Part shown: piece by piece, positions 1-64,000 of the stretch | Numbering within the stretch: position 1 is the stretch's first letter | Layout: every line of letters starts with the position of its first letter | DNA from: a virus | DNA length: 64,000 nucleotides | IMG/VR virus record: IMGVR_UViG_3300028048_000061 | Coordinates: 1-64,000 of that record | Direction: 5' to 3' (one strand) | The notes under the pieces: model-generated | What the model was told of the DNA's origin: nothing | Seen by the model: the letters and a program-made list of their open reading frames with translations, nothing else | Databases searched by the model: none | Translations under genes and position numbers: made by a program

Positions 1-281
1 GATATTTTAATCAAGTAAACTTGATATTTTTTTATTCAAGTAAACTTGATATTTTAATCAAGTAAACTTGATATTTTTTTATTCAAGTAAACTTGATATT
101 TTAATCAAGTAAACTTGATATTTTTTTATTCAAGTAAACTTGATATTTTAATCAAGTAAACTTGATATTTTTTTGATGAATTTTTTATTCAAGTAAACTT
201 GATATTTTAATCAAGTAAACTTGATATTTTTTTGATGAATTTTTTATTCAAGTAAACTTGATATTTTAATCAAGTAAACTT
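1..281. repeat. Tandem array of the near-palindromic 14-mer TCAAGT-AA-ACTTGA (11 copies, the last lacking its final GA, plus a partial copy at the window edge)
   Basis: Core starts at 11, 36, 58, 83, 105, 130, 152, 189, 211, 248, 270; spacings 25/22/25/22/25/22/37/22/37/22 with T-rich linkers. Confidence 0.97.
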
Positions 282-585
282 TAAAAATAGTTTATACCTA
301 TTTTTTATTAAAAAATAGGTTTGTTTAAATTAAATACTTGATTAATAATTTTAATACTTGATTAAAAACTTTTAATTATTTTAATCAATACTATAAGAAT
401 AATTAATAATTGAATACTTTTTATTTTTGATTAGTTTTAATATAGATAACATATAGTATTTACAATAAAATAATTTTATAATATTGTTTAATATTCTTAA
501 TAAAATATTGAATATTGTTCAATATTTTATTAAAAATATTAAAAAAATTGAACAATAAATTTAACATATTTTTATATATTTTTTT

Positions 586-665
586 GTTTGTTTGTATAGT
601 ATTTTTAATAAATATTGTTTGTTTGTATAGTATTTTTAATAAATATTGTTTGTTTGTATAGTATT
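586..665. repeat. 31-bp tandem repeat, about 2.6 copies (gtttgtttgtatagtatttttaataaatatt)
   Basis: Exact copies at 586 and 617, partial copy at 648. Confidence 0.9.
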
Positions 666-974
666 CTTGCGTTATGTTATATTTTTGTTCAGTTTTGAAC
701 AATTTTTAATTTATTCAATATTTTTTAATATTTTTTGTTAGTTTGTTCAATATTTTTTAATTTTTTTGTTATTTTTTTAAAATTTTTGTACAAAAACTTT
801 ATATACTATAAAGTATATACTATATATATCAAGAGGTTAGTAAATACAGTAAGTTTGTCTTTATGTGTTATCTTGAAGTTTTTGTAGTTGTTCTTACTTA
901 CTAATCTTGCTTTATGCGAAGTACAAAAAGTCAGACAAAAATAGTTTAATTAATTATATGTGAGGTTGTTAAAT

Positions 975-2072
975 ATGTTTTTATTTTTGAACAAAAAGCA
1001 ACAAAAAGTTTTTAATCTTTTTGTTGAGTATATTAACTGTATTGTATTTTTTAATGTTGAGTTTAACAAAAATAAGTTTGTAAATAAAAATACTTTATTT
1101 TATACAAATTTAAATTTTTACAAAACTTTTTTTGAACATTATTCATTATTTAAATTTTTGATTAAATGTTTTAAGTTTTTTGATAATAAATCAAATAAAC
1201 AAAAAGTATTAACTTTAATTAATAGAATACTTAAAGATAACAAACAATATATTGTTTTAAATAATTATAATGATATATTGTTATTTATTGCTTTTTGTAA
1301 TGAATACAAAAAGGGATTTATAAGTTATCAAAAAGATTTACTTAGTTTGAATAAACATAACTATATTAAAAAATTTAAAAATATTAATGTTTATATGATT
1401 AATCTTAAATTAAATAAACATGATTTAAATAATAGATATTTTTTAATAGAATATAGTTTATATCAAGAATATTTACAAACTATAAATTGTACTTATTTTG
1501 ATTTAAAGCTCAAAAAAAGTTTTAAGATATTCAAACTTTATTTATTAAGTAAATATAGTTATATGTTTATAAATCTTAGTACAAATAAAAAGGGATTTAC
1601 AAAAAGACAATATTACAATAAAAATTTAAATAAAAGTACAAAAAACATTTATTTAAGTGAGTTAATATTTTTTATTCAATATTATAATGATTTAATTAAA
1701 ATTAATGAATACAATTATTATATTGTAAATAATAATAGTATTTTTAATCATGTGAGAGATTATTTTACTTATTACAAACATGACAGTATAAGTATAATTG
1801 AATACTTTAAATTGTACAATTATAATATTGTTAATGATATATCAAAAAATATAAACTTAGATAATACTATTCATTATAAAGTTATTTTAAATAATATCAA
1901 TAAAGATATAAAATTTAATAATAAATTAAAAGAATATATTACCTTTTTATTACAAAAAGATATTATTACTTTTAATGATATTCAATTATTAATTAAATAT
2001 CAAAAAGGTATATTTAATAATAATTATTATAATAAAGTTTTTGAAAAATACTTTACAAAAAGAATAAAATAA
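975..2072 (+). CDS. Hypothetical 365-aa protein of extreme AT-biased composition (possible origin- or terminus-binding protein)
   Basis: Stop-free for 366 codons in roughly 85% AT DNA (estimate), which is very unlikely by chance. RBS gaggtt precedes ATG 975; TATA-like elements near 790-830. No recognisable motif. Confidence 0.7.
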   Translation: MFLFLNKKQQKVFNLFVEYINCIVFFNVEFNKNKFVNKNTLFYTNLNFYKTFFEHYSLFKFLIKCFKFFDNKSNKQKVLTLINRILKDNKQYIVLNNYNDILLFIAFCNEYKKGFISYQKDLLSLNKHNYIKKFKNINVYMINLKLNKHDLNNRYFLIEYSLYQEYLQTINCTYFDLKLKKSFKIFKLYLLSKYSYMFINLSTNKKGFTKRQYYNKNLNKSTKNIYLSELIFFIQYYNDLIKINEYNYYIVNNNSIFNHVRDYFTYYKHDSISIIEYFKLYNYNIVNDISKNINLDNTIHYKVILNNINKDIKFNNKLKEYITFLLQKDIITFNDIQLLIKYQKGIFNNNYYNKVFEKYFTKRIK

Positions 2073-2139
2073 AATTTTATTCTTTTTGTTTTATTTTTTT
2101 AAAACAAAAATATAACAATTGTTATATTTTTTTGTTTTA
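2057..2139 (+). terminator. Two AT-rich inverted repeats directly after the ORF stop (terminator or cruciform-like)
   Basis: aaaagaataaaa..ttttattctttt followed by T-tracts; then a near-perfect palindrome taaaacaaaaatataacaa|ttgttatatttttttgtttta centred at 2118/2119. Confidence 0.55.
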
Positions 2140-2357
2140 ATCTAATCAAACAATTAACTTAGTTAATAGTTTTAATCTAATCAAACAATTAACTTAGTTA
2201 ATAGTTTTAATCTAATCAAACAATTAACTTAGTTAATAGTTTTAATCTAATCAAACAATTAACTTAGTTAATAGTTTTAATCTAATCGAACAATTAACCA
2301 AGTTAATACTTAACTAAGTTAATTGTTCGTATAAACCCGAACAATTAACCAAGTTAA
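2135..2357. repeat. 35-bp tandem array (4 exact + 1 variant copies), plus one inverted and one isolated direct core copy; iteron-like
   Basis: Unit ttttaatctaatcaaacaattaacttagttaatag at 2135, 2170, 2205, 2240, 2275 (variant); inverted core 2310-2329; direct core 2338-2357. Internal palindrome ATTAAC-TTA-GTTAAT. Confidence 0.95.
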
Positions 2358-2402
2358 GTGATGAACAATAACTCCCCTCACAAAATTTTTCCAATCCCCA
2401 CC

Positions 2403-2582
2403 CTAACGAATTTCCTCATACCAGCTCACCTGCCAGAACACACTTGACCCAAACCAAAACACAGCCATCATCTTCCACACATCAATCAATCCACCCCCCA
2501 CAACCATCACATAAACAAGCCAACAAAACGCCGCAGCCATCAAGGCAATCCCGGCAACACGTCCAATCATGTAAAAATTCAT
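2403..2582 (-). CDS. Small hydrophobic protein, 59 aa (MNFYMIGRVAGIALMAAAFCWACL...), probable membrane protein
   Basis: Hand-translated (below the ORF-track cutoff); strong RBS aggaggag upstream; co-oriented and adjacent to the ligase-like gene; two hydrophobic stretches. Confidence 0.6.
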   Translation of the reverse strand: MNFYMIGRVAGIALMAAAFCWLVYVMVVGGGLIDVWKMMAVFWFGSSVFWQVSWYEEIR

Positions 2583-2597
2583 CTCATATCTCCTCCT

Positions 2598-3776
2598 TCA
2601 ATAATCGAAATCATCATTCAGTTTTTCCAGCTCTTCCATATCAAACAGGCCGAAATCGAACTCCGGCCTCATGTCATGCCTATTGTTCTCTTTCAGCACA
2701 TCATCCTTAATCCTATAATCGCTCTCCTGAAACACTATTCGTGAAAAGCGTTCAATGTCAAACGCATCCAGCCAATGCATGTTCTTCAAGGCGGTATATG
2801 TATACCCCAAGTTTCCAACATGCCTGCCTTCCAAAGTGACAAATCCACGCTTATTTCTGCTTCTGCGACTTAAGGAATATCCCGTCTTCGTGTAAGACCC
2901 TACAAACGCAGAATCCTTATTCAATACCAACCAGTAATTCTCATACAGGTTCTCTCCCAAGCTTCTAATCAAAACGCCAGAGCTCTCATCTGCTCCAAGC
3001 AATCTCCAAGCTTCTTCAATATCACGCATATTGTTGCATACAATCATCGGAGCCTCATCGTAATCCGTTTGAACCAAAAAACTAAATGCTAATCTTTGTT
3101 TTAAATGATTCCGTGTCTGCCAAAAGTCATTCACACGGATGCAATCGATAATCTCTCCATCGCAAGTGATGAAATCCCCTTCGCCAAAATTGGTGACCTC
3201 CAGTCTTTCAACACGATACGGTTCCTTATTCAGCGAAACAATTACGGGGAACAGCAATCCATCAAGAACCCTATGGCGTCTCGGCAACGGAATGTTATTG
3301 TAACGGGTCGGAAAGCAAATCAACTCATACTGAGGCTTCCATTTCCGTTTTTGACGTTTCACAAAGCGATTGCCAATGAAAAAATCCTCACGAACAATTT
3401 GGTGCAATAGCCTAACGATATCGTGCTGATACGTCCACACTTCATAAAAGCTTCTCAAGTTGAAGTGAAAAATAGTGAAGAGAAGCTTGACATTCTTTGC
3501 GAACAAGTCCTCATTTACGGAGATTTGGATGCCTTCCTCATCTACAATGCGAATACCGAATCTCTTATCTTGATTTTCCGTGTATCCGTGAAACAACAAT
3601 AGCCAGCAGTTTATGTCAAGCAGGACATCTCTGCTAGCCTTGCCCGGCATATAGTCCTTGTCATTGCTAATATGCTTTGTAATGGCCAAGAACTTGCTCC
3701 ACGGGGCATCAGGCCTATTCACGGAATTCAAGTCGTTATTGGTAAGCGTATTCAAGACATAAGGGTCATCCCTCAT
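2598..3776 (-). CDS. ATP-dependent DNA ligase-like protein with degenerate catalytic motifs
   Basis: Ligase-like motifs in the correct order: RVLDG (motif I, no Lys), FITCDGEII (III), DCIRVND..LKQRL (IIIa), SGVLIRSLGENLY (IV), WLVLNK (V), DSAFVGSY (start of the OB domain). RBS aggtga. Confidence 0.55.
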   Translation of the reverse strand: MRDDPYVLNTLTNNDLNSVNRPDAPWSKFLAITKHISNDKDYMPGKASRDVLLDINCWLLLFHGYTENQDKRFGIRIVDEEGIQISVNEDLFAKNVKLLFTIFHFNLRSFYEVWTYQHDIVRLLHQIVREDFFIGNRFVKRQKRKWKPQYELICFPTRYNNIPLPRRHRVLDGLLFPVIVSLNKEPYRVERLEVTNFGEGDFITCDGEIIDCIRVNDFWQTRNHLKQRLAFSFLVQTDYDEAPMIVCNNMRDIEEAWRLLGADESSGVLIRSLGENLYENYWLVLNKDSAFVGSYTKTGYSLSRRSRNKRGFVTLEGRHVGNLGYTYTALKNMHWLDAFDIERFSRIVFQESDYRIKDDVLKENNRHDMRPEFDFGLFDMEELEKLNDDFDY

Positions 3777-4762
3777 GATTCATCACCTTGACATAGGATA
3801 CTTTCCCGAGCTTTTCTCTCATCAACAACCCTCCATTCCAAGCCGGCATTGACAACCTTTTTTTTTAGTTCCATCAGGCTTGTTGAAGAAAAGCTTCTTG
3901 ACTGGCCATTCTCGTTGCACCTATAGCGCCAAAAGAAGCCCTGCTTATAGGAATTGTTATTGCACTTGTCCACCCTATAAAAACCGGTCTTGTTTCGTCT
4001 CTTCATCTTATAATCCCTTATCTCTTTCTGAATAGATTCCATGTCTTGTCCAGCATTGATGTTGTCAGCTAAATCCACTAAAAATGCCTTGTTTGTGCTG
4101 CTGCAAACCAGTCTGGAATCAAACATCAAGCAATAGTTTCTCTTTTCACGACGAAAACCTCTATGCACAACCCTTGCATATTCCTTATATTGATTATGTT
4201 CCTTTCCTCGTCTTATATGATGCGTTTGGATAATATTCTTTGCCTCATTCATCTCAATTTCATCTCGGTTCAACAAAAAAGCTAGTGCGTCCAACATTTT
4301 CCTATCAACACTCATACCAATATTAATTCCTTGATGAACCAGCAGATATCTCTGTTGACCTTCTGACAAGCCAGCTTTGACAACACGAGCAAAATCCTTG
4401 TAGTTCGGGTTATTCCGACCCTTGTATAAGTTGCTCCTATAAGCCTTAAACTCTTCAGAATGTTTAAGTCCGACAGCGCCATCTCCACCTCTTGTGAAAT
4501 TTAATGTTGGTTTATGTTTGGAGATAAAACATATCTCCATTTGGTTTAGATGATTGTCAGAGCAATCGTCAATTTCCCACAACACCTCATATCGATAGCG
4601 AGACGGATTGCCTTGTATAACACGATTGATTTGTTGTTCATTATATCTACAAGGTTGCTTATGAGCCTTTCTTCTTTTTTCCTCATCTATATGAGAATCC
4701 TTCCCTATATAAACAACATCGTCGTTTTTATTATCAATATAGCAATAAATTCCTTTTGTCAT
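3773..4762 (-). CDS. GIY-YIG homing endonuclease
   Basis: MTKGIYCYID..VVYIGKDS..RRKAH..E..LNFTRGGDG; C-terminal TGFYRV..KQGFFWRY module shared with paralogs. Likely start is ATG 4762 after aagtga. Confidence 0.9.
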   Translation of the reverse strand: MTKGIYCYIDNKNDDVVYIGKDSHIDEEKRRKAHKQPCRYNEQQINRVIQGNPSRYRYEVLWEIDDCSDNHLNQMEICFISKHKPTLNFTRGGDGAVGLKHSEEFKAYRSNLYKGRNNPNYKDFARVVKAGLSEGQQRYLLVHQGINIGMSVDRKMLDALAFLLNRDEIEMNEAKNIIQTHHIRRGKEHNQYKEYARVVHRGFRREKRNYCLMFDSRLVCSSTNKAFLVDLADNINAGQDMESIQKEIRDYKMKRRNKTGFYRVDKCNNNSYKQGFFWRYRCNENGQSRSFSSTSLMELKKKVVNAGLEWRVVDERKARESILCQGDES

Positions 4763-4767
4763 ATCTA

Positions 4768-4944
4768 TCACTTGATTAATGCTTGCAGCAGCAAGATAGC
4801 ATCTCTTATGCTATCGTTTGACATATCGCATTGTTTTAGTGCTGTTGCTATCTTAGGGATTGCGTCTTTCTGATGATTGGTTTGCCCCTTCAACAAGCAA
4901 TACCTGATGCAATCCATTCTTTTCTCGTCCTGATTTAGAGACAT
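4768..4944 (-). CDS. Hypothetical protein, 58 aa
   Basis: Hand-translated MSLNQDEKRMDCIRYCLLKG...; RBS ggaggt; fills the gap between two co-oriented genes. Confidence 0.65.
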   Translation of the reverse strand: MSLNQDEKRMDCIRYCLLKGQTNHQKDAIPKIATALKQCDMSNDSIRDAILLLQALIK

Positions 4945-4956
4945 CTCATACCTCCT

Positions 4957-5376
4957 CTATATGTTGTTTAAAAAATTATCAACATCCTCGTCTGATATGT
5001 AATCTAGCGGCACCTTGGCATTATCGGAATAGTCTTCATCAGGAGCGAATCCGTCAATATACTCCGCTAAGGAATTATCATTGTTGCCGCGGCTTTTATT
5101 ATATCCGTTTGGAAAAAACGTATTGTAAAGGTCTATATAATGAGCCTCAACAATATCTAAATCTTCGTCAGGGACGTCCTCTGCTAAAATACCCACCTCA
5201 AAAAAGTCAGAACCATGCTTTCTAATTGCACGAGACAAGCAAGTGTTGTATGCTCGACGACCCTTCAAGTAAGCTGCTTCAATATGCTGTCGAAACCTCT
5301 TTTCAACGGGCTGGACAGATTGCCCAACATATCTCTTATCGTTCTTAATGTTTCTAATCATATAAATGGTACCCAT
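4957..5376 (-). CDS. GIY-YIG nuclease-domain protein with acidic tail
   Basis: GTIYMIRN..KRYVGQS..KRFRQH..VEAHYI..NGYN; RBS aggagg. Confidence 0.85.
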   Translation of the reverse strand: MGTIYMIRNIKNDKRYVGQSVQPVEKRFRQHIEAAYLKGRRAYNTCLSRAIRKHGSDFFEVGILAEDVPDEDLDIVEAHYIDLYNTFFPNGYNKSRGNNDNSLAEYIDGFAPDEDYSDNAKVPLDYISDEDVDNFLNNI

Positions 5377-5390
5377 AAAAAAATCCTCCT

Positions 5391-5429
5391 AAAAAAAAAG
5401 AGAAACCGATACAAAAGCATCGGTTTCTC
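5391..5429 (-). terminator. Hairpin plus T9 at the end of the tRNA operon
   Basis: 11-bp stem gagaaaccgat/atcggtttctc (5400-5429) followed on the minus strand by T9. Confidence 0.7.
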
Positions 5430-5458
5430 AGTACAAGGTCTTATTATGAAGATTTTAA

Positions 5459-5531
5459 AGCTCTGAGAGAGACTTGAACTCTCAAATCTAAATTACGAGT
5501 TTAGCGTTTTGCCAATTAAAACTATCAGAGC
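5459..5531 (-). tRNA. tRNA-Thr(CGT)
   Basis: Cloverleaf GCTCTGA..CTAAA-CTCGTAA-TTTAG..GAGAG-TTCAAGT-CTCTC-TCAGAGC, discriminator T. Confidence 0.93.
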
Positions 5532-5539
5532 TTTAAAAA

Positions 5540-5676
5540 AGCCACATGAGGGATTTGAACCCCCGACCTCCGAGTGTCTTGTGTCAGTAAGGGTAAATAT
5601 GGGGTGGGTATAGGGGGGATTGGCCATTATACTGACATTACAAGCTCGGCGCACTAGCCAGCTGTGCTAATGTGGC
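5540..5676 (-). tRNA. tRNA-Thr(TGT) with a 63-nt intron at position 37/38 (intron 5576-5638)
   Basis: CCGAG-CTTGTA|intron|A-CTCGG; strict BHB (bulge TAA, helix CTTG/CAAG, bulge ACA) closed by an 8-bp TGTCAGTA/TACTGACA stem; discriminator T. Confidence 0.95.
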
Positions 5677-5762
5677 ATATCAAGGCGCCACGATGGACGC
5701 CTTTGATTTAAAGGAAATGATTTATTCTGGAAAGAAAGAGTTAAAAGAATCTATCTTCCAAA

Positions 5763-5826
5763 TCAAGATGATTGGAATCGAACCAACACCATACGAAGTA
5801 TGAGCTACCACTAAAACTACATCTTG
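5763..5826 (-). ncRNA. tRNA-like RNA (64 nt) with a collapsed anticodon arm
   Basis: Perfect acceptor CAAGATG/CATCTTG, T-arm GTTGG-TTCGATT-CCAAT, D-loop with GG; the anticodon region CATAC-TTC-GTATG lacks a canonical 7-nt U33 loop; variable region about 2 nt. Confidence 0.7.
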
Positions 5827-5965
5827 AACAAGTCGAAATCGACTTGTGCAACATTGTTCACAACAATGTTAATTGATAAATATTCTTATCAAATAATTCG
5901 CTTAATTAATTCTCTAGTTAATTTCTGATTGTTTTTTCAACTAACTTTCTCTCTTCGCGAGAGAA

Positions 5966-6046
5966 CGCCGTGTACAGGATTCGAACCTGCGACTCTTACG
6001 AGACCGCCTTAGCAGGGCGGCGCAATCACCTCTCTGCCAACACGGC
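5966..6046 (-). tRNA. tRNA-Ser(GCT)
   Basis: GCCGTGT..CCGCC-CTGCTAA-GGCGG, long variable arm CTC-GTAA-GAG, TTCGAAT, discriminator G. Confidence 0.95.
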
Positions 6047-6116
6047 AAACGGGGAGGAACACCCCCCTGTAGGGGGGGGTTCGGAAAGTGATACCATGAA
6101 CAAAACTATGTTCAAA

Positions 6117-6191
6117 TAGCGACCCTTGGATTTGAACCAAGCCTCTCGGGGTTATGAGCCCCACGGGATTACCAGACTACCCCAAGTCGCT
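6117..6191 (-). tRNA. Initiator tRNA-Met(CAT)
   Basis: A1-U72 pair, anticodon stem TGGGG-CTCATAA-CCCCG with consecutive G-C pairs, discriminator A: archaeal initiator hallmarks. Confidence 0.92.
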
Positions 6192-6240
6192 AAAAAAATA
6201 AGAGGAATAAATCCTCTTGAAAAAATCACACATAAAAAAT

Positions 6241-6453
6241 TTACATTAATTTTTTAGCTAGTTTTACGTCTTCAGCCATTACGGTTTTTCTGCCAACATG
6301 TTTGGAAATGTTGAGACAGTCTTTCATAAGGCCTCTTGCGTAATCTTCTACATCTTCTAAGATTAAGTCTCTTGCTTCAGCGGATAATCTGTCGCCGCCA
6401 ATTTTTTTGAACATCCTATTAATAGGAGCTTTTGGTAAATCAGTTTTAGTCAT
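6241..6453 (-). CDS. Archaeal histone (HMf family), 70 aa
   Basis: LPKAPINRMFKKIGGDRLS...SKHVGRKTVMAEDVKLA aligns with HMfA/B LPIAPIGRIIK.AGA.RVS...AKHAGRKTIKAEDI.LA; RBS gaggtg before ATG 6453. Confidence 0.95.
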   Translation of the reverse strand: MTKTDLPKAPINRMFKKIGGDRLSAEARDLILEDVEDYARGLMKDCLNISKHVGRKTVMAEDVKLAKKLM

Positions 6454-6576
6454 TATATACACCTCGAATTTATTTTTTTAATCAAACTTTATTGTAGGAC
6501 CCCCTATTAAAATAGGGGGCAAATTAAAAAGGTTGGTAAAACATGTTTTTAAAAACATCGATTATTTCTAATCGAA

Positions 6577-6635
6577 AGCCTTGGATAGGAATCGAACCTA
6601 TCACAACACACCATCTTGTCATATCCAATCAAGGC
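6577..6635 (-). ncRNA. D-armless tRNA-like RNA (59 nt), possibly Thr(GGT)-derived
   Basis: Acceptor GCCTTGA/CCAAGGC (6 pairs + 1 mismatch), T-arm ATAGG-TTCGATT-CCTAT, central hairpin ACAA..TTGT, no D stem, discriminator T. Confidence 0.65.
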
Positions 6636-6681
6636 AAAACCCCCTTATGAAAAGGGGGAAAGGTAATATGAACATTTTAAG

Positions 6682-6763
6682 CGGTCGAGGCAGGATTTGA
6701 ACCTGCGACCCCAGAGGGACTGGTTCTCAAGACCAGCGCAATACCAAACTATGCCACTCGACC
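6682..6763 (-). tRNA. tRNA-Ser(TGA)
   Basis: GGTCGAG..CTGGT-CTTGAGA-ACCAG, long variable arm, TTCAAAT, discriminator G. Confidence 0.95.
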
Positions 6764-6827
6764 AAAAACGCGCAATCACCGAAATGATTGCACGAAAGAG
6801 TCAAAACCATACTTTATTTTACCAGTG

Positions 6828-6898
6828 AGTCTGAGGCAGGGTTTAAACCTGCAATACAAGGGTTGCAGCCAAGCGCATTACCTCTTTGCTACTCAGAC
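6828..6898 (-). tRNA. tRNA-Cys(GCA), partly degenerate
   Basis: GTCTGAG/CTCAGAC acceptor, loop CTGCAAC, discriminator T; two T-T mismatches in the anticodon stem and T-loop TTTAAAC. Confidence 0.75.
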
Positions 6899-6997
6899 AA
6901 GTGAGGGACGGGGGCGAGCCCCCGTATATGTGTCGTGTTAAATATGCGTCGTTTTTGACTTGTGTGCTTTCACACAATATAATATTTGACTTCATAG

Positions 6998-7013
6998 TAT
7001 ATAAATGTTTCGT
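6998..7013 (-). promoter_or_regulatory. BRE-TATA promoter for the leftward tRNA/histone operon
   Basis: Minus strand reads cgaaaca-tttatata, about 100 nt upstream of tRNA-Cys. Confidence 0.6.
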
Positions 7014-7054
7014 TTTTAGACAAAAATCTCCCCAATATGATAATATTTATTTAC

Positions 7055-7069
7055 CGAAAAGTTTAAATA
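7055..7069 (+). promoter_or_regulatory. BRE-TATA promoter for the rightward packaging operon (divergent pair)
   Basis: cgaaaag-tttaaata, the typical methanogen promoter pattern. Confidence 0.6.
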
Positions 7070-7159
7070 TTATAAGAAATATATATTTATATATTTTATT
7101 AAAAATTTTTGAGTAATACTTTTTGAGAAATTCTTCATAACTTTTTAGAGGGTGTTTAT

Positions 7160-7735
7160 ATTACGTGTGGAATATATTGTATTGAAAACAATATTAATAA
7201 AAAAAAATATATTGGTCAAAGCGTCAATATTGAGAAGCGCTTATATCAGCATTGTAATTCATTAAAAAATAACAATCACTCGAATAATCATTTGCAAGGA
7301 GCTTGGAATAAATACGGCGAGAATAATTTTGATATGTTTATTCTAAAATCGTGTAAGCAGAAGTATTTAAATCGTCTCGAGAAAATGTATATTCGTGTAT
7401 ATGATTCCTTTCATAATGGGTATAACCTAACGAAAGGTGGAGACGGGTTTCCTTTGGACGAAGAGTCACGTTATCATCGTGCTTTGGCTAATAGTTTAGC
7501 AACAAATCGTATAGGTGTGATGAATGTATCTAAATTTACTGATGCCAAATATAGACAAGGATTTCGTTATCGGTATCAAAATGCGATAACTGGACAACAT
7601 ATGTATTCATACGACCTTTTAAAGTTAAAAAAGAAAGTAGAAGATAATAATTATAAATGGCTAATAATAAACGAGGACTTATATCAACAATCCTTATTAG
7701 AAAACGAACAATTGAGGTTATTGTATGACAGATAA
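7160..7735 (+). CDS. GIY-YIG homing endonuclease; probable ATT start
   Basis: The frame extends upstream of the track call to (M)TCGIYCIENNINKKKYIGQSVNIEKR; no ATG/GTG/TTG after the in-frame stop at 7124; RBS gagggtg 5 nt before ATT 7160. Confidence 0.85.
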   Translation: MTCGIYCIENNINKKKYIGQSVNIEKRLYQHCNSLKNNNHSNNHLQGAWNKYGENNFDMFILKSCKQKYLNRLEKMYIRVYDSFHNGYNLTKGGDGFPLDEESRYHRALANSLATNRIGVMNVSKFTDAKYRQGFRYRYQNAITGQHMYSYDLLKLKKKVEDNNYKWLIINEDLYQQSLLENEQLRLLYDR

Positions 7736-9284
7736 ATCTCATTTAAAAAAGATTTTACAAAGAGCAAAAAATGATAAGGTTTTCTTTGCAAAGAATTTCT
7801 TGAGAGACCCAGACAATGAGCCATATGAATTAGAGCCTCATCAAGCAGCTTTTTTGAACGACCCACACCCATTTAAAATTTTATTATGTTCAAGGCGTTC
7901 GGGAAAGTCCTTGTTGTTTCAGATGGATATTTTACATAAATTATTTTTCTTGAAAAATCAAAATATTGGAGCATTATTTCCAACTCTTGCTCAAGCTCGA
8001 GAATTTGGAAAAACTTTTGACGATTTAGTATACAGGTCTCCTTTAATAAGCTCCTCATTTGCTGTTGATAACAAATTAGATAAAATGTTGATTAATAGGA
8101 ATCGTTTTAAGATAGCGAGCGCAGGAACTAAATCTGGACAATCAGAGGATTCTGCACAAGTTGGTGCAGGTTTTTCATCATTGCTTCTTGATGAAACACA
8201 ATCACTTGATGAAGAGTCTTTATCAACTATCATTCCAACAATCTTAGGTCAAAAAAGCAACACTACGACTTTAATGTTAGCAGGAACACCACGTACAAAG
8301 CGTGATTTCTTTTATAAAAACATACAAAATTCATTTCAAATAACCGATACAAGCAAAAGTCCCACACCAAAACCATTAAAAAAGGATGGTATTTTTAGTT
8401 TACATCGTTTTCAGGTTACAGAAGTAGATGAGACAGGAAAGATTTTATATACACGTTCACCAAAGCGATTAAGCATCGCGGATTTAGAATCTGTAAGAAG
8501 TGTAATTGGCACAGAAAAGTTTAGGCGAGAGTTTTGTCTTGAATTTCTTGATACAACATCACTTCCATTTTACGATGAGCTTGTTCAAGCTCAAGGATAT
8601 TTGCCAAAACCAGACGTTTTTCAATCTAAACAAATTTGTGTTGGAGGAATTGACTTTGGTAAAGTTCGAAATAATTCTGTTTTATGTATTGCAGAATTTA
8701 ATCCAAAAATTCATAAATGGGAGGCCAAATATTTTAAGTCATGGAATCTTGGAACAAAATATCAAGATATCATACATTATGTTAATAATATTTTGCCAAT
8801 ACGATTTCCTAAGCTATTAATGCTTGGGGTTGACGCAACTGGTGTTGGAAAGTCTATTACCGAAGGATTAAATTATCAAAATCGTTTTGAAATAAAGGAT
8901 ATTTTGTTTTCACAACCGATGAAAGTATCTCTTGTGGAAAATTCTGTAATGAATTTAGAGACAGATTATGTTCGTTTTTATAAACATCCAATATTAGATA
9001 AAGAAATGGCATCATATACAAGATTAATAAATGACAATGGAAGGGTTTTGTTCGAAAAAGGAGAATCCGATGACTTTGTAGATGCATTTAATATGTGTAA
9101 TAATGTTATTACTGACGTAACAAATAAAGGATTATTGTATAAAACAAACATAGCTGTTACTGGATTGGGGGGCAGCATTGTTGATATGAATAAAAACTTT
9201 AGAGGCAGTAATCCAACTTATAATACTTATAATTTGCGACAAGCAAGAGAAAATAAACAAGGAATATCTTCATTAAGGAGGTAG
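7725..9284 (+). CDS. terL: Terminase large subunit
   Basis: Walker A-like CSRRSGKS, Walker B LLLDE, coupling AGTP, RNase H-like nuclease GIDFG..S, GVDATGVG and DDFVDA. Confidence 0.95.
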   Translation: MTDKSHLKKILQRAKNDKVFFAKNFLRDPDNEPYELEPHQAAFLNDPHPFKILLCSRRSGKSLLFQMDILHKLFFLKNQNIGALFPTLAQAREFGKTFDDLVYRSPLISSSFAVDNKLDKMLINRNRFKIASAGTKSGQSEDSAQVGAGFSSLLLDETQSLDEESLSTIIPTILGQKSNTTTLMLAGTPRTKRDFFYKNIQNSFQITDTSKSPTPKPLKKDGIFSLHRFQVTEVDETGKILYTRSPKRLSIADLESVRSVIGTEKFRREFCLEFLDTTSLPFYDELVQAQGYLPKPDVFQSKQICVGGIDFGKVRNNSVLCIAEFNPKIHKWEAKYFKSWNLGTKYQDIIHYVNNILPIRFPKLLMLGVDATGVGKSITEGLNYQNRFEIKDILFSQPMKVSLVENSVMNLETDYVRFYKHPILDKEMASYTRLINDNGRVLFEKGESDDFVDAFNMCNNVITDVTNKGLLYKTNIAVTGLGGSIVDMNKNFRGSNPTYNTYNLRQARENKQGISSLRR

Positions 9285-9287
9285 CAT

Positions 9288-10688
9288 ATGACACAAAAAA
9301 AGAAAACACGCAAAATAAGCGTAAATACTGAAACATTAAAAAAAGACGACAAGAAACCACAGACGACAAAACAAAAAAGTCCATCAGGGCTTCCAACAAG
9401 GGTGCTTGTCTCAAATCAATCAATGTATCGAGTACAATCATTTAAAACAACGAATTTTGCTCGTAAAATAAGTTATGACCTTATAGACTCGGTATATGAC
9501 AGAACAATATTAAAGAAAATCATTACTAAATATAAATTTTCAATCGTACCGAATTATTTTCAAGTTCGAGTAGAAAATCTCGATGGAACAAGAAACGAAG
9601 ACCTTGAGCGATTAATTACGCCTATTTCCTCGATTATTAGTCGAGATTTACTAATGAATGCAGTAAAAGGATTTTTCTTATATGGGACATCAATTATTTA
9701 CAAAGGCGATGTCAATGAAAAAGGAGAATATAATCAACTATTTTTATTAAGAATACAAGATTTAGAGCCAGAATATGATTGGGAAAATGATTTTCAATTA
9801 GTTGGATTTAAGTATTACTATAAAAGGGAGTATATTTTTATTCCTCTCGAAGATGTTGCGATATTTGCAAACGACCCAGCTGTTGGAGAATTATTTGGAA
9901 CTGGATTATTAAATAACTTATTTGAAACATTAAATCAATTTTTAAACGATAAGCTTGGTTTAACTGAAATTTTAGATAGATATGCATTACCATTAGTGCA
10001 ATGGGCTGTTGATGTATCTGATGCCGGATTCTTGAGTGAAGACGATATTATTGCAAAAACAAGACAAACGCTTTATGAACAATTAGAGTTTGGTGACGAT
10101 ATTGTTTCAGACGCCAGAATTGAACCAAAAATTATAGAGTTTTCAAATATTTCAGAAAATTTACTTGGAATTCTTCAAGAAGCGCGAAAAGATATTGGAA
10201 TTTTAACAATTCCAGAGCCATTATTAGGAGGAACCATTTCAAATCTTTCCGGTGGTAAAATTCAACAAGCGGTATTTAATGATGAAATTAGAGGATACCA
10301 AGCTATATTAAATGATTTTGTAGTAAAGGAATTTTATCTTCCGTTTTTAAAAAAGCAAGGTTATGTACAAAATGAAGATTTTAAACAAGTTTATATGAAT
10401 TTCCCTCTACAAACATCTGAATTGCCATCTGATGCAATTATTTGGATAAAACAAGCTGTTGAAATGGGATTAATGACTTTTGATGAGGCCAGAGCGACGC
10501 TTGGTCTTAGAGGAAAAGCACCTTTAACAACTCCAGAATTAGAAGATTATTTCATCACAAAAACATTAAAAGATGACCAATCTGATGAAAACTACCAAGA
10601 TGATAATAAATTAGAACCGAAAAATCGTTCTGGTAAAGACCCAACCAACAATGTTAATGAAGATGGATATGATGGGGAAAGAAGATAA
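9288..10688 (+). CDS. Portal protein
   Basis: Directly follows TerL; 466 aa; portal-like segments (FANDPAVGELFGTGLL; GLMTFDEARATLGL). Confidence 0.85.
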   Translation: MTQKKKTRKISVNTETLKKDDKKPQTTKQKSPSGLPTRVLVSNQSMYRVQSFKTTNFARKISYDLIDSVYDRTILKKIITKYKFSIVPNYFQVRVENLDGTRNEDLERLITPISSIISRDLLMNAVKGFFLYGTSIIYKGDVNEKGEYNQLFLLRIQDLEPEYDWENDFQLVGFKYYYKREYIFIPLEDVAIFANDPAVGELFGTGLLNNLFETLNQFLNDKLGLTEILDRYALPLVQWAVDVSDAGFLSEDDIIAKTRQTLYEQLEFGDDIVSDARIEPKIIEFSNISENLLGILQEARKDIGILTIPEPLLGGTISNLSGGKIQQAVFNDEIRGYQAILNDFVVKEFYLPFLKKQGYVQNEDFKQVYMNFPLQTSELPSDAIIWIKQAVEMGLMTFDEARATLGLRGKAPLTTPELEDYFITKTLKDDQSDENYQDDNKLEPKNRSGKDPTNNVNEDGYDGERR

Positions 10689-10703
10689 TATCGAGGTGAG
10701 CAT

Positions 10704-11378
10704 ATGACTTTTTACTTATATCATATTATCAATAAAAATACTGGTCACATATATATTGGGCGTACTCAAAATGATGACCAATGGATTCAACATCAGTATT
10801 TTTTAGATACGAATCAGCATTTTAGTAGATTAATGCAAAAACATTATAATAATGGAAGCGGATTTGAATATAACATTATTGAAAAATCAGATGACCCCTT
10901 ATATATAGCAGAAAAAGCTATTCATCTTATTGAAGAGCTTGAAACTATTAATCCAATGAAAGGATACAACTCATTTTTTGATGGTCAGGGCATTGGTAAA
11001 CGAGGGGCAAAACTTAATATATATGATGAAGATGTTTTGTTTTATTTTTTAAAAAATAACAAATCAAAAACATTGAAAAAATTTGATATTTCAAGCAATG
11101 TTTTTGATTATCGTATTCAAAGACAAGGCTTTGGTCAACAAGGAGACGCTATACCAATATCAACATATGAGAGTTTGTATTGCTTTTGCGCACAAGAGGC
11201 CGTATTATCACCAGACCCAATCTCGGCATCAAGCCTGATGGATAGGTGTTTCCAATTATATGATGTTTCTCGAAGATTGAGACCAACCCCACATAAGATA
11301 TCAAAAAATCTTAAAGCATTTGGTATTCCTCAAATCAAGAAGAATGGATTAATCTATTTTACATCAAATGATAATTAA
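10704..11378 (+). CDS. GIY-YIG-like protein with a putative C-terminal HTH/wHTH region
   Basis: FYLYHIIN..HIYIGRT..QH..E..KGYN; the usual catalytic Arg position reads QW. Confidence 0.7.
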   Translation: MTFYLYHIINKNTGHIYIGRTQNDDQWIQHQYFLDTNQHFSRLMQKHYNNGSGFEYNIIEKSDDPLYIAEKAIHLIEELETINPMKGYNSFFDGQGIGKRGAKLNIYDEDVLFYFLKNNKSKTLKKFDISSNVFDYRIQRQGFGQQGDAIPISTYESLYCFCAQEAVLSPDPISASSLMDRCFQLYDVSRRLRPTPHKISKNLKAFGIPQIKKNGLIYFTSNDN

Positions 11379-11443
11379 CATTTTTATATTTCCAATTTTA
11401 GATATATTTACATAATAAAATTTTATTATCGAGGTTAATGCTT

Positions 11444-12520
11444 ATGTTAACAGAAAGATTACATTTACAATCAAATGGGTTAAATGGTCTTAGCGTCCTC
11501 GATGATGGCAGAACGCAAGTGTCTGGCATTGCAATCAATCCCGGTAAATATCACGGATTGATTAGAATCGAAGAAGATGAAATGCAAAACGCCGTTGATA
11601 ACTTATTAGGCGATATTATTTTAAAAGACCATGATAACTCTTGTGATTCAGCTATTGGTAGAGTTACATCTACTGAACTCGCTATCAATGAAAAAACTGG
11701 TATGCGATGTGCTAAATACGAGGGTTGGATTGACTCAGATGAAAAAAAATTAATTAACAAAATCAACAAGGGAATCATAGACTCAACTTCAATTGGTTTT
11801 TCATATGAACCATATTGTAGTATTTGTGGTCGCCCTTTAGAAGAGTGTAATCACTTTATCTGGGACGATGGCTTCGAGATTATTGCAAAAAACATTGCAC
11901 CTCATGAGCTATCCATTGTGTCAGTACCAGCTGATAAAAATGCAACTGTAAGCACTTTTAGCGCTACAGAAACCCTGAGTGATAAATTGATTGAACTTAA
12001 AGAACAAAAAAGACAACAAAAAGGAGAAAACAATATGGATTTCGAAGAAAAATATTCAGAATTAGAAGCTGAATTCGAAGAATTCAAAGAATCTGCAAAA
12101 ACTGAGTTAGAAGAACTCAAAGCAGAACACGAAACCAAAATTTCTGATAAAATTGAAGAAACATTATCTTTAAAACAAGAATTACAAGAAGCAAAAGATG
12201 CTCTTGCAGCAGCAGACTCCGAATTAGAAGTTTTAAAAGCTGAATTAGCACAAATTGCTGAAGAAAAATTAAGCGAATTAAGAGCAAAAGTAACAGAATT
12301 AAACGAAAAAGTATCAGCAGGTTTAACTGAAGAAGAAATCTCTGAATTAAGTGAATCTGGTTTACACAGATACGTAGATATGTTTACTAAAATCATTGAA
12401 GCACAACCAAGTTTTGAGCCAGCTCCACAAGCAACTCACCAATATTCCAAAGGCGAAGATGAGTTAAGTGAAGATGCTTCAACTCTTGAAAAACTTATGT
12501 ATAAAAGAGAACAATTATAA
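11444..12520 (+). CDS. Prohead protease fused to a coiled-coil scaffold
   Basis: HK97-type protease motifs ILKDHD, STSIGF, ELSIVSVPAD; acidic coiled-coil C-terminal half; RBS gaggtt. Confidence 0.88.
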   Translation: MLTERLHLQSNGLNGLSVLDDGRTQVSGIAINPGKYHGLIRIEEDEMQNAVDNLLGDIILKDHDNSCDSAIGRVTSTELAINEKTGMRCAKYEGWIDSDEKKLINKINKGIIDSTSIGFSYEPYCSICGRPLEECNHFIWDDGFEIIAKNIAPHELSIVSVPADKNATVSTFSATETLSDKLIELKEQKRQQKGENNMDFEEKYSELEAEFEEFKESAKTELEELKAEHETKISDKIEETLSLKQELQEAKDALAAADSELEVLKAELAQIAEEKLSELRAKVTELNEKVSAGLTEEEISELSESGLHRYVDMFTKIIEAQPSFEPAPQATHQYSKGEDELSEDASTLEKLMYKREQL

Positions 12521-12532
12521 GGAGATTAGAAT

Positions 12533-13039
12533 ATGATTGAATCAAGCGGACAAATATTAACAGGTAGAGCATCTCAAGATTTAGCAGCTGTTATTACCAA
12601 CAGACCAGACGCTAACGGTTTTTACAGAAGCGCATACAAAGCTTTAGTAATCGACAGTACCAAAGCAGCAGCTGAAGACTCAAAAACTAAAGGAACTTGG
12701 GTAAAAATCGCTCAATCAAGCAACACCTTTGACGAATTCGTTGGTGTAGTAGGAGACGACCACGCACCTCAAGCAAATATCGAATTAACCTCATACAACC
12801 CAGTATGTGATTGGAAAGCAGACTACAATGTCAAAGCTGGTGACGTAGTAACCTTTGAAAGAAACGGTATTATTTCTGTAATTGCAGGAGATGACATTAC
12901 CGAAGGAGACTACTTAAAATTAGGCGACGACGGAACATTCGTACCAGAAACTGCAGCAAACGCATACAAAGCAGTTGGAAGAGCTTATGAAACAGCAGAA
13001 GAAGGCGAAAGATTCAGAGCAATGATTAGAAGTTTATAA
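12533..13039 (+). CDS. Capsid decoration/cement protein
   Basis: Lies between protease and MCP; ends ..AGDDITEGDYLKLGDDG..VGRAYE.A, a cement-like pattern; high-expression codon bias. Confidence 0.65.
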   Translation: MIESSGQILTGRASQDLAAVITNRPDANGFYRSAYKALVIDSTKAAAEDSKTKGTWVKIAQSSNTFDEFVGVVGDDHAPQANIELTSYNPVCDWKADYNVKAGDVVTFERNGIISVIAGDDITEGDYLKLGDDGTFVPETAANAYKAVGRAYETAEEGERFRAMIRSL

Positions 13040-13051
13040 GGAGACGAGAAA

Positions 13052-13951
13052 ATGCAAAGTTTAGAACATTTCGCACACGCACCACAAGAATCAGACGGTT
13101 ATCAAAGAAATAATACTACCATTGCACCAGAAATTATCACATACTTAAAAGACGAATGTGACTTAAGAGAGTTCTTTGTACCAAAACCAATGCAAGGTGT
13201 ATTATCCAAATCATTCAGAATAGAAAAAGAAGAAGGAGTAGCAGTACAAATCGCAGGTAACGCAGAAGTACCACGTGCAGAAAACGTACAAAAACTCTTC
13301 ACCATTTACTTACACAGAAATGCAACCGGATACAAAATCGACGATGACGAAAGAAAAATGAATAGCGACGACCCGGGCTATGAAGCAAGAAAAATGGAAA
13401 ACGCAATGAAAAGAATGCTTAAAAAAGAAAGATTAGACATGACACAAGTATTCTTAGCAGCACCGGGCGGAGTAACCAACGTCACAGGTGGATTATCAAG
13501 CCTCAACGTATCCGTAATTAAAGCAGCAGTAGATGCAATGATTGCATCAGCATCCGTAGAAGACGACATCGAACCAACAATGTTATTCATGTCCTACGCA
13601 GCATTCAGACAATTACAAGCAGACCCTGACTTCAAATACATCCCAGAAGTCTTCCAAAAACTCTTATTAGAAGGAAGATTTATGGAAGGTGGAAGAACTA
13701 ATAAAAGAGCAATCAGCGGTCCAACCGGTCAATACATCGACGGTATTGAAATTTACATTGTAAACGAGTTAGGAAACGACATTATTCTCTTAGATGAAAC
13801 CAAAGACGCATTATGGTTAGCAGAAGACCAACAACCAACCATCACATCTTACAGAGACTACGAACATATTTCCGATATCGTAGATATCCGTCACGACCAA
13901 CAACCAGTCTGTGTAAGACCAGAAGCGTTATATAAAATTCACATTCAATAA
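13052..13951 (+). CDS. Major capsid protein (HK97 fold)
   Basis: Position, 299 aa, strong high-expression codon bias, HK97-like C-terminus (IDGIEIYIVN..D..IRH...VRPEALYKI). Confidence 0.85.
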   Translation: MQSLEHFAHAPQESDGYQRNNTTIAPEIITYLKDECDLREFFVPKPMQGVLSKSFRIEKEEGVAVQIAGNAEVPRAENVQKLFTIYLHRNATGYKIDDDERKMNSDDPGYEARKMENAMKRMLKKERLDMTQVFLAAPGGVTNVTGGLSSLNVSVIKAAVDAMIASASVEDDIEPTMLFMSYAAFRQLQADPDFKYIPEVFQKLLLEGRFMEGGRTNKRAISGPTGQYIDGIEIYIVNELGNDIILLDETKDALWLAEDQQPTITSYRDYEHISDIVDIRHDQQPVCVRPEALYKIHIQ

Positions 13952-13986
13952 GTAAATAGCTATACGTAAAAAACAGAGGTGACAAA

Positions 13987-14472
13987 ATGGCTAGAAAAAG
14001 CACAAAAAAATCAAAAGAAAAAGAGGCTGAAACAGAGTCTAAAGAAGAAAAGAAAACTACAAAAAAGAGTACTAAAACCAAAAAAACAAATGATAATATA
14101 AAATTAACCTTTAGACCAATATTTTCAGCAGCTACAACTTTTACAGCGTATCTTCAACATAGAGTGCAACGCGTAAATAATGGGAATGAAGTAATGGTTG
14201 ATGAACCAATCATTGAAGGATTACCGGGTATTTTAACTGTTAAAGCTGGAGAAATCATTACCGTAACCCAAGAGCAATTAGATAAACTTGTAGAATTAGG
14301 TTTCGTAGAATCCGAAGAACAAGTTGCAGACAGAAAAGCAATCGAGAAAGGATTAGCACCACAACATCCTGAGAGATTATCATATGATGTCATGGCAACA
14401 AATCGTGATTTTAACATAAAACCTCGTGAACTTGAAAAAATTTATACTGACAAATTAATAATAGTTGATTAG
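13987..14472 (+). CDS. Hypothetical virion protein with Lys/Glu-rich N-terminus
   Basis: RBS gaggtg; lies in the head module. Confidence 0.6.
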   Translation: MARKSTKKSKEKEAETESKEEKKTTKKSTKTKKTNDNIKLTFRPIFSAATTFTAYLQHRVQRVNNGNEVMVDEPIIEGLPGILTVKAGEIITVTQEQLDKLVELGFVESEEQVADRKAIEKGLAPQHPERLSYDVMATNRDFNIKPRELEKIYTDKLIIVD

Positions 14473-14473
14473 A

Positions 14474-14917
14474 ATGTTAATAGTAGATGATATACGATTT
14501 ATGCTAAATCTAAGCGAAGAAGATATACCAGATGAGGATATACAAAGATATATTGATAATTATACATTAAAAATTTATGAATATGTCGGCGGAAGAGTTG
14601 ATTGTCCAAAGCTTATCAACTCCCCATTATTTGATGAGGTATTGTTAGCAGGAATTGCTTGTCATCTATCTATGGTTCACCCAGAACTCTTAATCTTTCC
14701 ATCAAAATATCGCGTAGGAGATACACAAGAGGAGTTTTCTGATGCGACACTTGGAAAAACACCTTCTTGGTGTTCAAGATATAGCGATGCATTGGATGCG
14801 TTATTAAAAAGCTTTGTTGAGATTCAAAATTTGTATACATTCAGGCGACGTGGTTTGCGTACTCATAGACGTTGGAGAAGAGACGATGATGAGCTTTATG
14901 ATTACGGTTATTATTAG
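14474..14917 (+). CDS. Head-tail adaptor/connector
   Basis: Position and size; LIVDDIRFMLNL..IPDEDIQRYID helical start and SKYRVGD (gp15-like). Confidence 0.65.
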   Translation: MLIVDDIRFMLNLSEEDIPDEDIQRYIDNYTLKIYEYVGGRVDCPKLINSPLFDEVLLAGIACHLSMVHPELLIFPSKYRVGDTQEEFSDATLGKTPSWCSRYSDALDALLKSFVEIQNLYTFRRRGLRTHRRWRRDDDELYDYGYY

Positions 14918-14926
14918 GAGCTAATT

Positions 14927-15313
14927 ATGTCATTTCGAACAATTATGAGATGGGTAAATCGACCTGATGAACAAATGATACTAATGAAATTTGATAAAAC
15001 TGAATTTCAAGATGAATTTGGTTTTGCAAAAGAAACATTAGTGGAAATACAGGAAATACATGGAGTAATACAATTATTTCAAAATGAAGAAATAAGTTTC
15101 AAGGGAGAAGAATCCAATCCAAATTATACAGGATATTTTTTACCAGAGTTTATTTTAGAAACTAATAAGCTCGCAGATTATCGGATTAAATATATTCGCC
15201 CACACGAAACACAAATTCTTAAAATATCTTCATATAATCCAAATAGATTTTTACGACATACGAGAGACCATATACAATTACAATTAATATTGGAGAAAAA
15301 ATATCATGCCTGA
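14927..15313 (+). CDS. Head closure (stopper)-like protein
   Basis: Position; beta-rich 128 aa with DEFG motif. Confidence 0.55.
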   Translation: MSFRTIMRWVNRPDEQMILMKFDKTEFQDEFGFAKETLVEIQEIHGVIQLFQNEEISFKGEESNPNYTGYFLPEFILETNKLADYRIKYIRPHETQILKISSYNPNRFLRHTRDHIQLQLILEKKYHA

Positions 15314-16019
15314 GGGTTTTCATTCAGCTACATCTTATGTGGAAGCTAATCCATTATTTCGCCTTGAAACATCTGCATCTTGGGACGGCTATAACAATGT
15401 CTTAGGTTTTTTTCTTAGTTCATGGGGAGATAAACCATTATCTGATGAACAATTAGAAAAAATTGGTGCGGACGCAGTAAAAGTCGCACAAAATTTATTA
15501 GATGAACAGGTATATAGTCACGTCGGCAGCTCAGAACGTACATATAAGTTATGGGGGTCAATTAAAAGTGATTCTCGAGGAGGCTCTGTTAATGTTTACT
15601 CTGATGCACGCTCTCCAATAGGCTATCCATATGCAGGAAGCATTGAATATGGTTTTCATCCATATGGTCATAGCACTTTTATTCCTCCAAGACCATTTCT
15701 AAGACCAGCTTTAGAATTTGCTGTTAATGCAACACGTGCCAGTTGGGAGGCAAACGTTGAACATATGGTTCATGTATTGGCAAATAATGATTTAAGTTTA
15801 AGTCATTTCCTCGCCTATGGTAATGACTTGGGGGCAAGTCGAAGAAATTGGGGAAGAAATCTTCAATCACATATTGATTATAATAGTATGTCTCGTATGC
15901 GCGGCGCAACAACAGTTGGAATTAATCGAGGCAGATATTCTCATGAGGCAAACCAATCTAGATATGGAACCGAAAAAGGAGCGTATCATCGTATTTGGGA
16001 TGTAGACACACGGAGATGA
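15306..16019 (+). CDS. HK97 gp10-like neck/tail completion protein
   Basis: RTYKLWGSI, YAGSIEYG, IPPRPFLRPAL motifs. Confidence 0.75.
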   Translation: MPEGFHSATSYVEANPLFRLETSASWDGYNNVLGFFLSSWGDKPLSDEQLEKIGADAVKVAQNLLDEQVYSHVGSSERTYKLWGSIKSDSRGGSVNVYSDARSPIGYPYAGSIEYGFHPYGHSTFIPPRPFLRPALEFAVNATRASWEANVEHMVHVLANNDLSLSHFLAYGNDLGASRRNWGRNLQSHIDYNSMSRMRGATTVGINRGRYSHEANQSRYGTEKGAYHRIWDVDTRR

Positions 16020-16025
16020 TAATTA

Positions 16026-16796
16026 ATGAATCAAATTATTAAAACAATGTGTGAAATATTAGGAGACCATCAATTAGAAGGCGGTTATTTATTCCCATAT
16101 ACAGAAAAGCCAATTCCTATTCTTTTAAATAAAGATAAAACAACTTCATATCCTGAAATCCGATTATCTACGTTCATTCAAAATTCTGATTATTATACAG
16201 AAAGATATAGAGAAAAAACATTAAGAGACTATCGAGAATGGAAAACTGCTAAATTTCAAGTTGATATATTCTCGCAAGACCTTGCAGAGGTTAATAACAT
16301 CTATTTAGAGTTAAGAGACCGTATCTATGATTTTTTCAATTTAGAAGTTTTAACACATAGCTATAACCGACATTTTATAAAACAAAATGATAATTTATAT
16401 AAAAATATCGCTTATGCTTTAAATAGTGATTTCTTTGTTGATATTTATCATATTGAGGTTTGTAATAAACCTCTTTTGCGGGTATTTTCTCTTAATAATC
16501 TCGTTGATGAGTCCTTCTTTATTGATAATGAAGCGTTATATATTCAAACATCAGGTGATATTAGGACGGTTAAGGTAACTATGATTACTCAGGGCCGTTT
16601 ATTTGATGATAAAACATCTCCATCTAATCGTGGTATAGCATTTCATGAAATTGGTGACCCTCGTAATCTAAGCGAACTTGAATCTAATGAGGTTGAGCGT
16701 ATTTCTTTTGATATTTATATCTTATTTGCAGCTAAGCGTACCCGAGATAAATTACCAGACGTTGATATGCTACGTATTAAGGATAAAACAAAGTGA
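16026..16796 (+). CDS. Putative tail terminator
   Basis: Position before the sheath; FQVDIFSQD pattern. Confidence 0.5.
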   Translation: MNQIIKTMCEILGDHQLEGGYLFPYTEKPIPILLNKDKTTSYPEIRLSTFIQNSDYYTERYREKTLRDYREWKTAKFQVDIFSQDLAEVNNIYLELRDRIYDFFNLEVLTHSYNRHFIKQNDNLYKNIAYALNSDFFVDIYHIEVCNKPLLRVFSLNNLVDESFFIDNEALYIQTSGDIRTVKVTMITQGRLFDDKTSPSNRGIAFHEIGDPRNLSELESNEVERISFDIYILFAAKRTRDKLPDVDMLRIKDKTK

Positions 16797-16801
16797 TTTT
16801 T

Positions 16802-17035
16802 ATGGCAGAAAAGAAAAAAACAACAAAAGCTAAATCTACTAAAAAAGCTAGTTCTTTACTTCCTGTTAAAGAAGAAAAAGAGCAACCTAAAGAAGAGGTT
16901 TACTCTTTTCAAGAATTAGCTGATATGTTTGGAATAAGTGCAATGAAAGTCAGGGCATATTTCAATATGTCACAGTTAGATTATAGTGAAAAAATAACGA
17001 TTAAAAAAGCAAGAGAATTATTTAAAAAATTTTAG
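16802..17035 (+). CDS. Small hypothetical protein (possible HTH: SFQELADMFGISAMKV)
   Basis: RBS; Lys-rich N-terminus; HTH-like stretch. Confidence 0.55.
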   Translation: MAEKKKTTKAKSTKKASSLLPVKEEKEQPKEEVYSFQELADMFGISAMKVRAYFNMSQLDYSEKITIKKARELFKKF

Positions 17036-17046
17036 GAGATTAAAAT

Positions 17047-18858
17047 ATGAGTTCACATCCGGGTAAATCATATCCAACATTTCAACTAAAAATTAGTGAA
17101 GAACCTATTTACACTAATGCATCCAGAGAAAGATTGTTTGGTTATGCTATCGAGGCTCCAAAAGGGCCAATTAATGAACCTACATATATTGCTTCTAATG
17201 AAGAAGCAATTCAAATTTTTGGTATTGATTTTGCACCTCATTTTTACCAAAAAGCCGGTGGGTTAATTATTACAAGAATAGGTCTTCCAAATGCTACATC
17301 AGCATCAATTACATACTGTGTGCACACAACAACCACCACTACTACTCCGCCAGCTCAGGAAGGCGAAGAAGCAACCGTCAATACAACTCATACTTATGCA
17401 GAAGCATTTACTGTCACTTCTGTTGATAAGGGAGAATCTGACATCAAAGTAAAAGTTATTGAATCTCTTGGTGTAACAGGAGGATACACTCTTATCGTAG
17501 ATATTCCAGATGTTACAAGTAGAACATTTAATAATTTAGCAACAATTCGTGATATAGTAAAAACCATTAATAATAAGTTTGCAGCATATTTAAAAGCAGA
17601 GCAAAAAGTAGACCCTAATACTGGTTTGCCAATTAATACAATCGGTTCAGACCAAGAACTCGTTGTATTAAAAGAAGGAAAGTCTGTTTCCGATAATAAC
17701 GCTGCTGATTTTACAACATTAGATAATAACGATGGTGTTCTACAAGGTGGTAGTTTTGGTAAATTATTCGACGCATCAAAAACTATTGCAGATATTGAAG
17801 CAGCACAGCAAACTGATGGTTCTTATGATAGTTCTGTATTAGGCAGAGAGATGACTGGATACAAATTATATAATGGATATACAGAAGATAATGCTGAAGC
17901 TGGTATTGTTAGCGACTTTGATAGCAATGACAAAGTTAAACAAGATATCACATTAACTGCAAGTGTTGTATACAAAAAAGCATTTGATTTGATGAAGGGC
18001 ATTAACTTATTAGGAGTTGCTACCTTATCAGAATTAGATGTTGTACAAACAGCGTTACATGACCATATCGAAGAATGTCTTGACCCAGAAACAAATATTC
18101 TTAGATTTGGAGTAACCGCTTTCTTAGATTACGAAAACCCAAAGAAAGCCACATTCACGATAGAAGACGTTCAAGCACCAGCAATTTTATTAGATTCTGA
18201 ATACTTTATCTATATTGGACAAGGTGTTGTATTCAAACGTGATGACGGAATTTCATACAACTTACCACCTCATAAAGCAGTTATGCTTTATACAGGAATT
18301 AGAAGTGCATTAACTTATGACACAGCAATCTTTGGTGGAGAAGATAAAAAGATTCTTAATGGAGTAGTTGACGTTCTTCCTATTGTTCCGGGTCTTACAT
18401 TATACAGAGCAGATAGAGAAGAAATTAATGAAAATGGAATTACTACATTCAAAAAAGAATATGACCGCATCACATTCTTAGAAGGGGTAACCACCACCCA
18501 AGAATCCGATGTATTATCATACGAAAACATTATGTCTATTGTCATTTATATTACAAAACGTCTTGTTAGAGTAGCAAAGGCATATCAAGGTAAAAAAATG
18601 ACAGAAGATTTAAAAGAATCTCTAAAAACAGCTCTTACAACTGAACTTAGAACTATTCAACAAACAGATGGTTGTTTAATTGCAATCAAGAATGATGATT
18701 ATGATATTCCTCCATATGATGTTGTTGTTGAATCCGCAGCATTAGTAAAATTCAACGAAGAAGGAGAATTAATTAGACAATCTAAAGTTGTTGCAAAGGT
18801 TAAAATCGTACCAGTCGGAGCACTTAGAGATATCGACTTAGGAGTTATAGTAATATAA
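17047..18858 (+). CDS. Contractile tail sheath protein
   Basis: N-terminal KGPINEPTYIAS..FG; C-terminal sheath pattern EINENGI..EGVTT..VKIVPVGALRDIDLGVIV. Confidence 0.88.
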   Translation: MSSHPGKSYPTFQLKISEEPIYTNASRERLFGYAIEAPKGPINEPTYIASNEEAIQIFGIDFAPHFYQKAGGLIITRIGLPNATSASITYCVHTTTTTTTPPAQEGEEATVNTTHTYAEAFTVTSVDKGESDIKVKVIESLGVTGGYTLIVDIPDVTSRTFNNLATIRDIVKTINNKFAAYLKAEQKVDPNTGLPINTIGSDQELVVLKEGKSVSDNNAADFTTLDNNDGVLQGGSFGKLFDASKTIADIEAAQQTDGSYDSSVLGREMTGYKLYNGYTEDNAEAGIVSDFDSNDKVKQDITLTASVVYKKAFDLMKGINLLGVATLSELDVVQTALHDHIEECLDPETNILRFGVTAFLDYENPKKATFTIEDVQAPAILLDSEYFIYIGQGVVFKRDDGISYNLPPHKAVMLYTGIRSALTYDTAIFGGEDKKILNGVVDVLPIVPGLTLYRADREEINENGITTFKKEYDRITFLEGVTTTQESDVLSYENIMSIVIYITKRLVRVAKAYQGKKMTEDLKESLKTALTTELRTIQQTDGCLIAIKNDDYDIPPYDVVVESAALVKFNEEGELIRQSKVVAKVKIVPVGALRDIDLGVIVI

Positions 18859-18875
18859 GATTAGGAGGCTAAAAC

Positions 18876-19331
18876 ATGGCAAACGAAGACGCAACTAAAA
18901 TATGGACCAACGGTTATATCGTATTAGGAACAAGCACAAGAATCCCTGTACAAGAAGTCTCCATTGATTTATCAAGAGATTTAAAAGAACACTATAATTC
19001 TGGTGTATCAAAACCATCAGCACTCGTACCGGGGCAAGAAAAAATTGAATTCAAAATTAAAAGAATCTTTTCAAACACAACATTAATGCAAATTTATTTG
19101 AATAGATGTTCTTTTAACATGATTTTATTCAACAATTCAAGTAATCCGGGAGATAATACCCAAGGTGAATCTGTTTGCTCATTAACAGGTTGTATCCTTG
19201 ATAAAAACAGTATAAGCCTCGGAGGAAGCGGGGATCCCGTGCAAGAGGACGTATCAGGTAAGGCATTAGATATTACGTTCAATTTAACTGAAATAGCATC
19301 GATGGTTAACGCAGCTTGTAACAATTTGTAA
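18876..19331 (+). CDS. Tail tube protein
   Basis: 151 aa directly after the sheath; beta-rich. Confidence 0.8.
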   Translation: MANEDATKIWTNGYIVLGTSTRIPVQEVSIDLSRDLKEHYNSGVSKPSALVPGQEKIEFKIKRIFSNTTLMQIYLNRCSFNMILFNNSSNPGDNTQGESVCSLTGCILDKNSISLGGSGDPVQEDVSGKALDITFNLTEIASMVNAACNNL

Positions 19332-19342
19332 TTAAAGCAATA

Positions 19343-19957
19343 TTATTGCTTTAATTCTTTTTTTATTTTTTCTAATTTTTTTTCTAATTTTTGTTTATTA
19401 ATTGACCTTTCAATAATTTTTGTATTATATTTTATCCCATAGACTTGTTTTCCTCGTTTAAATCCTTTTTTGATAATACGAGGCTCTTTTTTAAAATTAT
19501 GATGAAGCTCTTTGGTTTTGTTATACATAGGATTTGATGCCCCTTTGTGAATGCTCCTTTTTTTCATCGTATTAGATATTTTTTGTTTTGTTTCTATTGA
19601 TAATACTTTACCTTGATTGATTTTGCTTAACTTATCTTTTTGTTTATCACTCATTTTATATCCTGATATGCCTTCTCCACCATTTGTAAAATTAAAACAA
19701 GGATTATATTTTTTAATAAAATAAATTTCTAATTGATTTAAGTGATTATCTGAGCAATCATCTTTACTAAATAAAACCTTATATTGATATCTATCACGAT
19801 TATTTTGTATTACACGATTTATTACTTGTCGATTATAATTATATCGTAATTGGTGGTCATATCGTCTTTTATGCTTATCGATATTCGAATCTTTACCAAT
19901 ATACACAATTTTATCATTATATTGTGTATCCACATAACAATAAATTCCTTTTGTCAT
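19343..19957 (-). CDS. GIY-YIG homing endonuclease (antisense insertion), NUMOD3-like region
   Basis: MTKGIYCYVD..VYIGKDSNID..FNFTNGGEG; SDKQKDKLS / SIETKQKIS repeats. Confidence 0.9.
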   Translation of the reverse strand: MTKGIYCYVDTQYNDKIVYIGKDSNIDKHKRRYDHQLRYNYNRQVINRVIQNNRDRYQYKVLFSKDDCSDNHLNQLEIYFIKKYNPCFNFTNGGEGISGYKMSDKQKDKLSKINQGKVLSIETKQKISNTMKKRSIHKGASNPMYNKTKELHHNFKKEPRIIKKGFKRGKQVYGIKYNTKIIERSINKQKLEKKLEKIKKELKQ

Positions 19958-20028
19958 ATTATTATTTTTTGTCCTAACTAATATTTAAATATATCTCATT
20001 ATAAACATATAATATATTATAATAATAT

Positions 20029-20100
20029 AGCTCTATGGTGTAGCGGCAATCATAGCGGACTTTGGATTCGCCGATAGCCGTTCGACTCGGCTCGGAGCTA
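20029..20100 (+). tRNA. tRNA-Gln(TTG)
   Basis: AGCTCTA..GCGGA-CTTTGGA-TTCGC..AGCCG-TTCGACT-CGGCT-CGGAGCT-A; A1-U72 as in archaeal tRNA-Gln. Confidence 0.9.
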
Positions 20101-20129
20101 CTAATGTTCATATTAGCAGAGGTAATAAA

Positions 20130-20813
20130 ATGACAAAAGAAAATTATATAATTGAAAATGATAATTGGGACGAAGAAAAACCAATCAATAGAAAAACTGT
20201 TAAATTATCAAATTCTGATTTACCAGAAGGACTCGAGATTATTGAGACTAAAACATCAAATGAGCAAGTTTTAGAAGATATTCGAAAAGCAGCTCGTGAT
20301 GAAGGTATGGATACTGGAAATGATTATTTGGGAGGAGAAGATGCAACACCAGAAGAAGTTATAGCAGCATTAAGAAATGAGGCTATGCCAGAAGGAGCAG
20401 AAAAAGCGAAAGAAGAATATGAAGAGCGCAAAATCGAAGACCTTCGTAAAAGCGTTGCAACAAGAGATATGCTGTTTTCAAGATTGCAGAAAAAAATCCC
20501 AATTGAAGTTCCGATTATAGCTGATAATGGCGAAGAGGAAATATTGGTATTTTATGCTCGCAGATTATCTGATGCAGAGAATAATCATTTATTAAATCAT
20601 CATTTAATAGGTAGAGAGTTAAGTGATTTGACTACCGAAGAATATCAAGAATCTATGCAATTTAGAAGTAAAACTTTGGCTAGTGCTATTATAGAGCCAA
20701 AACTTACAGCGCAAGAATGGAGAAATGATGTAGATAACGCATTATCACTTGCTATTTTCGAAAAAGTACAAAAAATTATTGCTGAAGTAGATACAGCAAA
20801 AGACTTTCAATAA
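20130..20813 (+). CDS. Tail assembly chaperone
   Basis: Acidic protein between tube and tape measure; RBS gaggta. Confidence 0.65.
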   Translation: MTKENYIIENDNWDEEKPINRKTVKLSNSDLPEGLEIIETKTSNEQVLEDIRKAARDEGMDTGNDYLGGEDATPEEVIAALRNEAMPEGAEKAKEEYEERKIEDLRKSVATRDMLFSRLQKKIPIEVPIIADNGEEEILVFYARRLSDAENNHLLNHHLIGRELSDLTTEEYQESMQFRSKTLASAIIEPKLTAQEWRNDVDNALSLAIFEKVQKIIAEVDTAKDFQ

Positions 20814-20823
20814 TTATCATGAC

Positions 20824-21009
20824 ATGATTGAAAACAATAGGCAATTGCAATTGGACGGAGAATTATGCTTAATGTTACGAAGAACTCCAAGTGAAATTGC
20901 CTTGCTTGAAGAAACAGGAGAATTATCATATGATGAAAAAATGTTTCTTTACGCATTCCTACAATGGCGAATGGAATTTTGTTTAGAAAATAATGTTCAC
21001 TTATTTTAA
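20824..21009 (+). CDS. Small ORF following the chaperone (possible frameshift extension)
   Basis: LCLMLRRTPSEI pattern typical of post-chaperone ORFs; the frame is open back to 20791. Confidence 0.55.
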   Translation: MIENNRQLQLDGELCLMLRRTPSEIALLEETGELSYDEKMFLYAFLQWRMEFCLENNVHLF

Positions 21010-21053
21010 TTTTTATCCCTAAACAAGACATTTCGCAACTTTAGGTGACAGAA

Positions 21054-21114
21054 ATAGGGTATGAGTCGACCTGTTCGGGCTCAACATCTCGGCTCTAATC
21101 CCTATCTTTTTTTA
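21054..21114 (+). terminator. Long GC-rich hairpin followed by a T-tract
   Basis: ATAGGG/CCCTAT, GAGTCGA/TCGGCTC and TGTT/AACA nested stems, then a T-run and a second T-run. Confidence 0.6.
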
Positions 21115-21229
21115 TTACTCTTTTTTTTACGATTTAACTAATTTTTAAATATTTTTTTAGATATATTTATAATATATTAAAACAATGTTAATTTTATTAG
21201 ATAATTTTTATATTAATAGGTGAATGATA

Positions 21230-24200
21230 ATGAATGAACATGTCGGAGTTACGTTAGATGTTTTACCGGGAACTCTCGGTGGTATAACAGCCGCATTAGG
21301 TGGTTTTAACGAGTTAGTTGGTGCAACAAGTATGTTGACATCAGCAATAGCTAAGTCTACAAGTGCAGTAGACGCCATGATGCTCACTTTAGGTGTAGGT
21401 CTCGTAGGATTAGGCTATGAATCAGCAAAAGCATTTGGAGAAGTAGAACGCTCAATGAAAATCGTTCAGTCTGTAAGTGGACAGACTGCATCAGAAATTG
21501 GGGTATTAACACAAGCTGCTAATGATTTAAGCGTTAGATATAAAATGGGTATCGACGATATTACTGATGGTTTAACAACATTAGGTCGTGCTGGTTTATC
21601 ATCTGTAAACACTCAATTAGATACCATGAAAGCTGGTTTAGAAGCCGCCAAGATAACAGGGCTACAATTAGATGACGTATTAAACAAAATCGTTCAAACT
21701 ACAGCATTGTTAGGAGGAGATATTAACTCCTCATCATTCGGTTATCAATCACAAGAATTAACAAGTAAAATCTTGGCAACATCACAAACAGCACCTATTG
21801 ATATGAATGATGTTGTTCAAACATTATCATATTCTGGGGGTACCGCAGCTGCTGGTGGTATCAATATTCAAAATGAGGATGCATTATATGACTATCTTGG
21901 AACCATCGCTGCATTTGGTCAAAAAGGGGTATCAGGCTCTATGGCAGGTACAGCATTACGTGCATTCTTTACAAAACCTGCATCACAAACTAGTCAGGTT
22001 AATGACGCTCTTGGTCGATTAGGAATGAAGCCGGAAGACCTTTGGGAAGATGGTGGAAATAAGATTAGACCAGTATCTGAACAGATTGATTTGATTCAAA
22101 AACAGATGGATAAGCTTAAGATATCTCAAATAGACCAAATTGAGCTTTGGGGAAAGATTGTTAGTCCAAAAATGGGTCAACAGATGTTGAAATTGAATGC
22201 AGATTCTATACGTGATTTAACGGAGAAAATTAAACAGACAGATACCGCAGAGCAATTGGCTGAAAATACAATGCGAAATTTTATGTCTGATTTGAGCACT
22301 CTTGAACAACAAGGACAAAGAGAATGGCGTGAATATGGACAGGCCGCTGTAACATGGATAGGACCAGCAGTAAAAGGCATAAGCGGCTTAATGAATATTT
22401 TAGGAACAGATGTTGGTGGCTTTCCAATATTCCAACAATTTGTTAAAGGTGCTATTATTCTTGTTATTTCTAAGGTTATACAAAGCTTAGGTTCAGTATG
22501 GCGATTATTAAAGGGTATTGGAACAGAAATTAAAAGTCAATTACAAGGTTTTAGTCAAGTGAGACGAACCGAAGAACAGATAGAGGCCGATTTGATAAGA
22601 GAATATCAAACCATGGGCTTAACCGAAAAACAAATCAAAACTTTTGTTTCAGAAACACAAAAAATGCATTCTGGATTTAGCACTTCAAATAAAATATTAG
22701 GAGAATTTTTAGGAAAATTAAATCAAGCTGTTGCATTAATGGCTCGATTAGCAAGTTTATCACAAGTTAATTCTATGAAATCAATTGGGGTTATGACTGG
22801 AAAACAATATGATAGATTTTATAGTGGGTCTAATAAGGTTACATCAGCTTGGTATAACAACGAAAACAATGTGAATACAGGGCATTTGACTAAAACTGAT
22901 TTCGCGAAATTAAGTCTTAGACACGGTATCGACCAAGATAAATTAAGAGATATGTATTATGGTCGTGGTACATATGGGTCCTCATTCCAAAAATATGCTT
23001 TGCAGAACCAATTTAATGGTAATGCTGCGGATATGAGAAAAGGATTTATTACAGCGACTACATTAGAAAAATATTTACAAGAGAACAAAAAGGGTATGTA
23101 TGACCCAAAAAGCAATCCTATAATTGGAATTGTTGAACAGATTAAAGCAGATACAGGTCGAATGGCCTCCGTATCAGGTGTTTCATCTGATTCAGATACT
23201 ACTACTCCGGGTAAAGTCACAAATACCACATCAGTAACCGCTCAAAAAGCAGCTGAAGAGCAAAAAGGCGCTGAATTAGCAAAACAAGAAAATCAGCTTA
23301 AACAACAGCGTATAATGATGGAAAGAGCAGAAAATGAAGCCAAAACTTTAGAAGCTGAACTTGCTACAACAAATGCCGAATTGGAAATGACAGAGAATTA
23401 TCTCAAACAAAATGAAAACAATCAAGAAAGCAAAAATTATAGATATATGGTTTCTAAATCAGAGGGTTTGCGTAAAGCAATCACACAGATGGAAGCACAA
23501 ATGGCTGTGAATCAAATAATATTAGAGGCTTCAAATATTGAAGAAGGCATTGTAACGCAGCAAAATAAAGTTCAACAATTACAGTTACAATTTGATGAAT
23601 ATATATTAACATCTAAAAAAGCTATTATGAATGGAGACGATAATGTTCGTCAAAAACTTAATCGTCAAGGAGCAATTATAGAAGAACAATTAATGTTTGA
23701 GGAAGCGGTTTTATCTGGTCTTCAACGCATGGCAGCCGAGGCCGAATTAGTAGCAACATTTGAAGCAGGGGTTGGCTTTGCTGACCAATTAATACTTACT
23801 GAATTAGAAAGTAAACGAGTAGCCATACAAGAACAGGTATCTATATTACGAGCAGAAATAGGCAGTTATGACTCTCGATTAGGATTTGAGACTCAAATTA
23901 ATGCTTTAGAAGGTCAAATAAGAACATTATTAGCAGAAGATGCTGCTATTCAAAAAGAAATAAAACAATTAGATACTCAAATTAGAAATGCAAAACAAAG
24001 TGAATTAGCAAGTCAAAACGCCAAAAAAGGCTCTGGGACGGCTTCTGGAGGATTGTCATATGTTTATGGACAAGGTCTTCGTGGAAGAGGTGGTAAATTT
24101 TTCGAAACAAGAATTTATGACAAAGAATTTGGACCCCAACCAAAAGACACAAGTATAAATGGTTTATATAATGGTCAAAGAGGAGTTATCTATCCTAATA

Positions 24201-26581
24201 TGGACGCTAACTCTACAAAATCACACTTTAATTTTATAAGAAATAATGTATCATCTATAAAAAATAGCATAACAAGCGTTACAAATCCATTAAAATCAGG
24301 ATTGTCTCGAATTCTTAATCCAATTACTTCTCGTTTACCAAGTGGAAACACAGGATTTATCGGAGCCGCATCATCAACAATGAGCGCGAGTATGATGGGT
24401 ATGCGCAATTATGATGCCAACAAAGGATTTTGGAATAATTGGTTCTGGAATGCGGGCATGATGCAAATGGTCAATAAAGATGCTATTTCTAAAACTACGG
24501 CTAATATGGGAAAATTAGGCAAAGTTGCCGGAGTGGCTTCTGGGGCCCTTGGTTCATTAGGAATGATGTTTGGGCCTCTTGAAATAGCTATGCTAGGCCT
24601 CTCCATGATAATGCAAGGATTACAAGCGGCATATCAAAATTATCAAAAAGAATTAGAAGAGATTAATTCCGCTTTATCAGAAGCTCGTGAAAAGATTAAA
24701 GAAGCTGAAGAATCATTTTTATCAGCTTATGAAGAAGCAAATCCAAAAGCAACACAAGATGAAAAAGATGAGGCTTTATTGGACGCATATTCAGGAGAAA
24801 CTACCAACAAAGACGATGGTCTTCAAACATATCGAGATAAATTGTTTGGAACTGTTGCGGCAATTGAGGTTAATACTCGAAAAAAAGCGGACAAAGAGTT
24901 GCATCAAATTTGGGGTGAAAGTGGAGATTGGGAGCGTTATGTAGGAGCTGATATGAAGGCCGCCGGAGGCTGGATGAGCCTTGTTCCTGTTCTTGGACAA
25001 TTAGGAGCGCGTGATGCTAGATATTCCGGAGATACTTTCCAAGATTGGAGAGAGAACTTAAAAACCAGAAACCAAGACGCAAATATTTTAGGAACTCAAA
25101 GTGATTTTGAAGAAGATTGGCGAATTTCGGATACTGATTATTGGTTTTCCAATCAGCTTAATTCAGCCGAGTCTCTTGCAGGTGATATAGAAAAGAGTTT
25201 TGATATTTCAATTGAAAAATTAGATGGAACGCTAAATCATTATCCTGCGTGGATAGACCAAATGGAAGACAAATCAGATAATGCTAAATACGCTCGTACC
25301 ATTATGGCTGAGGGTATTGATTCAATGGGCCCAACAAAAGACCGCGCACATGAAGGTATTTGGGGAAGTGGTAGTTCGGCAGATTTAGCACAATTTTATA
25401 AAATGCAAAGCGAAGCTATGCAATTATCTCGTCGTGACAAAACAGTAATAATGAATGCTATCAATGATGAATCAGACTTTTTCAAGAAGATGCAAAAGTT
25501 ATACTTCAAAGACTCTAAAGATGGCAAACTTGTTGGTCGAGATAAAGATACAGAAGAGAAGATTCTTAAAGCAATTCAAAATCGTTTAGGCGGTATATCT
25601 CGCGCACAAGCAAGAATAGCGCTAACATTAGCTGCTGTTTCAGAAATTCAAAAAGTCGTTTCAGAGCAAGTACAACCAACGTTGATGTCTCATATGGAGG
25701 CCGCATGGCAGGGCGTCAGTATATCTGGAACAACCGAGGAAAAAGTTGGTGGAACATGGGGTACAACAGCCGCTGTACAACAAGGTGTTGCTGTCATATC
25801 AGCTCAAATGGCTCGTTTATTACAACAAAAAGCTATGGAACTAGGCTCAATGCAAGCGGAAATGGCTGGTATTGATATGAAAGATATTGATGAGCTTAGA
25901 CTTGCTTATCTAAAAAATCCAAATGTTCAAAGCATAACGACGGCTAGTGGAAATACATATGACGCTCAGCATATTAAAAATGCAGCAACTATATTCTCAG
26001 AAATGCAAACAAGCCCATATGAAGCAGTTGCGTTGCAAGCAGGACAAACCCCTGATAAAGCGGAAAAATGGGCCGAAGACAAAAAGAAAGAATTAGATAA
26101 AAATCAAGCTGATGCATTGGCTGTTTGGACTACACAAGCAAAAGGATTAGATTATAACCTTAGACCAATTATTACACAAGCATATCTTGACTCCATGAAG
26201 GATTCTGATGCAAAAGCAACAGGCGCCGCTGACTCAGGTAAAGATAAAAGCAAAGACAAAGACAAATCCAAAGACACATCAAACCGTAAAAATTGGGTCA
26301 ATCTTGCAATATGTAACAAAAAAGAGATTCCAAAACTCAATGTCAATCTATTCAAGAAACCACCTAACTTCACCATCTTGAACCGTAACTTCAAGTTACG
26401 TGACGTCAATGTAAACACGGCAGACGACGCAAAATCCATTCAAAATGCTGTTAAGAACAGTATTATTGAAATTCAAAATAGGTCTAATCCAAAAATTATT
26501 CAGGATGACGCAGCGGAATACGACCCAGTTAACGCAACGGAAGGAAATACTCTCCCAACAGGAACAAAGAAGACTGAGTAA
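21230..26581 (+). CDS. Tail tape measure protein
   Basis: About 1783 aa; TP901-type core (FGEVERSM..VQSVSG..GLTTLGRAG..QTAPIDMNDV..SGSMAGTALR); long coiled coils. Confidence 0.93.
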   Translation: MNEHVGVTLDVLPGTLGGITAALGGFNELVGATSMLTSAIAKSTSAVDAMMLTLGVGLVGLGYESAKAFGEVERSMKIVQSVSGQTASEIGVLTQAANDLSVRYKMGIDDITDGLTTLGRAGLSSVNTQLDTMKAGLEAAKITGLQLDDVLNKIVQTTALLGGDINSSSFGYQSQELTSKILATSQTAPIDMNDVVQTLSYSGGTAAAGGINIQNEDALYDYLGTIAAFGQKGVSGSMAGTALRAFFTKPASQTSQVNDALGRLGMKPEDLWEDGGNKIRPVSEQIDLIQKQMDKLKISQIDQIELWGKIVSPKMGQQMLKLNADSIRDLTEKIKQTDTAEQLAENTMRNFMSDLSTLEQQGQREWREYGQAAVTWIGPAVKGISGLMNILGTDVGGFPIFQQFVKGAIILVISKVIQSLGSVWRLLKGIGTEIKSQLQGFSQVRRTEEQIEADLIREYQTMGLTEKQIKTFVSETQKMHSGFSTSNKILGEFLGKLNQAVALMARLASLSQVNSMKSIGVMTGKQYDRFYSGSNKVTSAWYNNENNVNTGHLTKTDFAKLSLRHGIDQDKLRDMYYGRGTYGSSFQKYALQNQFNGNAADMRKGFITATTLEKYLQENKKGMYDPKSNPIIGIVEQIKADTGRMASVSGVSSDSDTTTPGKVTNTTSVTAQKAAEEQKGAELAKQENQLKQQRIMMERAENEAKTLEAELATTNAELEMTENYLKQNENNQESKNYRYMVSKSEGLRKAITQMEAQMAVNQIILEASNIEEGIVTQQNKVQQLQLQFDEYILTSKKAIMNGDDNVRQKLNRQGAIIEEQLMFEEAVLSGLQRMAAEAELVATFEAGVGFADQLILTELESKRVAIQEQVSILRAEIGSYDSRLGFETQINALEGQIRTLLAEDAAIQKEIKQLDTQIRNAKQSELASQNAKKGSGTASGGLSYVYGQGLRGRGGKFFETRIYDKEFGPQPKDTSINGLYNGQRGVIYPNMDANSTKSHFNFIRNNVSSIKNSITSVTNPLKSGLSRILNPITSRLPSGNTGFIGAASSTMSASMMGMRNYDANKGFWNNWFWNAGMMQMVNKDAISKTTANMGKLGKVAGVASGALGSLGMMFGPLEIAMLGLSMIMQGLQAAYQNYQKELEEINSALSEAREKIKEAEESFLSAYEEANPKATQDEKDEALLDAYSGETTNKDDGLQTYRDKLFGTVAAIEVNTRKKADKELHQIWGESGDWERYVGADMKAAGGWMSLVPVLGQLGARDARYSGDTFQDWRENLKTRNQDANILGTQSDFEEDWRISDTDYWFSNQLNSAESLAGDIEKSFDISIEKLDGTLNHYPAWIDQMEDKSDNAKYARTIMAEGIDSMGPTKDRAHEGIWGSGSSADLAQFYKMQSEAMQLSRRDKTVIMNAINDESDFFKKMQKLYFKDSKDGKLVGRDKDTEEKILKAIQNRLGGISRAQARIALTLAAVSEIQKVVSEQVQPTLMSHMEAAWQGVSISGTTEEKVGGTWGTTAAVQQGVAVISAQMARLLQQKAMELGSMQAEMAGIDMKDIDELRLAYLKNPNVQSITTASGNTYDAQHIKNAATIFSEMQTSPYEAVALQAGQTPDKAEKWAEDKKKELDKNQADALAVWTTQAKGLDYNLRPIITQAYLDSMKDSDAKATGAADSGKDKSKDKDKSKDTSNRKNWVNLAICNKKEIPKLNVNLFKKPPNFTILNRNFKLRDVNVNTADDAKSIQNAVKNSIIEIQNRSNPKIIQDDAAEYDPVNATEGNTLPTGTKKTE

Positions 26582-26616
26582 GTCTTCTTTTTTATATTTA
26601 TTCAGAGGTAATGATA

Positions 26617-27675
26617 ATGTCAGAATATAAAATACTACCATCACAAGTGCTTATAGTTCCGGGCTATACAAATGAGGAAATCTTGGCTATGTCTGCAAAG
26701 ACAAAGGATAGTTCAGCGTCAGCAATCAAGAACGCAACATCATCAACAGATAAAACAACAAAAAAAAATACAACAGATACAAAAAAAGAGTCTACAACAA
26801 AAAGCTCTTCTTCTCAATCCTCAACTTCCTCGACAAAAGCTCAATCTAAAACTCGAATGCTAAAATCAAAAAAAATTCAGCCCAAATCAGTTAATGAATT
26901 ATATGAAAAAATCAAAAGCAGTTCGGTTGGTCTAAAAGGAATTAGCTTTAAAAACTCCAAATCAACCTCAACAAATACAACAAAAAACAAGAAATCTTCA
27001 ACAACAAAAAGCACATCAAAGACAAAAACAACAAAAAAAACCTCAAAGGCATCAAAGAAAAAGAAGACGACCTCAAAAACCACAAAGTCTCAGGCGAGGT
27101 CAAGCCAAAAGAATTCAAAAAAATCATCAAGTAAAAACAAAGTAAATGAATCAAGCGCAGCAGTCGCAACAGAATCACAAGTTAAAGTAGAAAAACCAAA
27201 AGCATTATTATTTTCTCCAGAGTCAGTAGATTACACACCTCATCGTAAGGATTATGAAGAATTCAATAGTGCAGATGGATTGATTTTAATCGAAAAAGCT
27301 TGTGACCAATTCGCAGAGCTTCAATTATCATTAAGTGTGCATCAAGCAATGAGAATACAAGAAAACGGGACAATTGAGTTATCTGCTGATGATAAACGAC
27401 CAATTGATATTATTACAGAAGGTGCACCAACAGTATTAGACCCAAACACAGAGCTAGGGCATTTTATGGACCCAGCAGACTTTACAGACAGTTTTATCGA
27501 AATAAGAAGAAACTTCTTTGATAAGTATATGGGAAGACCATTAACATTGGTATCTGACCTTTTTCCAACAATCGCAGTATGTTATATCACAGATATACAA
27601 TACAACATCAATGAGGGAGAGGAACACGCAGAATATTCTATAACATTTAAAGAAGTGGATAATACTTGGGGATAA
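26617..27675 (+). CDS. Putative tube-initiator/baseplate protein with Lys/Ser/Thr-rich linker
   Basis: Follows the TMP; C-terminal GRPLTLVSD..CYITDIQY..EYSITFKEV pattern. Confidence 0.55.
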   Translation: MSEYKILPSQVLIVPGYTNEEILAMSAKTKDSSASAIKNATSSTDKTTKKNTTDTKKESTTKSSSSQSSTSSTKAQSKTRMLKSKKIQPKSVNELYEKIKSSSVGLKGISFKNSKSTSTNTTKNKKSSTTKSTSKTKTTKKTSKASKKKKTTSKTTKSQARSSQKNSKKSSSKNKVNESSAAVATESQVKVEKPKALLFSPESVDYTPHRKDYEEFNSADGLILIEKACDQFAELQLSLSVHQAMRIQENGTIELSADDKRPIDIITEGAPTVLDPNTELGHFMDPADFTDSFIEIRRNFFDKYMGRPLTLVSDLFPTIAVCYITDIQYNINEGEEHAEYSITFKEVDNTWG

Positions 27676-27687
27676 TGGTGATATATA

Positions 27688-30072
27688 ATGTCATCAACAT
27701 CAATAATAAAAAAGACACCGTCTGCAATTAAAAACGCTCCAAAAAGCAATAATTTTAGCTGGGAGTCTTTATGGAATTCTGCCGTGTCATCAGTCTCCAA
27801 TACATATGGTGGATTAATTTGGATGAAAAGCTCCAACGCTAAGAAAAGAACACAATATTCTGTTAACTCTAAAGGTCAACAAGTAAGCAGAGACAATACA
27901 ACAGAAAACAAAACTCGCATTTTTGTACAGCCGACTGTAAAGGGTATCAAAACTCAAGGAAGCTCGTCATCTGGAAGCAATAGTTCCTCTTCTAAATCAT
28001 CTTCTTCTAGTAAATCAAGCTCTTCTAGTTCAGGTTCATCTGGTTCTTCATCAACAAAACAAGATGCAGAAACATATAAGGGTTCTGCATTGCCGAATTC
28101 AAGTGCTGAACGAGATTATTATTACAATCCTCATATTTATTCTCGTAAAGATTCTCGATTCAAGAAACAAATGGCAGAATCAACATATTATATTGAAGGG
28201 TTTAACGAAGCAATAGCGATAGAATCATATCCAGATGGTCTTATTCATCGTTATTTCACGGCAATGTCAATAGACTCAGATAAAAATGACATCGTGACAA
28301 CAGCAACTTTAAATTGCCCATATAGTCAGCAATTAATGAAATATTGGATTCCCGGCCAGCAATCTATCTCTATTTATGGAGGAACATTTGATAAGGAGCT
28401 GTTATTCAGAGGCAGATTAAGAGAAGCATCTCAAAACGGATACGAAATCATATTAACATTTGAAAATGTAGCGTGGAAACTAAAACAAAACATATCATCA
28501 AAATTATACAAAGAACTCGAAGGAAAAGAAGTTGAATACGCTATCAAAAGGATATTTAAAGAAGCGGGCATTAAATATCACGTTAATTTGACTGGAATTC
28601 CAAACATATCAAATTATAAGCTCGATGAAGAATGTTCTGTTAAATTAAATGATGATACTGTAGAATCCGTCCCTGAATTAACTGATGTTATCAAATCATT
28701 AAATCAGTCTGATATGTATAATGATTATGCAACAAAAACTGATGATACCATTACAGTATCTCAAAAGTATGCACAGCAAGAGATGAAAAAGCTTGACAAT
28801 ATTTTAGGAAAGCAAAACAAACACACACGAAACAAATTACGAACAAACTGGACACTAAATGATAATATCAATCTTAAAGATGTTCAAAAAATACACAACC
28901 CAGAGGATTTACAAAGGTTATCTGATGATTTGGTTGGAAAGCCACATTATCCACAAGAGGACGATACATATTTCGACGTGTTATCAAGCATAGCGTCTGC
29001 AATAGACGCTCATATGTATATGGTAAAGGATACGTGTTATTTCATTAGTTTCCCAGTATTATTCTTGATGGATAGAGAGGAAAGTGGTTTAGAGGAAGAG
29101 CCATTACTTATTGATTTTTGGATGCAAGAGGATGATTCCTTCGAATTTGATGTCAATCAATATGGTTTCTATACAACAGTTATTGTAAATTATCGTAGCG
29201 GAACTGTTATTGCAGAAAATGAAGACCTTGTTCGTGTCTTTGGACAAATGCCAATCACTTATGATGAGCCAAAATTAACAAAAACACAAGCAGAGGCCAA
29301 AGCTCAAGCTTACTTATCAGCGCATATTCGTGACTTTGCAATGACAATCAAGGTTACAGTCTTGCATACGGGAAAAATTCAAGTCGGCAGTTTTATTAAA
29401 TTGCGAAATCCTCAGACGATGAGTGAGAATCTTTATTATGTTTATGGCATTTCTACAAGTTGGGATGGAGACAATGGAACATTTAAATCAGATTTAGATT
29501 TAAGATATGGACCAGAAAATCCAGATAATCCAGAAATACCAGAGTATGGAGTTCAAGCAGTAGCTGGCGACGATGTAAACGGCCAAACACCAAATTTCAA
29601 CGCATCAAATGGACAGCCACAGAGCGTTCAACAAGCGGCTCAAGAGGCCATAAAAAGCTCAAATCCACTAGACGCCGCAGCAGAAGCGGCAATGTGGGTA
29701 GCAAAGCATATAACTTATCAATGTTATGCCGATTTTCATAGGCCTCCAGAATGTGTTTTAAGCTCAGGTTATGCTAATTGTAGTGATGGAAGCAGATTAG
29801 TGGCTGCGTTGTGTGCTTGTTTTAATATTTACATTGATTTGGTGTGGATACACGGTTATGATAGCAAACAAAGAAAAGAGGCTGGTCATGTATTCAATAG
29901 AGTTGGAAACACCGATATAGATTGGTGCAGATTTGAATTTTATGGAATTAACAAATCAAATATAGGACTGAATACACATAGTGGGGGAGGAGTTCCACAA
30001 AAATCACAAACAACCTATCCAAAACTTCCTCCTCTTCCCAATGTGGCAAATCGTTCTTGTAGCGGAAAATAA
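27688..30072 (+). CDS. Baseplate hub protein (complete) with C-terminal transglutaminase-like Cys-His-Asp domain
   Basis: Hub-like N-half (LFRGRLRE..YEIILTFEN) and C-half (YGFY..EDLVRVFG..AKAQAYLSAH); ANCSDG..GHVFN..DIDW. Confidence 0.7.
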   Translation: MSSTSIIKKTPSAIKNAPKSNNFSWESLWNSAVSSVSNTYGGLIWMKSSNAKKRTQYSVNSKGQQVSRDNTTENKTRIFVQPTVKGIKTQGSSSSGSNSSSSKSSSSSKSSSSSSGSSGSSSTKQDAETYKGSALPNSSAERDYYYNPHIYSRKDSRFKKQMAESTYYIEGFNEAIAIESYPDGLIHRYFTAMSIDSDKNDIVTTATLNCPYSQQLMKYWIPGQQSISIYGGTFDKELLFRGRLREASQNGYEIILTFENVAWKLKQNISSKLYKELEGKEVEYAIKRIFKEAGIKYHVNLTGIPNISNYKLDEECSVKLNDDTVESVPELTDVIKSLNQSDMYNDYATKTDDTITVSQKYAQQEMKKLDNILGKQNKHTRNKLRTNWTLNDNINLKDVQKIHNPEDLQRLSDDLVGKPHYPQEDDTYFDVLSSIASAIDAHMYMVKDTCYFISFPVLFLMDREESGLEEEPLLIDFWMQEDDSFEFDVNQYGFYTTVIVNYRSGTVIAENEDLVRVFGQMPITYDEPKLTKTQAEAKAQAYLSAHIRDFAMTIKVTVLHTGKIQVGSFIKLRNPQTMSENLYYVYGISTSWDGDNGTFKSDLDLRYGPENPDNPEIPEYGVQAVAGDDVNGQTPNFNASNGQPQSVQQAAQEAIKSSNPLDAAAEAAMWVAKHITYQCYADFHRPPECVLSSGYANCSDGSRLVAALCACFNIYIDLVWIHGYDSKQRKEAGHVFNRVGNTDIDWCRFEFYGINKSNIGLNTHSGGGVPQKSQTTYPKLPPLPNVANRSCSGK

Positions 30073-30084
30073 TGAGGTAATAAA

Positions 30085-31371
30085 ATGGCAAAAGAAAATT
30101 TAGATATTGTAAATCCAAATCCTTTGGTGGATACAAGTGAGGTTACAACCGAAGCTTATATTAAACTCAAGGACAAAGGTTTGGTTACAAGTTCCAACCC
30201 AGACAAGGTACTTGGAGTAGACGACAGCAAATGGTATACATCCCCTAATTTCAAGGCGCAAGTATACGTCTATACACCATTGGACAAACAATATCACCGA
30301 TATTGGACGAGTATGAACATTGATGTTCAAGTGCAGGATTTTATGGGAACGTGTGAGTTACACGCTCCTTATGATTCTGATTTAATGGCTTATTGGCAAC
30401 CTATTGCGCAGATTTGCATTGTTTATGGGTCAAATAACGGTTCGGCTAAAGTATTATTTGTAGGCCGTGTTAGAGAGGTCAAGCAAGATGGATATGAATG
30501 TGTAGTTACGTTGCAGAATTACGGTTGGAAGTTCCAACAAGATGCTCCGGCCAAATTCGTAGAGGATAACGTAACAAACAAAGATGGCTTAACAATTTTA
30601 TTGAATATCTTTGAAATCTTGAAAATCAAGGGATATACAATATCTGATAACGCTAAAAAACGGCTTAAAGAAGTTGGTATCAACTCCGATGGTAATCTAA
30701 CATTGAACGGCAAAGAGATAGAAGAAATGCCTGATTTATTAGATAGGCTAAAAGCTTTAGACAAAGCCGATATGACAACCATTATGGGCAAAAAAACTAT
30801 TACAGAAAAAGAGAGAGAAGACCAAATAAGCTGGTCAGACGTTTACAACCTAAACTATACGCTTCGATATTCTGAGCCGACCGCTGTAATGACGCAGTTA
30901 AATAACTCCTCGAATTATAGCGCAGGAAATGCAGTATACTCCAATAATTATGGTTCTGCTGGCACATCAACGTCAAGTTCCTCAACAAGCTCTTCATCAT
31001 CTTCAAACACTACATTCACAAGCACTAAAACAAGAACTGGGTCTGATGTATGGACAGCAATCGCCACATTGGTTGAAAATCATATTTCAGTATCAAAAAG
31101 CAAAAAGAATCAATATATCACTCGGTTATACAAAGCCGATGCAAAATGGGACAACATTCATAAAATTATTAAAGGCCATAATATCAAAGGAAACGGAATG
31201 TGGGGCTCTTCAAATGGAATGAATCTTACAATAAGAACACTTCTTTATCTTAAGCAACCAGAGCATAAAGATTGGACGCTTAAAAAAGCTTATGAAAAGG
31301 CAATTCTTGATGAAAAGGCAGCTCACGGAGATTGGGGAGCTTCAATTAGTAGTGCGTTAACATGGTGGTAA
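30085..31371 (+). CDS. Hub paralog: N-half only, plus S/T linker and novel C-terminal domain
   Basis: VLFVGRVREVKQDGYECVVTLQNYGWKFQQ aligns with the N-half of 27688. Confidence 0.65.
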   Translation: MAKENLDIVNPNPLVDTSEVTTEAYIKLKDKGLVTSSNPDKVLGVDDSKWYTSPNFKAQVYVYTPLDKQYHRYWTSMNIDVQVQDFMGTCELHAPYDSDLMAYWQPIAQICIVYGSNNGSAKVLFVGRVREVKQDGYECVVTLQNYGWKFQQDAPAKFVEDNVTNKDGLTILLNIFEILKIKGYTISDNAKKRLKEVGINSDGNLTLNGKEIEEMPDLLDRLKALDKADMTTIMGKKTITEKEREDQISWSDVYNLNYTLRYSEPTAVMTQLNNSSNYSAGNAVYSNNYGSAGTSTSSSSTSSSSSSNTTFTSTKTRTGSDVWTAIATLVENHISVSKSKKNQYITRLYKADAKWDNIHKIIKGHNIKGNGMWGSSNGMNLTIRTLLYLKQPEHKDWTLKKAYEKAILDEKAAHGDWGASISSALTWW

Positions 31372-31373
31372 AG

Positions 31374-32597
31374 ATGGCCAAAAATAAGACTCAAGCTGCA
31401 AAAAATGCAACCAAAGAGATTCAACAGCAAATTCAAACATGGCAGAAGTGGACGACACAAGAGCCATCATCTAATAATGATTCATTGGAAGCATCAACGC
31501 CATCTACAACAACATCGTCGTCTGCAATGGGTTCGTATACTGGTTATTCTCCATTATTAAGTGGAGAGCAATCCTTTCAGCAATTAGTTGCGGAAATCAC
31601 AAAGGGTATTAACATTTTAGTTTTGTGCAAGCGAAATATCATTAAAGTTACGGACTTTGAGACCCTTTATGCTGAAGCCCAAGTTTTAAGAGAAAACAGT
31701 AAGTATGTAGACGAAGATATCCATCTATGGCAATTAGAGGATGGTACATATGAATTAGATGTTAATGAATATGGTTTTTACAACACCGTTAATGTCGTTT
31801 ACTCTGGTGGAGTTATTACAGAGACTTACGAAGACCTTGTTCGTATATATGGAGTAATGGCAAAGACATATTATGACAAGACGTTGACGAAATCTCAAGC
31901 TCAAGCTAAAGCAAAGGCATATTTAGCCGCCCATATACAAGAATTCGGAATGGAAATCAAATGTTCCATATTGCATAATCCAGCAATTGAAATTGGAGAT
32001 ATAGTGACGTTGGAAAACCCAATGACACTAAGAGACGCCGTAAAGAAGGTAAATAAGGGATTGCCAGAATATTTGTTTGTTAGAGATATGTCAATCTCTT
32101 GGGACGATGGAGGGCCAATAAAAAATGATTTGGTATTGTCATATAGTCCAGAAGCTCCAGAGCGTGACGCAGATACAAGCACTTCCGCAAAGACCACGAC
32201 CACACCTGATAATGTATCATCAGGCACACAAGGCACAGACCAATCTACAAGTGGAAGCGGAATATCTACGCCAACCGATACGCAAACGGAAGACAACAAC
32301 AATGTCAATATATGGACAGAAATCTCTAATGTTGTTTTAAATCATATCAAGGTAACAGAGGGAAAACGTAACGGTTATATACGAAGATTATATCTTGCAG
32401 ATACAAAATGGGTAAACATTGCAAAGATTATTCAAGGACATAATATTACAGGGGGCGCTCCTTGGACAAAAGACTTGGTCATAAGGACAATTTATTACAT
32501 CAAAAAAGATAAGATAACCTCAAAAGAAGCATTCAATAAAGCTTTGAAACACGAACAAGGTTCAAAGGCCTATACATATCAAAGGCATATTAGGTGA
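31374..32597 (+). CDS. Hub paralog: C-half only, plus the same novel C-terminal domain
   Basis: EDGTYELDVNEYGFYN..EDLVRIYG..AKAKAYLAAH aligns with the C-half of 27688. Confidence 0.65.
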   Translation: MAKNKTQAAKNATKEIQQQIQTWQKWTTQEPSSNNDSLEASTPSTTTSSSAMGSYTGYSPLLSGEQSFQQLVAEITKGINILVLCKRNIIKVTDFETLYAEAQVLRENSKYVDEDIHLWQLEDGTYELDVNEYGFYNTVNVVYSGGVITETYEDLVRIYGVMAKTYYDKTLTKSQAQAKAKAYLAAHIQEFGMEIKCSILHNPAIEIGDIVTLENPMTLRDAVKKVNKGLPEYLFVRDMSISWDDGGPIKNDLVLSYSPEAPERDADTSTSAKTTTTPDNVSSGTQGTDQSTSGSGISTPTDTQTEDNNNVNIWTEISNVVLNHIKVTEGKRNGYIRRLYLADTKWVNIAKIIQGHNITGGAPWTKDLVIRTIYYIKKDKITSKEAFNKALKHEQGSKAYTYQRHIR

Positions 32598-32602
32598 GAA
32601 AT

Positions 32603-34177
32603 ATGACACATTTTGTACTCGGTTCAGATAGAATAGACAAAAATGAAAGGACATGGCTTAATGCCATCAAAAATCGATTGCAACAGTCAGGGCATCAAGT
32701 TACTGATGTAGGGGTTGGTCCAAACGTTGTTCAAGCCTATGGAGGAAGGTCTGGAGCTAAGGGGAAAATAGGTCTTATTCTAGTCGGTGGTTCGGATTTA
32801 GGAATGTATGAAGATTTTTATCAAGGTCTAACAAGAGGATATTATCATTATGATAAGATGGGTGTCTTGTTTGACTCTTGGTCGGGTTCAAAAAAAGGCA
32901 CAACCACTTGTAACGGCATTAAGAATTATAAGTTAGGCAGAGCTCACGACGACCATTATTCTTCCGCAGCAACCATAGCGCGAATTAAGGGGCAAACAGC
33001 TGATGAGTATTTTGCTAAACATTCTGACAAGCTTTTTTATGCCTGTACAGAAAGGTCAGGTGTAGAAGGATGTAATGAGTTGGCAGATATTGCAGCATCA
33101 CAAGGATATGGTTCGTCAACAGGTGGAACAACAACCGTTAATGGTCAATTTTCAAATCCAATGTTGGCGGGTGAAAAGACTTTTCAAGAAATCATATCTG
33201 AAATATGCGATGGAATTGATATTCTCTTCTTGTGCAAAAAGAATAGAGTTGTCGTAACTGATTTTGAACAGATATATGCCGATGCATTATATCTTCGAGA
33301 ACATAATGATGACCACACAAAAGACGAGGACATAAAATTATGGCAATTGGAAGACGGCTCATATGAATTGAATGTCGACCAGTTTGGATTTTACAATGCA
33401 GTCATCGTATACTATAGCGGCGGAAAGATATATGAGCAGTTTGATGACCTTGTTGATGTATATGGAGTGCAAGTTAAAGTGTATAATGACAAGACCCTTA
33501 CAAAATCTCAAGCGCAAGCCAAAGCAAAAGCATACTTGGCAGCTCACGTGCGAGATTTTAATATGGGAATCAATGCATCTGTATTAGAAAATGGTATCGA
33601 CATTGGGGATATAGTAACACTCAAAAATCCAATGAGTTACCATAAGTATAAAAAAATACCAGAATATCTGTTTGTAGAAGGTGTCTCAATCTCTTGGAGT
33701 GGTGATTATATTTATACTGATTTGGAATTGAAATATGGTCCAGAATCACCAGAGCGACCAGAGGTTCCGACGACCGGTGTAGGAAGTGTTAGAGGAAGTA
33801 GTTCAGGCAATACGGACGAAAGCGGATTAATACAAATAGGAAATGACTTGGCGTCAAAATATAAATTCAGTCGTAAAGTAGCATCATCATATTGTGCAAT
33901 GCGTGCCGCAGGAACTGGAGACTGTTTCGCTTGGAGCGGAGCATTATGGCAAGAACTTAAAAACGCCGGATACACACCAAGAGTAGTACAATATCCAACA
34001 GCATACTCTCCACATCATAGAAGCGTTCAATATAAAGACGCAAGTGGGCAATGGGTCGACTATCCATATAGTAGCACAAACATACCATGGGGAGCGAAAG
34101 CAACATCTGGAGCTAAAAACGGAACAATTGTAGTCGACGAAAACGGATTAGGTTCTGCAAGCAATATAGTATGTTAA
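32603..34177 (+). CDS. Hub paralog: distinct N-domain + hub C-half + transglutaminase-like Cys-His-Asp domain
   Basis: EDGSYELNVDQFGFYN..AKAKAYLAAH; GDCFAWS..HHRSVQY..WVDYPY. Confidence 0.7.
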   Translation: MTHFVLGSDRIDKNERTWLNAIKNRLQQSGHQVTDVGVGPNVVQAYGGRSGAKGKIGLILVGGSDLGMYEDFYQGLTRGYYHYDKMGVLFDSWSGSKKGTTTCNGIKNYKLGRAHDDHYSSAATIARIKGQTADEYFAKHSDKLFYACTERSGVEGCNELADIAASQGYGSSTGGTTTVNGQFSNPMLAGEKTFQEIISEICDGIDILFLCKKNRVVVTDFEQIYADALYLREHNDDHTKDEDIKLWQLEDGSYELNVDQFGFYNAVIVYYSGGKIYEQFDDLVDVYGVQVKVYNDKTLTKSQAQAKAKAYLAAHVRDFNMGINASVLENGIDIGDIVTLKNPMSYHKYKKIPEYLFVEGVSISWSGDYIYTDLELKYGPESPERPEVPTTGVGSVRGSSSGNTDESGLIQIGNDLASKYKFSRKVASSYCAMRAAGTGDCFAWSGALWQELKNAGYTPRVVQYPTAYSPHHRSVQYKDASGQWVDYPYSSTNIPWGAKATSGAKNGTIVVDENGLGSASNIVC

Positions 34178-34253
34178 TTTTTTTATTAATTAACATTTAT
34201 ATAAATTCTTAACTAATAATTATTAATATATAAAAGTTTTTTAGAGGTATTAT

Positions 34254-35093
34254 ATGGCAAAAGGAATATATTGCTATATTGATAAGAAAGATAATCAAAT
34301 AGTATATGTTGGCAAAGATTCGAACATCGACAAAAACAAGAGGCGTAGACAGCATTTAACTCCTTCTAGGTATAATGCACAACCAATCAATTGTATTCTG
34401 CAGAACAATCCAGATAGATACACTTATCAAGTGCTTGTTTGGAGCGTAGAAGACGAAAATACTTTAAATGCTTTGGAAATCCAGTATATACGACAATTAC
34501 AGCCTAGATTTAATTTTACCGAGGGCGGAGATGGGATGTCTGGTTTTAGGCATTCTGAAGAAACAAGAAAAAAGATGAGTGAAGCTCGGAAAGGCGAAAA
34601 TCATCCAATGTATGGAAAAACACATTCCGAAGAAACAAGAAAAAAGATGAGTGAATCTCAGAAAGGCGAAAATAATCCAATGTATGGAAAAACACTTTCT
34701 GAAAAAACAAGAAAAAAGATAAGCGAATCTCAGAATACAACAGGGTTTTATAGAGTGACTAAACAAAAAGACAACAATTGCAAGCAAGGCTTCACGTGGC
34801 GTTATCAATATCCATATAAATCGACAAGAAAAACGATTTCCTCTACTGATTTGAAAAAATTAGAAAAAAAAGTGAGAAAAGAGGGGTTGGAATGGAAAAT
34901 TATTAATGAAAAAAGAGCTCAAAAATCATTGGAAGAAAATAATAGATATCGTACAAACAATAAAAGAAAGTGTTTGTCATCAACCTCTTTAAAAACGTTA
35001 GAAAAAAGAGTTCGAGAAAACAATCTTAAATGGCAAATTGTTAATAATGAAAAAGCAAAACAATCAATATTGTTGGATGGATGTGATATATAA
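34254..35093 (+). CDS. GIY-YIG homing endonuclease with NUMOD3 repeats
   Basis: MAKGIYCYID..VYVGKDSNID; HSEETRKKMSE..GEN.PMYGKT repeated; TGFYRV..KQGFTWRY. Confidence 0.92.
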   Translation: MAKGIYCYIDKKDNQIVYVGKDSNIDKNKRRRQHLTPSRYNAQPINCILQNNPDRYTYQVLVWSVEDENTLNALEIQYIRQLQPRFNFTEGGDGMSGFRHSEETRKKMSEARKGENHPMYGKTHSEETRKKMSESQKGENNPMYGKTLSEKTRKKISESQNTTGFYRVTKQKDNNCKQGFTWRYQYPYKSTRKTISSTDLKKLEKKVRKEGLEWKIINEKRAQKSLEENNRYRTNNKRKCLSSTSLKTLEKRVRENNLKWQIVNNEKAKQSILLDGCDI

Positions 35094-35917
35094 TGGGCGA
35101 CATACGGAATCATTCAGCAACCAACGCTTATTTTCGTGACAATTTTAAAAGGCTCGCAGGAACCAAAACTCAAAAGGGTGATTTAAATACCTCTGATGGC
35201 TCTGTGATTTATGATACTGGCATATTATTGAGAATAGAAAAAAAGAAAATTTTACAGAACGGTTGGATAGTTGAAGTTAATGATAAAACATATCGTTGCA
35301 CAAACGACTCTGAACGACTCACCGTTCCAAAGCATACAGAATCAACAGAGTATTACGTTCCCACAGAAACAATTCAAGTTGACGTATCATTAGACACAAC
35401 ACATAAAATCTACAAGTTATTGCGTATGCGACTGTCAAACGAAGATGGAGTGTCAGTAGTGCAATCAAATGGGCAATTGACATTATTGAGTCCTTCAGCA
35501 TCATCAATATTACCATTCGTTTCATCATCACACGAAACGGCAGAGCAGACAAGAAAAAAGCAAGAAAAGGCAGACGGTAGCGCAATCGCGTTAAGGGAAG
35601 ATAGCATATCACTCGTCGGAAAAGTGTTCGTGAATAACGTGGACCTTGAAAACGCATTAAGTAACACGGTCACCACGGCCTCAGCAACACAGATGGAGAC
35701 AACAAACACCATAATAACGTCAGACGCAATAAACATCAAATTCGAACACGTATATTCGCAAATGCCCAGCTTAACCTTGACAAACGCAAAAAAAGAACCA
35801 TTAAATTACACTTACACATTCATCACCGACACAAACGGAAAATATACAGGAGCTAATGTCCATTTCACAGAAGCTTCTGAACAAGAAATCAACATTCTGA
35901 TAGTAGGAAGTCCATAG
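35093..35917 (+). CDS. Putative baseplate spike (OB-fold N-terminus)
   Basis: Position after the hub genes; beta-rich; not confirmed by a motif. Confidence 0.45.
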   Translation: MGDIRNHSATNAYFRDNFKRLAGTKTQKGDLNTSDGSVIYDTGILLRIEKKKILQNGWIVEVNDKTYRCTNDSERLTVPKHTESTEYYVPTETIQVDVSLDTTHKIYKLLRMRLSNEDGVSVVQSNGQLTLLSPSASSILPFVSSSHETAEQTRKKQEKADGSAIALREDSISLVGKVFVNNVDLENALSNTVTTASATQMETTNTIITSDAINIKFEHVYSQMPSLTLTNAKKEPLNYTYTFITDTNGKYTGANVHFTEASEQEINILIVGSP

Positions 35918-35926
35918 GAGAATAAA

Positions 35927-37561
35927 ATGACAGAAAATGATAATATAAGACATTATATAGGTAGCTTGGAAGCCACAGAGGACATTGATGTTATGTTCAA
36001 GCATATCTATGACCTTATGCTAGCAAATGGAGGAGAAGGGTCAGGATTAAACGCCGATATGCTTGACGGGTATCATGCATCGGATTTCGCACCGGCATCA
36101 TTAAAGGATGATATGGATTATTCTATCCAAGAAATTATTATTAATGGGCGAAGCTATAACAAAGGCGAGCCATTAGAAATACAGATAGGAGATATCATCA
36201 ATGCTGGTACAACCAATTATACGACAGCAGAATTTGATACACTAGCAAAAATAATTAACAATATTAAAACTTCAATAGAAGGATTAGACACAAGAACAGA
36301 AAATGTCGAAGATGGATTAAATAATGTAGGCAATATATCACGCTTTTTAGATAACGAAGATATGAGAGATGCATTAACCGCATTGACAGAAAATAATCTT
36401 CAAATTATTGGAGAAGGTATTGAGCAAAAATATTATTTAGATGCAGACAGTATTAATGGATTGTCATTACAGGTTGTAACTCAAGAAATGTATGATAATC
36501 TAGAGAATGATATTAAATTAGACCCACGAAACGTTTTCATTATTAATAATGATATCGGAGAGGCAATTGATGATGGAGAGTATGCGCCTCCAAGTATTTT
36601 GCAAGCAGGGATAAATCTTCAATTTGATATTAATCCAAATACTCACAATCTTGAATATTCCATTGACGGACGAACTTGGAAAACACTAAAAAATATTGTA
36701 GGGACAGAAAACAACAAAGGATTCTTGTATCCAACGTGGTTTAGCTTAATAAAAGATGTTATCGAAACCGAAGAACTAGAATTAGACCAAGAAGATTATC
36801 CATTCCTCTTAAATTCAGATGATGCAAAAGCAGAATTAGCCGATGAAATACAAGATTTAACAGAATATAAAGTTGGTGGGGTTACTATTGGATTACAATC
36901 AGTTACACCAACGTCATCAGAAACAAACATTGATATAACAAATCAACTAGACGCCTATTTAAATACATGGGTACAGAACCAAACAAACACTAATACGTTA
37001 AAGCAACAACTAGGTATCAATAATATTCTTTCGACCGTAAGCACCATAAACACACAATATGAAAACAAAAACAATAAACGGTCAAGCATGGTTGGTAGCG
37101 GAAATACAACAGAATATCCATCAACAAAAGCAATTGTTGACTATATTAATCCTATTCAATCGTCATTACAGAATCAAATTAATTCCCTTAAACAACTTTT
37201 AACGTTAAAAACAGGTTCGGCACCGGCATACACAACTTTCTTTAACGGAACAATATACTTCAGGAAAATAGGTGGCTGGGTATTTGTAACTGGAAGTTGT
37301 AAAACAAAAACGACCGTAAATTATACCGGATATGATGATTATTGGAATTTTTGTATGATTCCAAGCGGTTTTGAACCAAATGATACTTGTCGTGTTGTTG
37401 CTCAATGTAATGCATCAGATAAATGTTTTATTTATTTTAATACAGATGGAGCCGCTTTGATAGGCCGATTTGATTATCTTAACAAAAGAGCTGGAACGTA
37501 TACTCTTCCAAAAGATTATTGGATAACTATGTCTACATCATACCCAGCTAAATATCCATAG
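35927..37561 (+). CDS. Tail fibre-like protein
   Basis: GLNADMLDGYHASDF fibre motif; C-terminal tip GTIYFRKIGGWVFV..IPSGFEP. Confidence 0.7.
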   Translation: MTENDNIRHYIGSLEATEDIDVMFKHIYDLMLANGGEGSGLNADMLDGYHASDFAPASLKDDMDYSIQEIIINGRSYNKGEPLEIQIGDIINAGTTNYTTAEFDTLAKIINNIKTSIEGLDTRTENVEDGLNNVGNISRFLDNEDMRDALTALTENNLQIIGEGIEQKYYLDADSINGLSLQVVTQEMYDNLENDIKLDPRNVFIINNDIGEAIDDGEYAPPSILQAGINLQFDINPNTHNLEYSIDGRTWKTLKNIVGTENNKGFLYPTWFSLIKDVIETEELELDQEDYPFLLNSDDAKAELADEIQDLTEYKVGGVTIGLQSVTPTSSETNIDITNQLDAYLNTWVQNQTNTNTLKQQLGINNILSTVSTINTQYENKNNKRSSMVGSGNTTEYPSTKAIVDYINPIQSSLQNQINSLKQLLTLKTGSAPAYTTFFNGTIYFRKIGGWVFVTGSCKTKTTVNYTGYDDYWNFCMIPSGFEPNDTCRVVAQCNASDKCFIYFNTDGAALIGRFDYLNKRAGTYTLPKDYWITMSTSYPAKYP

Positions 37562-37572
37562 GAGACACCAAA

Positions 37573-38397
37573 ATGACAATTTTAAATCAAAATAAAAAGA
37601 TTTCTGAAGATTATACTTTTATTATAGACGCCGAAGAGTTTTTTGGCGATAATCCAGAGATATATGCTTATCAGAACAATGCATGGTCAACATTGACGGG
37701 AGGGGCTTTTGATACAGCATATCAATTGATTCAAGCCGAGATTTTATCAAACAACACATTAACGTTAATGCCTCCAGACGCCGATATTGACAACCTAACG
37801 GATGATGTATATATTGGAGTGAAGACAAGTAATCAAATTGGATTTCCTGACATTGCAAGTGGTCGTCCATTTATAACAATAATTGATGACGGAGCGATAA
37901 CTTGTATGCCGACGAAATTATCTTCTCTCGAAGGAATAAAAATTGCAGATGCATCAACCTACACACCAGAAGACGGAGAGTATTTATCTGCAAAGCAGAT
38001 ATACAATATAATAGGTTCGGAAGGAGGTGGTGGTGGAGCAAATATCTCCATCACAACAAGCTGGGAAACAACACCGTCAGACGAAAAGGTTCCCTCAGAA
38101 AAATTAGTAAAAGATACCATAGATGCTTTAATTGATTCAGGAGGTGGTGGTGGAGCAGATATCTCCATCGTAACAAGTTGGGAGACAACACCGTCAGATG
38201 TAAAGGTTCCCTCAGAAAAATTAGTAAAAGATACCATAGATACTTTAATTGATTCGGGAAGTGGTGATGGAGCAGATACCCCTATCGTAACAAGTTGGGA
38301 GACAACACCGTCAAATGCAAAGGTTCCCTCAGAAAAATTAGTAAGAGATACCATAGATGATTTAATTGGAGACATAATGAACTATATTGAGGGATAA
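37573..38397 (+). CDS. Fibre-associated protein with three 39-aa repeats
   Basis: GGGGGANISITTSWETTPSDEKVPSEKLVKDTID x3. Confidence 0.75.
   Translation: MTILNQNKKISEDYTFIIDAEEFFGDNPEIYAYQNNAWSTLTGGAFDTAYQLIQAEILSNNTLTLMPPDADIDNLTDDVYIGVKTSNQIGFPDIASGRPFITIIDDGAITCMPTKLSSLEGIKIADASTYTPEDGEYLSAKQIYNIIGSEGGGGGANISITTSWETTPSDEKVPSEKLVKDTIDALIDSGGGGGADISIVTSWETTPSDVKVPSEKLVKDTIDTLIDSGSGDGADTPIVTSWETTPSNAKVPSEKLVRDTIDDLIGDIMNYIEG
38023..38372 (+). repeat. 117-bp intragenic tandem repeat x3
   Basis: Units start at 38023, 38140, 38257 with high nucleotide identity. Confidence 0.92.
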
Positions 38398-38398
38398 A

Positions 38399-39124
38399 AT
38401 GATAGATTTATATTTTAAAGTAACCCCTCAAAACTTTCTACACAGAATAGATTCAAAATTAATAGAAAACCAACAAGACGAAGAATATATTTGTCATTTC
38501 ATATTCGAAAGTGATGATTGGCAAGATAAACAGAAATTTGTGACATTCTCCATTAGAAATAAGGAATATACATCACCTCTTAACGAAGAAAATGAATATT
38601 CTAGCCCAATTCCTTATATCGCATTAACAAGCTGTATTATCCATATTAAAGTGCATTGCGATGATATAATCACTAGAAATCAAGTATCATTAGTTGTATC
38701 TCAACCAAAAGAAGAGATAATTTATGAATGTAAAGACCAAGAAGATTATCATGACGTATATGCAGATGCATTTAACAAGATTAACACTAAATTTGATAAC
38801 GCACAATTGGATGGAAACGATATAGTTTTCTATGCTAATGGAGAAGAAATATCAAGAATTTCGTTAGGCATTATTGGACATCAAGCTAATTGGGCAGAAA
38901 CGAATGAATTTGATATAACATATATTCAAAATAAACCGAGCATCATTAATAATTTTAAATACGAAAATGATAATTTAATATGTTTAGAAGATGATGAGGT
39001 TAAACAAACAGTTTCTTTAAAACACAATCATCAATCTATAGATGTTACTGATTTTGATGATGAGGTTGATATTGATTTGAATAGTTTATTAATTAATCTT
39101 ACAGAGAATATAAGGAGTTTATAA
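38399..39124 (+). CDS. BppU-like fibre/baseplate protein
   Basis: N-terminal HFIFESDDWQ..K.VTF; QANWAETN..YIQNKP fibre motif. Confidence 0.5.
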   Translation: MIDLYFKVTPQNFLHRIDSKLIENQQDEEYICHFIFESDDWQDKQKFVTFSIRNKEYTSPLNEENEYSSPIPYIALTSCIIHIKVHCDDIITRNQVSLVVSQPKEEIIYECKDQEDYHDVYADAFNKINTKFDNAQLDGNDIVFYANGEEISRISLGIIGHQANWAETNEFDITYIQNKPSIINNFKYENDNLICLEDDEVKQTVSLKHNHQSIDVTDFDDEVDIDLNSLLINLTENIRSL

Positions 39125-39125
39125 T

Positions 39126-40364
39126 ATGGCAGTAGACGCGTCAATAGTAGCGGCTTTTGTACAAGCGCTTACGGATAAATTTGAGAACAAAGTAGCAAAT
39201 AAAAAAAGTGATATATCTGGTGATTTCTCATCAGATACAGTAAGTTATCCAACAGTACAAGCAGTAAAGAGTTTTATATCAAGTGCAATTAGTGGAAAAG
39301 CTAATTCGAGTGATTTGGCTGATGTAGCAACAAGCGGTTCATATACTGATTTAACAAACAAGCCAACAATCCCATCAAAAACATCAGATTTAACAAATGA
39401 TAGTAATTTTTTAACAAGTCATCAAGACATTAGCGGGAAACAAGATAAATCAAATATCGTAACATCATGGAGTGTTACAACATCAGATACAAAATATCCA
39501 AGCGAAAAATTAGTCAAAACCGATTTAGATAATAAAGTTGACAAAGTAACCGGAAAAGGATTGTCCACAAATGATTACGACAACACGGCAAAAAATAAAG
39601 TCGATAACTTAAAAACAGTAGCTACAAGTGGAAGCTACAATGACTTAACAAACAAGCCAACAATTCCAACCGTCGTAAGTACCATAGAAAATGGCAATGC
39701 AAATGCAATATCAAGCGATGCGGTTTATGATGCATTAGCATTGAAGGCAGACAATTCAAGCTTAGCAACAGTAGCTACAAGTGGAAGCTATAATGACTTA
39801 ACAAACAAGCCAACGATTAGTGATTTTGGCGGAGTAGTTACTGTTGAAAAAAAACAAACAGCAGAGACTGGCTATCTTGCAACCTATGAAGTTAAACAAA
39901 ATGGAACAAAAGTAGGAGCAAGCATTAATATTCCTAAAGATTATTTAGTTAAATCTGCAACCGTAGGAGTCGTATCAACAGCAAATAATCCCGTTTCTGG
40001 ATATCAAGTTGGAGATAAGTATTTGGATTTTGTTATCAATACAAAGGATAATACAGGAACCGATGAGCATTTGTATGTATTAGTATCTGATTTAATTGAT
40101 ATTTATGAGGCGGATGAAAGTACATTAACATTAAGTGGTCATACATTTAGCGTGAAAAACGGTGGCATTACACTAGCCAAATTATCAAGTAGTGTGCAAA
40201 CAAGCTTAGGTTACGCAGATGCTTGGAATAGTAGTCCGGCTAAAAATATTACGGCTGCTCAAATCACTAGTTGGGATACGGCAGTAGCTGGTGGTTTAAC
40301 AATAAATGATGTTGATTCAGAAATAGAAGCGTATTTAACAGCGATTACAGAAGCATTAGAATAA
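39126..40364 (+). CDS. Tail fibre protein with VATSGSY.DL.NKPTI repeats
   Basis: Three VATSGSYxDLTNKPTI repeats and one YPSEKLVK module. Confidence 0.8.
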   Translation: MAVDASIVAAFVQALTDKFENKVANKKSDISGDFSSDTVSYPTVQAVKSFISSAISGKANSSDLADVATSGSYTDLTNKPTIPSKTSDLTNDSNFLTSHQDISGKQDKSNIVTSWSVTTSDTKYPSEKLVKTDLDNKVDKVTGKGLSTNDYDNTAKNKVDNLKTVATSGSYNDLTNKPTIPTVVSTIENGNANAISSDAVYDALALKADNSSLATVATSGSYNDLTNKPTISDFGGVVTVEKKQTAETGYLATYEVKQNGTKVGASINIPKDYLVKSATVGVVSTANNPVSGYQVGDKYLDFVINTKDNTGTDEHLYVLVSDLIDIYEADESTLTLSGHTFSVKNGGITLAKLSSSVQTSLGYADAWNSSPAKNITAAQITSWDTAVAGGLTINDVDSEIEAYLTAITEALE

Positions 40365-40391
40365 ATGAACATATAATCAGAGGTGTTTATC

Positions 40392-41069
40392 ATTAATCAA
40401 AATCTCATTGATGATTTCACAGACAAAATAAACGAAAAAGAGAAAAAAAATAATAAAGTAACATCTTGGAGTCCGACAACAACAGACGCCCATTATCCTT
40501 CAGAGAAGTTGGTTAAGGATAGTCTTGACAGTAAAGCGAGTTCGTCACATACTCATGGAAATTTGCAGAACAATGGTCAAGTAGGTAGCACCGCCCAAGC
40601 GAACAAGAATGTTGTAACCGATAGTAGTGGGAAGATTACAACAGAGGACAAACCAACAATTCCTGATGTAAGTGGAAAAGAAGACATTAGTAATAAAACA
40701 TCAAGCTGGAATGCAGCCACAAATAATACGCGTTACCCAACAGAAAAGCTTGTGAAAGATTCTTTAGACCTCAAGGCCAATAGCGCGGACTTATCAACAG
40801 TTGCTACAACTGGCGATTATGAGGATTTGTTGAATTTGCCAGAAGAGATATGTATAACAGATTTCTATTATGATGCAACATCTGACGAATTAGTGTTAAA
40901 CACTTGCACAAATAACGACATAAGCACAATAACAAGCAAGGAAGACAAGTCAAATAAAGTAACATCTTGGAGTGCTACGCCAACACACTCCCATTATCCT
41001 TCAGAAAAGTTGGTTAAGGATTACATAGATGATATGATTGGCAATATAATTGAATATATTGAGGGGTAG
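40392..41069 (+). CDS. Tail fibre-like protein with three YP(S/T)EKLVKD modules; probable ATT start
   Basis: The track start GTG 40383 lies inside the RBS gaggtg; ATT is 6 nt downstream. Repeat modules are shared with 37573 and 39126. Confidence 0.72.
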   Translation: MNQNLIDDFTDKINEKEKKNNKVTSWSPTTTDAHYPSEKLVKDSLDSKASSSHTHGNLQNNGQVGSTAQANKNVVTDSSGKITTEDKPTIPDVSGKEDISNKTSSWNAATNNTRYPTEKLVKDSLDLKANSADLSTVATTGDYEDLLNLPEEICITDFYYDATSDELVLNTCTNNDISTITSKEDKSNKVTSWSATPTHSHYPSEKLVKDYIDDMIGNIIEYIEG

Positions 41070-41070
41070 A

Positions 41071-41598
41071 ATGACAGAATATCGTACATTATTAAGTAAC
41101 TTCATTAAAAAGTCAAACACATCAGGACTAATCAAAAACAATGGAACTGTTGACACAACAACTTATGCCACATTGAATCAAGTGTATCCAGTTGGCTCAA
41201 TTTATATGAGCATAAACTCGACAGACCCATCAACATTGTTCGGTGGTTCTTGGACGAGATTGAAAGACACATTCCTTTTGGCTTGTGGTGATACATACAG
41301 TTCTGATGGAGATGTTGCGACATCACAACATGGAAGTGCTACTGTAACCTTAACATCTGGACAAAGTGGAGTTCCTGCCCACTCACACAAATATCAAGAT
41401 TACAACACCACCTACACATTAAAGACAACAAATCGTAAACCAGGAACTTCAACTGCCGTTGCATATGGTACAAGTTTGACTGCTGGTGGTGGTGCAACAG
41501 AAAGAACATCAAGCAACAACTCTGCTGCTAATGCAAGTCAAGCACACGAGAACATGCCTCCTTACATGGCGGTATATATGTGGAAGCGAATATCATAA
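41071..41598 (+). CDS. Tail fibre tip/collar-type protein
   Basis: VYPVGSIYMSINSTDP..LFGGSW..FLLA..HENMPPYMAVYMWKR, a widespread phage fibre C-terminal motif set. Confidence 0.8.
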   Translation: MTEYRTLLSNFIKKSNTSGLIKNNGTVDTTTYATLNQVYPVGSIYMSINSTDPSTLFGGSWTRLKDTFLLACGDTYSSDGDVATSQHGSATVTLTSGQSGVPAHSHKYQDYNTTYTLKTTNRKPGTSTAVAYGTSLTAGGGATERTSSNNSAANASQAHENMPPYMAVYMWKRIS

Positions 41599-41612
41599 AA
41601 AAGGTGAGATTA

Positions 41613-43181
41613 ATGAGCAACGAACTTATAATAAAAATAGAAGCCAATCAGACAAATGGAATGAGGGTATCAGAATTAAATCTTGATGGTTCAAACATTA
41701 CCATTGATTGGGGAGATTCAACTATTGATGATTATTCGGAATCCATAGAACACGAATATGATGAAGAAGGCGAGTACACCATAACAATAACTGGAGTGTC
41801 TGGAATACATGCTGGTTTGTTATATGGTGTTGGAAATGTTGTAGAAGTCATTATCCCAAACAACATAACAACATTGTCAAACAGTGTTTTTAGGGGGTGC
41901 GGTAATCTTGAAAAAGTGGTTTTGCCAAATGGAATATCCTCAATTGGAAATAGGTTTTGCTATGATTGTTCAAATCTTGTTGAAATCAACTTGCCTGATG
42001 GACTTGAAGATATAGGAACTTATTTCTTATCTGGGTGTGGATTGGACGAAGTTGTGTTCCCATATGGATTATCTACAATTAGAACCAGAGCATTGTTGGG
42101 TAGTAATGTGAGCAATGTTGTAATTCCAAAATCTGTAACAAGCATTGGAGATTATGCATTTCAAGATTGTCGAAACTTATCATATATTGAAATACCAAAT
42201 AGTGTTGAGTCAATAGGCGCTTTGTTCGGTAAAGGTTCTTCATTGACAACAATCAAATTCCATTCAGAAACACCGCCGACAATGGGCGAAGGTCTGATGA
42301 TGGGTAATTTTGATTGCAGTTTTCATGTTCCAGAAGGAAGTCGTGTTAACTATATGAATACAACAGGTTATCCAACTTCATCTACAAGATATGTTGAATA
42401 TCCTACATTGAAAAGCAAATTGGTTGGCTTAGGCAAAATATTAGAAGACAAACTATTGGATGATGGGATTGCAGCTGACTGGACTGATGGGTTGAACACT
42501 TTAGCAGACGATGTATCAAGGATAGGTGAAGAAGATATTTTAGGGGTAGGAACTATCAATACAACTGCCTTGGATTTTAGAAATTTGGTTAATCAAGTAA
42601 ATGTACCATCAAATGTTACTGAAATTGGGGATAGAAGTTTTGTATGGTTTAATATAACATCTTGCACATTACCAAATGGACTAACATCAATAGGGTCATA
42701 TGCATTTTATCACTCAAAATTGAATACATTAACCATTCCAAGCACTGTTTCAACGATAGGTACATATGCTTTTGGATATACAAACTTAACAACAATAACC
42801 ATTCCTGCAAATGTCCAAATATTAGATTACAGTACATTCCGTAACTGTTCAAGTTTAGTTGAAGTATCTTTTGCTTCAAATTCATCATTGACAACAATAA
42901 AGGACTATGCTTTTTGTTATTGTTACTCTCTTCAAGAAATCGATATACCTTCAGGAGTTACATCAATAGGGTATCGTGCTTTTTGGAGATGCAACAGTCT
43001 TCAAAAGATAAAATTCAACAGTACAACTCCTCCAACATTGGATGCAGAAGCGATTTCAGATTCATATTGGCAATTGCCGACAACTTGTATTATCGAAGTT
43101 CCACAAGGTCGTCTTAATACATACAAAAATGCGACGAACTATCCAGACCCAAGTGTTTACACATATGTAGAGAGTGATTAA
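41613..43181 (+). CDS. BspA-type leucine-rich-repeat protein (putative adhesin/receptor binding)
   Basis: IDWGD N-domain; repeated IPxxVTSIGxxAFxxC (LRR_5) units. Confidence 0.85.
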   Translation: MSNELIIKIEANQTNGMRVSELNLDGSNITIDWGDSTIDDYSESIEHEYDEEGEYTITITGVSGIHAGLLYGVGNVVEVIIPNNITTLSNSVFRGCGNLEKVVLPNGISSIGNRFCYDCSNLVEINLPDGLEDIGTYFLSGCGLDEVVFPYGLSTIRTRALLGSNVSNVVIPKSVTSIGDYAFQDCRNLSYIEIPNSVESIGALFGKGSSLTTIKFHSETPPTMGEGLMMGNFDCSFHVPEGSRVNYMNTTGYPTSSTRYVEYPTLKSKLVGLGKILEDKLLDDGIAADWTDGLNTLADDVSRIGEEDILGVGTINTTALDFRNLVNQVNVPSNVTEIGDRSFVWFNITSCTLPNGLTSIGSYAFYHSKLNTLTIPSTVSTIGTYAFGYTNLTTITIPANVQILDYSTFRNCSSLVEVSFASNSSLTTIKDYAFCYCYSLQEIDIPSGVTSIGYRAFWRCNSLQKIKFNSTTPPTLDAEAISDSYWQLPTTCIIEVPQGRLNTYKNATNYPDPSVYTYVESD

Positions 43182-43183
43182 AA

Positions 43184-43309
43184 ATGACAGTAACACATAC
43201 TATAAGCAAAACAAGAGCAAAAGTTGGAGAAACAGTAACAGTATCAACATCAGGGATTGAAGCTGGAGTGATGAATAATGAGTACAATAACAGCAAAAGT
43301 CGATTTTAA
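43184..43309 (+). pseudogene. 41-codon relic ORF (MTVTHTISKTRAKVGETVTVST...)
   Basis: Own RBS gagtga; beta-strand-like start cut short and overlapped by the RBS and start of the next gene. Confidence 0.35.
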
Positions 43310-45590
43310 CCCATATATGCAAAGAGAGTTACCTCTTCCAAACATAAACGGTACAAATATACAAGTGGACTGGGGAGACGGAAGCCAAATAGAAACATTC
43401 GCCAATGGAACAGGAAATGCCACACATTCCTATACAAACAACCAGAACCATGATTACAAATATGAAATAATCATAACAGGTGACATAACAGGATTAGGGA
43501 ACGATGCATTCCGTTCGTTTTATTATGTTGAAGTCAAATTGCCCGAAGGAATAACAACCATTGGAAATGCCTGTTTCAGAGAAAGCAGAGTGGAGCAACT
43601 GACAATCCCAAAAACAGTTACGAGCATAGGAGACGAATTCAACTACAGAAACACAGCACTGAAAACATTAACAATAAATGGGAACAGCCTAACCACAATA
43701 GGTACAGATTTCTGTTTCGTAGCATCAAGCCTTGCTACACTGAAACTCCCTGACAGCATAACAAATATAGGAATAAGAGCATTCAGTGCTTGCACTTCCT
43801 TGAAAGAATTCCCAGTCCCCCGAAACTTGACAGGGTTTTCAAGATATTTCTTGCAGAATGCCTCACCTGACTTAATATTAAAATTCAAAAATGGACCAAT
43901 AAGCAACCCACCAATCAATACAAATACAAAAATAATTGTACCATTAAATAAATTACAGGATTTCATTAACCATTCAAGTTACCCTAACGAAAGAGAAAGA
44001 TATGATGTATTTGGAAAAAATTTATCAGAAAAGGTTTATGTTTTAGGAGTGCATTTGGCAGAAAATCTTCAGGATAAAAATATTGTCGCAAGTGCAAATG
44101 ATGGATTGACTACATTGGCAAACAAAATCCCAAAAACAGTTATAACTCAACCAAATTCAAGAAAGACATCATTTGATGAAATACCTGTTGATATAAGGAT
44201 TCCACAAAATGTAACTTCATTAAAAGATTATTGTTTTGGAAAATACGATGCAAATCGTTATTTTGGAATGGTTAATTTAAGAAAAATTGAACTTCCACAA
44301 CAATTAACTTCAATAGGAAAACATGCATTCACATCTTGTGTCAACCTTGAAAAAATAAAGTTCACAAGCACCACACCTCCAACAGTAGATGAAACGACAT
44401 TTTCAGCATTGCCAACTAATTGTATCATAGAAGTTCCATATTCAACCATTCAGACATATCAATCAACACAATATTACCCTAATCCAAAATTTTACCATTA
44501 TAAGGAAACAATATCTGATTCAAACATTGGATTTTTCCACGATGAAAATAATTGGAACAACGACCCAAAGATAAATATAAGTCAAGAAAAGATAACAACA
44601 AATGATATGATATGGTTAAACTCACAGTTTACAACAAGCCAATCTTATATATTGACATTTGATGTTATCTGCACAAAACAGAATAATAATGGAATATTGC
44701 TATTCAGTACATCACAAAGCTTAAATGACTCTGGATATTATATCTATTCTGCAAATTCCAAAACATATGTTTTTGATGGAGAAACAACAAGCCAAATAAA
44801 TAAAGAATACTTAAATTATGGCATTCATAGAATTAAAATAGATTGCTTAAGAAATAATGCTTCCATTGAAATAGATGGTGAGATTGTCATTGATAATTTA
44901 AATGTTTCAAATTTACCCAATACAATAGGATTGAAAGCATCAGATGGAGGGAACATAAGCATTTCAAACATTGACTTGATTGAATATGAATGCATTTACC
45001 ATGACAAATGCAACAGTTCAAGCAATCTGTCAAATTATGGTTCTGCAATTCATATCCATGGGAATGATAAAAATCTTGATTGCCAATTGACATATAATTC
45101 ATCAGGACAATATTATAATTTTGGTGTTCCAGGTGTTGGAACAAATCAATCATTTAGACCAATAACTTCATTAAACAATAAGTCTACAAGTTTTAAAGTA
45201 ATAATGAAATGTCATGGTGGGAACAGTAGTGTAGGATTTGTAGCATATGGCGATTCTTCAAACTTTTGCTATTTTGAATATAAAACATCATATGGTTACC
45301 TTGATGGTGGAGGCAAAATAAATGGAACCTCTTTAATAAGTGGTGGAACAGTATTAGGTCTACAAGAAAACTTAATAGAAATAATTCCTGCAACACTTGA
45401 AATCCATGTTGATATGGAAAATCTAACTATGAGGTGCATAGGCAAATGGGAAAATGAAGAAAAACCATACACTTATACATACCAAATACCATCAAATGTA
45501 ACGAAATTTGGTTTATATACTTCACAAGCATCTAATGGTACATATGGTCTTGGAAACATATATGATATAAAAATTATAGAAAGCATATAA
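43278..45590 (+). CDS. Second BspA-type LRR protein with C-terminal beta-sandwich domains
   Basis: VDWGDG N-domain, LRR_5 units, lectin-like beta-rich C-terminus. Confidence 0.82.
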   Translation: MSTITAKVDFNPYMQRELPLPNINGTNIQVDWGDGSQIETFANGTGNATHSYTNNQNHDYKYEIIITGDITGLGNDAFRSFYYVEVKLPEGITTIGNACFRESRVEQLTIPKTVTSIGDEFNYRNTALKTLTINGNSLTTIGTDFCFVASSLATLKLPDSITNIGIRAFSACTSLKEFPVPRNLTGFSRYFLQNASPDLILKFKNGPISNPPINTNTKIIVPLNKLQDFINHSSYPNERERYDVFGKNLSEKVYVLGVHLAENLQDKNIVASANDGLTTLANKIPKTVITQPNSRKTSFDEIPVDIRIPQNVTSLKDYCFGKYDANRYFGMVNLRKIELPQQLTSIGKHAFTSCVNLEKIKFTSTTPPTVDETTFSALPTNCIIEVPYSTIQTYQSTQYYPNPKFYHYKETISDSNIGFFHDENNWNNDPKINISQEKITTNDMIWLNSQFTTSQSYILTFDVICTKQNNNGILLFSTSQSLNDSGYYIYSANSKTYVFDGETTSQINKEYLNYGIHRIKIDCLRNNASIEIDGEIVIDNLNVSNLPNTIGLKASDGGNISISNIDLIEYECIYHDKCNSSSNLSNYGSAIHIHGNDKNLDCQLTYNSSGQYYNFGVPGVGTNQSFRPITSLNNKSTSFKVIMKCHGGNSSVGFVAYGDSSNFCYFEYKTSYGYLDGGGKINGTSLISGGTVLGLQENLIEIIPATLEIHVDMENLTMRCIGKWENEEKPYTYTYQIPSNVTKFGLYTSQASNGTYGLGNIYDIKIIESI

Positions 45591-45723
45591 GATAAAACAT
45601 AAATCTGATTGAAAGAGATTGTGGATGTGTGATATTAGGTGATTGTTGTAATCGTATAAATAAAATTAGTGAATTAACTATTAAAGAATTATAAAATAAA
45701 AAATAACAAGGAGACATATTAAA

Positions 45724-45909
45724 ATGTTAGGATTATTATTAATATTTAGCTTTTGGATAGCAATTACCATAATGGTAGTATTACCTTTAATTATCGTATT
45801 TGCTTTAGGAAGCATATTTGCAGAAAGATTAGGACTTGATGGCTTTGATTATTATTGCTTTATGATATTATTCTATATTATCATATTGGGGATATTAATT
45901 ATTATATAA
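45724..45909 (+). CDS. Small two-TM membrane protein
   Basis: 61 aa, two hydrophobic helices, RBS ggag. Confidence 0.7.
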   Translation: MLGLLLIFSFWIAITIMVVLPLIIVFALGSIFAERLGLDGFDYYCFMILFYIIILGILIII

Positions 45910-45927
45910 AAAATATGAGGTAATCAT

Positions 45928-47028
45928 ATGAAAACATCATTAATCATTCAAGAAGCAAAAGAAATTAAACAATTTATAGATAAAAACAAATCATTGCCAA
46001 AATTCTGTACAATCAATGGCAATACATATAGTATATATACAACGTCATATTTATTAGGAAAATTTTTACAAGATACTAAGAAAACAAGTGTGAATGTTAA
46101 AACTATTCAAACTTATAAGACACACACAAATGATAATATTAATGAGAAAATTTTGCCAAATGACTATTTGGATATGAATAGTAGGTTTGTTAAATATTGT
46201 GAAACGAACAAAAAGGTTCCATCTTATATTACAACTAAAAAATCTCAAATCAAAGTATCATATGAATTATTCGTATATTGTTTATGTAAAATAATTACAT
46301 TTTACTCCAATAATTCAAACACTTTGCCAGCATACTGTACTTTTAATTCATCCGATATTCAAAATAAGACAACCACTAAAACAACCACCCAAAAAACAGC
46401 AACCACATCTACATCAACCACCAAAAAAGTTGTCAAAAAAAGCAATTGTGAAAACCCATTCACAAGCAGCCCACATTACATCACCGAGGGGTGCAACAGA
46501 TTAGGTCAATGTAGAGGTTACTATTGCGCCCCTCATAGCATTCATCAAGCAATGAAAAAATTCGGCATAACAAAATTTTCCGAAAATCAAATCGCACAAT
46601 GGGCCGGAACCACCACGTCAGGCACGGGACATAGCGGCATAAATACGGCCATAGCAAAGATATCAAAGCAATCAGGAGTTAAATTAAGCGTAAAATGGAA
46701 AAACTTCTCTGACATGGGAAAAACCGACAAGGAACGCTTTGAAAACATTGCAAAAATATTATGCAAACCGAATACAGCAATAATTTGGCATATTCTCTAT
46801 ATTAATGGAGGCTCTGGCATCGTAGGAAAGGGATTTGGACACTATGAATGTCTAGATAAGATAAACATAGCAACAAGCCACGTTAGAGCATTGAATTCAT
46901 TAGGGGATAGAAAAGCCGATGGAAGCTATAAGGGAAGATTACAAGATAGAATGTATGCAATACAAGCATATTATGCAAAGCATACCAATGGAGGACAACC
47001 AGCTCTCTGCATAATTACAAAAGGATGA
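45928..47028 (+). CDS. Pseudomurein endopeptidase (endolysin): PMB-type repeats + C39-like peptidase (PeiR-like)
   Basis: FIDKNKSLPKFCTI / FVKYCETNKKVPSYI binding repeats, Thr/Lys linker, GQC..YYCAPHSIHQ..GHYE..LNSLG catalytic region. Confidence 0.85.
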   Translation: MKTSLIIQEAKEIKQFIDKNKSLPKFCTINGNTYSIYTTSYLLGKFLQDTKKTSVNVKTIQTYKTHTNDNINEKILPNDYLDMNSRFVKYCETNKKVPSYITTKKSQIKVSYELFVYCLCKIITFYSNNSNTLPAYCTFNSSDIQNKTTTKTTTQKTATTSTSTTKKVVKKSNCENPFTSSPHYITEGCNRLGQCRGYYCAPHSIHQAMKKFGITKFSENQIAQWAGTTTSGTGHSGINTAIAKISKQSGVKLSVKWKNFSDMGKTDKERFENIAKILCKPNTAIIWHILYINGGSGIVGKGFGHYECLDKINIATSHVRALNSLGDRKADGSYKGRLQDRMYAIQAYYAKHTNGGQPALCIITKG

Positions 47029-47032
47029 TAAT

Positions 47033-47203
47033 ATGTACTTAAAAGCATTACAAAAAATCAACAATGGCTTATACAAAGCTATTGGACCACGAAACATCGT
47101 TATCGAAATACAAGTTTACATCAATAAGAAGCGCAACGAAAAAGACAAAGTTGATGAAAAGGAAATTCTAACATATGATGATGAACAACCATTTGTTCAA
47201 TAA
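47033..47203 (+). CDS. Hypothetical protein, 56 aa
   Basis: Hand-translated MYLKALQKINNGLYKAIGPRNIVIEIQVY...; RBS ggatga. Confidence 0.5.
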   Translation: MYLKALQKINNGLYKAIGPRNIVIEIQVYINKKRNEKDKVDEKEILTYDDEQPFVQ

Positions 47204-47242
47204 TTATCATTTAAATAAATTTAAAAATATATTTTAATACTA

Positions 47243-47542
47243 ATGAAAAGGAATCATCAAAAACTTGGAGTAGGGCTTCTTGCCCTTTTTTTTATTTTCT
47301 TAATTATCACACTATTATATGTCAATCCTCTTGTAGAGGAACGACATGCTCCATATAATCGGACAGAAATCATTCCTCAATATGGTTTTTATATGACAAA
47401 CATCACGTGTCCACATTGTGACTCGACAGACATCAATCCATACACAGCACATATTCAGGAGGATAATCGCAATAAAAAGGTCATAACATTTTTTTATTGT
47501 CATAACTGTTCGACAATCTTTTCAATACGACCGAGCAAGTGA
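47243..47542 (+). CDS. Membrane-anchored zinc-ribbon protein
   Basis: N-terminal TM helix; CPHC..CHNC. Confidence 0.7.
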   Translation: MKRNHQKLGVGLLALFFIFLIITLLYVNPLVEERHAPYNRTEIIPQYGFYMTNITCPHCDSTDINPYTAHIQEDNRNKKVITFFYCHNCSTIFSIRPSK

Positions 47543-47547
47543 AATTT

Positions 47548-47889
47548 ATGACGAAGCAATCAAGAGATTTAATGAAAAAGATACATTATAGACGAACCGT
47601 CTATAGCTGCGGTTTCGTTAAAAGCGTTGTAACGTCTATTTTGGGTTTCGGCACATTATTAATTTTTCAAAACCTCATGGTTGCTATGGGGAATCCTCTA
47701 ACCCCCTCAACCCAATTGATTTTTGGAATATTGATAATGATGGGCTGTGTATCAGCAATATTATTGTTTGATTCACAAAGAGAGAAAACTAAAGAGGCAG
47801 AATTAGACGCTATATTTGACGAAATTTTAAAAATCAAAGGAATCAAAGAAGCAGAATTAGCAAAGGAAGGAGAGGAAACTGATGAATGA
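47548..47889 (+). CDS. Holin-like two-TM protein
   Basis: Two TM helices and a charged C-terminus, near the endolysin. Confidence 0.5.
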   Translation: MTKQSRDLMKKIHYRRTVYSCGFVKSVVTSILGFGTLLIFQNLMVAMGNPLTPSTQLIFGILIMMGCVSAILLFDSQREKTKEAELDAIFDEILKIKGIKEAELAKEGEETDE

Positions 47890-48130
47890 GGAATTCGTAG
47901 GAAACGTATCAACAATTGTAAAAGTATTAGTATTGACATTTGTGCCAGCTGCATTTTTAGAACAAGTCGATGCAAATGCTTTAAGCGTAGTTTTAACTGG
48001 AATCATTATGTTTATTTTCAGTATTATTGACGCAAAATATTCAAACACTTTTAAAATTTTAGGTAAAGGCAATACAGAACCAATCGAAGAAGAAATCAAC
48101 GAAGAAGAAATTAACGAAGAGGGGATTTAA
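47882..48130 (+). CDS. Holin-like two-TM protein
   Basis: Two TM helices, acidic tail, overlaps the previous gene. Confidence 0.55.
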   Translation: MNEEFVGNVSTIVKVLVLTFVPAAFLEQVDANALSVVLTGIIMFIFSIIDAKYSNTFKILGKGNTEPIEEEINEEEINEEGI

Positions 48131-48343
48131 ATGGGAATGAATAGAAAATGGAATATGAAAGTATTTGAACTTCACGAGCTTGAACAATCAAATGATTCTA
48201 GCACTCCAGAGAAACCAACTCCTATAGATAATCCGGACAATCCAGCAAACCCAGATAATCCAGCAAACCCAGATAATCCAGAAAACCCAGAAAACCCAGA
48301 TAATCCAGAAAACCCAGAAAACCCAGATAGTCCAACTTTATAA
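48131..48343 (+). CDS. 70-aa protein with (NPD/NPA/NPE)n repeats
   Basis: 9-bp unit repeats at about 48230-48335; RBS gagggg. Confidence 0.55.
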   Translation: MGMNRKWNMKVFELHELEQSNDSSTPEKPTPIDNPDNPANPDNPANPDNPENPENPDNPENPENPDSPTL

Positions 48344-48379
48344 AATTATATTTTGCAAATAAGATAGAGGTAACAAAAA

Positions 48380-49537
48380 ATGGTTAGTGTACAGATACTA
48401 GACGAACAAGAAATCTTAGCTGATTTAAACCGAATTGCACAAGAACTCGGTTTAATCAACGAGGTTTTTGAAGCTTCACATATTTATATTTATTATTCTG
48501 TATTTGCAAGAGTCTTCGGCAAAATCAGTCGAGTTTTTGGAACATATATTGATAATATAGACATTAATGAAACAACAGATGAAGCATTATTAGAGCGATT
48601 AATCGCGCCTTTGGTTGTAAAACGAAGCGCAAGTACGGCAAAAGTTATTCTTACTTTTACAAGAAGAAATATGGAATCTGATAGTGATATCTTTATTCCA
48701 AGAAACTTTGAAGTAATGACTGAAATGACCGATAATCCTATCGTATTTAGAACAGCAGAAGCAAGGATTCTTTGGAGAGACACTTATTCCGTAAAAGTGC
48801 CTGCTTATTCAATCGATTTAGGCGCAATAAACAATGTTAATGCAAATACACTAACTTATTTTGTTGATTCAGAATTTGCAAATATTAGTGTTACAAATGA
48901 AGAGCCGGCGTACGGAGGAGCTGATGAAGAGACAAGCTTTGATTCAAGGCAAAGAATATTGTCATTTAGGTATGCGAGAGAGGGTGCTAAAGCACAATTG
49001 CAAGGATTATTAGCAGATGCTGGCATCCCCGTTGACGGCTTTAGATTAACAGAGTTTTATGATGGATATGGTTCATTATTGCTTGCTTTAGAGTGCGATA
49101 GTGATTCTATGTTTCAAGATGTTATAAATAGAATCGAAGTGTCACGTCCTCAAGGAATTATGTATCATTATTGTAGAGTAGAACCCAAATATATGAATTT
49201 TGATATCAAGGTATGGATTACAGGTTCAAGAATTTATGACGAATACTCTATTGACGCAATAAATGCATCAATTAAATCAGCGATAGAGCTATATTTCTCC
49301 CAAGATGTCTGGGTAGGAATGCCTCTTAGTCTAAAACGATTACAAGCGTTTGTTCTCAATTATATCGTAGCGGAAAATTACGAGATTTACGAAATCGATA
49401 TGAGCATTGAAAATGAGGAAAAATATGAACACGATTTCAAAACAAAACAAATTATCGTGAAACCGTGGGAAAAACTATATGCAAATAAGCTTACAATTGA
49501 TATAGATTACGAAACCGAAGAGGATTATGAGGGATAA
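48380..49537 (+). CDS. Baseplate J-like protein
   Basis: A...LTF..IPRNFEV..FRT..A.DLGAINNV..VTNEEPAYGGADEE....RQRI. Confidence 0.9.
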   Translation: MVSVQILDEQEILADLNRIAQELGLINEVFEASHIYIYYSVFARVFGKISRVFGTYIDNIDINETTDEALLERLIAPLVVKRSASTAKVILTFTRRNMESDSDIFIPRNFEVMTEMTDNPIVFRTAEARILWRDTYSVKVPAYSIDLGAINNVNANTLTYFVDSEFANISVTNEEPAYGGADEETSFDSRQRILSFRYAREGAKAQLQGLLADAGIPVDGFRLTEFYDGYGSLLLALECDSDSMFQDVINRIEVSRPQGIMYHYCRVEPKYMNFDIKVWITGSRIYDEYSIDAINASIKSAIELYFSQDVWVGMPLSLKRLQAFVLNYIVAENYEIYEIDMSIENEEKYEHDFKTKQIIVKPWEKLYANKLTIDIDYETEEDYEG

Positions 49538-49540
49538 TAT

Positions 49541-49987
49541 ATGGTTGAAAGAGCAGAAATACAAGATTTATTAGTCGACCAAGAAGATGTATTATTTGTT
49601 CAAGGAGCATTAGACTTCTATGATAATACCGTAATAGAAGACGATGACATCACCATATTAAATAACAGAGAAGCCCTAAAGCAAGGTATAGAGAATCTTT
49701 TGAGAACCCCAACTGGTGTTATAGATGGTGTTGGAATGGAGCGATTCGGAACCGATTTCTTGACTCTTCGAGGACAGCAAATCACTTATCATACAGTAGA
49801 ATTAGCAAAAAAATATATCAACGATTGTATCCCACAGTTACAAGGAAAAGTCCGAAAAATAGACGTACAAGCATTTAATCCAAGAAAGGATACACAAGAG
49901 CAAGACCCATATGGTAGATTTACAATGGGTTTCATATTAACAGTTGACAGCGTATATGGAGAAATAAGATTTCCCGTTTTATTATAA
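49541..49987 (+). CDS. gp25/GPW-like baseplate wedge protein
   Basis: EALKQGIENLLRTPTG....FGT pattern. Confidence 0.8.
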   Translation: MVERAEIQDLLVDQEDVLFVQGALDFYDNTVIEDDDITILNNREALKQGIENLLRTPTGVIDGVGMERFGTDFLTLRGQQITYHTVELAKKYINDCIPQLQGKVRKIDVQAFNPRKDTQEQDPYGRFTMGFILTVDSVYGEIRFPVLL

Positions 49988-49999
49988 TGAGGTGAAAAA

Positions 50000-52261
50000 A
50001 TGGGACGTTTTGACAATTATAATTACGAAATTAATAAAAGACTGCCAGAGTATTGGAATCAAGACGTTTTCTTAACCCCTATTGAACGATTTTCAGCAAT
50101 ATTAATGAGAGATACAGTACAACGCTTTATGGAAAAGATAACTGTATTACAACCATTTATGGTTTGGAAAACCCTTCCCGAAGAATATAATTGGGAATAC
50201 GGGTTTGAAGACTTCGATTTAAGATTAGCAAATAATGAAGAGAATGCCAATTCCAATCAAACATTACAATTATCCCCTAATAATCACATTGTAGCTCAAT
50301 TACCTTTGACAAAAAGAGATGTACACGCATATATTGTCATAGATTTGAGTTCAATGTCTTTTTCTGATGTCACAGAGTTTACCAAAATCGAGGAACTTAT
50401 AGTCAAGAATGCTGGGCAAACACTTAAAATTAAAAATATTGATTCTAAAACAGTTATCGAAATCAATACAAGAGAACAGTCTATTTTGATAAATGATATC
50501 GAACCAAAAGTCGACCAAATTGAAGGCTCATTGGATATCATAAAAAGAAGCCCACGAGAAGACCCAAGCTTAATTGATGACCCATTGGATATCAATGAGG
50601 TCTGTGAAGTTGAAATCTACTTGCCAAATGGTGAATCTGCATATTGTGACCTATACATAGAGCTTTTGAATCCCGTTTATGTAACAGAACAAAATATTCG
50701 TATTCACACATTAAGCGCATTTCCAATAGAATACGTAAGATTATATGGTTATATGTGCCACCAATTTAATAATAAACACCAATGGGTGTATCTTTGGGAA
50801 AAAACATACGCATATAACGATAGAATCATATATGACCGAGTGACAAAGCAGTATGATTGTGAAATCTTTTATATAGAAATTAAGCTATATGGACTTCCAG
50901 CTCCTATGTATGTTGGATTCCCAGCGAGTAAAGTTGATTCAGTTGATGGAATATTCACATTGAATGATAATTTAGATTATTGGGGAGAAATCTTTCATAT
51001 GCCACGACGGGAATACAAAACGGATATTCTTGAAGATGAAGAAAGATATTGTTTCCCTAAATATTATGCTTACCCAATTGAACAAGATTATCCTTACGAA
51101 CAGAGAATAATCAACGAATACAAATACAATGAGGATTGGCAAGATTACATTAGCATTATGGATACGGAGGGCAATGATATAGCATTAGTAAAATGCAAAG
51201 ACCCTTACATAGAGAATTTATATATGTATACAGAAACCATATTGCCAACTGATGCTTTAAATTCAAAAACAACATACTTGCCTTTATGTGTGCGACAAGA
51301 AGAGAACGGCACATGGGAAAACCCTGACAACTTACGATATGACTCAAAATCATTTAGTATCACCACATTAAAAAATCGAAATGAGGAAAATATAACAGAA
51401 AAATCATATCAATCAAGCATATTGACATTGTGTTTTGATTTAGAGAGCTTGCCAGAAAATTGCAAGGTCAGAGGTATGGAACTTAAATTTAAGGGTGTTT
51501 CAAATACTCACGCCGATAATATTTATATTGATGATAGGAGTTTTTTAAGATACACAAAGAAAACGTTAGAGGATGGCACAGGAAATCACTACTGGCAAAA
51601 AGTAAGCGTGCCATTGTCAAGCTACTTTGACCATTGGAGCCCAGACAACGCGTCATATGTGTTAGGCGATTCAGAATCAATTTTTGGATTGGATGAAATC
51701 ATTGATAAGGATTCCATTGAAAAGGGAGTTTATGAAAATGGATTATATCAAGCAAATCAAATTAGATTTGACATAGGATTTTCTAATACAAGTGATTATC
51801 TTGACTTGATTATTAAATTATTCAATATTCAGCTTACTGTTTATTTTGATGTGATTAAGGAAGACATCAAAATGAATGTGGATATTCCAAATAAAATCAT
51901 TACATATGGAGAGGAGGAATCATCCGTTATAGACGTCAACGTTACATTCAAAAACAATGGAGAGATGAAGGTCATTGATTATAATAGCTTTATTATCCTT
52001 CCTTCAGAGCTATGTTTTGCAGATAGCGAAAAAACAATTGATGACTTTAAATTGGGTAATTTATCTACACTTAATTATATTACAGATAATCGAGAATTTA
52101 ACATATTGAATATTGATGAAGAGTGGACAAAGACAATACAGGTTAAAGCAGCTAAAAATGATTCTAATTTCAAATCTGGAAGATATGATATCTTATTTGT
52201 TTCTGGAGATAAAATAATAATAGAAGAGGTATATGTATATGACGAAAATAGCGTTAACTAG
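50000..52261 (+). CDS. Large baseplate wedge/structural protein
   Basis: RLPEYW start; LDYWGEIFHMPR (gpI-like); follows J and gp25 homologs. Confidence 0.55.
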   Translation: MGRFDNYNYEINKRLPEYWNQDVFLTPIERFSAILMRDTVQRFMEKITVLQPFMVWKTLPEEYNWEYGFEDFDLRLANNEENANSNQTLQLSPNNHIVAQLPLTKRDVHAYIVIDLSSMSFSDVTEFTKIEELIVKNAGQTLKIKNIDSKTVIEINTREQSILINDIEPKVDQIEGSLDIIKRSPREDPSLIDDPLDINEVCEVEIYLPNGESAYCDLYIELLNPVYVTEQNIRIHTLSAFPIEYVRLYGYMCHQFNNKHQWVYLWEKTYAYNDRIIYDRVTKQYDCEIFYIEIKLYGLPAPMYVGFPASKVDSVDGIFTLNDNLDYWGEIFHMPRREYKTDILEDEERYCFPKYYAYPIEQDYPYEQRIINEYKYNEDWQDYISIMDTEGNDIALVKCKDPYIENLYMYTETILPTDALNSKTTYLPLCVRQEENGTWENPDNLRYDSKSFSITTLKNRNEENITEKSYQSSILTLCFDLESLPENCKVRGMELKFKGVSNTHADNIYIDDRSFLRYTKKTLEDGTGNHYWQKVSVPLSSYFDHWSPDNASYVLGDSESIFGLDEIIDKDSIEKGVYENGLYQANQIRFDIGFSNTSDYLDLIIKLFNIQLTVYFDVIKEDIKMNVDIPNKIITYGEEESSVIDVNVTFKNNGEMKVIDYNSFIILPSELCFADSEKTIDDFKLGNLSTLNYITDNREFNILNIDEEWTKTIQVKAAKNDSNFKSGRYDILFVSGDKIIIEEVYVYDENSVN

Positions 52262-53285
52262 CGATTTAAAACAATTAGCGTTACAGCAATATCATCCTTT
52301 TGTTAACATTGAGCTATGGAGTTTAGAGCAAGAGGAATATGATAATGAGCATAGAAACGACGAGGAGGACAATATTGTTGTAAATGATACAGTCAATATC
52401 AAAATTCTAAATAAAGATATAGAAGAATTACTTCGCCAAGATGGATATGGAGCCAATAACTGGTCACCACTATCAGTATATCAAAAGTATACCTCAAATT
52501 CTGACTTTACGAATATTATATTCACCCCATTTGATTCAAAAACAGATTCTCCTATTACAGATATCATTATCCCATCAGAATACTACAATGGAGTGTTTTA
52601 TCTCGAAATGCCTCGCTTTTATAGAATAATCTCTATGCATTTGCTTACAAATTATTATGATGCAAGCGATGATGTTGTCCTTTTTCACACAGAAAATATC
52701 ATTGACTATGTAAAGAAAAATCCGACGTCTTGGATAGCAAAGGTCAGTCAAGAAGACAAAGATATGGACGAGATTAGCATTGTAGCAGACAATGAAGTTG
52801 GTCGATATCTTATACCGTTGCCACAACATCTTCGAAAAATCCCTTCCATTGAAATAGATGCCTTTTATCAATATACAGACGAACATGGTATAGATAAAAA
52901 TCAAATTGGAATTATTGATACATCCATTAGAGGATATAAACAAAGAGATGGAACAGATGATACGGACAAGGAATATGAAGACCAAAGAACCCTTATCAAC
53001 ACCAATGACGATGTATATAAAACCGTAACGAGTGTTGAGAGAGACCCAAGTCAAAACAATATTCAACAAGATGAGTATTTTACATATACACCATCAAACA
53101 ACAAGTTTGCAACAGAACTTACAGAGCCGAATCAGATTTATGAAACAACAGTTAAATATTCAAATGATAATATATATATCGAAAAATACAATTATCGAGG
53201 CGAAAATGATTCTATTAATAGAGTTAATGAATTAACGACAAATGGACATTATAATTACATATTCACGGAATGGGAAGAAGAATAG
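52239..53285 (+). CDS. Hypothetical acidic structural protein
   Basis: Translationally coupled ORF; RBS gaggta. Confidence 0.55.
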   Translation: MTKIALTSDLKQLALQQYHPFVNIELWSLEQEEYDNEHRNDEEDNIVVNDTVNIKILNKDIEELLRQDGYGANNWSPLSVYQKYTSNSDFTNIIFTPFDSKTDSPITDIIIPSEYYNGVFYLEMPRFYRIISMHLLTNYYDASDDVVLFHTENIIDYVKKNPTSWIAKVSQEDKDMDEISIVADNEVGRYLIPLPQHLRKIPSIEIDAFYQYTDEHGIDKNQIGIIDTSIRGYKQRDGTDDTDKEYEDQRTLINTNDDVYKTVTSVERDPSQNNIQQDEYFTYTPSNNKFATELTEPNQIYETTVKYSNDNIYIEKYNYRGENDSINRVNELTTNGHYNYIFTEWEEE

Positions 53286-53298
53286 AGGTGTTAAGTAA

Positions 53299-56200
53299 AT
53301 GTCTAAAACAAGCATACAAGCAACAAAAATTACACAGCCACTTGCAGGAAAAAGGATACAAAACTCAAAAGGGAAAAACATAAAATCCCCAAGCATTTGC
53401 AGAGATGGTGACGCAAACCCATCATATCATCCGTGGGAAATTGGAACATTAAATAATTTTATCAAAGGAAAAGGAATACAATGTGGCCGAAAATCAACAT
53501 ATTTGTGTAATCTTAAAACTGTGCGATGGATTAAAGGATATAGAAACACTTGTCCACTTGCTGGATGCTGCGGAACATTCAATAGGCCAGCTCCATTGAT
53601 ATTAAGCAAGTTTAATTTTTCACAAAAGAACATTACAAAAAAAATTAAAATATCTGATGTGAAAATCTCTTACAAGCATCACGCAACCGGTGTGGATGTT
53701 GGAGTGGGCTCTGGGTCCGAAAAGAAAAATTGGACTGGATATTTTCCTTATGTAGACATTATTTTATACAAAAATTCAGATAAAATACAGACCATTCGTC
53801 ACAACAAAGCTGTTCCTTTGGCAAAAGATTCCACGGTAAGCGTTGCTTTTACTAAAGATATAACACCTTTTGACCCATCAAAAGACGACCTTAGAATTGA
53901 AATCAATTATTCTGCAAATGGAGCAGGAAAATATTATACAAAAGCAACGAATCCAGCCATCATTTATGCAAAAGACCTCAAGGTTGATATGACATATGAA
54001 TTTTTAGAAGAGCCAAAAATTCAATCAATATCAGTAACATCATCAAAGAGCACTTTAATAACTGACCCAAGAAATCCTAAAAACACGGCTGGAGACCAAA
54101 ATTGTCGAGATACAATTGTTCATACTCTTACATATGAAAATACAACAGCATCTGATATTATTGTAACTGTTCCAAAAGGAGTAATATATTCAAAGAAAAA
54201 TCAAGCATCAGAGAACAAAATTGTATATACGTATCAAGACACATCTGGAGTCATTGGAACGAAATCAATAACATACACACTTGATTCAAATAAGAAAAAA
54301 CAAATAACAAGAAAATATACTGCAAAAGCATATACAAAACCAACGGTACAAATTCATACAGAATACACAAAAAACCAAAAATATAATAATCAAAATTTTG
54401 TTTCCATATCAGGAACTTGTTGGAATAATATAGCGATTTATGTCGATGGAGACAAAAAGAAATTAATTGAGTGGGAAAACAACAATATTAATCAAGCAGA
54501 CTTTTTAAGAGAGATAAATAAGCTATCTTGTGGATATCACGACCTTAATGTACATATTGACGATGTCTTTCATAAAACATTTCGCATTTATATTAAGGCT
54601 CCTCAAATCATATTTGAATCTGATTTAAAAGGAGAATATATTCAAGATAAAACACAAGAAATTACCGTTAGCATAAAGCGAGTTGATAATAGCTTATTAG
54701 AAATGTTTGATGCTGAACAAGAAGAATTTATAGAAAAGCCTATTTACGTAACAATCATTGATACAGCAAATAAAGAAGTTCCCCCACAAGAAATACCATT
54801 TTATCCTGAAACCTCATATGAACACACTATCAATATGCAAGAAGCGGGTATTTTTGAATTAAAATATTCTTATAATAATGGATGCGGAGATGTAGACAAA
54901 ACCTTTGGAGAATATGTTATTACTCCACCACATAGCCAATCTTATGACAATCTTTTAATTCGAGGCGAAGATACAGACGTCAAATATGAATCAATAGTCA
55001 TTAGAAGAGGAGATAATCAGAAAAAGCCAGTTACATATGTAGATGTTGAAATGAGAGACTCAATGTCTGATTTTGTCTTGTTCGGAAAAGATGGACGCTG
55101 TGCATTAGGAGAATTAGGATATGGTATTTTAGCCATCAAGAATGTGAGCCAGCATAAAATTCATAATTTGTGTATAGAACTCAATCCTTTAATTGAATCA
55201 GACATAGATGACGGAGAAGAATATAATCCATTAGTTATGGAATGGCAAACAGGTATGTTACAAAATTTTGTCAAGAATTTTAACATTCTAAATCCAGCAT
55301 TTAAAGACATAGTAGAAATCTATAATATTCAAAACAAAGACTTAATCAACGAAGGAACAGAAAATGTAGTTTTGTGTATCAAGGAAATCAAGTCAAGCTC
55401 TGAAGAAAACAATATTATCGAACTCAAGATTCCTTTCTCATATTCATATGAAAAAGAAATCTATATGAACTTTTTAATATTAGGGGAACCAAATGATTTC
55501 GTTGATTTAGATGACAGAACAAATGGAATATATTCCAATGAAGAGTTTTATCATAAAGACAATTACGGAGATATAAACCTTTTTGCATCTCATACATTAA
55601 AACAAGAAACACGAGGATGTATGTGTATCTCATTAAAAACAATTGACTTGCTATCAACAGAATTATCAATTACTGGAGATGACCTTGATAGAAATGATAT
55701 CGAAAATCCTGATGACTTGGATATAAAATACACAATCAACATTTCAGAGGAAGACTGCGACGAGAACGGTGCAGATATCTTTGTTGATACGGAAATTGTC
55801 AATGATGCTCGGCTAATCCCAACGGGATATCAAATAGGCGATGGAGAAAAACAAAATATTGATTTAGGCGATGGCTTTATTCAAGAGACAATGTCTGACG
55901 GCAATGGAAATTTCATAGGCACAATCAATTTCAACAGAGGATTTACGCAAGTGGAAAATGGATTGCCGGGACAAAACGTGTTCTTGCGTTATCTTGACAG
56001 AAATAGCCAAGTTCAATTCATAAGAGCAACCACAAACAAAAACGGAATTGCTAAATTTGAATATACAATTCCAGATTATTATCAAGATAACGACGATGAA
56101 GATTCGGGTCCAACAGTCGATACAAAAGAAAAATATTATTTAACTGATATTTTAAAAACGATTGATATCTTCTATAAGGGCGATTCATTTAGAAAATCAG

Positions 56201-57963
56201 CTTTATTAGGAAATGAAGAACATTATCAATCAATACAGACAGAAATCGATATTTGGGGAATTGTTTATCAGCAAGATAATCAAGACATATTCGTAAGAAA
56301 AGATGACTACTCTGCTATAAGCAGACTAAATGTTAATGAATTTTCAATAGTCGGTCAATTACGAGAAAAAGACTCTCAAAGAGGAATAAACAATCAAATA
56401 GTTAAATATAATTATCCATATATTGTTATTAGTGAAAACGAGGACAAGATTTCTCAATCAAATACTACAACAACAAACAAAACATTGTTGTATGGAGAGG
56501 AGAAACTAGATTTAGACGGATTCTTTAAAATCTCTTTTGCTTCTGAACAAAATTTCAATATTCAACAAATGTTAAATAATGGATATATAGCTTATAATGG
56601 CGATTTGACTTATGGAAAAACAAATTCAAATGCTAACACAACATTATCTGATGATACAAACAAGAAAGAGTCACGTTTATCATTTATTAATGATTATGGA
56701 TTATATCGAAGAGGAGAAACCGTAAACATTGTTGTTCAGTTGACAGGACAAGATGAAAAATTTATTAACACAATAGATATTCATCACCAAATCAAACAAT
56801 GCTGCCAAAGAATTCATATATTCTATACTACCTGTTCTGAGCATAATACCGAAGGATTTAAAACAATTTTCAAAACAACCTCCGATAATGTCATTCCTAA
56901 TCAGATAGAGCAATTAATCTATTGTGGCGTTGAAACGGACCTTCGAGTTTTAGCAAGACTTCAAAAAAGAATTATTGAAAAACACAATGTCAATGTCTTA
57001 ACAATCAATGCAATAAACGGCTACAAGCCAAACAAAAATGTTCTTATCAAAGCGCTGATTGGTCCAAATCCTGACAAAAAACGATTAGGAGATTATTTAG
57101 CGTTAAGCGCCGTTGATATTGATAAGGAAAAGTATTCATACGACCAAAGCTCCGACATCATTTATTGGCAAATCGGCGATATGAATAGCTATGAAACTCA
57201 AATATGCAACATATTATTAGAGGGAGAAGAAATAGGAGACAATACAATATATGTCTGCGGATTTGATTATCTTCAAGAAGATGTTGCAAAAACAGTTACT
57301 ACACAATTAACTTTGGAAAAAGCTAATGAGAAAGATAAGTATTATGTTGGAGACACGGTAGAATATCACGCATTCCTCAAGCAAATAGATGAAAATGACC
57401 AACCAGTCAAAGATGTATTCGGACAAATATACTTTGACATAGAAAATGAAGATATTCAAAATGCACATCACAAGACTCAAGCACAAGCAGAAATATTAAC
57501 ATTTGAGGGGCAACATTACGCAATTGGACACGCGAGACTCATATCGGAATCTCCTACGAGCATAACAGCAAAATATGATGGAGGAAAAATGATATCAACC
57601 ACATATGAGCCAAGCATATCTAACACTCTCACCTATGATAATGTTTATAAATATGACACAGTTGTAGAACTACATTCTGAACAAGAGCAATTTGTCGTTA
57701 ATCAAAATATTCAAATTGCCGCATCTGTATTCTACAACAATGGACAAGATAAATACTTTAGTCAAGACCTCAATATCAAATTCATTGTTGAAAATCAAGA
57801 GATTAATAATGTCTTATATTCAGATAATGATTATATCATCAACTTTGCTGTAACAGTTCCGGGTGAATATATGATTAGAGTTTTCATTCCAGAAACAAAT
57901 AAAACGCAGGAATCTTCTAATATGATGAAAATAAACGTAAGCGGTGAAAATAATGAGCAATGA
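53299..57963 (+). CDS. Giant (1554 aa) multi-beta-sandwich protein, adhesin/appendage-like (Ig- and DUF11-like segments)
   Basis: ATTNKNGIAKFEY Ig-like motif; IIYWQIGDM...Q.CNILL DUF11-like segment; Cys-rich N-terminus. Confidence 0.55.
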   Translation: MSKTSIQATKITQPLAGKRIQNSKGKNIKSPSICRDGDANPSYHPWEIGTLNNFIKGKGIQCGRKSTYLCNLKTVRWIKGYRNTCPLAGCCGTFNRPAPLILSKFNFSQKNITKKIKISDVKISYKHHATGVDVGVGSGSEKKNWTGYFPYVDIILYKNSDKIQTIRHNKAVPLAKDSTVSVAFTKDITPFDPSKDDLRIEINYSANGAGKYYTKATNPAIIYAKDLKVDMTYEFLEEPKIQSISVTSSKSTLITDPRNPKNTAGDQNCRDTIVHTLTYENTTASDIIVTVPKGVIYSKKNQASENKIVYTYQDTSGVIGTKSITYTLDSNKKKQITRKYTAKAYTKPTVQIHTEYTKNQKYNNQNFVSISGTCWNNIAIYVDGDKKKLIEWENNNINQADFLREINKLSCGYHDLNVHIDDVFHKTFRIYIKAPQIIFESDLKGEYIQDKTQEITVSIKRVDNSLLEMFDAEQEEFIEKPIYVTIIDTANKEVPPQEIPFYPETSYEHTINMQEAGIFELKYSYNNGCGDVDKTFGEYVITPPHSQSYDNLLIRGEDTDVKYESIVIRRGDNQKKPVTYVDVEMRDSMSDFVLFGKDGRCALGELGYGILAIKNVSQHKIHNLCIELNPLIESDIDDGEEYNPLVMEWQTGMLQNFVKNFNILNPAFKDIVEIYNIQNKDLINEGTENVVLCIKEIKSSSEENNIIELKIPFSYSYEKEIYMNFLILGEPNDFVDLDDRTNGIYSNEEFYHKDNYGDINLFASHTLKQETRGCMCISLKTIDLLSTELSITGDDLDRNDIENPDDLDIKYTINISEEDCDENGADIFVDTEIVNDARLIPTGYQIGDGEKQNIDLGDGFIQETMSDGNGNFIGTINFNRGFTQVENGLPGQNVFLRYLDRNSQVQFIRATTNKNGIAKFEYTIPDYYQDNDDEDSGPTVDTKEKYYLTDILKTIDIFYKGDSFRKSALLGNEEHYQSIQTEIDIWGIVYQQDNQDIFVRKDDYSAISRLNVNEFSIVGQLREKDSQRGINNQIVKYNYPYIVISENEDKISQSNTTTTNKTLLYGEEKLDLDGFFKISFASEQNFNIQQMLNNGYIAYNGDLTYGKTNSNANTTLSDDTNKKESRLSFINDYGLYRRGETVNIVVQLTGQDEKFINTIDIHHQIKQCCQRIHIFYTTCSEHNTEGFKTIFKTTSDNVIPNQIEQLIYCGVETDLRVLARLQKRIIEKHNVNVLTINAINGYKPNKNVLIKALIGPNPDKKRLGDYLALSAVDIDKEKYSYDQSSDIIYWQIGDMNSYETQICNILLEGEEIGDNTIYVCGFDYLQEDVAKTVTTQLTLEKANEKDKYYVGDTVEYHAFLKQIDENDQPVKDVFGQIYFDIENEDIQNAHHKTQAQAEILTFEGQHYAIGHARLISESPTSITAKYDGGKMISTTYEPSISNTLTYDNVYKYDTVVELHSEQEQFVVNQNIQIAASVFYNNGQDKYFSQDLNIKFIVENQEINNVLYSDNDYIINFAVTVPGEYMIRVFIPETNKTQESSNMMKINVSGENNEQ

Positions 57964-60900
57964 AGAGACCCCTAAAACAAATATAATAGATTTAAAATCA
58001 ACGATTATAAATCAAAAGAAAAAGCTATTCTTGCACGTTGTACAATCAAAAGATTTAGTTTGGCCTAATTCAACATATGATTATCAAGTATATGTGAAGA
58101 ATATTTCAGGTCAAGAAATTAAAAATCTTAAAATATATATTACAAATCCTAAAGAAGTTGTCATCGAAGAGAAAGGAGATACAACAACATATGAGATTCC
58201 TACCCTTAAATCTGGACAATCAGTATTGCTAAACATTAATGATTGTTTAATAATGCAAGAAGGATACTATTACGTTAATTTCATCGCAATGGGAGACGAA
58301 ACGGAAATCGCAACAAAATCATTAATGATAAAATGTGGGTTCGAAAATGATAATAAAAACATCTTGCATCGAATAGCGTTTTACAACTTTTCACCGTACG
58401 AAAATGCATATATGCAAAGAGCATCCGACTTCAATGAAAATGTAACACAATTAACCAAGATTCAAACAAAACCATTTGAGGCATACAATCAACCTTTCGA
58501 AATGGATACCTTAGAATTGGATTTATATGCTCAGGACGCCTTTCTCACAAACACCGATGATATGCCATCGATGTACTTAGGAAGAGAAAATTGGGAGTCT
58601 AATTTAGAAGAAGGTTTTGTCGGCCAAAGCTTATTAAATCTTATACAAAAAATCAATAAAGAGTCTAATCTTGTAGAAATAGACTATTTACGAGCTGGAA
58701 ACAATGAAATGTTTACAGACCTTCAACAAATCTTTCCAAATGGTTTTATACATCGTTTTGGTCTATTAAAATCTGAATTTTATAAGCTTTTGGGCGTTAT
58801 TCCTAATGTCTATTCAATAAATGATGATTTGTTTCGCTGGGCGAGAAGAGATGATGAACCGATTGTCTATCCAAAACGAGAAAACGACAAATGGAACCAA
58901 AAGCCTTGGTGCGGTACAGGATACTATGTATATGAGTCAAAAATAGAAAATGAAAAAAGGATTTATACAATAGAAAAAGCTATCTTTACAAAAAAAGAAG
59001 ATGCAGAGTTTTATGTAAACAACCTTAATACCTTTAATTCATTGCATTTCATAGAAGACATCATATATGAAATCAAAAAACGAGATTGGTTACCGGGAAT
59101 TTTCTATGTAGAAATTCCATTGCGTGATATTCCTGCAAACTTTTATATTCCTGATATAGACCAAATTCAAGCAGTTATAGAATTAGTAAAACCCTATGGG
59201 CTTAAAGGATACCCTCGTTTTGTTGTAAACAATGAATTTATGCATACAATGACCTTTTCAGCCATTCCAAACATTGCACCATATATCAACATTGATTTGG
59301 GAGAAGATGATACGTTTATAGATTACCATATTAGGCAAAGAAGATATCAACAGCTTGAAAATGGTCCTATAGAATTACTTGAATATGGATTGCAAGCCGA
59401 TAAAATTAGCTTTCCATCATCACTTGCTAGCTTTTTCAGCTATGCCCCAAAGCCAAGCATTTTTGAAAATTTTATGCAAAAAATCAAGTATTTTATAGAC
59501 AATAATGAAGTATTTGTTCATATTTATTCTCTTGGATTAGCAGAAAAACTACAAGGATTGGGAATCCCAACTATTCGTAGTACAGCAGAAAATTTATTCG
59601 CTCTTATCAATGACGACAATATGAAGATTGATGGAATTTACTTAAATCCAGACTTAAATATTATAGATGAGGACGAAGAGGAAATAGAAACCTATCAAGA
59701 GCAAAAAATTTATTTACAAGATATACTTGACAATATTATATCCTTACCAGAGGAATTTCTTATTGTTGTTGGTTCTCAACAAAATCCAGATGACCAATAC
59801 AATATTTTAAATATGACTGAAGAATTCGATATATCTTGTAATTCTCAAAAGAGCTTTGACGGCCGAGTTCTCAACAATAATTCAATTAACGAATTAGTAA
59901 TGAAAAATCCAGAGGATATTAGTTTTTACGTAAAAGATTATTATATTGATAATAACTATAACTTTGAAGCAAAAAATATCGTCATTCCGTTAAAATATAA
60001 GACATTAGATTATTATGATGACGAAACAAGTGTTAACATCGATTTCGACGACATCAATGCAAAAAATAGACCAGAACCATCTGTCATCAAATTATCAAAA
60101 CAAGCGTTACCACAACACGTGAATGTTAATTTAGTCTTGTCAAATGTTACAAGAACTCAAGATTTCATTATTTCTTATAAATTATTATATGATGACGTAT
60201 ACCAAATCAGTTATAAAACACGTAAAAAATCAGAGATTATTGTTAAAGAGATTGTTACTAAATTTGATTATATCTTATGTGAAATAAATAGCATTTCCTT
60301 AAGCACAGATTTGATTAAAATATATTATAAGTCAGAAGACAAGATAAACTTTATGACTGCATTCACCACCAGTTTATTGAGAGACAATGGATATCCTGTT
60401 CGCGTTGCCCTTACAAATGACTTAACCTTATCTGAAAGATTTGAGTTCAATACAAAAGGAAATCTATTCTTTGGAAGAGCATCGCTTCCAACCATTAGAG
60501 ATGATGAGCTCCAATATCCGAGCTGGTATCTATCAAATAAACCATACTCAAGCATTATTAGTACAGATAATTATCAAATAAAAGAAGTGCCACGACAAAA
60601 TATCGCCTCTTGGACAAATCTATATAGGGTAAACAAAGACGAAACAAGCTTCGCATTATTTGAAAATAATGCTAATGAGAAAGTTCAAATTAATGATATC
60701 GAATTATTCTTGACAGAATTGAATATTCCAAGAAATAGTGTTATTGACAAAATTTTTATGACAGTATACGCAGATTCCAGAGAGAAAATGCTTATATATC
60801 CGTCATATCAGACAAATACAAACATTGTCAATCAAGACAATTTAATTTCAAGTATTTTTGATATCAAGTCCTACGAGATTTATATCAAAAACAATCAAAA

Positions 60901-62350
60901 ATATCTATATCAACAATTAGCATATTATATCGAAAAGGATAACGAGAAACAAATCGAGTACTACAAAGCATTAATTGATGCAAATAATCGACAAAATAGC
61001 GAAATTAATACTGACATATCTGAAGACAATCCGATGCATATCACCAATAATTTTTGGAATGAAGTTAGCTTTAAGAAAACAGAAAATTTACGAACATCAG
61101 AAACAAAATCAGTATATCTTATTTTAGAAGGATATAATGACTCCAATGATGTTGAGATTGAATCTCAATTAGTTTATTATGATGGAGTGGGAGACTCTAC
61201 AAAAACAACAATAAATGCTGGATACTTCTATCAAAAAATTCCAATTAATTTTGATGCAAAATACGATATTAGCGATTTAAGTCTTCGATTTAAGTTTAAT
61301 AATGTTCGTAGTCTTAATCTTTATAATGTTAAAGCCGAAATTATCTTTACTGAGGCTCAAAATATCGAAAGAGAAAGTACCGATGTCGAACCATTAACCA
61401 TTGACGGCTTAAATAAATATTCTTGTGTATTATGCGAAAATATTGACGGAGATAACGTAATTAATGGTTTAACCGTAAAATTAAGCTTTGATGAAATACA
61501 AAACTATCTTAAGCTTTATAGTGTTGTTATCAATATTGTATATCACGAAAAAGCATTTACAAATATTATAGAAACATCAAAAGACTTTAATGCGATATCT
61601 GCAACAGAAGTAAATGGCTTGTTCAGAGGAAATGTTTTTGATGAAAAAGTCTCTGATATGAGACAAGATAATTATACGACAACAAAACCAAATGGAGAAT
61701 ATGACGCTGGCTTTGAATTAGATAATCGCATTTACCAAGCATTTACCGCAGAAGAAGATAATATTACAAGTATCGAATTAAGACCAAATGGAAAAACGGG
61801 TTCTCCAGATAGATATTTGAAGATTGCAATATTAGATAATTATGAAAATCTTCCTAATAATGTTTTAAAAGAAGCGATTATTGATATGTCTAAAATAAAG
61901 CTTTCTGATGACGAGGCTTATAAATACAACATTTATGTAAACAATCTTATCGTTGGAAACACATACTGGTTTAGTATTGAGCCGTTGAATAAAGCAAAAC
62001 AAGGAGCTAGAAGATTCCTTTATAATAATTATCAAATTGGCGATTTTAAATTATTAAGCGTTCATAATGGTGATTTGATTAATCAGCACGCAAGTTTATA
62101 TTTCAGACTATACTCAAAACAAAATAACTATGCATTCAATAACGTTCCGTATCGGTTCACTATTGAAAATGATTATACAAAAGATATCAATTTAATAACT
62201 GAAATTCAAATATATGATGGATATATTCAAGACCTCACACAATCACTTTTCGAAGGGTGTCCTTTCGTTAACGAGGAATCAACAGATGATGACGAAGAAG
62301 CGCAACCAAGTGATGTATCTGACGAAGAAGATATTCCAGATGAACCTTGA
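57953..62350 (+). CDS. Giant (about 1465 aa) structural protein, N-terminal DUF11/CARDB-like domain
   Basis: YDYQVYVKNISGQEIKNL..IPTLKSGQS; C-terminal RIYQAFTA..ITSIEL beta-sandwich. Confidence 0.55.
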   Translation: MSNEETPKTNIIDLKSTIINQKKKLFLHVVQSKDLVWPNSTYDYQVYVKNISGQEIKNLKIYITNPKEVVIEEKGDTTTYEIPTLKSGQSVLLNINDCLIMQEGYYYVNFIAMGDETEIATKSLMIKCGFENDNKNILHRIAFYNFSPYENAYMQRASDFNENVTQLTKIQTKPFEAYNQPFEMDTLELDLYAQDAFLTNTDDMPSMYLGRENWESNLEEGFVGQSLLNLIQKINKESNLVEIDYLRAGNNEMFTDLQQIFPNGFIHRFGLLKSEFYKLLGVIPNVYSINDDLFRWARRDDEPIVYPKRENDKWNQKPWCGTGYYVYESKIENEKRIYTIEKAIFTKKEDAEFYVNNLNTFNSLHFIEDIIYEIKKRDWLPGIFYVEIPLRDIPANFYIPDIDQIQAVIELVKPYGLKGYPRFVVNNEFMHTMTFSAIPNIAPYINIDLGEDDTFIDYHIRQRRYQQLENGPIELLEYGLQADKISFPSSLASFFSYAPKPSIFENFMQKIKYFIDNNEVFVHIYSLGLAEKLQGLGIPTIRSTAENLFALINDDNMKIDGIYLNPDLNIIDEDEEEIETYQEQKIYLQDILDNIISLPEEFLIVVGSQQNPDDQYNILNMTEEFDISCNSQKSFDGRVLNNNSINELVMKNPEDISFYVKDYYIDNNYNFEAKNIVIPLKYKTLDYYDDETSVNIDFDDINAKNRPEPSVIKLSKQALPQHVNVNLVLSNVTRTQDFIISYKLLYDDVYQISYKTRKKSEIIVKEIVTKFDYILCEINSISLSTDLIKIYYKSEDKINFMTAFTTSLLRDNGYPVRVALTNDLTLSERFEFNTKGNLFFGRASLPTIRDDELQYPSWYLSNKPYSSIISTDNYQIKEVPRQNIASWTNLYRVNKDETSFALFENNANEKVQINDIELFLTELNIPRNSVIDKIFMTVYADSREKMLIYPSYQTNTNIVNQDNLISSIFDIKSYEIYIKNNQKYLYQQLAYYIEKDNEKQIEYYKALIDANNRQNSEINTDISEDNPMHITNNFWNEVSFKKTENLRTSETKSVYLILEGYNDSNDVEIESQLVYYDGVGDSTKTTINAGYFYQKIPINFDAKYDISDLSLRFKFNNVRSLNLYNVKAEIIFTEAQNIERESTDVEPLTIDGLNKYSCVLCENIDGDNVINGLTVKLSFDEIQNYLKLYSVVINIVYHEKAFTNIIETSKDFNAISATEVNGLFRGNVFDEKVSDMRQDNYTTTKPNGEYDAGFELDNRIYQAFTAEEDNITSIELRPNGKTGSPDRYLKIAILDNYENLPNNVLKEAIIDMSKIKLSDDEAYKYNIYVNNLIVGNTYWFSIEPLNKAKQGARRFLYNNYQIGDFKLLSVHNGDLINQHASLYFRLYSKQNNYAFNNVPYRFTIENDYTKDINLITEIQIYDGYIQDLTQSLFEGCPFVNEESTDDDEEAQPSDVSDEEDIPDEP

Positions 62351-62408
62351 GTCAATGTTTATATAAATACTATATACAATATTAATATATAATGCAGGAG
62401 TATGTTTT

Positions 62409-62510
62409 ATGTTTTTATCACAAGTTGATATGCAAGCAACAGAAATCAAAATAACAAATAAAGAAACAGATGAAGTTAAAATTATAAAGCAAGAAGAGGA
62501 TGAGGAATAA
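62409..62510 (+). CDS. 33-aa acidic micro-ORF
   Basis: Hand-translated MFLSQVDMQATEIKITNKETDEVKIIKQEEDEE; RBS ggag; TATA-like tttatata near 62359. Confidence 0.4.
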   Translation: MFLSQVDMQATEIKITNKETDEVKIIKQEEDEE

Positions 62511-62511
62511 A

Positions 62512-62952
62512 ATGACTAAAAAACAACAAATAATTTTTTTAAAAGGTAAAACAGAGGGGTTGAAAACCCTCTTTAATTCAGATAATTTCGGATATCTCGC
62601 TGTCGGATACAAGGAAGAAGATAACGGTTTTGAAAACCCAACTTCCTCACAATCTCAGTCTGAAAATGGGTTTGTTGAAATTAGCAAAAATGACGATGGA
62701 ACATATATGAGGGTTCCTTTACAATTTGTAAAAGAATCCGAAGATTATGATACAGGAAGAACTGTCTGTACTTTTACAGCAACATTGACAACATCAAATA
62801 TCATAAATAATCAACCAATTAATCAATTTGCTATTTGCAATAGTATCAATCCCGATGATTTGAATACAACATTTTATTGCGCATCCACATTCCCAACTTT
62901 CACCAAAAACGAAAATCTTGAAATTAGCTTTACAATTGACTTAGGAATTTAG
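62512..62952 (+). CDS. Tail/baseplate-associated protein (fibre-attachment-like)
   Basis: GYLAVG..E..R......F.A.L....INQFAI..F..FTK pattern seen in phage fibre-proximal proteins. Confidence 0.55.
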   Translation: MTKKQQIIFLKGKTEGLKTLFNSDNFGYLAVGYKEEDNGFENPTSSQSQSENGFVEISKNDDGTYMRVPLQFVKESEDYDTGRTVCTFTATLTTSNIINNQPINQFAICNSINPDDLNTTFYCASTFPTFTKNENLEISFTIDLGI

Positions 62953-62960
62953 GTGATGAA

Positions 62961-64000
62961 ATGCCTTATTACGAACGACACGAAGGAACTTTGTTTCCCG
63001 GAAAAATAGCAAGGTCCGAAGATATTCACCAAATTCAAACAAATATTGATGAGGCTATCCGGTCATTGATTGAAGACCAATACGACCATACAGCATTCAT
63101 CTTGGGCAGTAGAGAAAATGATTTCCTTATTAGCCCAGCTCCAAAAAGACTAGGTCGATATATGGACAATATGAATGCCGTTAATGAATCTAATGAAATA
63201 TGGTTAGATATTGATAATTTCGGATATAAGCAAGCGATAAAAACATCAAAAACATCATTGTATTCTGTTATCGTCAAATTAAGAAACTTATACTCACAAC
63301 CTCAAGATGTAAGCTTTGAATTATGGTCAGAAGACAACAAGATAGCTAAACAAACAGTTACTGTTCCAGCAAAAACGCAAAATTCAGAATTTGAAATCAT
63401 TTTCGGTTTAGACCATTTCTCAACACAACACGGCCGAACCGCAGAGGAATTGGAAAAACCAGATGCAGATTTTATTATGAAGCCGGGCATTGAAAGCCAT
63501 CTTGAAAAAGAATATGCAAGGCCAAATAATCCAAACAATCAATCTATAGGTTCAACAGTATTATATCTTGTCGTAAAGGCAATTCATAAAGCAACAGAAG
63601 TTGTTACAACAGCAGAAGAAGTTGAACTTATTGATGAAAACACCTTTATGATTTGCGCAGACTCTCAAGGAAATTACGGTCAATTATTAGAAAGAACAGC
63701 AGATGATGGTCGTAATTACGAATCAACTGATTACGACTTATTCTTTAAAAGCATATATTCCAATGCTCCAACGTATCTCTGTAACGGAGGAGTAGCTGTT
63801 GTACATGGAGAACCAGTCATTTGTAACGATACTCACGTAACTGTCGATGGAGCAAGTGCTGGAGGAAATACAAAATCATATATTTGTATGGATGCTTGGG
63901 GTCAGCTAAAGAGTTATACATCACATGCTTATTGGGGAGACGAATCAAACGCAATCTTTGATGAATTCCCAAATGGTGACTTAGTTATAGCAATTATATA
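62961..64000 (+). CDS. Partial gene running off the window (MPYYERHEGTLFPGKIARSEDIHQIQ...), probable virion protein
   Basis: RBS aggtga; hand-read frame with no stop to the window end, so absent from the ORF track. Confidence 0.75.
   Translation, partial: MPYYERHEGTLFPGKIARSEDIHQIQTNIDEAIRSLIEDQYDHTAFILGSRENDFLISPAPKRLGRYMDNMNAVNESNEIWLDIDNFGYKQAIKTSKTSLYSVIVKLRNLYSQPQDVSFELWSEDNKIAKQTVTVPAKTQNSEFEIIFGLDHFSTQHGRTAEELEKPDADFIMKPGIESHLEKEYARPNNPNNQSIGSTVLYLVVKAIHKATEVVTTAEEVELIDENTFMICADSQGNYGQLLERTADDGRNYESTDYDLFFKSIYSNAPTYLCNGGVAVVHGEPVICNDTHVTVDGASAGGNTKSYICMDAWGQLKSYTSHAYWGDESNAIFDEFPNGDLVIAII

Follow-up and report, generated by a model that had tools for sequence, protein, structure and literature searches.

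The top half of a tRNA, i.e., the acceptor stem and the T-arm, is the part recognised by RNase P and tRNase Z and also by the enzyme that adds CCA. In mascRNA, at the 3′ end of MALAT1, and in the tRNA-like/miRNA transcripts of MHV68, a tRNA-like fold lacking a working anticodon recruits RNase P or RNase Z, which makes the end of the adjacent RNA. Among viruses, the tRNA region of phage T4 contains the gene for SegB, a GIY-YIG endonuclease, along with eight tRNAs and the stable RNAs C and D (species 1 and 2); the cluster gives a polycistronic transcript that is processed by host RNase P. We know of no protein-coding message of T4 that is punctuated by tRNAs. The tRNA punctuation model is said to have been put forward for mitochondria by Ojala et al. 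in 1981. In plant mitochondria, tRNAs and t-elements carrying the T-arm motif GGTTCRANYCC coincide with the 5′ and 3′ ends of mRNAs (Forner et al. 2007, PMC1920247), and stem-loops are found at these ends, which result from cleavage by RNase Z and RNase P (PMC1920247). [quoted passage not shown] 2008, 2012, via PMC4326828), and such elements are cut in vivo by RNase P and tRNase Z (PMC4326828). RNA flanked by two t-elements is also released in vivo in Haloferax (PMC4326828).

We analysed a window of 64,000 nucleotides, positions 1 to 64,000 of the IMG/VR virus record IMGVR_UViG_3300028048_000061. Its minus strand, on which all the features described here are encoded, carries at 5391–7011 an island of tRNA genes and a histone gene, located between a BRE/TATA promoter and a terminator made of a hairpin and nine Ts. 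The initial annotation had proposed a leftward array from a promoter near 7000 to a terminator, and this anatomy was confirmed using ARAGORN, Rfam, Pfam, and sequence reading. The order is tRNA-Cys(GCA) (6828–6898; Rfam tRNA 54 bits), tRNA-Ser(TGA) (6682–6763; 61 bits), a first tRNA look-alike that we call TL1 (6577–6635), the histone gene (6241–6453), tRNA-Met(CAT) (6117–6191; 51.5 bits), tRNA-Ser(GCT) (5966–6046; 58.7 bits), a second look-alike, TL2 (5763–5826), tRNA-Thr(TGT) (5540–5676, with a 63-nt intron at 5576–5638), and tRNA-Thr(CGT) (5459–5531; 58.9 bits). All these tRNAs were identified by both ARAGORN and Rfam. The tRNA-Met(CAT) is an initiator (iMet) of the archaeal type, with A1-U72 and a GGGG/CCCC anticodon stem, and the intron of tRNA-Thr(TGT) forms a canonical archaeal bulge-helix-bulge (BHB) at position 37/38. 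This BHB (a 4-bp helix between two 3-nt bulges) is present in the window and in 9 relatives, and its outer helix covaries in 10 relatives.

In the promoter (6998–7011), the TATA box TTTATATA comes after a BRE-like GAAACA. Transcription is predicted to start near 6975, from the usual spacing between TATA box and start, which would give a 5′ leader (6899–6975) with two hairpins (MFE −21.4 kcal/mol, z = −3.0). GAAACA-TTTATATA is found at the head of the island in all 11 loci examined, where it includes the sole TATA-like box with a conserved position. All the others vary in position, and we dismissed a conserved internal promoter. At the other end, the terminator (5391–5429; z = −6.4) has a 13-bp hairpin (5400–5429) followed by T9 (5391–5399). 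Hairpin and T9 occur in 11 out of 11 whole islands examined, and a T9/T10 run ends the island in all relatives. Hairpins had been said to occupy nearly every spacer, and indeed each of the nine spacers of at least 46 nt folds stably (z from −2.1 to −6.4). These features suggest that the genes of the island would be co-transcribed, as a single unit, in a tailed virus of archaea. Runs of T5–T7 are also found within it (at 6768, 6555, 6530, 6239, 6225, 6198, and 5540). Oligo-T is a termination signal in archaea, so the array may in part be expressed as separate or attenuated transcripts.

The island, its promoter box, and its terminator are kept in about eight distinct related lineages with 69%–91% terminase identity. 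Our comparison set comprises the 14 loci that have some or all of the island among the terminase matches examined. The island is absent from relatives at 53% terminase identity, and a blastn search of GenBank phages with the island gave zero matches. Searching IMG/VR for terminases with close patterns returned none, and with alignment it returned only relatives at around 50% identity and remote matches; the JGI metagenomes added only two members of the clade. Three contigs of GTDB genomes, at around 50% terminase identity, were binned with bacteria. We read them as misbinned virus contigs and do not take them to indicate the host.

TL1 is a 59-nt mimic of a tRNA top half, identified by sequence reading and comparison with relatives. 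It goes undetected by ARAGORN, and the Rfam tRNA model gives no match to it at E-values up to 10. It has 6 out of 7 acceptor pairs, with a conserved A7•C66 mismatch, a complete T-stem (5/5), and the T-loop TTCGATT, i.e., the acceptor-type stem and the T-arm with a GGTTCRANYCC-type motif that define the fold of t-elements. It lacks a D arm, an anticodon arm, and a conserved anticodon, and its 27-nt middle is unconstrained. Because MAFFT misplaced the 5′ acceptor strand of the L008 homologue, we tallied stems in register from the ends of the elements. In the homologues of TL1 (L011, L030, L031, and L008/L009), 4 of the 12 stem pairs vary, three of them on both sides, with zero new mismatches and an invariant T-loop. 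When one compares the window with L030, L031, and L008, T-stem pairs step from A-T to G-T to G-C and the acceptor pair 2-71 passes from C-G to T-A. The middle drifts by substitutions and indels.

These patterns bear on whether the look-alikes could be odd tRNAs that still decode, with TL1 as a tRNA-Thr(GGU) devoid of D arm and TL2 as a shortened tRNA. TL1 can be drawn with the loop ATGGTGT (anticodon GGT) and has G1-C72, C2-G71, and U73, as do both tRNA-Thr. However, a G•G mismatch closes the putative anticodon stem, L030 has a further mismatch, and the loop with its candidate anticodon is gone in L031 and L008. TL1 as a D-armless tRNA-Thr(GGU) was ruled out because its anticodon is not conserved in relatives. 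The failure of ARAGORN and of the Rfam model to see TL1 also argues against decoding, as does the loop of TL2, which has 3–5 nt where 7 nt are required. We regard a decoding function for either element as extremely improbable.

TL2 had been described as a second tRNA-like RNA. It is an anticodon-less look-alike, more precisely a truncated derivative of tRNA-Tyr, as judged from its alignment with the tRNA-Tyr of relatives. This 64-nt element scores 29.5 bits with the Rfam tRNA model, just above the gathering score of 29, whereas its neighbours score 51–61 bits. Around 9 nt were deleted and the anticodon arm became a short hairpin with a 3–5-nt loop, while all acceptor (7/7) and T-stem (5/5) pairs, the GG of the D-loop, C1-G72, and A73 were kept. 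Hence, both truncated elements retain the acceptor stem and the T-arm, as initially proposed, and TL2 also has the fold of a t-element. It occupies the slot in which relatives have a genuine tRNA-Tyr. Within the window's clade it is 97%–100% identical, compared with 94%–100% for the real tRNAs and 76%–78% for the spacer upstream. Relative to tRNA-Tyr, pairs 2, 3, and 4 were all replaced while C1-G72 and A73 stayed, and it is chiefly by the latter that archaeal TyrRS recognises the acceptor end.

The relatives reveal other changes of this kind. In the conversion of tRNA-Tyr to TL2, 24 of the 42 core positions changed, 7 pairs are doubly compensated, and none of the 60 cells is unpaired. The iMet of the L005 clade became iMet-like with 14 out of 44 core positions changed, against 0 out of 15 in the acceptor and 2 out of 17 in the T-arm. 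In L006, the Cys-like element differs from tRNA-Cys at 17 of the 41 core positions and at none of the 15 acceptor positions, and its T-stem changes are compensated. Together, the three independent conversions show about seven double changes and one wobble change in stems versus one break; the homology of some families (the histone-proximal element TLh of L005, and TL2 with tRNA-Tyr) is based on position and partial alignment. Other families with intact top halves also have doubly changed pairs: 7/12 in TLh and 4/12 in the family X2. All T-loop variants of the look-alikes fit TTCRANY. Up to four look-alikes are found per island, including bare minihelices of 37 and 45 nt, and across lineages their length (37–167 nt), core, and position are very variable. 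The long TLh of L002 and L032 are not ordinary intron-bearing tRNAs: their constrained folds give a long continuous arm with no recognisable BHB or anticodon loop. A strict custom scan, which by construction recovers only elements that are still paired, found 110 top-half elements in the island regions and 13.6 in shuffled sequence. A more permissive search for minihelices across the entire genome showed no excess (54 matches versus 22–60 in shuffles). With E-values up to 1, the Rfam tRNA model missed the relatives' look-alikes, except X2 of L002. A third look-alike lies in the same viral genome at 71679–71776.

The initial annotation had named neutral decay among the outcomes that would speak against its proposal, and synteny and covariation in relatives among the checks. 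The unit is conserved, and the pattern is the opposite of decay: stems are maintained by compensatory change as cores drift. Still, the look-alikes might be tRNA pseudogenes decaying neutrally, young enough for their ends to be intact. Presence and absence differ among lineages, a real tRNA-Tyr stands at the position of TL2 in relatives, and the histone-proximal element was entirely lost in the window's clade. Furthermore, true tRNA fragments exist (a 3′ half of tRNA-Cys in L005 and L014 and a 3′ part resembling tRNA-Ser(GCT) in L001). Yet, the changes are concentrated in the cores, and those in stems are nearly all compensatory or pass through G-T, with the excess of double changes over breaks given above, uniform T-loops, and stepwise compensation of TL1 over four lineages. 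We thus find neutral decay unlikely. In summary, the comparisons indicate that both look-alikes of the window originated as tRNA genes, the top half of which was retained by selection while the decoding core was lost.

In every relative, the island is bordered by GIY-YIG/NUMOD3 genes; it is also mosaic, and missing in the more distant viruses, as one would expect if the look-alikes were by-products of recombination with no RNA function, either pieces resembling attachment sites or scars and targets of GIY-YIG endonucleases. But attachment sites retain one half of a tRNA, not both acceptor strands, and a DNA target should keep its sequence instead of varying by substitutions that preserve the pairs of an RNA helix. 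This origin seems very improbable to us. Exchange of cassettes driven by homing endonucleases could also imitate compensation in place.

The histone gene encodes a protein of 70 aa of the HMf type, matching PF00808 (CBFD_NFYB_HMF, E = 2.9e-13) and PF00125 (E = 2.7e-10), and has the single histone fold and the size (65–70 aa) of this type. It starts with the ATG at 6453, 7 nt past a GAGGTG Shine-Dalgarno sequence (SD), which we preferred to the GTG at 6462. Each of the syntenic relatives has an orthologue. The histone unit lies directly upstream of packaging and capsid genes.

The gene had been described as bracketed by a tRNA-like element and iMet. This is the case in every lineage in which the sequence covers both sides, with an iMet-shaped element downstream, but TL1 does not adjoin the gene in the window: it ends 123 nt upstream of the ATG. 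The upstream tRNA-shaped element ends 25–208 nt ahead of the ATG in the different lineages (the 5′ UTR being 123–208 nt in the window's clade), and the iMet-shaped one begins 32–50 nt past the stop. Folding of the predicted 5′ UTR of the window (6454–6576) gives a hairpin that begins 3 nt past the TL1 discriminator, a palindrome, a GC hairpin, and the SD. The predicted 3′ UTR (6192–6240) has a hairpin at 6200–6218, which ends 8 nt ahead of the 5′ end of iMet, and then T7. Hairpins are placed similarly in relatives. At the predicted 5′ end of the mRNA, one begins 0–3 nt past the upstream element in 9 out of 11 loci, and at the predicted 3′ end, one ends 5–14 nt before iMet in the window's clade, L008, L001, and L006. 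In the L005 clade, the upstream element ends only 25 nt ahead of the ATG, which leaves no room for a promoter, and there is no T-run past the stop, so that transcription of the histone gene there probably runs through the neighbouring genes. In the window's clade, TLh, present in most relatives, is absent and TL1 is 123–208 nt upstream, which leaves room for an unrecognised weak promoter of the histone gene.

These observations are consistent with a model in which the look-alikes are viral t-elements that excise the histone mRNA from a transcript with a single promoter. The BRE/TATA promoter would produce a polycistronic precursor with six working tRNAs, the histone mRNA, and the two anticodon-less look-alikes, and host RNase P and tRNase Z would cleave it at each tRNA-shaped unit. 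Cleavage by tRNase Z past the TL1 discriminator (6577) and by RNase P where iMet begins (6191) would free a histone mRNA of approximately 385 nt, with a protective hairpin at each end that may stabilise it. From the anatomy and the comparisons, we regard a processing function for TL1 and TL2 as about evenly balanced between true and false, and we infer the cleavages and the stabilisation by terminal hairpins from the same data.

The position of TL2 is a difficulty for this model. TL2 lies between two tRNAs with no adjacent mRNA, and other look-alikes also lack one, so their retention cannot be explained by punctuation of the histone message. TL2 is nevertheless conserved at full length like real tRNAs and retained the acceptor-end marks of tRNA-Tyr while the next pairs were replaced. 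This can be explained if the look-alikes are small RNAs with a task of their own—as sponges for toxins or for enzymes acting on the acceptor end or elbow of tRNAs, as chargeable anticodon-less acceptors, or as regulators—with the release of the histone mRNA as a side effect. The multiple look-alikes in the relatives' islands, bare minihelices included, and the third one in the same genome also fit such RNAs. However, no partner protein or target was identified, and the variation in length, core, and position is easier to reconcile with a generic structural signal than with a specific ligand. A decoy role suits anticodon nucleases badly because the look-alikes have no anticodon loops to distract them. 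We consider an independent task possible, if rather less than probable. More specifically, the released look-alikes might gain CCA and accumulate as anticodon-less acceptors, with the host TyrRS recognising TL2 by its C1-G72/A73 and perhaps charging it with tyrosine, and with TL1 and the relatives' minihelices absorbing host factors or toxins that act on the acceptor end or elbow of tRNAs. We find this scenario doubtful, and hold it with little confidence. If true, a clade of methanogen viruses carries decoys made of tRNA top halves beside its own tRNAs.

Processing of the histone message by RNase P and tRNase Z, if true, would be the first case of tRNA-punctuated maturation of an mRNA in an archaeal virus, as far as we searched the literature, and a natural counterpart to the t-element cassettes engineered in Haloferax. 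Our searches gave nothing specific on this virus clade or on tRNA-like punctuation in archaeal viruses. The novelty initially claimed for the arrangement should nevertheless be moderated, since t-elements are known in an archaeon, H. volcanii (PMC4326828). The island architecture offers a concrete handle on the expression of a viral histone that shares a unit with an initiator tRNA. The comparison shows that, in this one virus clade, tRNA genes dropped decoding, yet persisted as top-half modules, at least three separate times. Since tRNA finders and Rfam miss most look-alikes, viral tRNA islands are probably richer in functional RNA than their annotation suggests.

When compared with canonical tRNAs (RF00005), the two look-alikes share the acceptor stem, the T-arm, the T-loop consensus, and the discriminator, and TL2 also the GG of the D-loop; they differ by the lack of a 7-nt anticodon loop and, for TL1, of the D arm. 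The resemblance to mascRNA and MHV68 is in the tRNA-like fold without a working anticodon, although these are eukaryotic nuclear or herpesviral RNAs with an unrelated origin and context. Phage T4 also combines a viral tRNA cluster with small stable non-decoding RNAs and a GIY-YIG homing endonuclease, but it infects bacteria and its stable RNAs are not plain top-half mimics. Plant mitochondria have elements with the T-arm motif and stem-loops at mRNA ends, as predicted for the virus. They are eukaryotic organelles with a protein-only RNase P and their ends were mapped experimentally, whereas the viral ends are predictions. The Haloferax t-elements are likewise archaeal, non-canonical tRNA-like folds; they lie in a longer transcript and fix the ends of neighbouring RNAs through cleavages, as is predicted for the virus. 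They are cellular and serve rRNA or engineered crRNA, while those described here are viral, lie in a tRNA array, and flank a histone gene. A further difference is that the look-alikes of these viruses have an identifiable ancestry in particular tRNAs: Tyr, iMet, and Cys.

The six tRNAs, the 70-aa histone gene and the two tRNA-like elements of the initial annotation were all found at the positions it had given them, on the minus strand. The first look-alike, TL1 (6577-6635, −), has an acceptor stem with 6/7 pairs and a perfect T-arm, separated by 27 nt, and gave no match with the Rfam tRNA model. In the second, TL2 (5763-5826, −), the acceptor and T stems are fully paired, and where an anticodon arm would be expected there is a short hairpin with a loop of 3-5 nt; this element scores 29.5 bits with the same model (threshold 29), against 51-61 bits for the neighbouring tRNAs. 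Stable hairpins are present in all nine spacers of the island (z from -2.1 to -6.4), usually ending 1-10 nt ahead of the next tRNA. Between iMet and Ser(GCT) (6047-6116, −), the GC hairpin occupies the same place with a different sequence in two related loci (L008 and L002), which suggests that selection acts on the spacer hairpins themselves. Possible roles are end protection, insulation of folds or partial termination.

The island adjoins the large terminase gene (7725-9284; PF03237), with portal and capsid genes nearby. Homologues of this terminase form a graded series, and we compared loci at 91, 88, 84, 83, 82, 79, 77, 71 and 69% identity. Wherever a locus extends sufficiently past the upstream side of the terminase, the same island is present there, with a GIY-YIG gene on its other side; its content is mosaic among relatives. 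The 11 whole islands examined all begin with GAAACA-TTTATATA, or with a BRE variant differing by one letter, and all end in a hairpin with a T9-T10 run; none has a second TATA-like box with conserved position. Together, these features support, but do not prove, the view that the island is a single transcription unit. The T5-T7 runs within the window's island could cause partial termination of the transcript; internal T-runs are almost absent from the islands of the L005 clade (loci L005, L014 and L035). The island was not found beside the terminase in relatives with 53% identity (L033 and L034), where the GIY-YIG gene directly adjoins the terminase. It would thus either have been acquired by the clade with terminase identity of at least 69% or be located elsewhere in these two genomes. 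In the window, both flanks carry GIY-YIG-type, apparently free-standing homing-endonuclease genes (3773-4771, −; 4957-5376, −; 7292-7735, +), and GIY-YIG or NUMOD3 genes occur at the corresponding flank positions in relatives. These genes may account for the cassette-like, mosaic make-up of the island.

Comparison among relatives shows selection on the structure of the look-alikes. The relatives' islands contain intact tRNAs and many units in which an aberrant core is enclosed by an intact acceptor stem and T-arm: a TL1 homologue of 75 nt in L008; a histone-proximal family of 51-167 nt (TLh) in L008, L002, L032, L001, L006 and the L005 clade; an odd family (X2) of 76-77 nt; bare minihelices of 37 nt and 45 nt in the L005 clade; and a further unit of 78 nt. 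A strict scan counted 110 acceptor plus T-arm units in island regions, compared with 13.6 in shuffled sequence. Pairing is preserved by nearly all changes in the twelve stem pairs. Four pairs vary in the TL1 family, three of them changed on both sides, and a conserved A7.C66 mismatch is the only unpaired position; two T-stem pairs trace the path A-T, G-T, G-C. Eight pairs vary in TLh, seven on both sides, with 1 unpaired cell in 72, and the same numbers of pairs hold when TL2 is grouped with the relatives' tRNA-Tyr (0 unpaired cells in 60). Within the window's clade, TL1 is 85-100% and TL2 97-100% identical, level with real tRNAs, and the spacer upstream of TL2 only 76-78%. The T-loop of TL1 is invariant. 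Its middle diverges and the candidate GGT anticodon is missing from L031 and L008, which rules out TL1 as a D-armless tRNA-Thr. Outside the window, at 71679-71776 (−) of the whole record, lies a third anticodon-less look-alike, 98 nt long; its acceptor and T stems are perfect, and three more tRNAs are found nearby.

Three conversions of a tRNA into a look-alike can be traced. TL2 occupies the slot of tRNA-Tyr in L002, L005, L008 and L014, can be aligned with it, and shares its C1-G72, A73 and 3' trailer; it differs by a 9-nt deletion and the destruction of the anticodon arm. The initiator tRNA beside the histone gene in the L005 clade (L005 2723-2797; L014 4150-4224; L035 2854-2928) departs from a working iMet at 14 of 44 positions in the core, among them five of the seven in the anticodon loop (GGTATGT vs CTCATAA), at 2 of 17 T-arm positions and at none of the 15 in the acceptor, where the stem is unchanged. 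Two of its anticodon-stem pairs are broken and one D-stem pair is compensatorily changed. In the tRNA-Cys of L006, the acceptor is unchanged at all 15 positions and the core is changed at 17 of 41, with compensated changes in the T stem. Such sparing and repair of the top half (acceptor stem plus T-arm) is not what neutral decay would produce; that explanation fits the data worse and is quite unlikely. The fit is also worse if the look-alikes are recombination scars, which is very improbable, or odd decoding tRNAs, which is barely credible.

The histone gene is bracketed by tRNA-shaped units. In every lineage, 25-208 nt separate the end of the upstream one from the histone ATG, and an iMet-shaped unit begins 32-50 nt past the stop wherever the locus extends that far. 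For most relatives this upstream unit is TLh, whose end lies 25-66 nt from the ATG. The L005 clade has 25 nt there, mostly SD sequence, which leaves no room for a separate histone promoter; it also lacks a T-run after the histone stop. In 9 of 11 loci, the upstream unit is followed after 0-3 nt by a hairpin, and in the window's clade, L008, L001 and L006 a hairpin also precedes iMet, with 5-14 nt between the two. This is as expected for an mRNA whose 5' end would be made by tRNase Z and 3' end by RNase P, with terminal hairpins that would shield it from exonucleases. The pattern is least clear in the window's clade, which lacks TLh: there the upstream neighbour is TL1, and the predicted histone 5' UTR is 123-208 nt long with several hairpins.

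The acceptor/T-arm half of a tRNA is the part read by RNase P, tRNase Z and the CCA-adding enzyme. In Haloferax volcanii, t-elements (tRNA-like processing signals) built on this half are cut in vivo, and RNA between two of them is released (PMC4326828); in plant mitochondria, t-elements coincide with mapped mRNA ends (PMC1920247). On this basis, we give an even chance to the reading, close to the initial proposal of processing signals excising a histone mRNA, that TL1, TL2 and their relatives are viral t-elements and the island a punctuated operon. That reading leaves TL2 unexplained, as no mRNA adjoins it, which speaks for the main rival: that the released look-alike RNAs have a function of their own, a possible but rather unlikely alternative. 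The decoy function also raised initially falls here, with anticodon nucleases ruled out as its target because the look-alikes have no anticodon loop.

The window covers the opening 64 kb of one 154,713-bp contig, whose G+C content is 32%. Several features of the island point to an archaeal host: the BRE/TATA form of its promoter, an HMf-type histone, a Met tRNA with A1-U72 and a GGGG/CCCC anticodon stem, and an intron at 37/38 of tRNA-Thr(TGT) with a textbook bulge-helix-bulge (CCGAG-CTTG-taa-TGTCAG...CTGACA-CAAG-aca-CTCGG) whose outer helix covaries among relatives. Since the relatives come from rumen and gut metagenomes, the predicted host is probably a gut methanogen. The intron (5576-5638, −) is 62-110 nt long across relatives, with covarying helices, and its C-rich core is identical in L008 despite 71% terminase identity; this core may be functional in its own right. 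Elsewhere, two iteron-like direct-repeat arrays (1-290 and 2140-2300) surround a stretch of 14.5% G+C containing an AT-rich ORF (~975-2070, +), and the far contig end (154.4-154.7 kb) closes in a tandem repeat of ~23 nt. These repeats may mark a replication origin or genome termini.

We found no description of such an arrangement in the literature. The kind of element is already known, from t-elements, tRNA punctuation and the non-decoding stable RNAs of the T4 tRNA region, and the presence of GIY-YIG genes beside the island recalls segB of that region. What is new is the setting in a clade of archaeal viruses, the histone mRNA as the bracketed message, and the documented, repeated derivation of such elements from tRNAs that can be identified, their top half being under selection.

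Follow-up and report, generated by a model that had tools for sequence, protein, structure and literature searches.

The described proteins closest to the histone examined here are HMfA and HMfB from Methanothermus fervidus and HPhA from Pyrococcus horikoshii (PDB 1b67, 1a7w, 5t5k, 1ku5), which resemble it in length, three-helix fold and full alpha3, and share with it R10, R19, G16, H49, R52, T54, D59 and L62 (HMfB numbering, i.e. the residue number of the viral histone minus 3; the alignment is ungapped with a constant offset of +3). The viral histone differs from them in being virus-encoded, more basic and placed on a long separate branch, and in having LPKAP for LPIAP, a loop-1 GG instead of GA, and two lysines at the 14-48 stacking pair. 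The histones of Nucleocytoviricota (doublets and singlets of Marseillevirus and Medusavirus) are likewise virus-encoded and have a DNA-wrapping histone fold, wrapping being a prediction in our case. However, they are eukaryote-like homologs of H2A, H2B, H3 and H4, often fused, packaged in virions and found in viruses of eukaryotic hosts, whereas ours is of archaeal type, single, and encoded by a tailed virus. A purely functional analogy can be drawn with TF1 of SPO1 (an HU homolog) and Sfh of plasmid R27 (an H-NS homolog), mobile-element copies of host chromatin proteins by which the element's own DNA-coating protein covers its own DNA or spares the host pool; their folds are unrelated to the histone and the systems are bacterial. 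Histone-fold proteins from tailed-virus metagenomes were also described by Schwab et al. (2024) as 'phage histones', which have an alpha3 truncated to 3-4 residues, lack RxTxxxxD and carry a tetramerisation helix at the C-terminus (PMC11390915). Our protein, with an alpha3 of 10 residues, RKTVMAED and no C-terminal extension, falls outside that group. More directly related is the survey of IMG/VR 4 by Liu et al. (2025; PMC13681535), which reports archaeal-like histones encoded by Caudoviricetes whose predicted hosts are Methanobacteriota, that is, the same kind of gene, database and predicted host phylum; the viral histone would pass its HMM cut-off. We found no locus-level or functional analysis of the Caudoviricetes histones in it. 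Histones of tailed archaeal viruses were first noted in this survey; none is known to have been studied, and their role in infection is not known to have been tested. Compared with what is set out there, we add tRNA-embedded synteny, lineage-wide conservation, selection, the scoring of hypernucleosome residues and a second histone-fold gene.

The stretch analysed here, hereafter the window, comprises the first 64 kb of an IMG/VR head-tail virus record of 154,713 bp (154.7 kb), with an estimated record completeness of ~90%. The initial annotation had proposed a canonical HMf-type histone in a head-tail virus, and this assignment is upheld by Pfam, by PDB comparisons and by AlphaFold2 (AF2), with head genes adjoining the histone gene. 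Although the minus-strand open reading frame (ORF) spans 6241..6462, we read the ATG at 6453 as the true start. When the upstream regions of five independent contigs were aligned, the GAGGTGTA stretch at the ribosome-binding site was invariant, and almost all homologs have 70 aa; since a ribosome-binding site precedes the ATG at 6453 and the resulting length is the one typical of homologs, the limits 6241-6453, stop included, are exact. The protein matches Pfam PF00808 (archaeal histone/NF-Y) with an E value of 2.9e-13 and 50.3 bits against a cut-off of 21.4. Its PDB sequence matches are HPhA (4e-13) and HMfA/HMfB (~1e-11 to 2e-11), all ungapped, and its gap-free identity to these three proteins is ~37-42%. 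The AF2 model, built from a 26-row alignment, has a pLDDT of 95.2 and places alpha1 at 9-17, alpha2 at 25-52 and alpha3 at 60-69. In a Foldseek search its best matches were HMfA, HPhA and HMfB (TM 0.85-0.90, rmsd ~1 A), and superposition on HMfB of the hypernucleosome crystal 5t5k gave a TM of 0.90 and an rmsd of 0.9 A. The three helices, full alpha3, length of ~65-70 aa and lack of tails are those of a nucleosomal HMfB-type fold. All the motifs quoted in the initial annotation are present, namely N12-R13-M14, I18-G19-G20, D21-R22-L23-S24, L32-E33-D34-V35-E36-D37-Y38, K51-H52-V53-G54 and R55-K56-T57-V58...D62-V63, and the match of the predicted protein to the HMf signature is far beyond chance.

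Syntenic histone loci were found in at least seven independent contigs from different samples (L003, L004, L005, L094, L095, L096 and L097). Their neighbours are fixed: the divergent portal and terminase, sometimes with a homing endonuclease, occupy one flank and GIY-YIG, a small ORF and an ORF of ~390 aa the other, and same-strand tRNAs border the histone on both sides. A word-index search returned 23 close homologs with 73-90% identity, all metagenomic, and a second cluster at 63% identity includes one sequence recorded from 195 sample blocks and also from a contig of 147 kb. Overall, family members occur on hundreds of contigs, including near-complete ones of 147-165 kb. When 1.84 billion representatives were searched exhaustively with HMMER, no sequence fell between the viral family and the histones of cells, among which a Methanosphaera paralog was the best match at 46% identity. 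Among ~186,000 genomes, one per prokaryotic species, there were 571 histone loci with a top identity of 52%, and no provirus copy of the viral histone. Histones had been described as uncommon in archaeal head-tail viruses, and our searches agree: no histone match was obtained in 50,697 GenBank phage records, and among 2.9 million IMG/VR contigs the patterns used picked out only 12 further loci, all at <=45% identity, three of which carry the Methanosphaera-type paralog. Considering these few loci and the 2025 report of archaeal-like Caudoviricetes histones, the gene is rare and its kind already known.

The phylogeny proposed earlier as a check was computed as a quick maximum-likelihood tree with SH-aLRT supports, whose 70 columns limit its resolution. 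The 21 viral sequences form one clade (SH-aLRT 99) apart from cellular histones; its stem measures 0.86 substitutions per site. A gene recently acquired from a host and nearly identical to the histone there, one outcome that the initial annotation had held would undo its claim, is therefore not what we see, the cellular identity being at most 52% and the clade having a long stem. The viral clade groups weakly (SH-aLRT 81) with the Methanosphaera paralog (P0172/P0173) and Methanocorpusculum histones, the closest cellular sequences at 44-49% identity, which share PKAP/PKAA and the alpha2 E-A-Y motif with it; the Methanosphaera paralog differs by being acidic (net charge -2) and by its HADRKT motif. 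Pairwise dN/dS among five viral histone genes ranged from 0.09 to 0.29 with dS of 0.65-2, which indicates that the gene is under purifying selection. As the record is a metagenome assembly, the first 2.3 kb of which deviate in composition (14.5% GC), we had to consider whether the gene is a piece of host DNA joined to a viral contig by mis-assembly, or a functionless recent capture. Such an origin is hardly credible when at least seven independent contigs share identical synteny, every copy in the species genomes stays at or below 52% identity and purifying selection extends across saturating synonymous divergence; we consider it refuted by these three observations. The fixed synteny and the absence from cellular genomes instead identify a virus-encoded gene and not a mis-binned host gene. 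Judging from these sequence comparisons, the histone belongs to the core genes of a group of head-tail viruses, 147-165 kb in size, that is widespread and has methanogens of the cattle gut as hosts.

Other histone-fold genes were seen in IMG/VR contigs. The histone at L103:3001-3195 is 90% identical to the acidic Methanosphaera HADRKT paralog, and related forms of this paralog are found at L104:2260-2454 and L105:3001-3192 (contigs of 12-77 kb for the three loci). Histone genes may have moved more than once between gut Methanobacteriales and viruses. In addition, two contigs of ~165 kb and 26% GC (L113:3001-3183 and L114:3001-3183) carry a very divergent 80-aa histone-fold ORF with LPKAP and INRKT motifs, without equivalents of H49 and G16.

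The coordinates of the features discussed are given in Table 1. The histone is the sole protein gene within a 1.5-kb same-strand run of tRNAs and tRNA-like elements, an arrangement that is conserved in relatives; the array as a whole (5459-6898) comprises six clear tRNAs and two weak tRNA-like elements (5763-5826 and 6577-6635). The order tRNA-Cys/tRNA-Ser(TGA) is repeated in L003 and L096. The T-arm-like block of the element at 6577..6635 is conserved in five of five upstream alignments, neither ARAGORN nor Rfam calls a tRNA there, and the element may be a processing signal. A GC hairpin similar to that lying between this element and the histone is found upstream in L096, with a putative function in both. 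Behind the stop codon lies a terminator-like region with several T-runs; archaeal transcription terminates at oligo-T. Over the whole genome, structural genes occupy the plus strand from 7.3 to 68 kb and the rest is nearly all on the minus strand, so that the tRNA-histone unit heads the leftward non-structural arm and faces the head genes. Co-transcription of the histone with the tRNAs, from which it would be freed by tRNA-processing enzymes, is plausible. Six metatranscriptome runs contain 8-30% of the words sampled from positions 4900-9300, a figure for this interval as a whole and not for each gene.

Table 1. Features of the histone locus, the adjoining head module and the second histone-fold gene (positions in the window unless stated otherwise)
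Feature	Position	Strand	Remarks	Evidence
tRNA-Thr	5459-5531	minus	downstream of histone	ARAGORN/Rfam
Intron-bearing tRNA	5540-5676	minus	downstream of histone	ARAGORN/Rfam
Weak tRNA-like match	5763-5826	minus	downstream of histone	ARAGORN/Rfam
tRNA-Ser(GCT)	5966-6046	minus	downstream of histone	ARAGORN/Rfam
Initiator tRNA-Met	6117-6191	minus	downstream of histone; A1:U72	ARAGORN/Rfam; A1:U72 by sequence reading
Terminator-like region	6192..6240	minus	after the stop; T-runs 6239-6234 and 6225-6220, hairpin 6218-6200, T7 6198-6192	sequence reading
Histone CDS, 70 aa	6241..6453	minus	stop codon at 6241-6243	ORF list, Pfam, PDB alignments, AF2
Ribosome-binding site	6454..6465	minus	GAGGTG at 6465-6460 and 6-nt spacer before histone ATG	sequence reading
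GC-rich hairpin	6500..6520	minus	GCCCCCTA...TAGGGGG; between upstream tRNA-like element and histone	sequence reading
tRNA-like element	6577..6635	minus	5' of histone; T-arm motif GGTTCGATTCC	conserved T-arm-like block
tRNA-Ser(TGA)	6682-6763	minus	upstream of histone	ARAGORN; Rfam
tRNA-Cys	6828-6898	minus	upstream of histone	ARAGORN; Rfam tRNA (54 and 61 bits for this tRNA and tRNA-Ser(TGA))
Candidate archaeal TATA box	6998..7005	minus	TTTATATA; in divergent region, putatively heading the leftward tRNA-histone run	sequence reading
Terminase large subunit	7725-9284	plus		Pfam; tags on syntenic relatives
Portal	9288-10688	plus		Pfam; tags on syntenic relatives
GIY-YIG	10704-11378	plus		Pfam; tags on syntenic relatives
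Prohead protease	11438-12520	plus		Pfam; tags on syntenic relatives
Cement-like gene	12533-13039	plus		Pfam; tags on syntenic relatives
Major capsid	13052-13951	plus		Pfam; tags on syntenic relatives
HF2, acidic histone-fold ORF, 101 aa	G000 126,660-126,965; L002:1432-1737	plus	outside the window	sub-threshold histone-fold matches

The head module (7725..13951, plus strand), which runs divergently to the histone and is followed by a long tail module, establishes that the contig is viral. Its terminase is 29% identical to that of Methanobacterium virus PhiF1 over 86% of its length (E 5e-52), the only full-length terminase match among deposited phages. The intron-bearing tRNA and the archaeal/eukaryotic A1:U72 pair of the initiator tRNA-Met point to an archaeal host; this initiator is 91% identical over 56 nt to those of two Methanobrevibacter genomes, against 78% for Methanocorpusculum. 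The viral DNA, with a GC content of 32%, is present in bovine gut metagenomes of at least nine studies. The host is thus most likely a rumen methanogen of the Methanobacteriales, probably Methanobrevibacter or Methanosphaera. A CRISPR-spacer search of window positions 7001-27000 against 314 genomes of the family to which a rumen Methanobrevibacter belongs gave low-complexity and tRNA-like matches only, and two 36-nt matches at 92% identity were located outside repeat arrays. The pseudomurein endoisopeptidase family PF12386 had no match in the viral genome, and control genomes were likewise silent.

Several replication and repair genes are grouped on the minus strand (G000 68869-99728), where we found rubrerythrin, anaerobic ribonucleotide reductase NrdD, a DUF2828/DUF7788 (TROVE-like) protein, a dCTP deaminase-like enzyme, an XPF/ERCC4-HhH nuclease, Mre11-like and Rad50-like proteins and an XPD-like helicase. 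The block also holds a bacterial-type DNA polymerase III alpha (DnaE; G000 78038-81369, minus strand; L098:14041-17369), in which the PHP-domain gene stands apart from the catalytic gene; this bacterial-type split DnaE contrasts with the archaeal host indicated by the tRNAs and the histone. Two DprA-like genes lie at G000 146,253-149,010.

We scored the residues of the viral histone against the archaeal histone criteria that Henneman et al. published in 2018 (PMC6136690). R10 and R19 of HMfB, which anchor the protein in the minor groove, correspond to R13 and R22, the R-D clamp and RKT motif (R52/T54/D59) to R55/T57/D62, and the stacking glycine G16 of loop 1 to G19. The tetramer interface L46/H49/D59/L62, read from the alignment, is retained as I49/H52/D62/L65, with the conservative change of L46 to Ile as its lone difference. 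All 21 viral and five cellular sequences of alignment A1 share R13, G19, R22, H52, R55, T57 and D62. Among the stacking pairs, which were likewise scored from the alignment, two of three are kept: E33-K64 (30-61) and D37-K68 (34-65) are favourable, and K17-K51 (14-48) is unfavourable. Many archaeal histones, including HTkB, have the pairs E30-K61 and E34-K65 (PMC6136690). The suggestion that an unusually acidic alpha2 (LEDVEDY) alters stacking is therefore not supported: E33 and D37 lie at HMfB positions 30 and 34 and are the normal partners of K64 and K68, with HTkB-like polarity. It is countered also by the charge of the family as a whole, which is more basic than that of its cellular counterparts (median net charge and pI of +4 and 9.6 for the viral histones, +1 and 8.0 for 80 cellular histones). 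In the capstone variants of Stevens et al. 2020 (PMC7776873), the histidine at position 49 is replaced by an acidic or hydrophobic residue and the tetramer is unstable; as H52 occupies this position here, the 70-aa histone is not a capstone variant. By each of these sequence and fold comparisons the predicted protein belongs to the nucleosomal archaeal histones, and DNA wrapping, expected in steps of ~30 bp for each dimer, is a prediction that follows from this membership.

Our preferred reading, which we hold to be somewhat better than an even chance, is that the gene encodes a functional HMfB-type histone of the viral lineage, made in the infected cell to coat new viral DNA. Together with the tRNAs around it, the gene would be transcribed at the start of the leftward arm, and its message translated from the strong ribosome-binding site. 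The product is expected to form handshake dimers, anchored to DNA minor grooves by R13 and R22, which would tetramerise via I49, H52, D62 and L65. These tetramers might extend into hypernucleosome-like stacks via G19, E33-K64 and D37-K68, and the unfavourable K17-K51 pair counts against this last step. Supplied in the infected cell, the histone could coat the large quantities of viral DNA synthesised there and control the access of nucleases and of the transcription machinery to this DNA. The virus has its own nucleotide and replication set (NrdD, split DnaE, Mre11/Rad50 and others), which fits heavy DNA synthesis during infection, and its DNA output could therefore exceed the host histone supply. 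AA/TT dinucleotides of the viral genome peaked at 12.5 bp (z 1.9 against shuffles), with no significant 10-bp signal; this periodicity thus gives no sign of a viral genome adapted to wrapping.

The basic charge of the family, together with its complete dimer and tetramer interfaces, would also suit a protein acting on the chromatin of the host. As a homodimer, or as a heterodimer with host paralogs, the viral histone might over-compact or re-format the host genome and shut down host and defence genes, and its position as the first protein-coding gene of the leftward arm is in line with such a role. Archaeal paralogs heterodimerise flexibly (PMC7776873); however, the viral histone is only 40-46% identical to Methanobrevibacter and Methanosphaera histones, so that its compatibility with them is putative. 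We regard this takeover as a possible but distinctly less probable explanation, which is moreover compatible with the coating of viral DNA and so not exclusive of it. Chromatinising viral DNA is the simplest role and host-chromatin invasion or silencing the main alternative, and both may hold.

Tailed viruses (Caudoviricetes) translocate naked duplex DNA through the portal by means of the terminase motor. Since this motor moves naked DNA, histone compaction inside the capsid is unlikely, and under the coating reading the histone would be stripped and naked DNA pumped into capsids. This bears on a further proposal, that of a capsid-loaded histone which, as in Marseilleviridae, condenses the genome or escorts it. 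Giant-virus histones are indeed packaged in virions (cited in PMC11390915), and our gene adjoins the head module, albeit divergently. But a terminase-portal packaging machine is present, and the histone lies on the strand opposite to all structural genes and is grouped with tRNAs, which leaves a virion protein very improbable.

A second gene, HF2, encodes a 101-aa acidic protein with a net charge of -7. Its matches in Pfam and PDB are to histone-fold families only, all sub-threshold (18.7 bits against 21.4 in Pfam), and it aligns ungapped to the histone profile (hhalign E 9.5e-5). The predicted structure is a helix-loop-long helix-loop-helix of low confidence (pLDDT 62), for which the top Foldseek matches are all histones with E values of 0.15 or worse, none of them significant. 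The HF2 family is small and restricted to this virus group. In HMfB numbering it conserves N10, N19, S16, E46, Y49 and C62, as well as an acidic aromatic tail, and it is without both arginine anchors and the tetramer histidine. HF2 and the histone occur together in the 154,713-bp genome, and their co-occurrence appears to extend to near-complete contigs of 165,188 and 159,185 bp. A complex prediction of the two proteins, weakly in favour of a pair, scored 0.52 against 0.00 for the best control, with runs agreeing in at least 97% of contacts and a partner pLDDT of at least 69. In the calibration of this score, the mark was reached by 58 of 80 solved complexes and by 2 of 110 mismatched pairs; the passes at scores <=0.60 consisted of 7 of the 80 solved complexes plus both mismatches. 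Given that any two histone folds can model as a handshake pair, we treat the prediction as a lead and not as a finding.

The histone might then be mainly one half of a two-protein system, in which a heterodimer with HF2 caps, limits or redirects histone polymers. The exclusive histone-fold matches, the ungapped alignment, the conserved residues, the charge and the shared contigs of HF2 speak for it. We nevertheless doubt this proposal strongly, in view of the sub-threshold Pfam score, the poor model and the Foldseek results, and because the two genes are 120 kb apart on opposite strands. As a fuller and equally doubtful version, the virus could possess a two-part chromatin kit, a basic wrapping histone plus HF2, which would pair with the viral histone or with host histones and so cap or dismantle histone polymers. 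If this were true, HF2 would be a virus-encoded capstone or anti-histone, and chromatin on viral and on host DNA would be tuned separately.

Returning to the 70-aa histone itself, the present locus offers a clean case, that of a selected core gene in an abundant, near-complete 155-kb lineage of rumen methanogen viruses. The gains that such a virus might draw from a histone include coating of replicating genomes, evasion of nucleases or CRISPR and silencing of the host. Because the protein is small and easily expressed, and the residues known from HMfB can be mutated, the benefit of a histone to a virus that packages naked DNA is directly testable. The methanogen hosts are the main biological source of cattle methane, and there is some applied interest in the biology of these viruses and their hosts.

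Some other features of the genome deserve mention. GIY-YIG homing-endonuclease-like genes are found near the histone-terminase junction at 4957-5376 (minus), 7292-7735 (plus) and 10704-11378 (plus), and the relatives L003, L094 and L097 have NUMOD3/HNH-type homing-endonuclease-like genes around it too. That these genes differ between relatives suggests mobile endonuclease traffic at the junction. Window positions 1-2340 form an extremely AT-rich island (14.5% GC versus ~33% elsewhere), in which tandem repeats at 1-290 and 2130-2290 flank a 370-aa Asn/Lys/Ile-rich ORF (960-2072) with no family match. The opposite contig end (~154,520-154,713) likewise closes in tandem repeats. The island could be an origin or iteron region with its initiator, a genome terminus or an assembly join. 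Finally, a choloylglycine (bile-salt) hydrolase gene is present on the minus strand (G000 117544-118485; L100:13547-14485), with a Pfam CBAH match of E 6e-48, and may be an auxiliary gene tied to the gut habitat.
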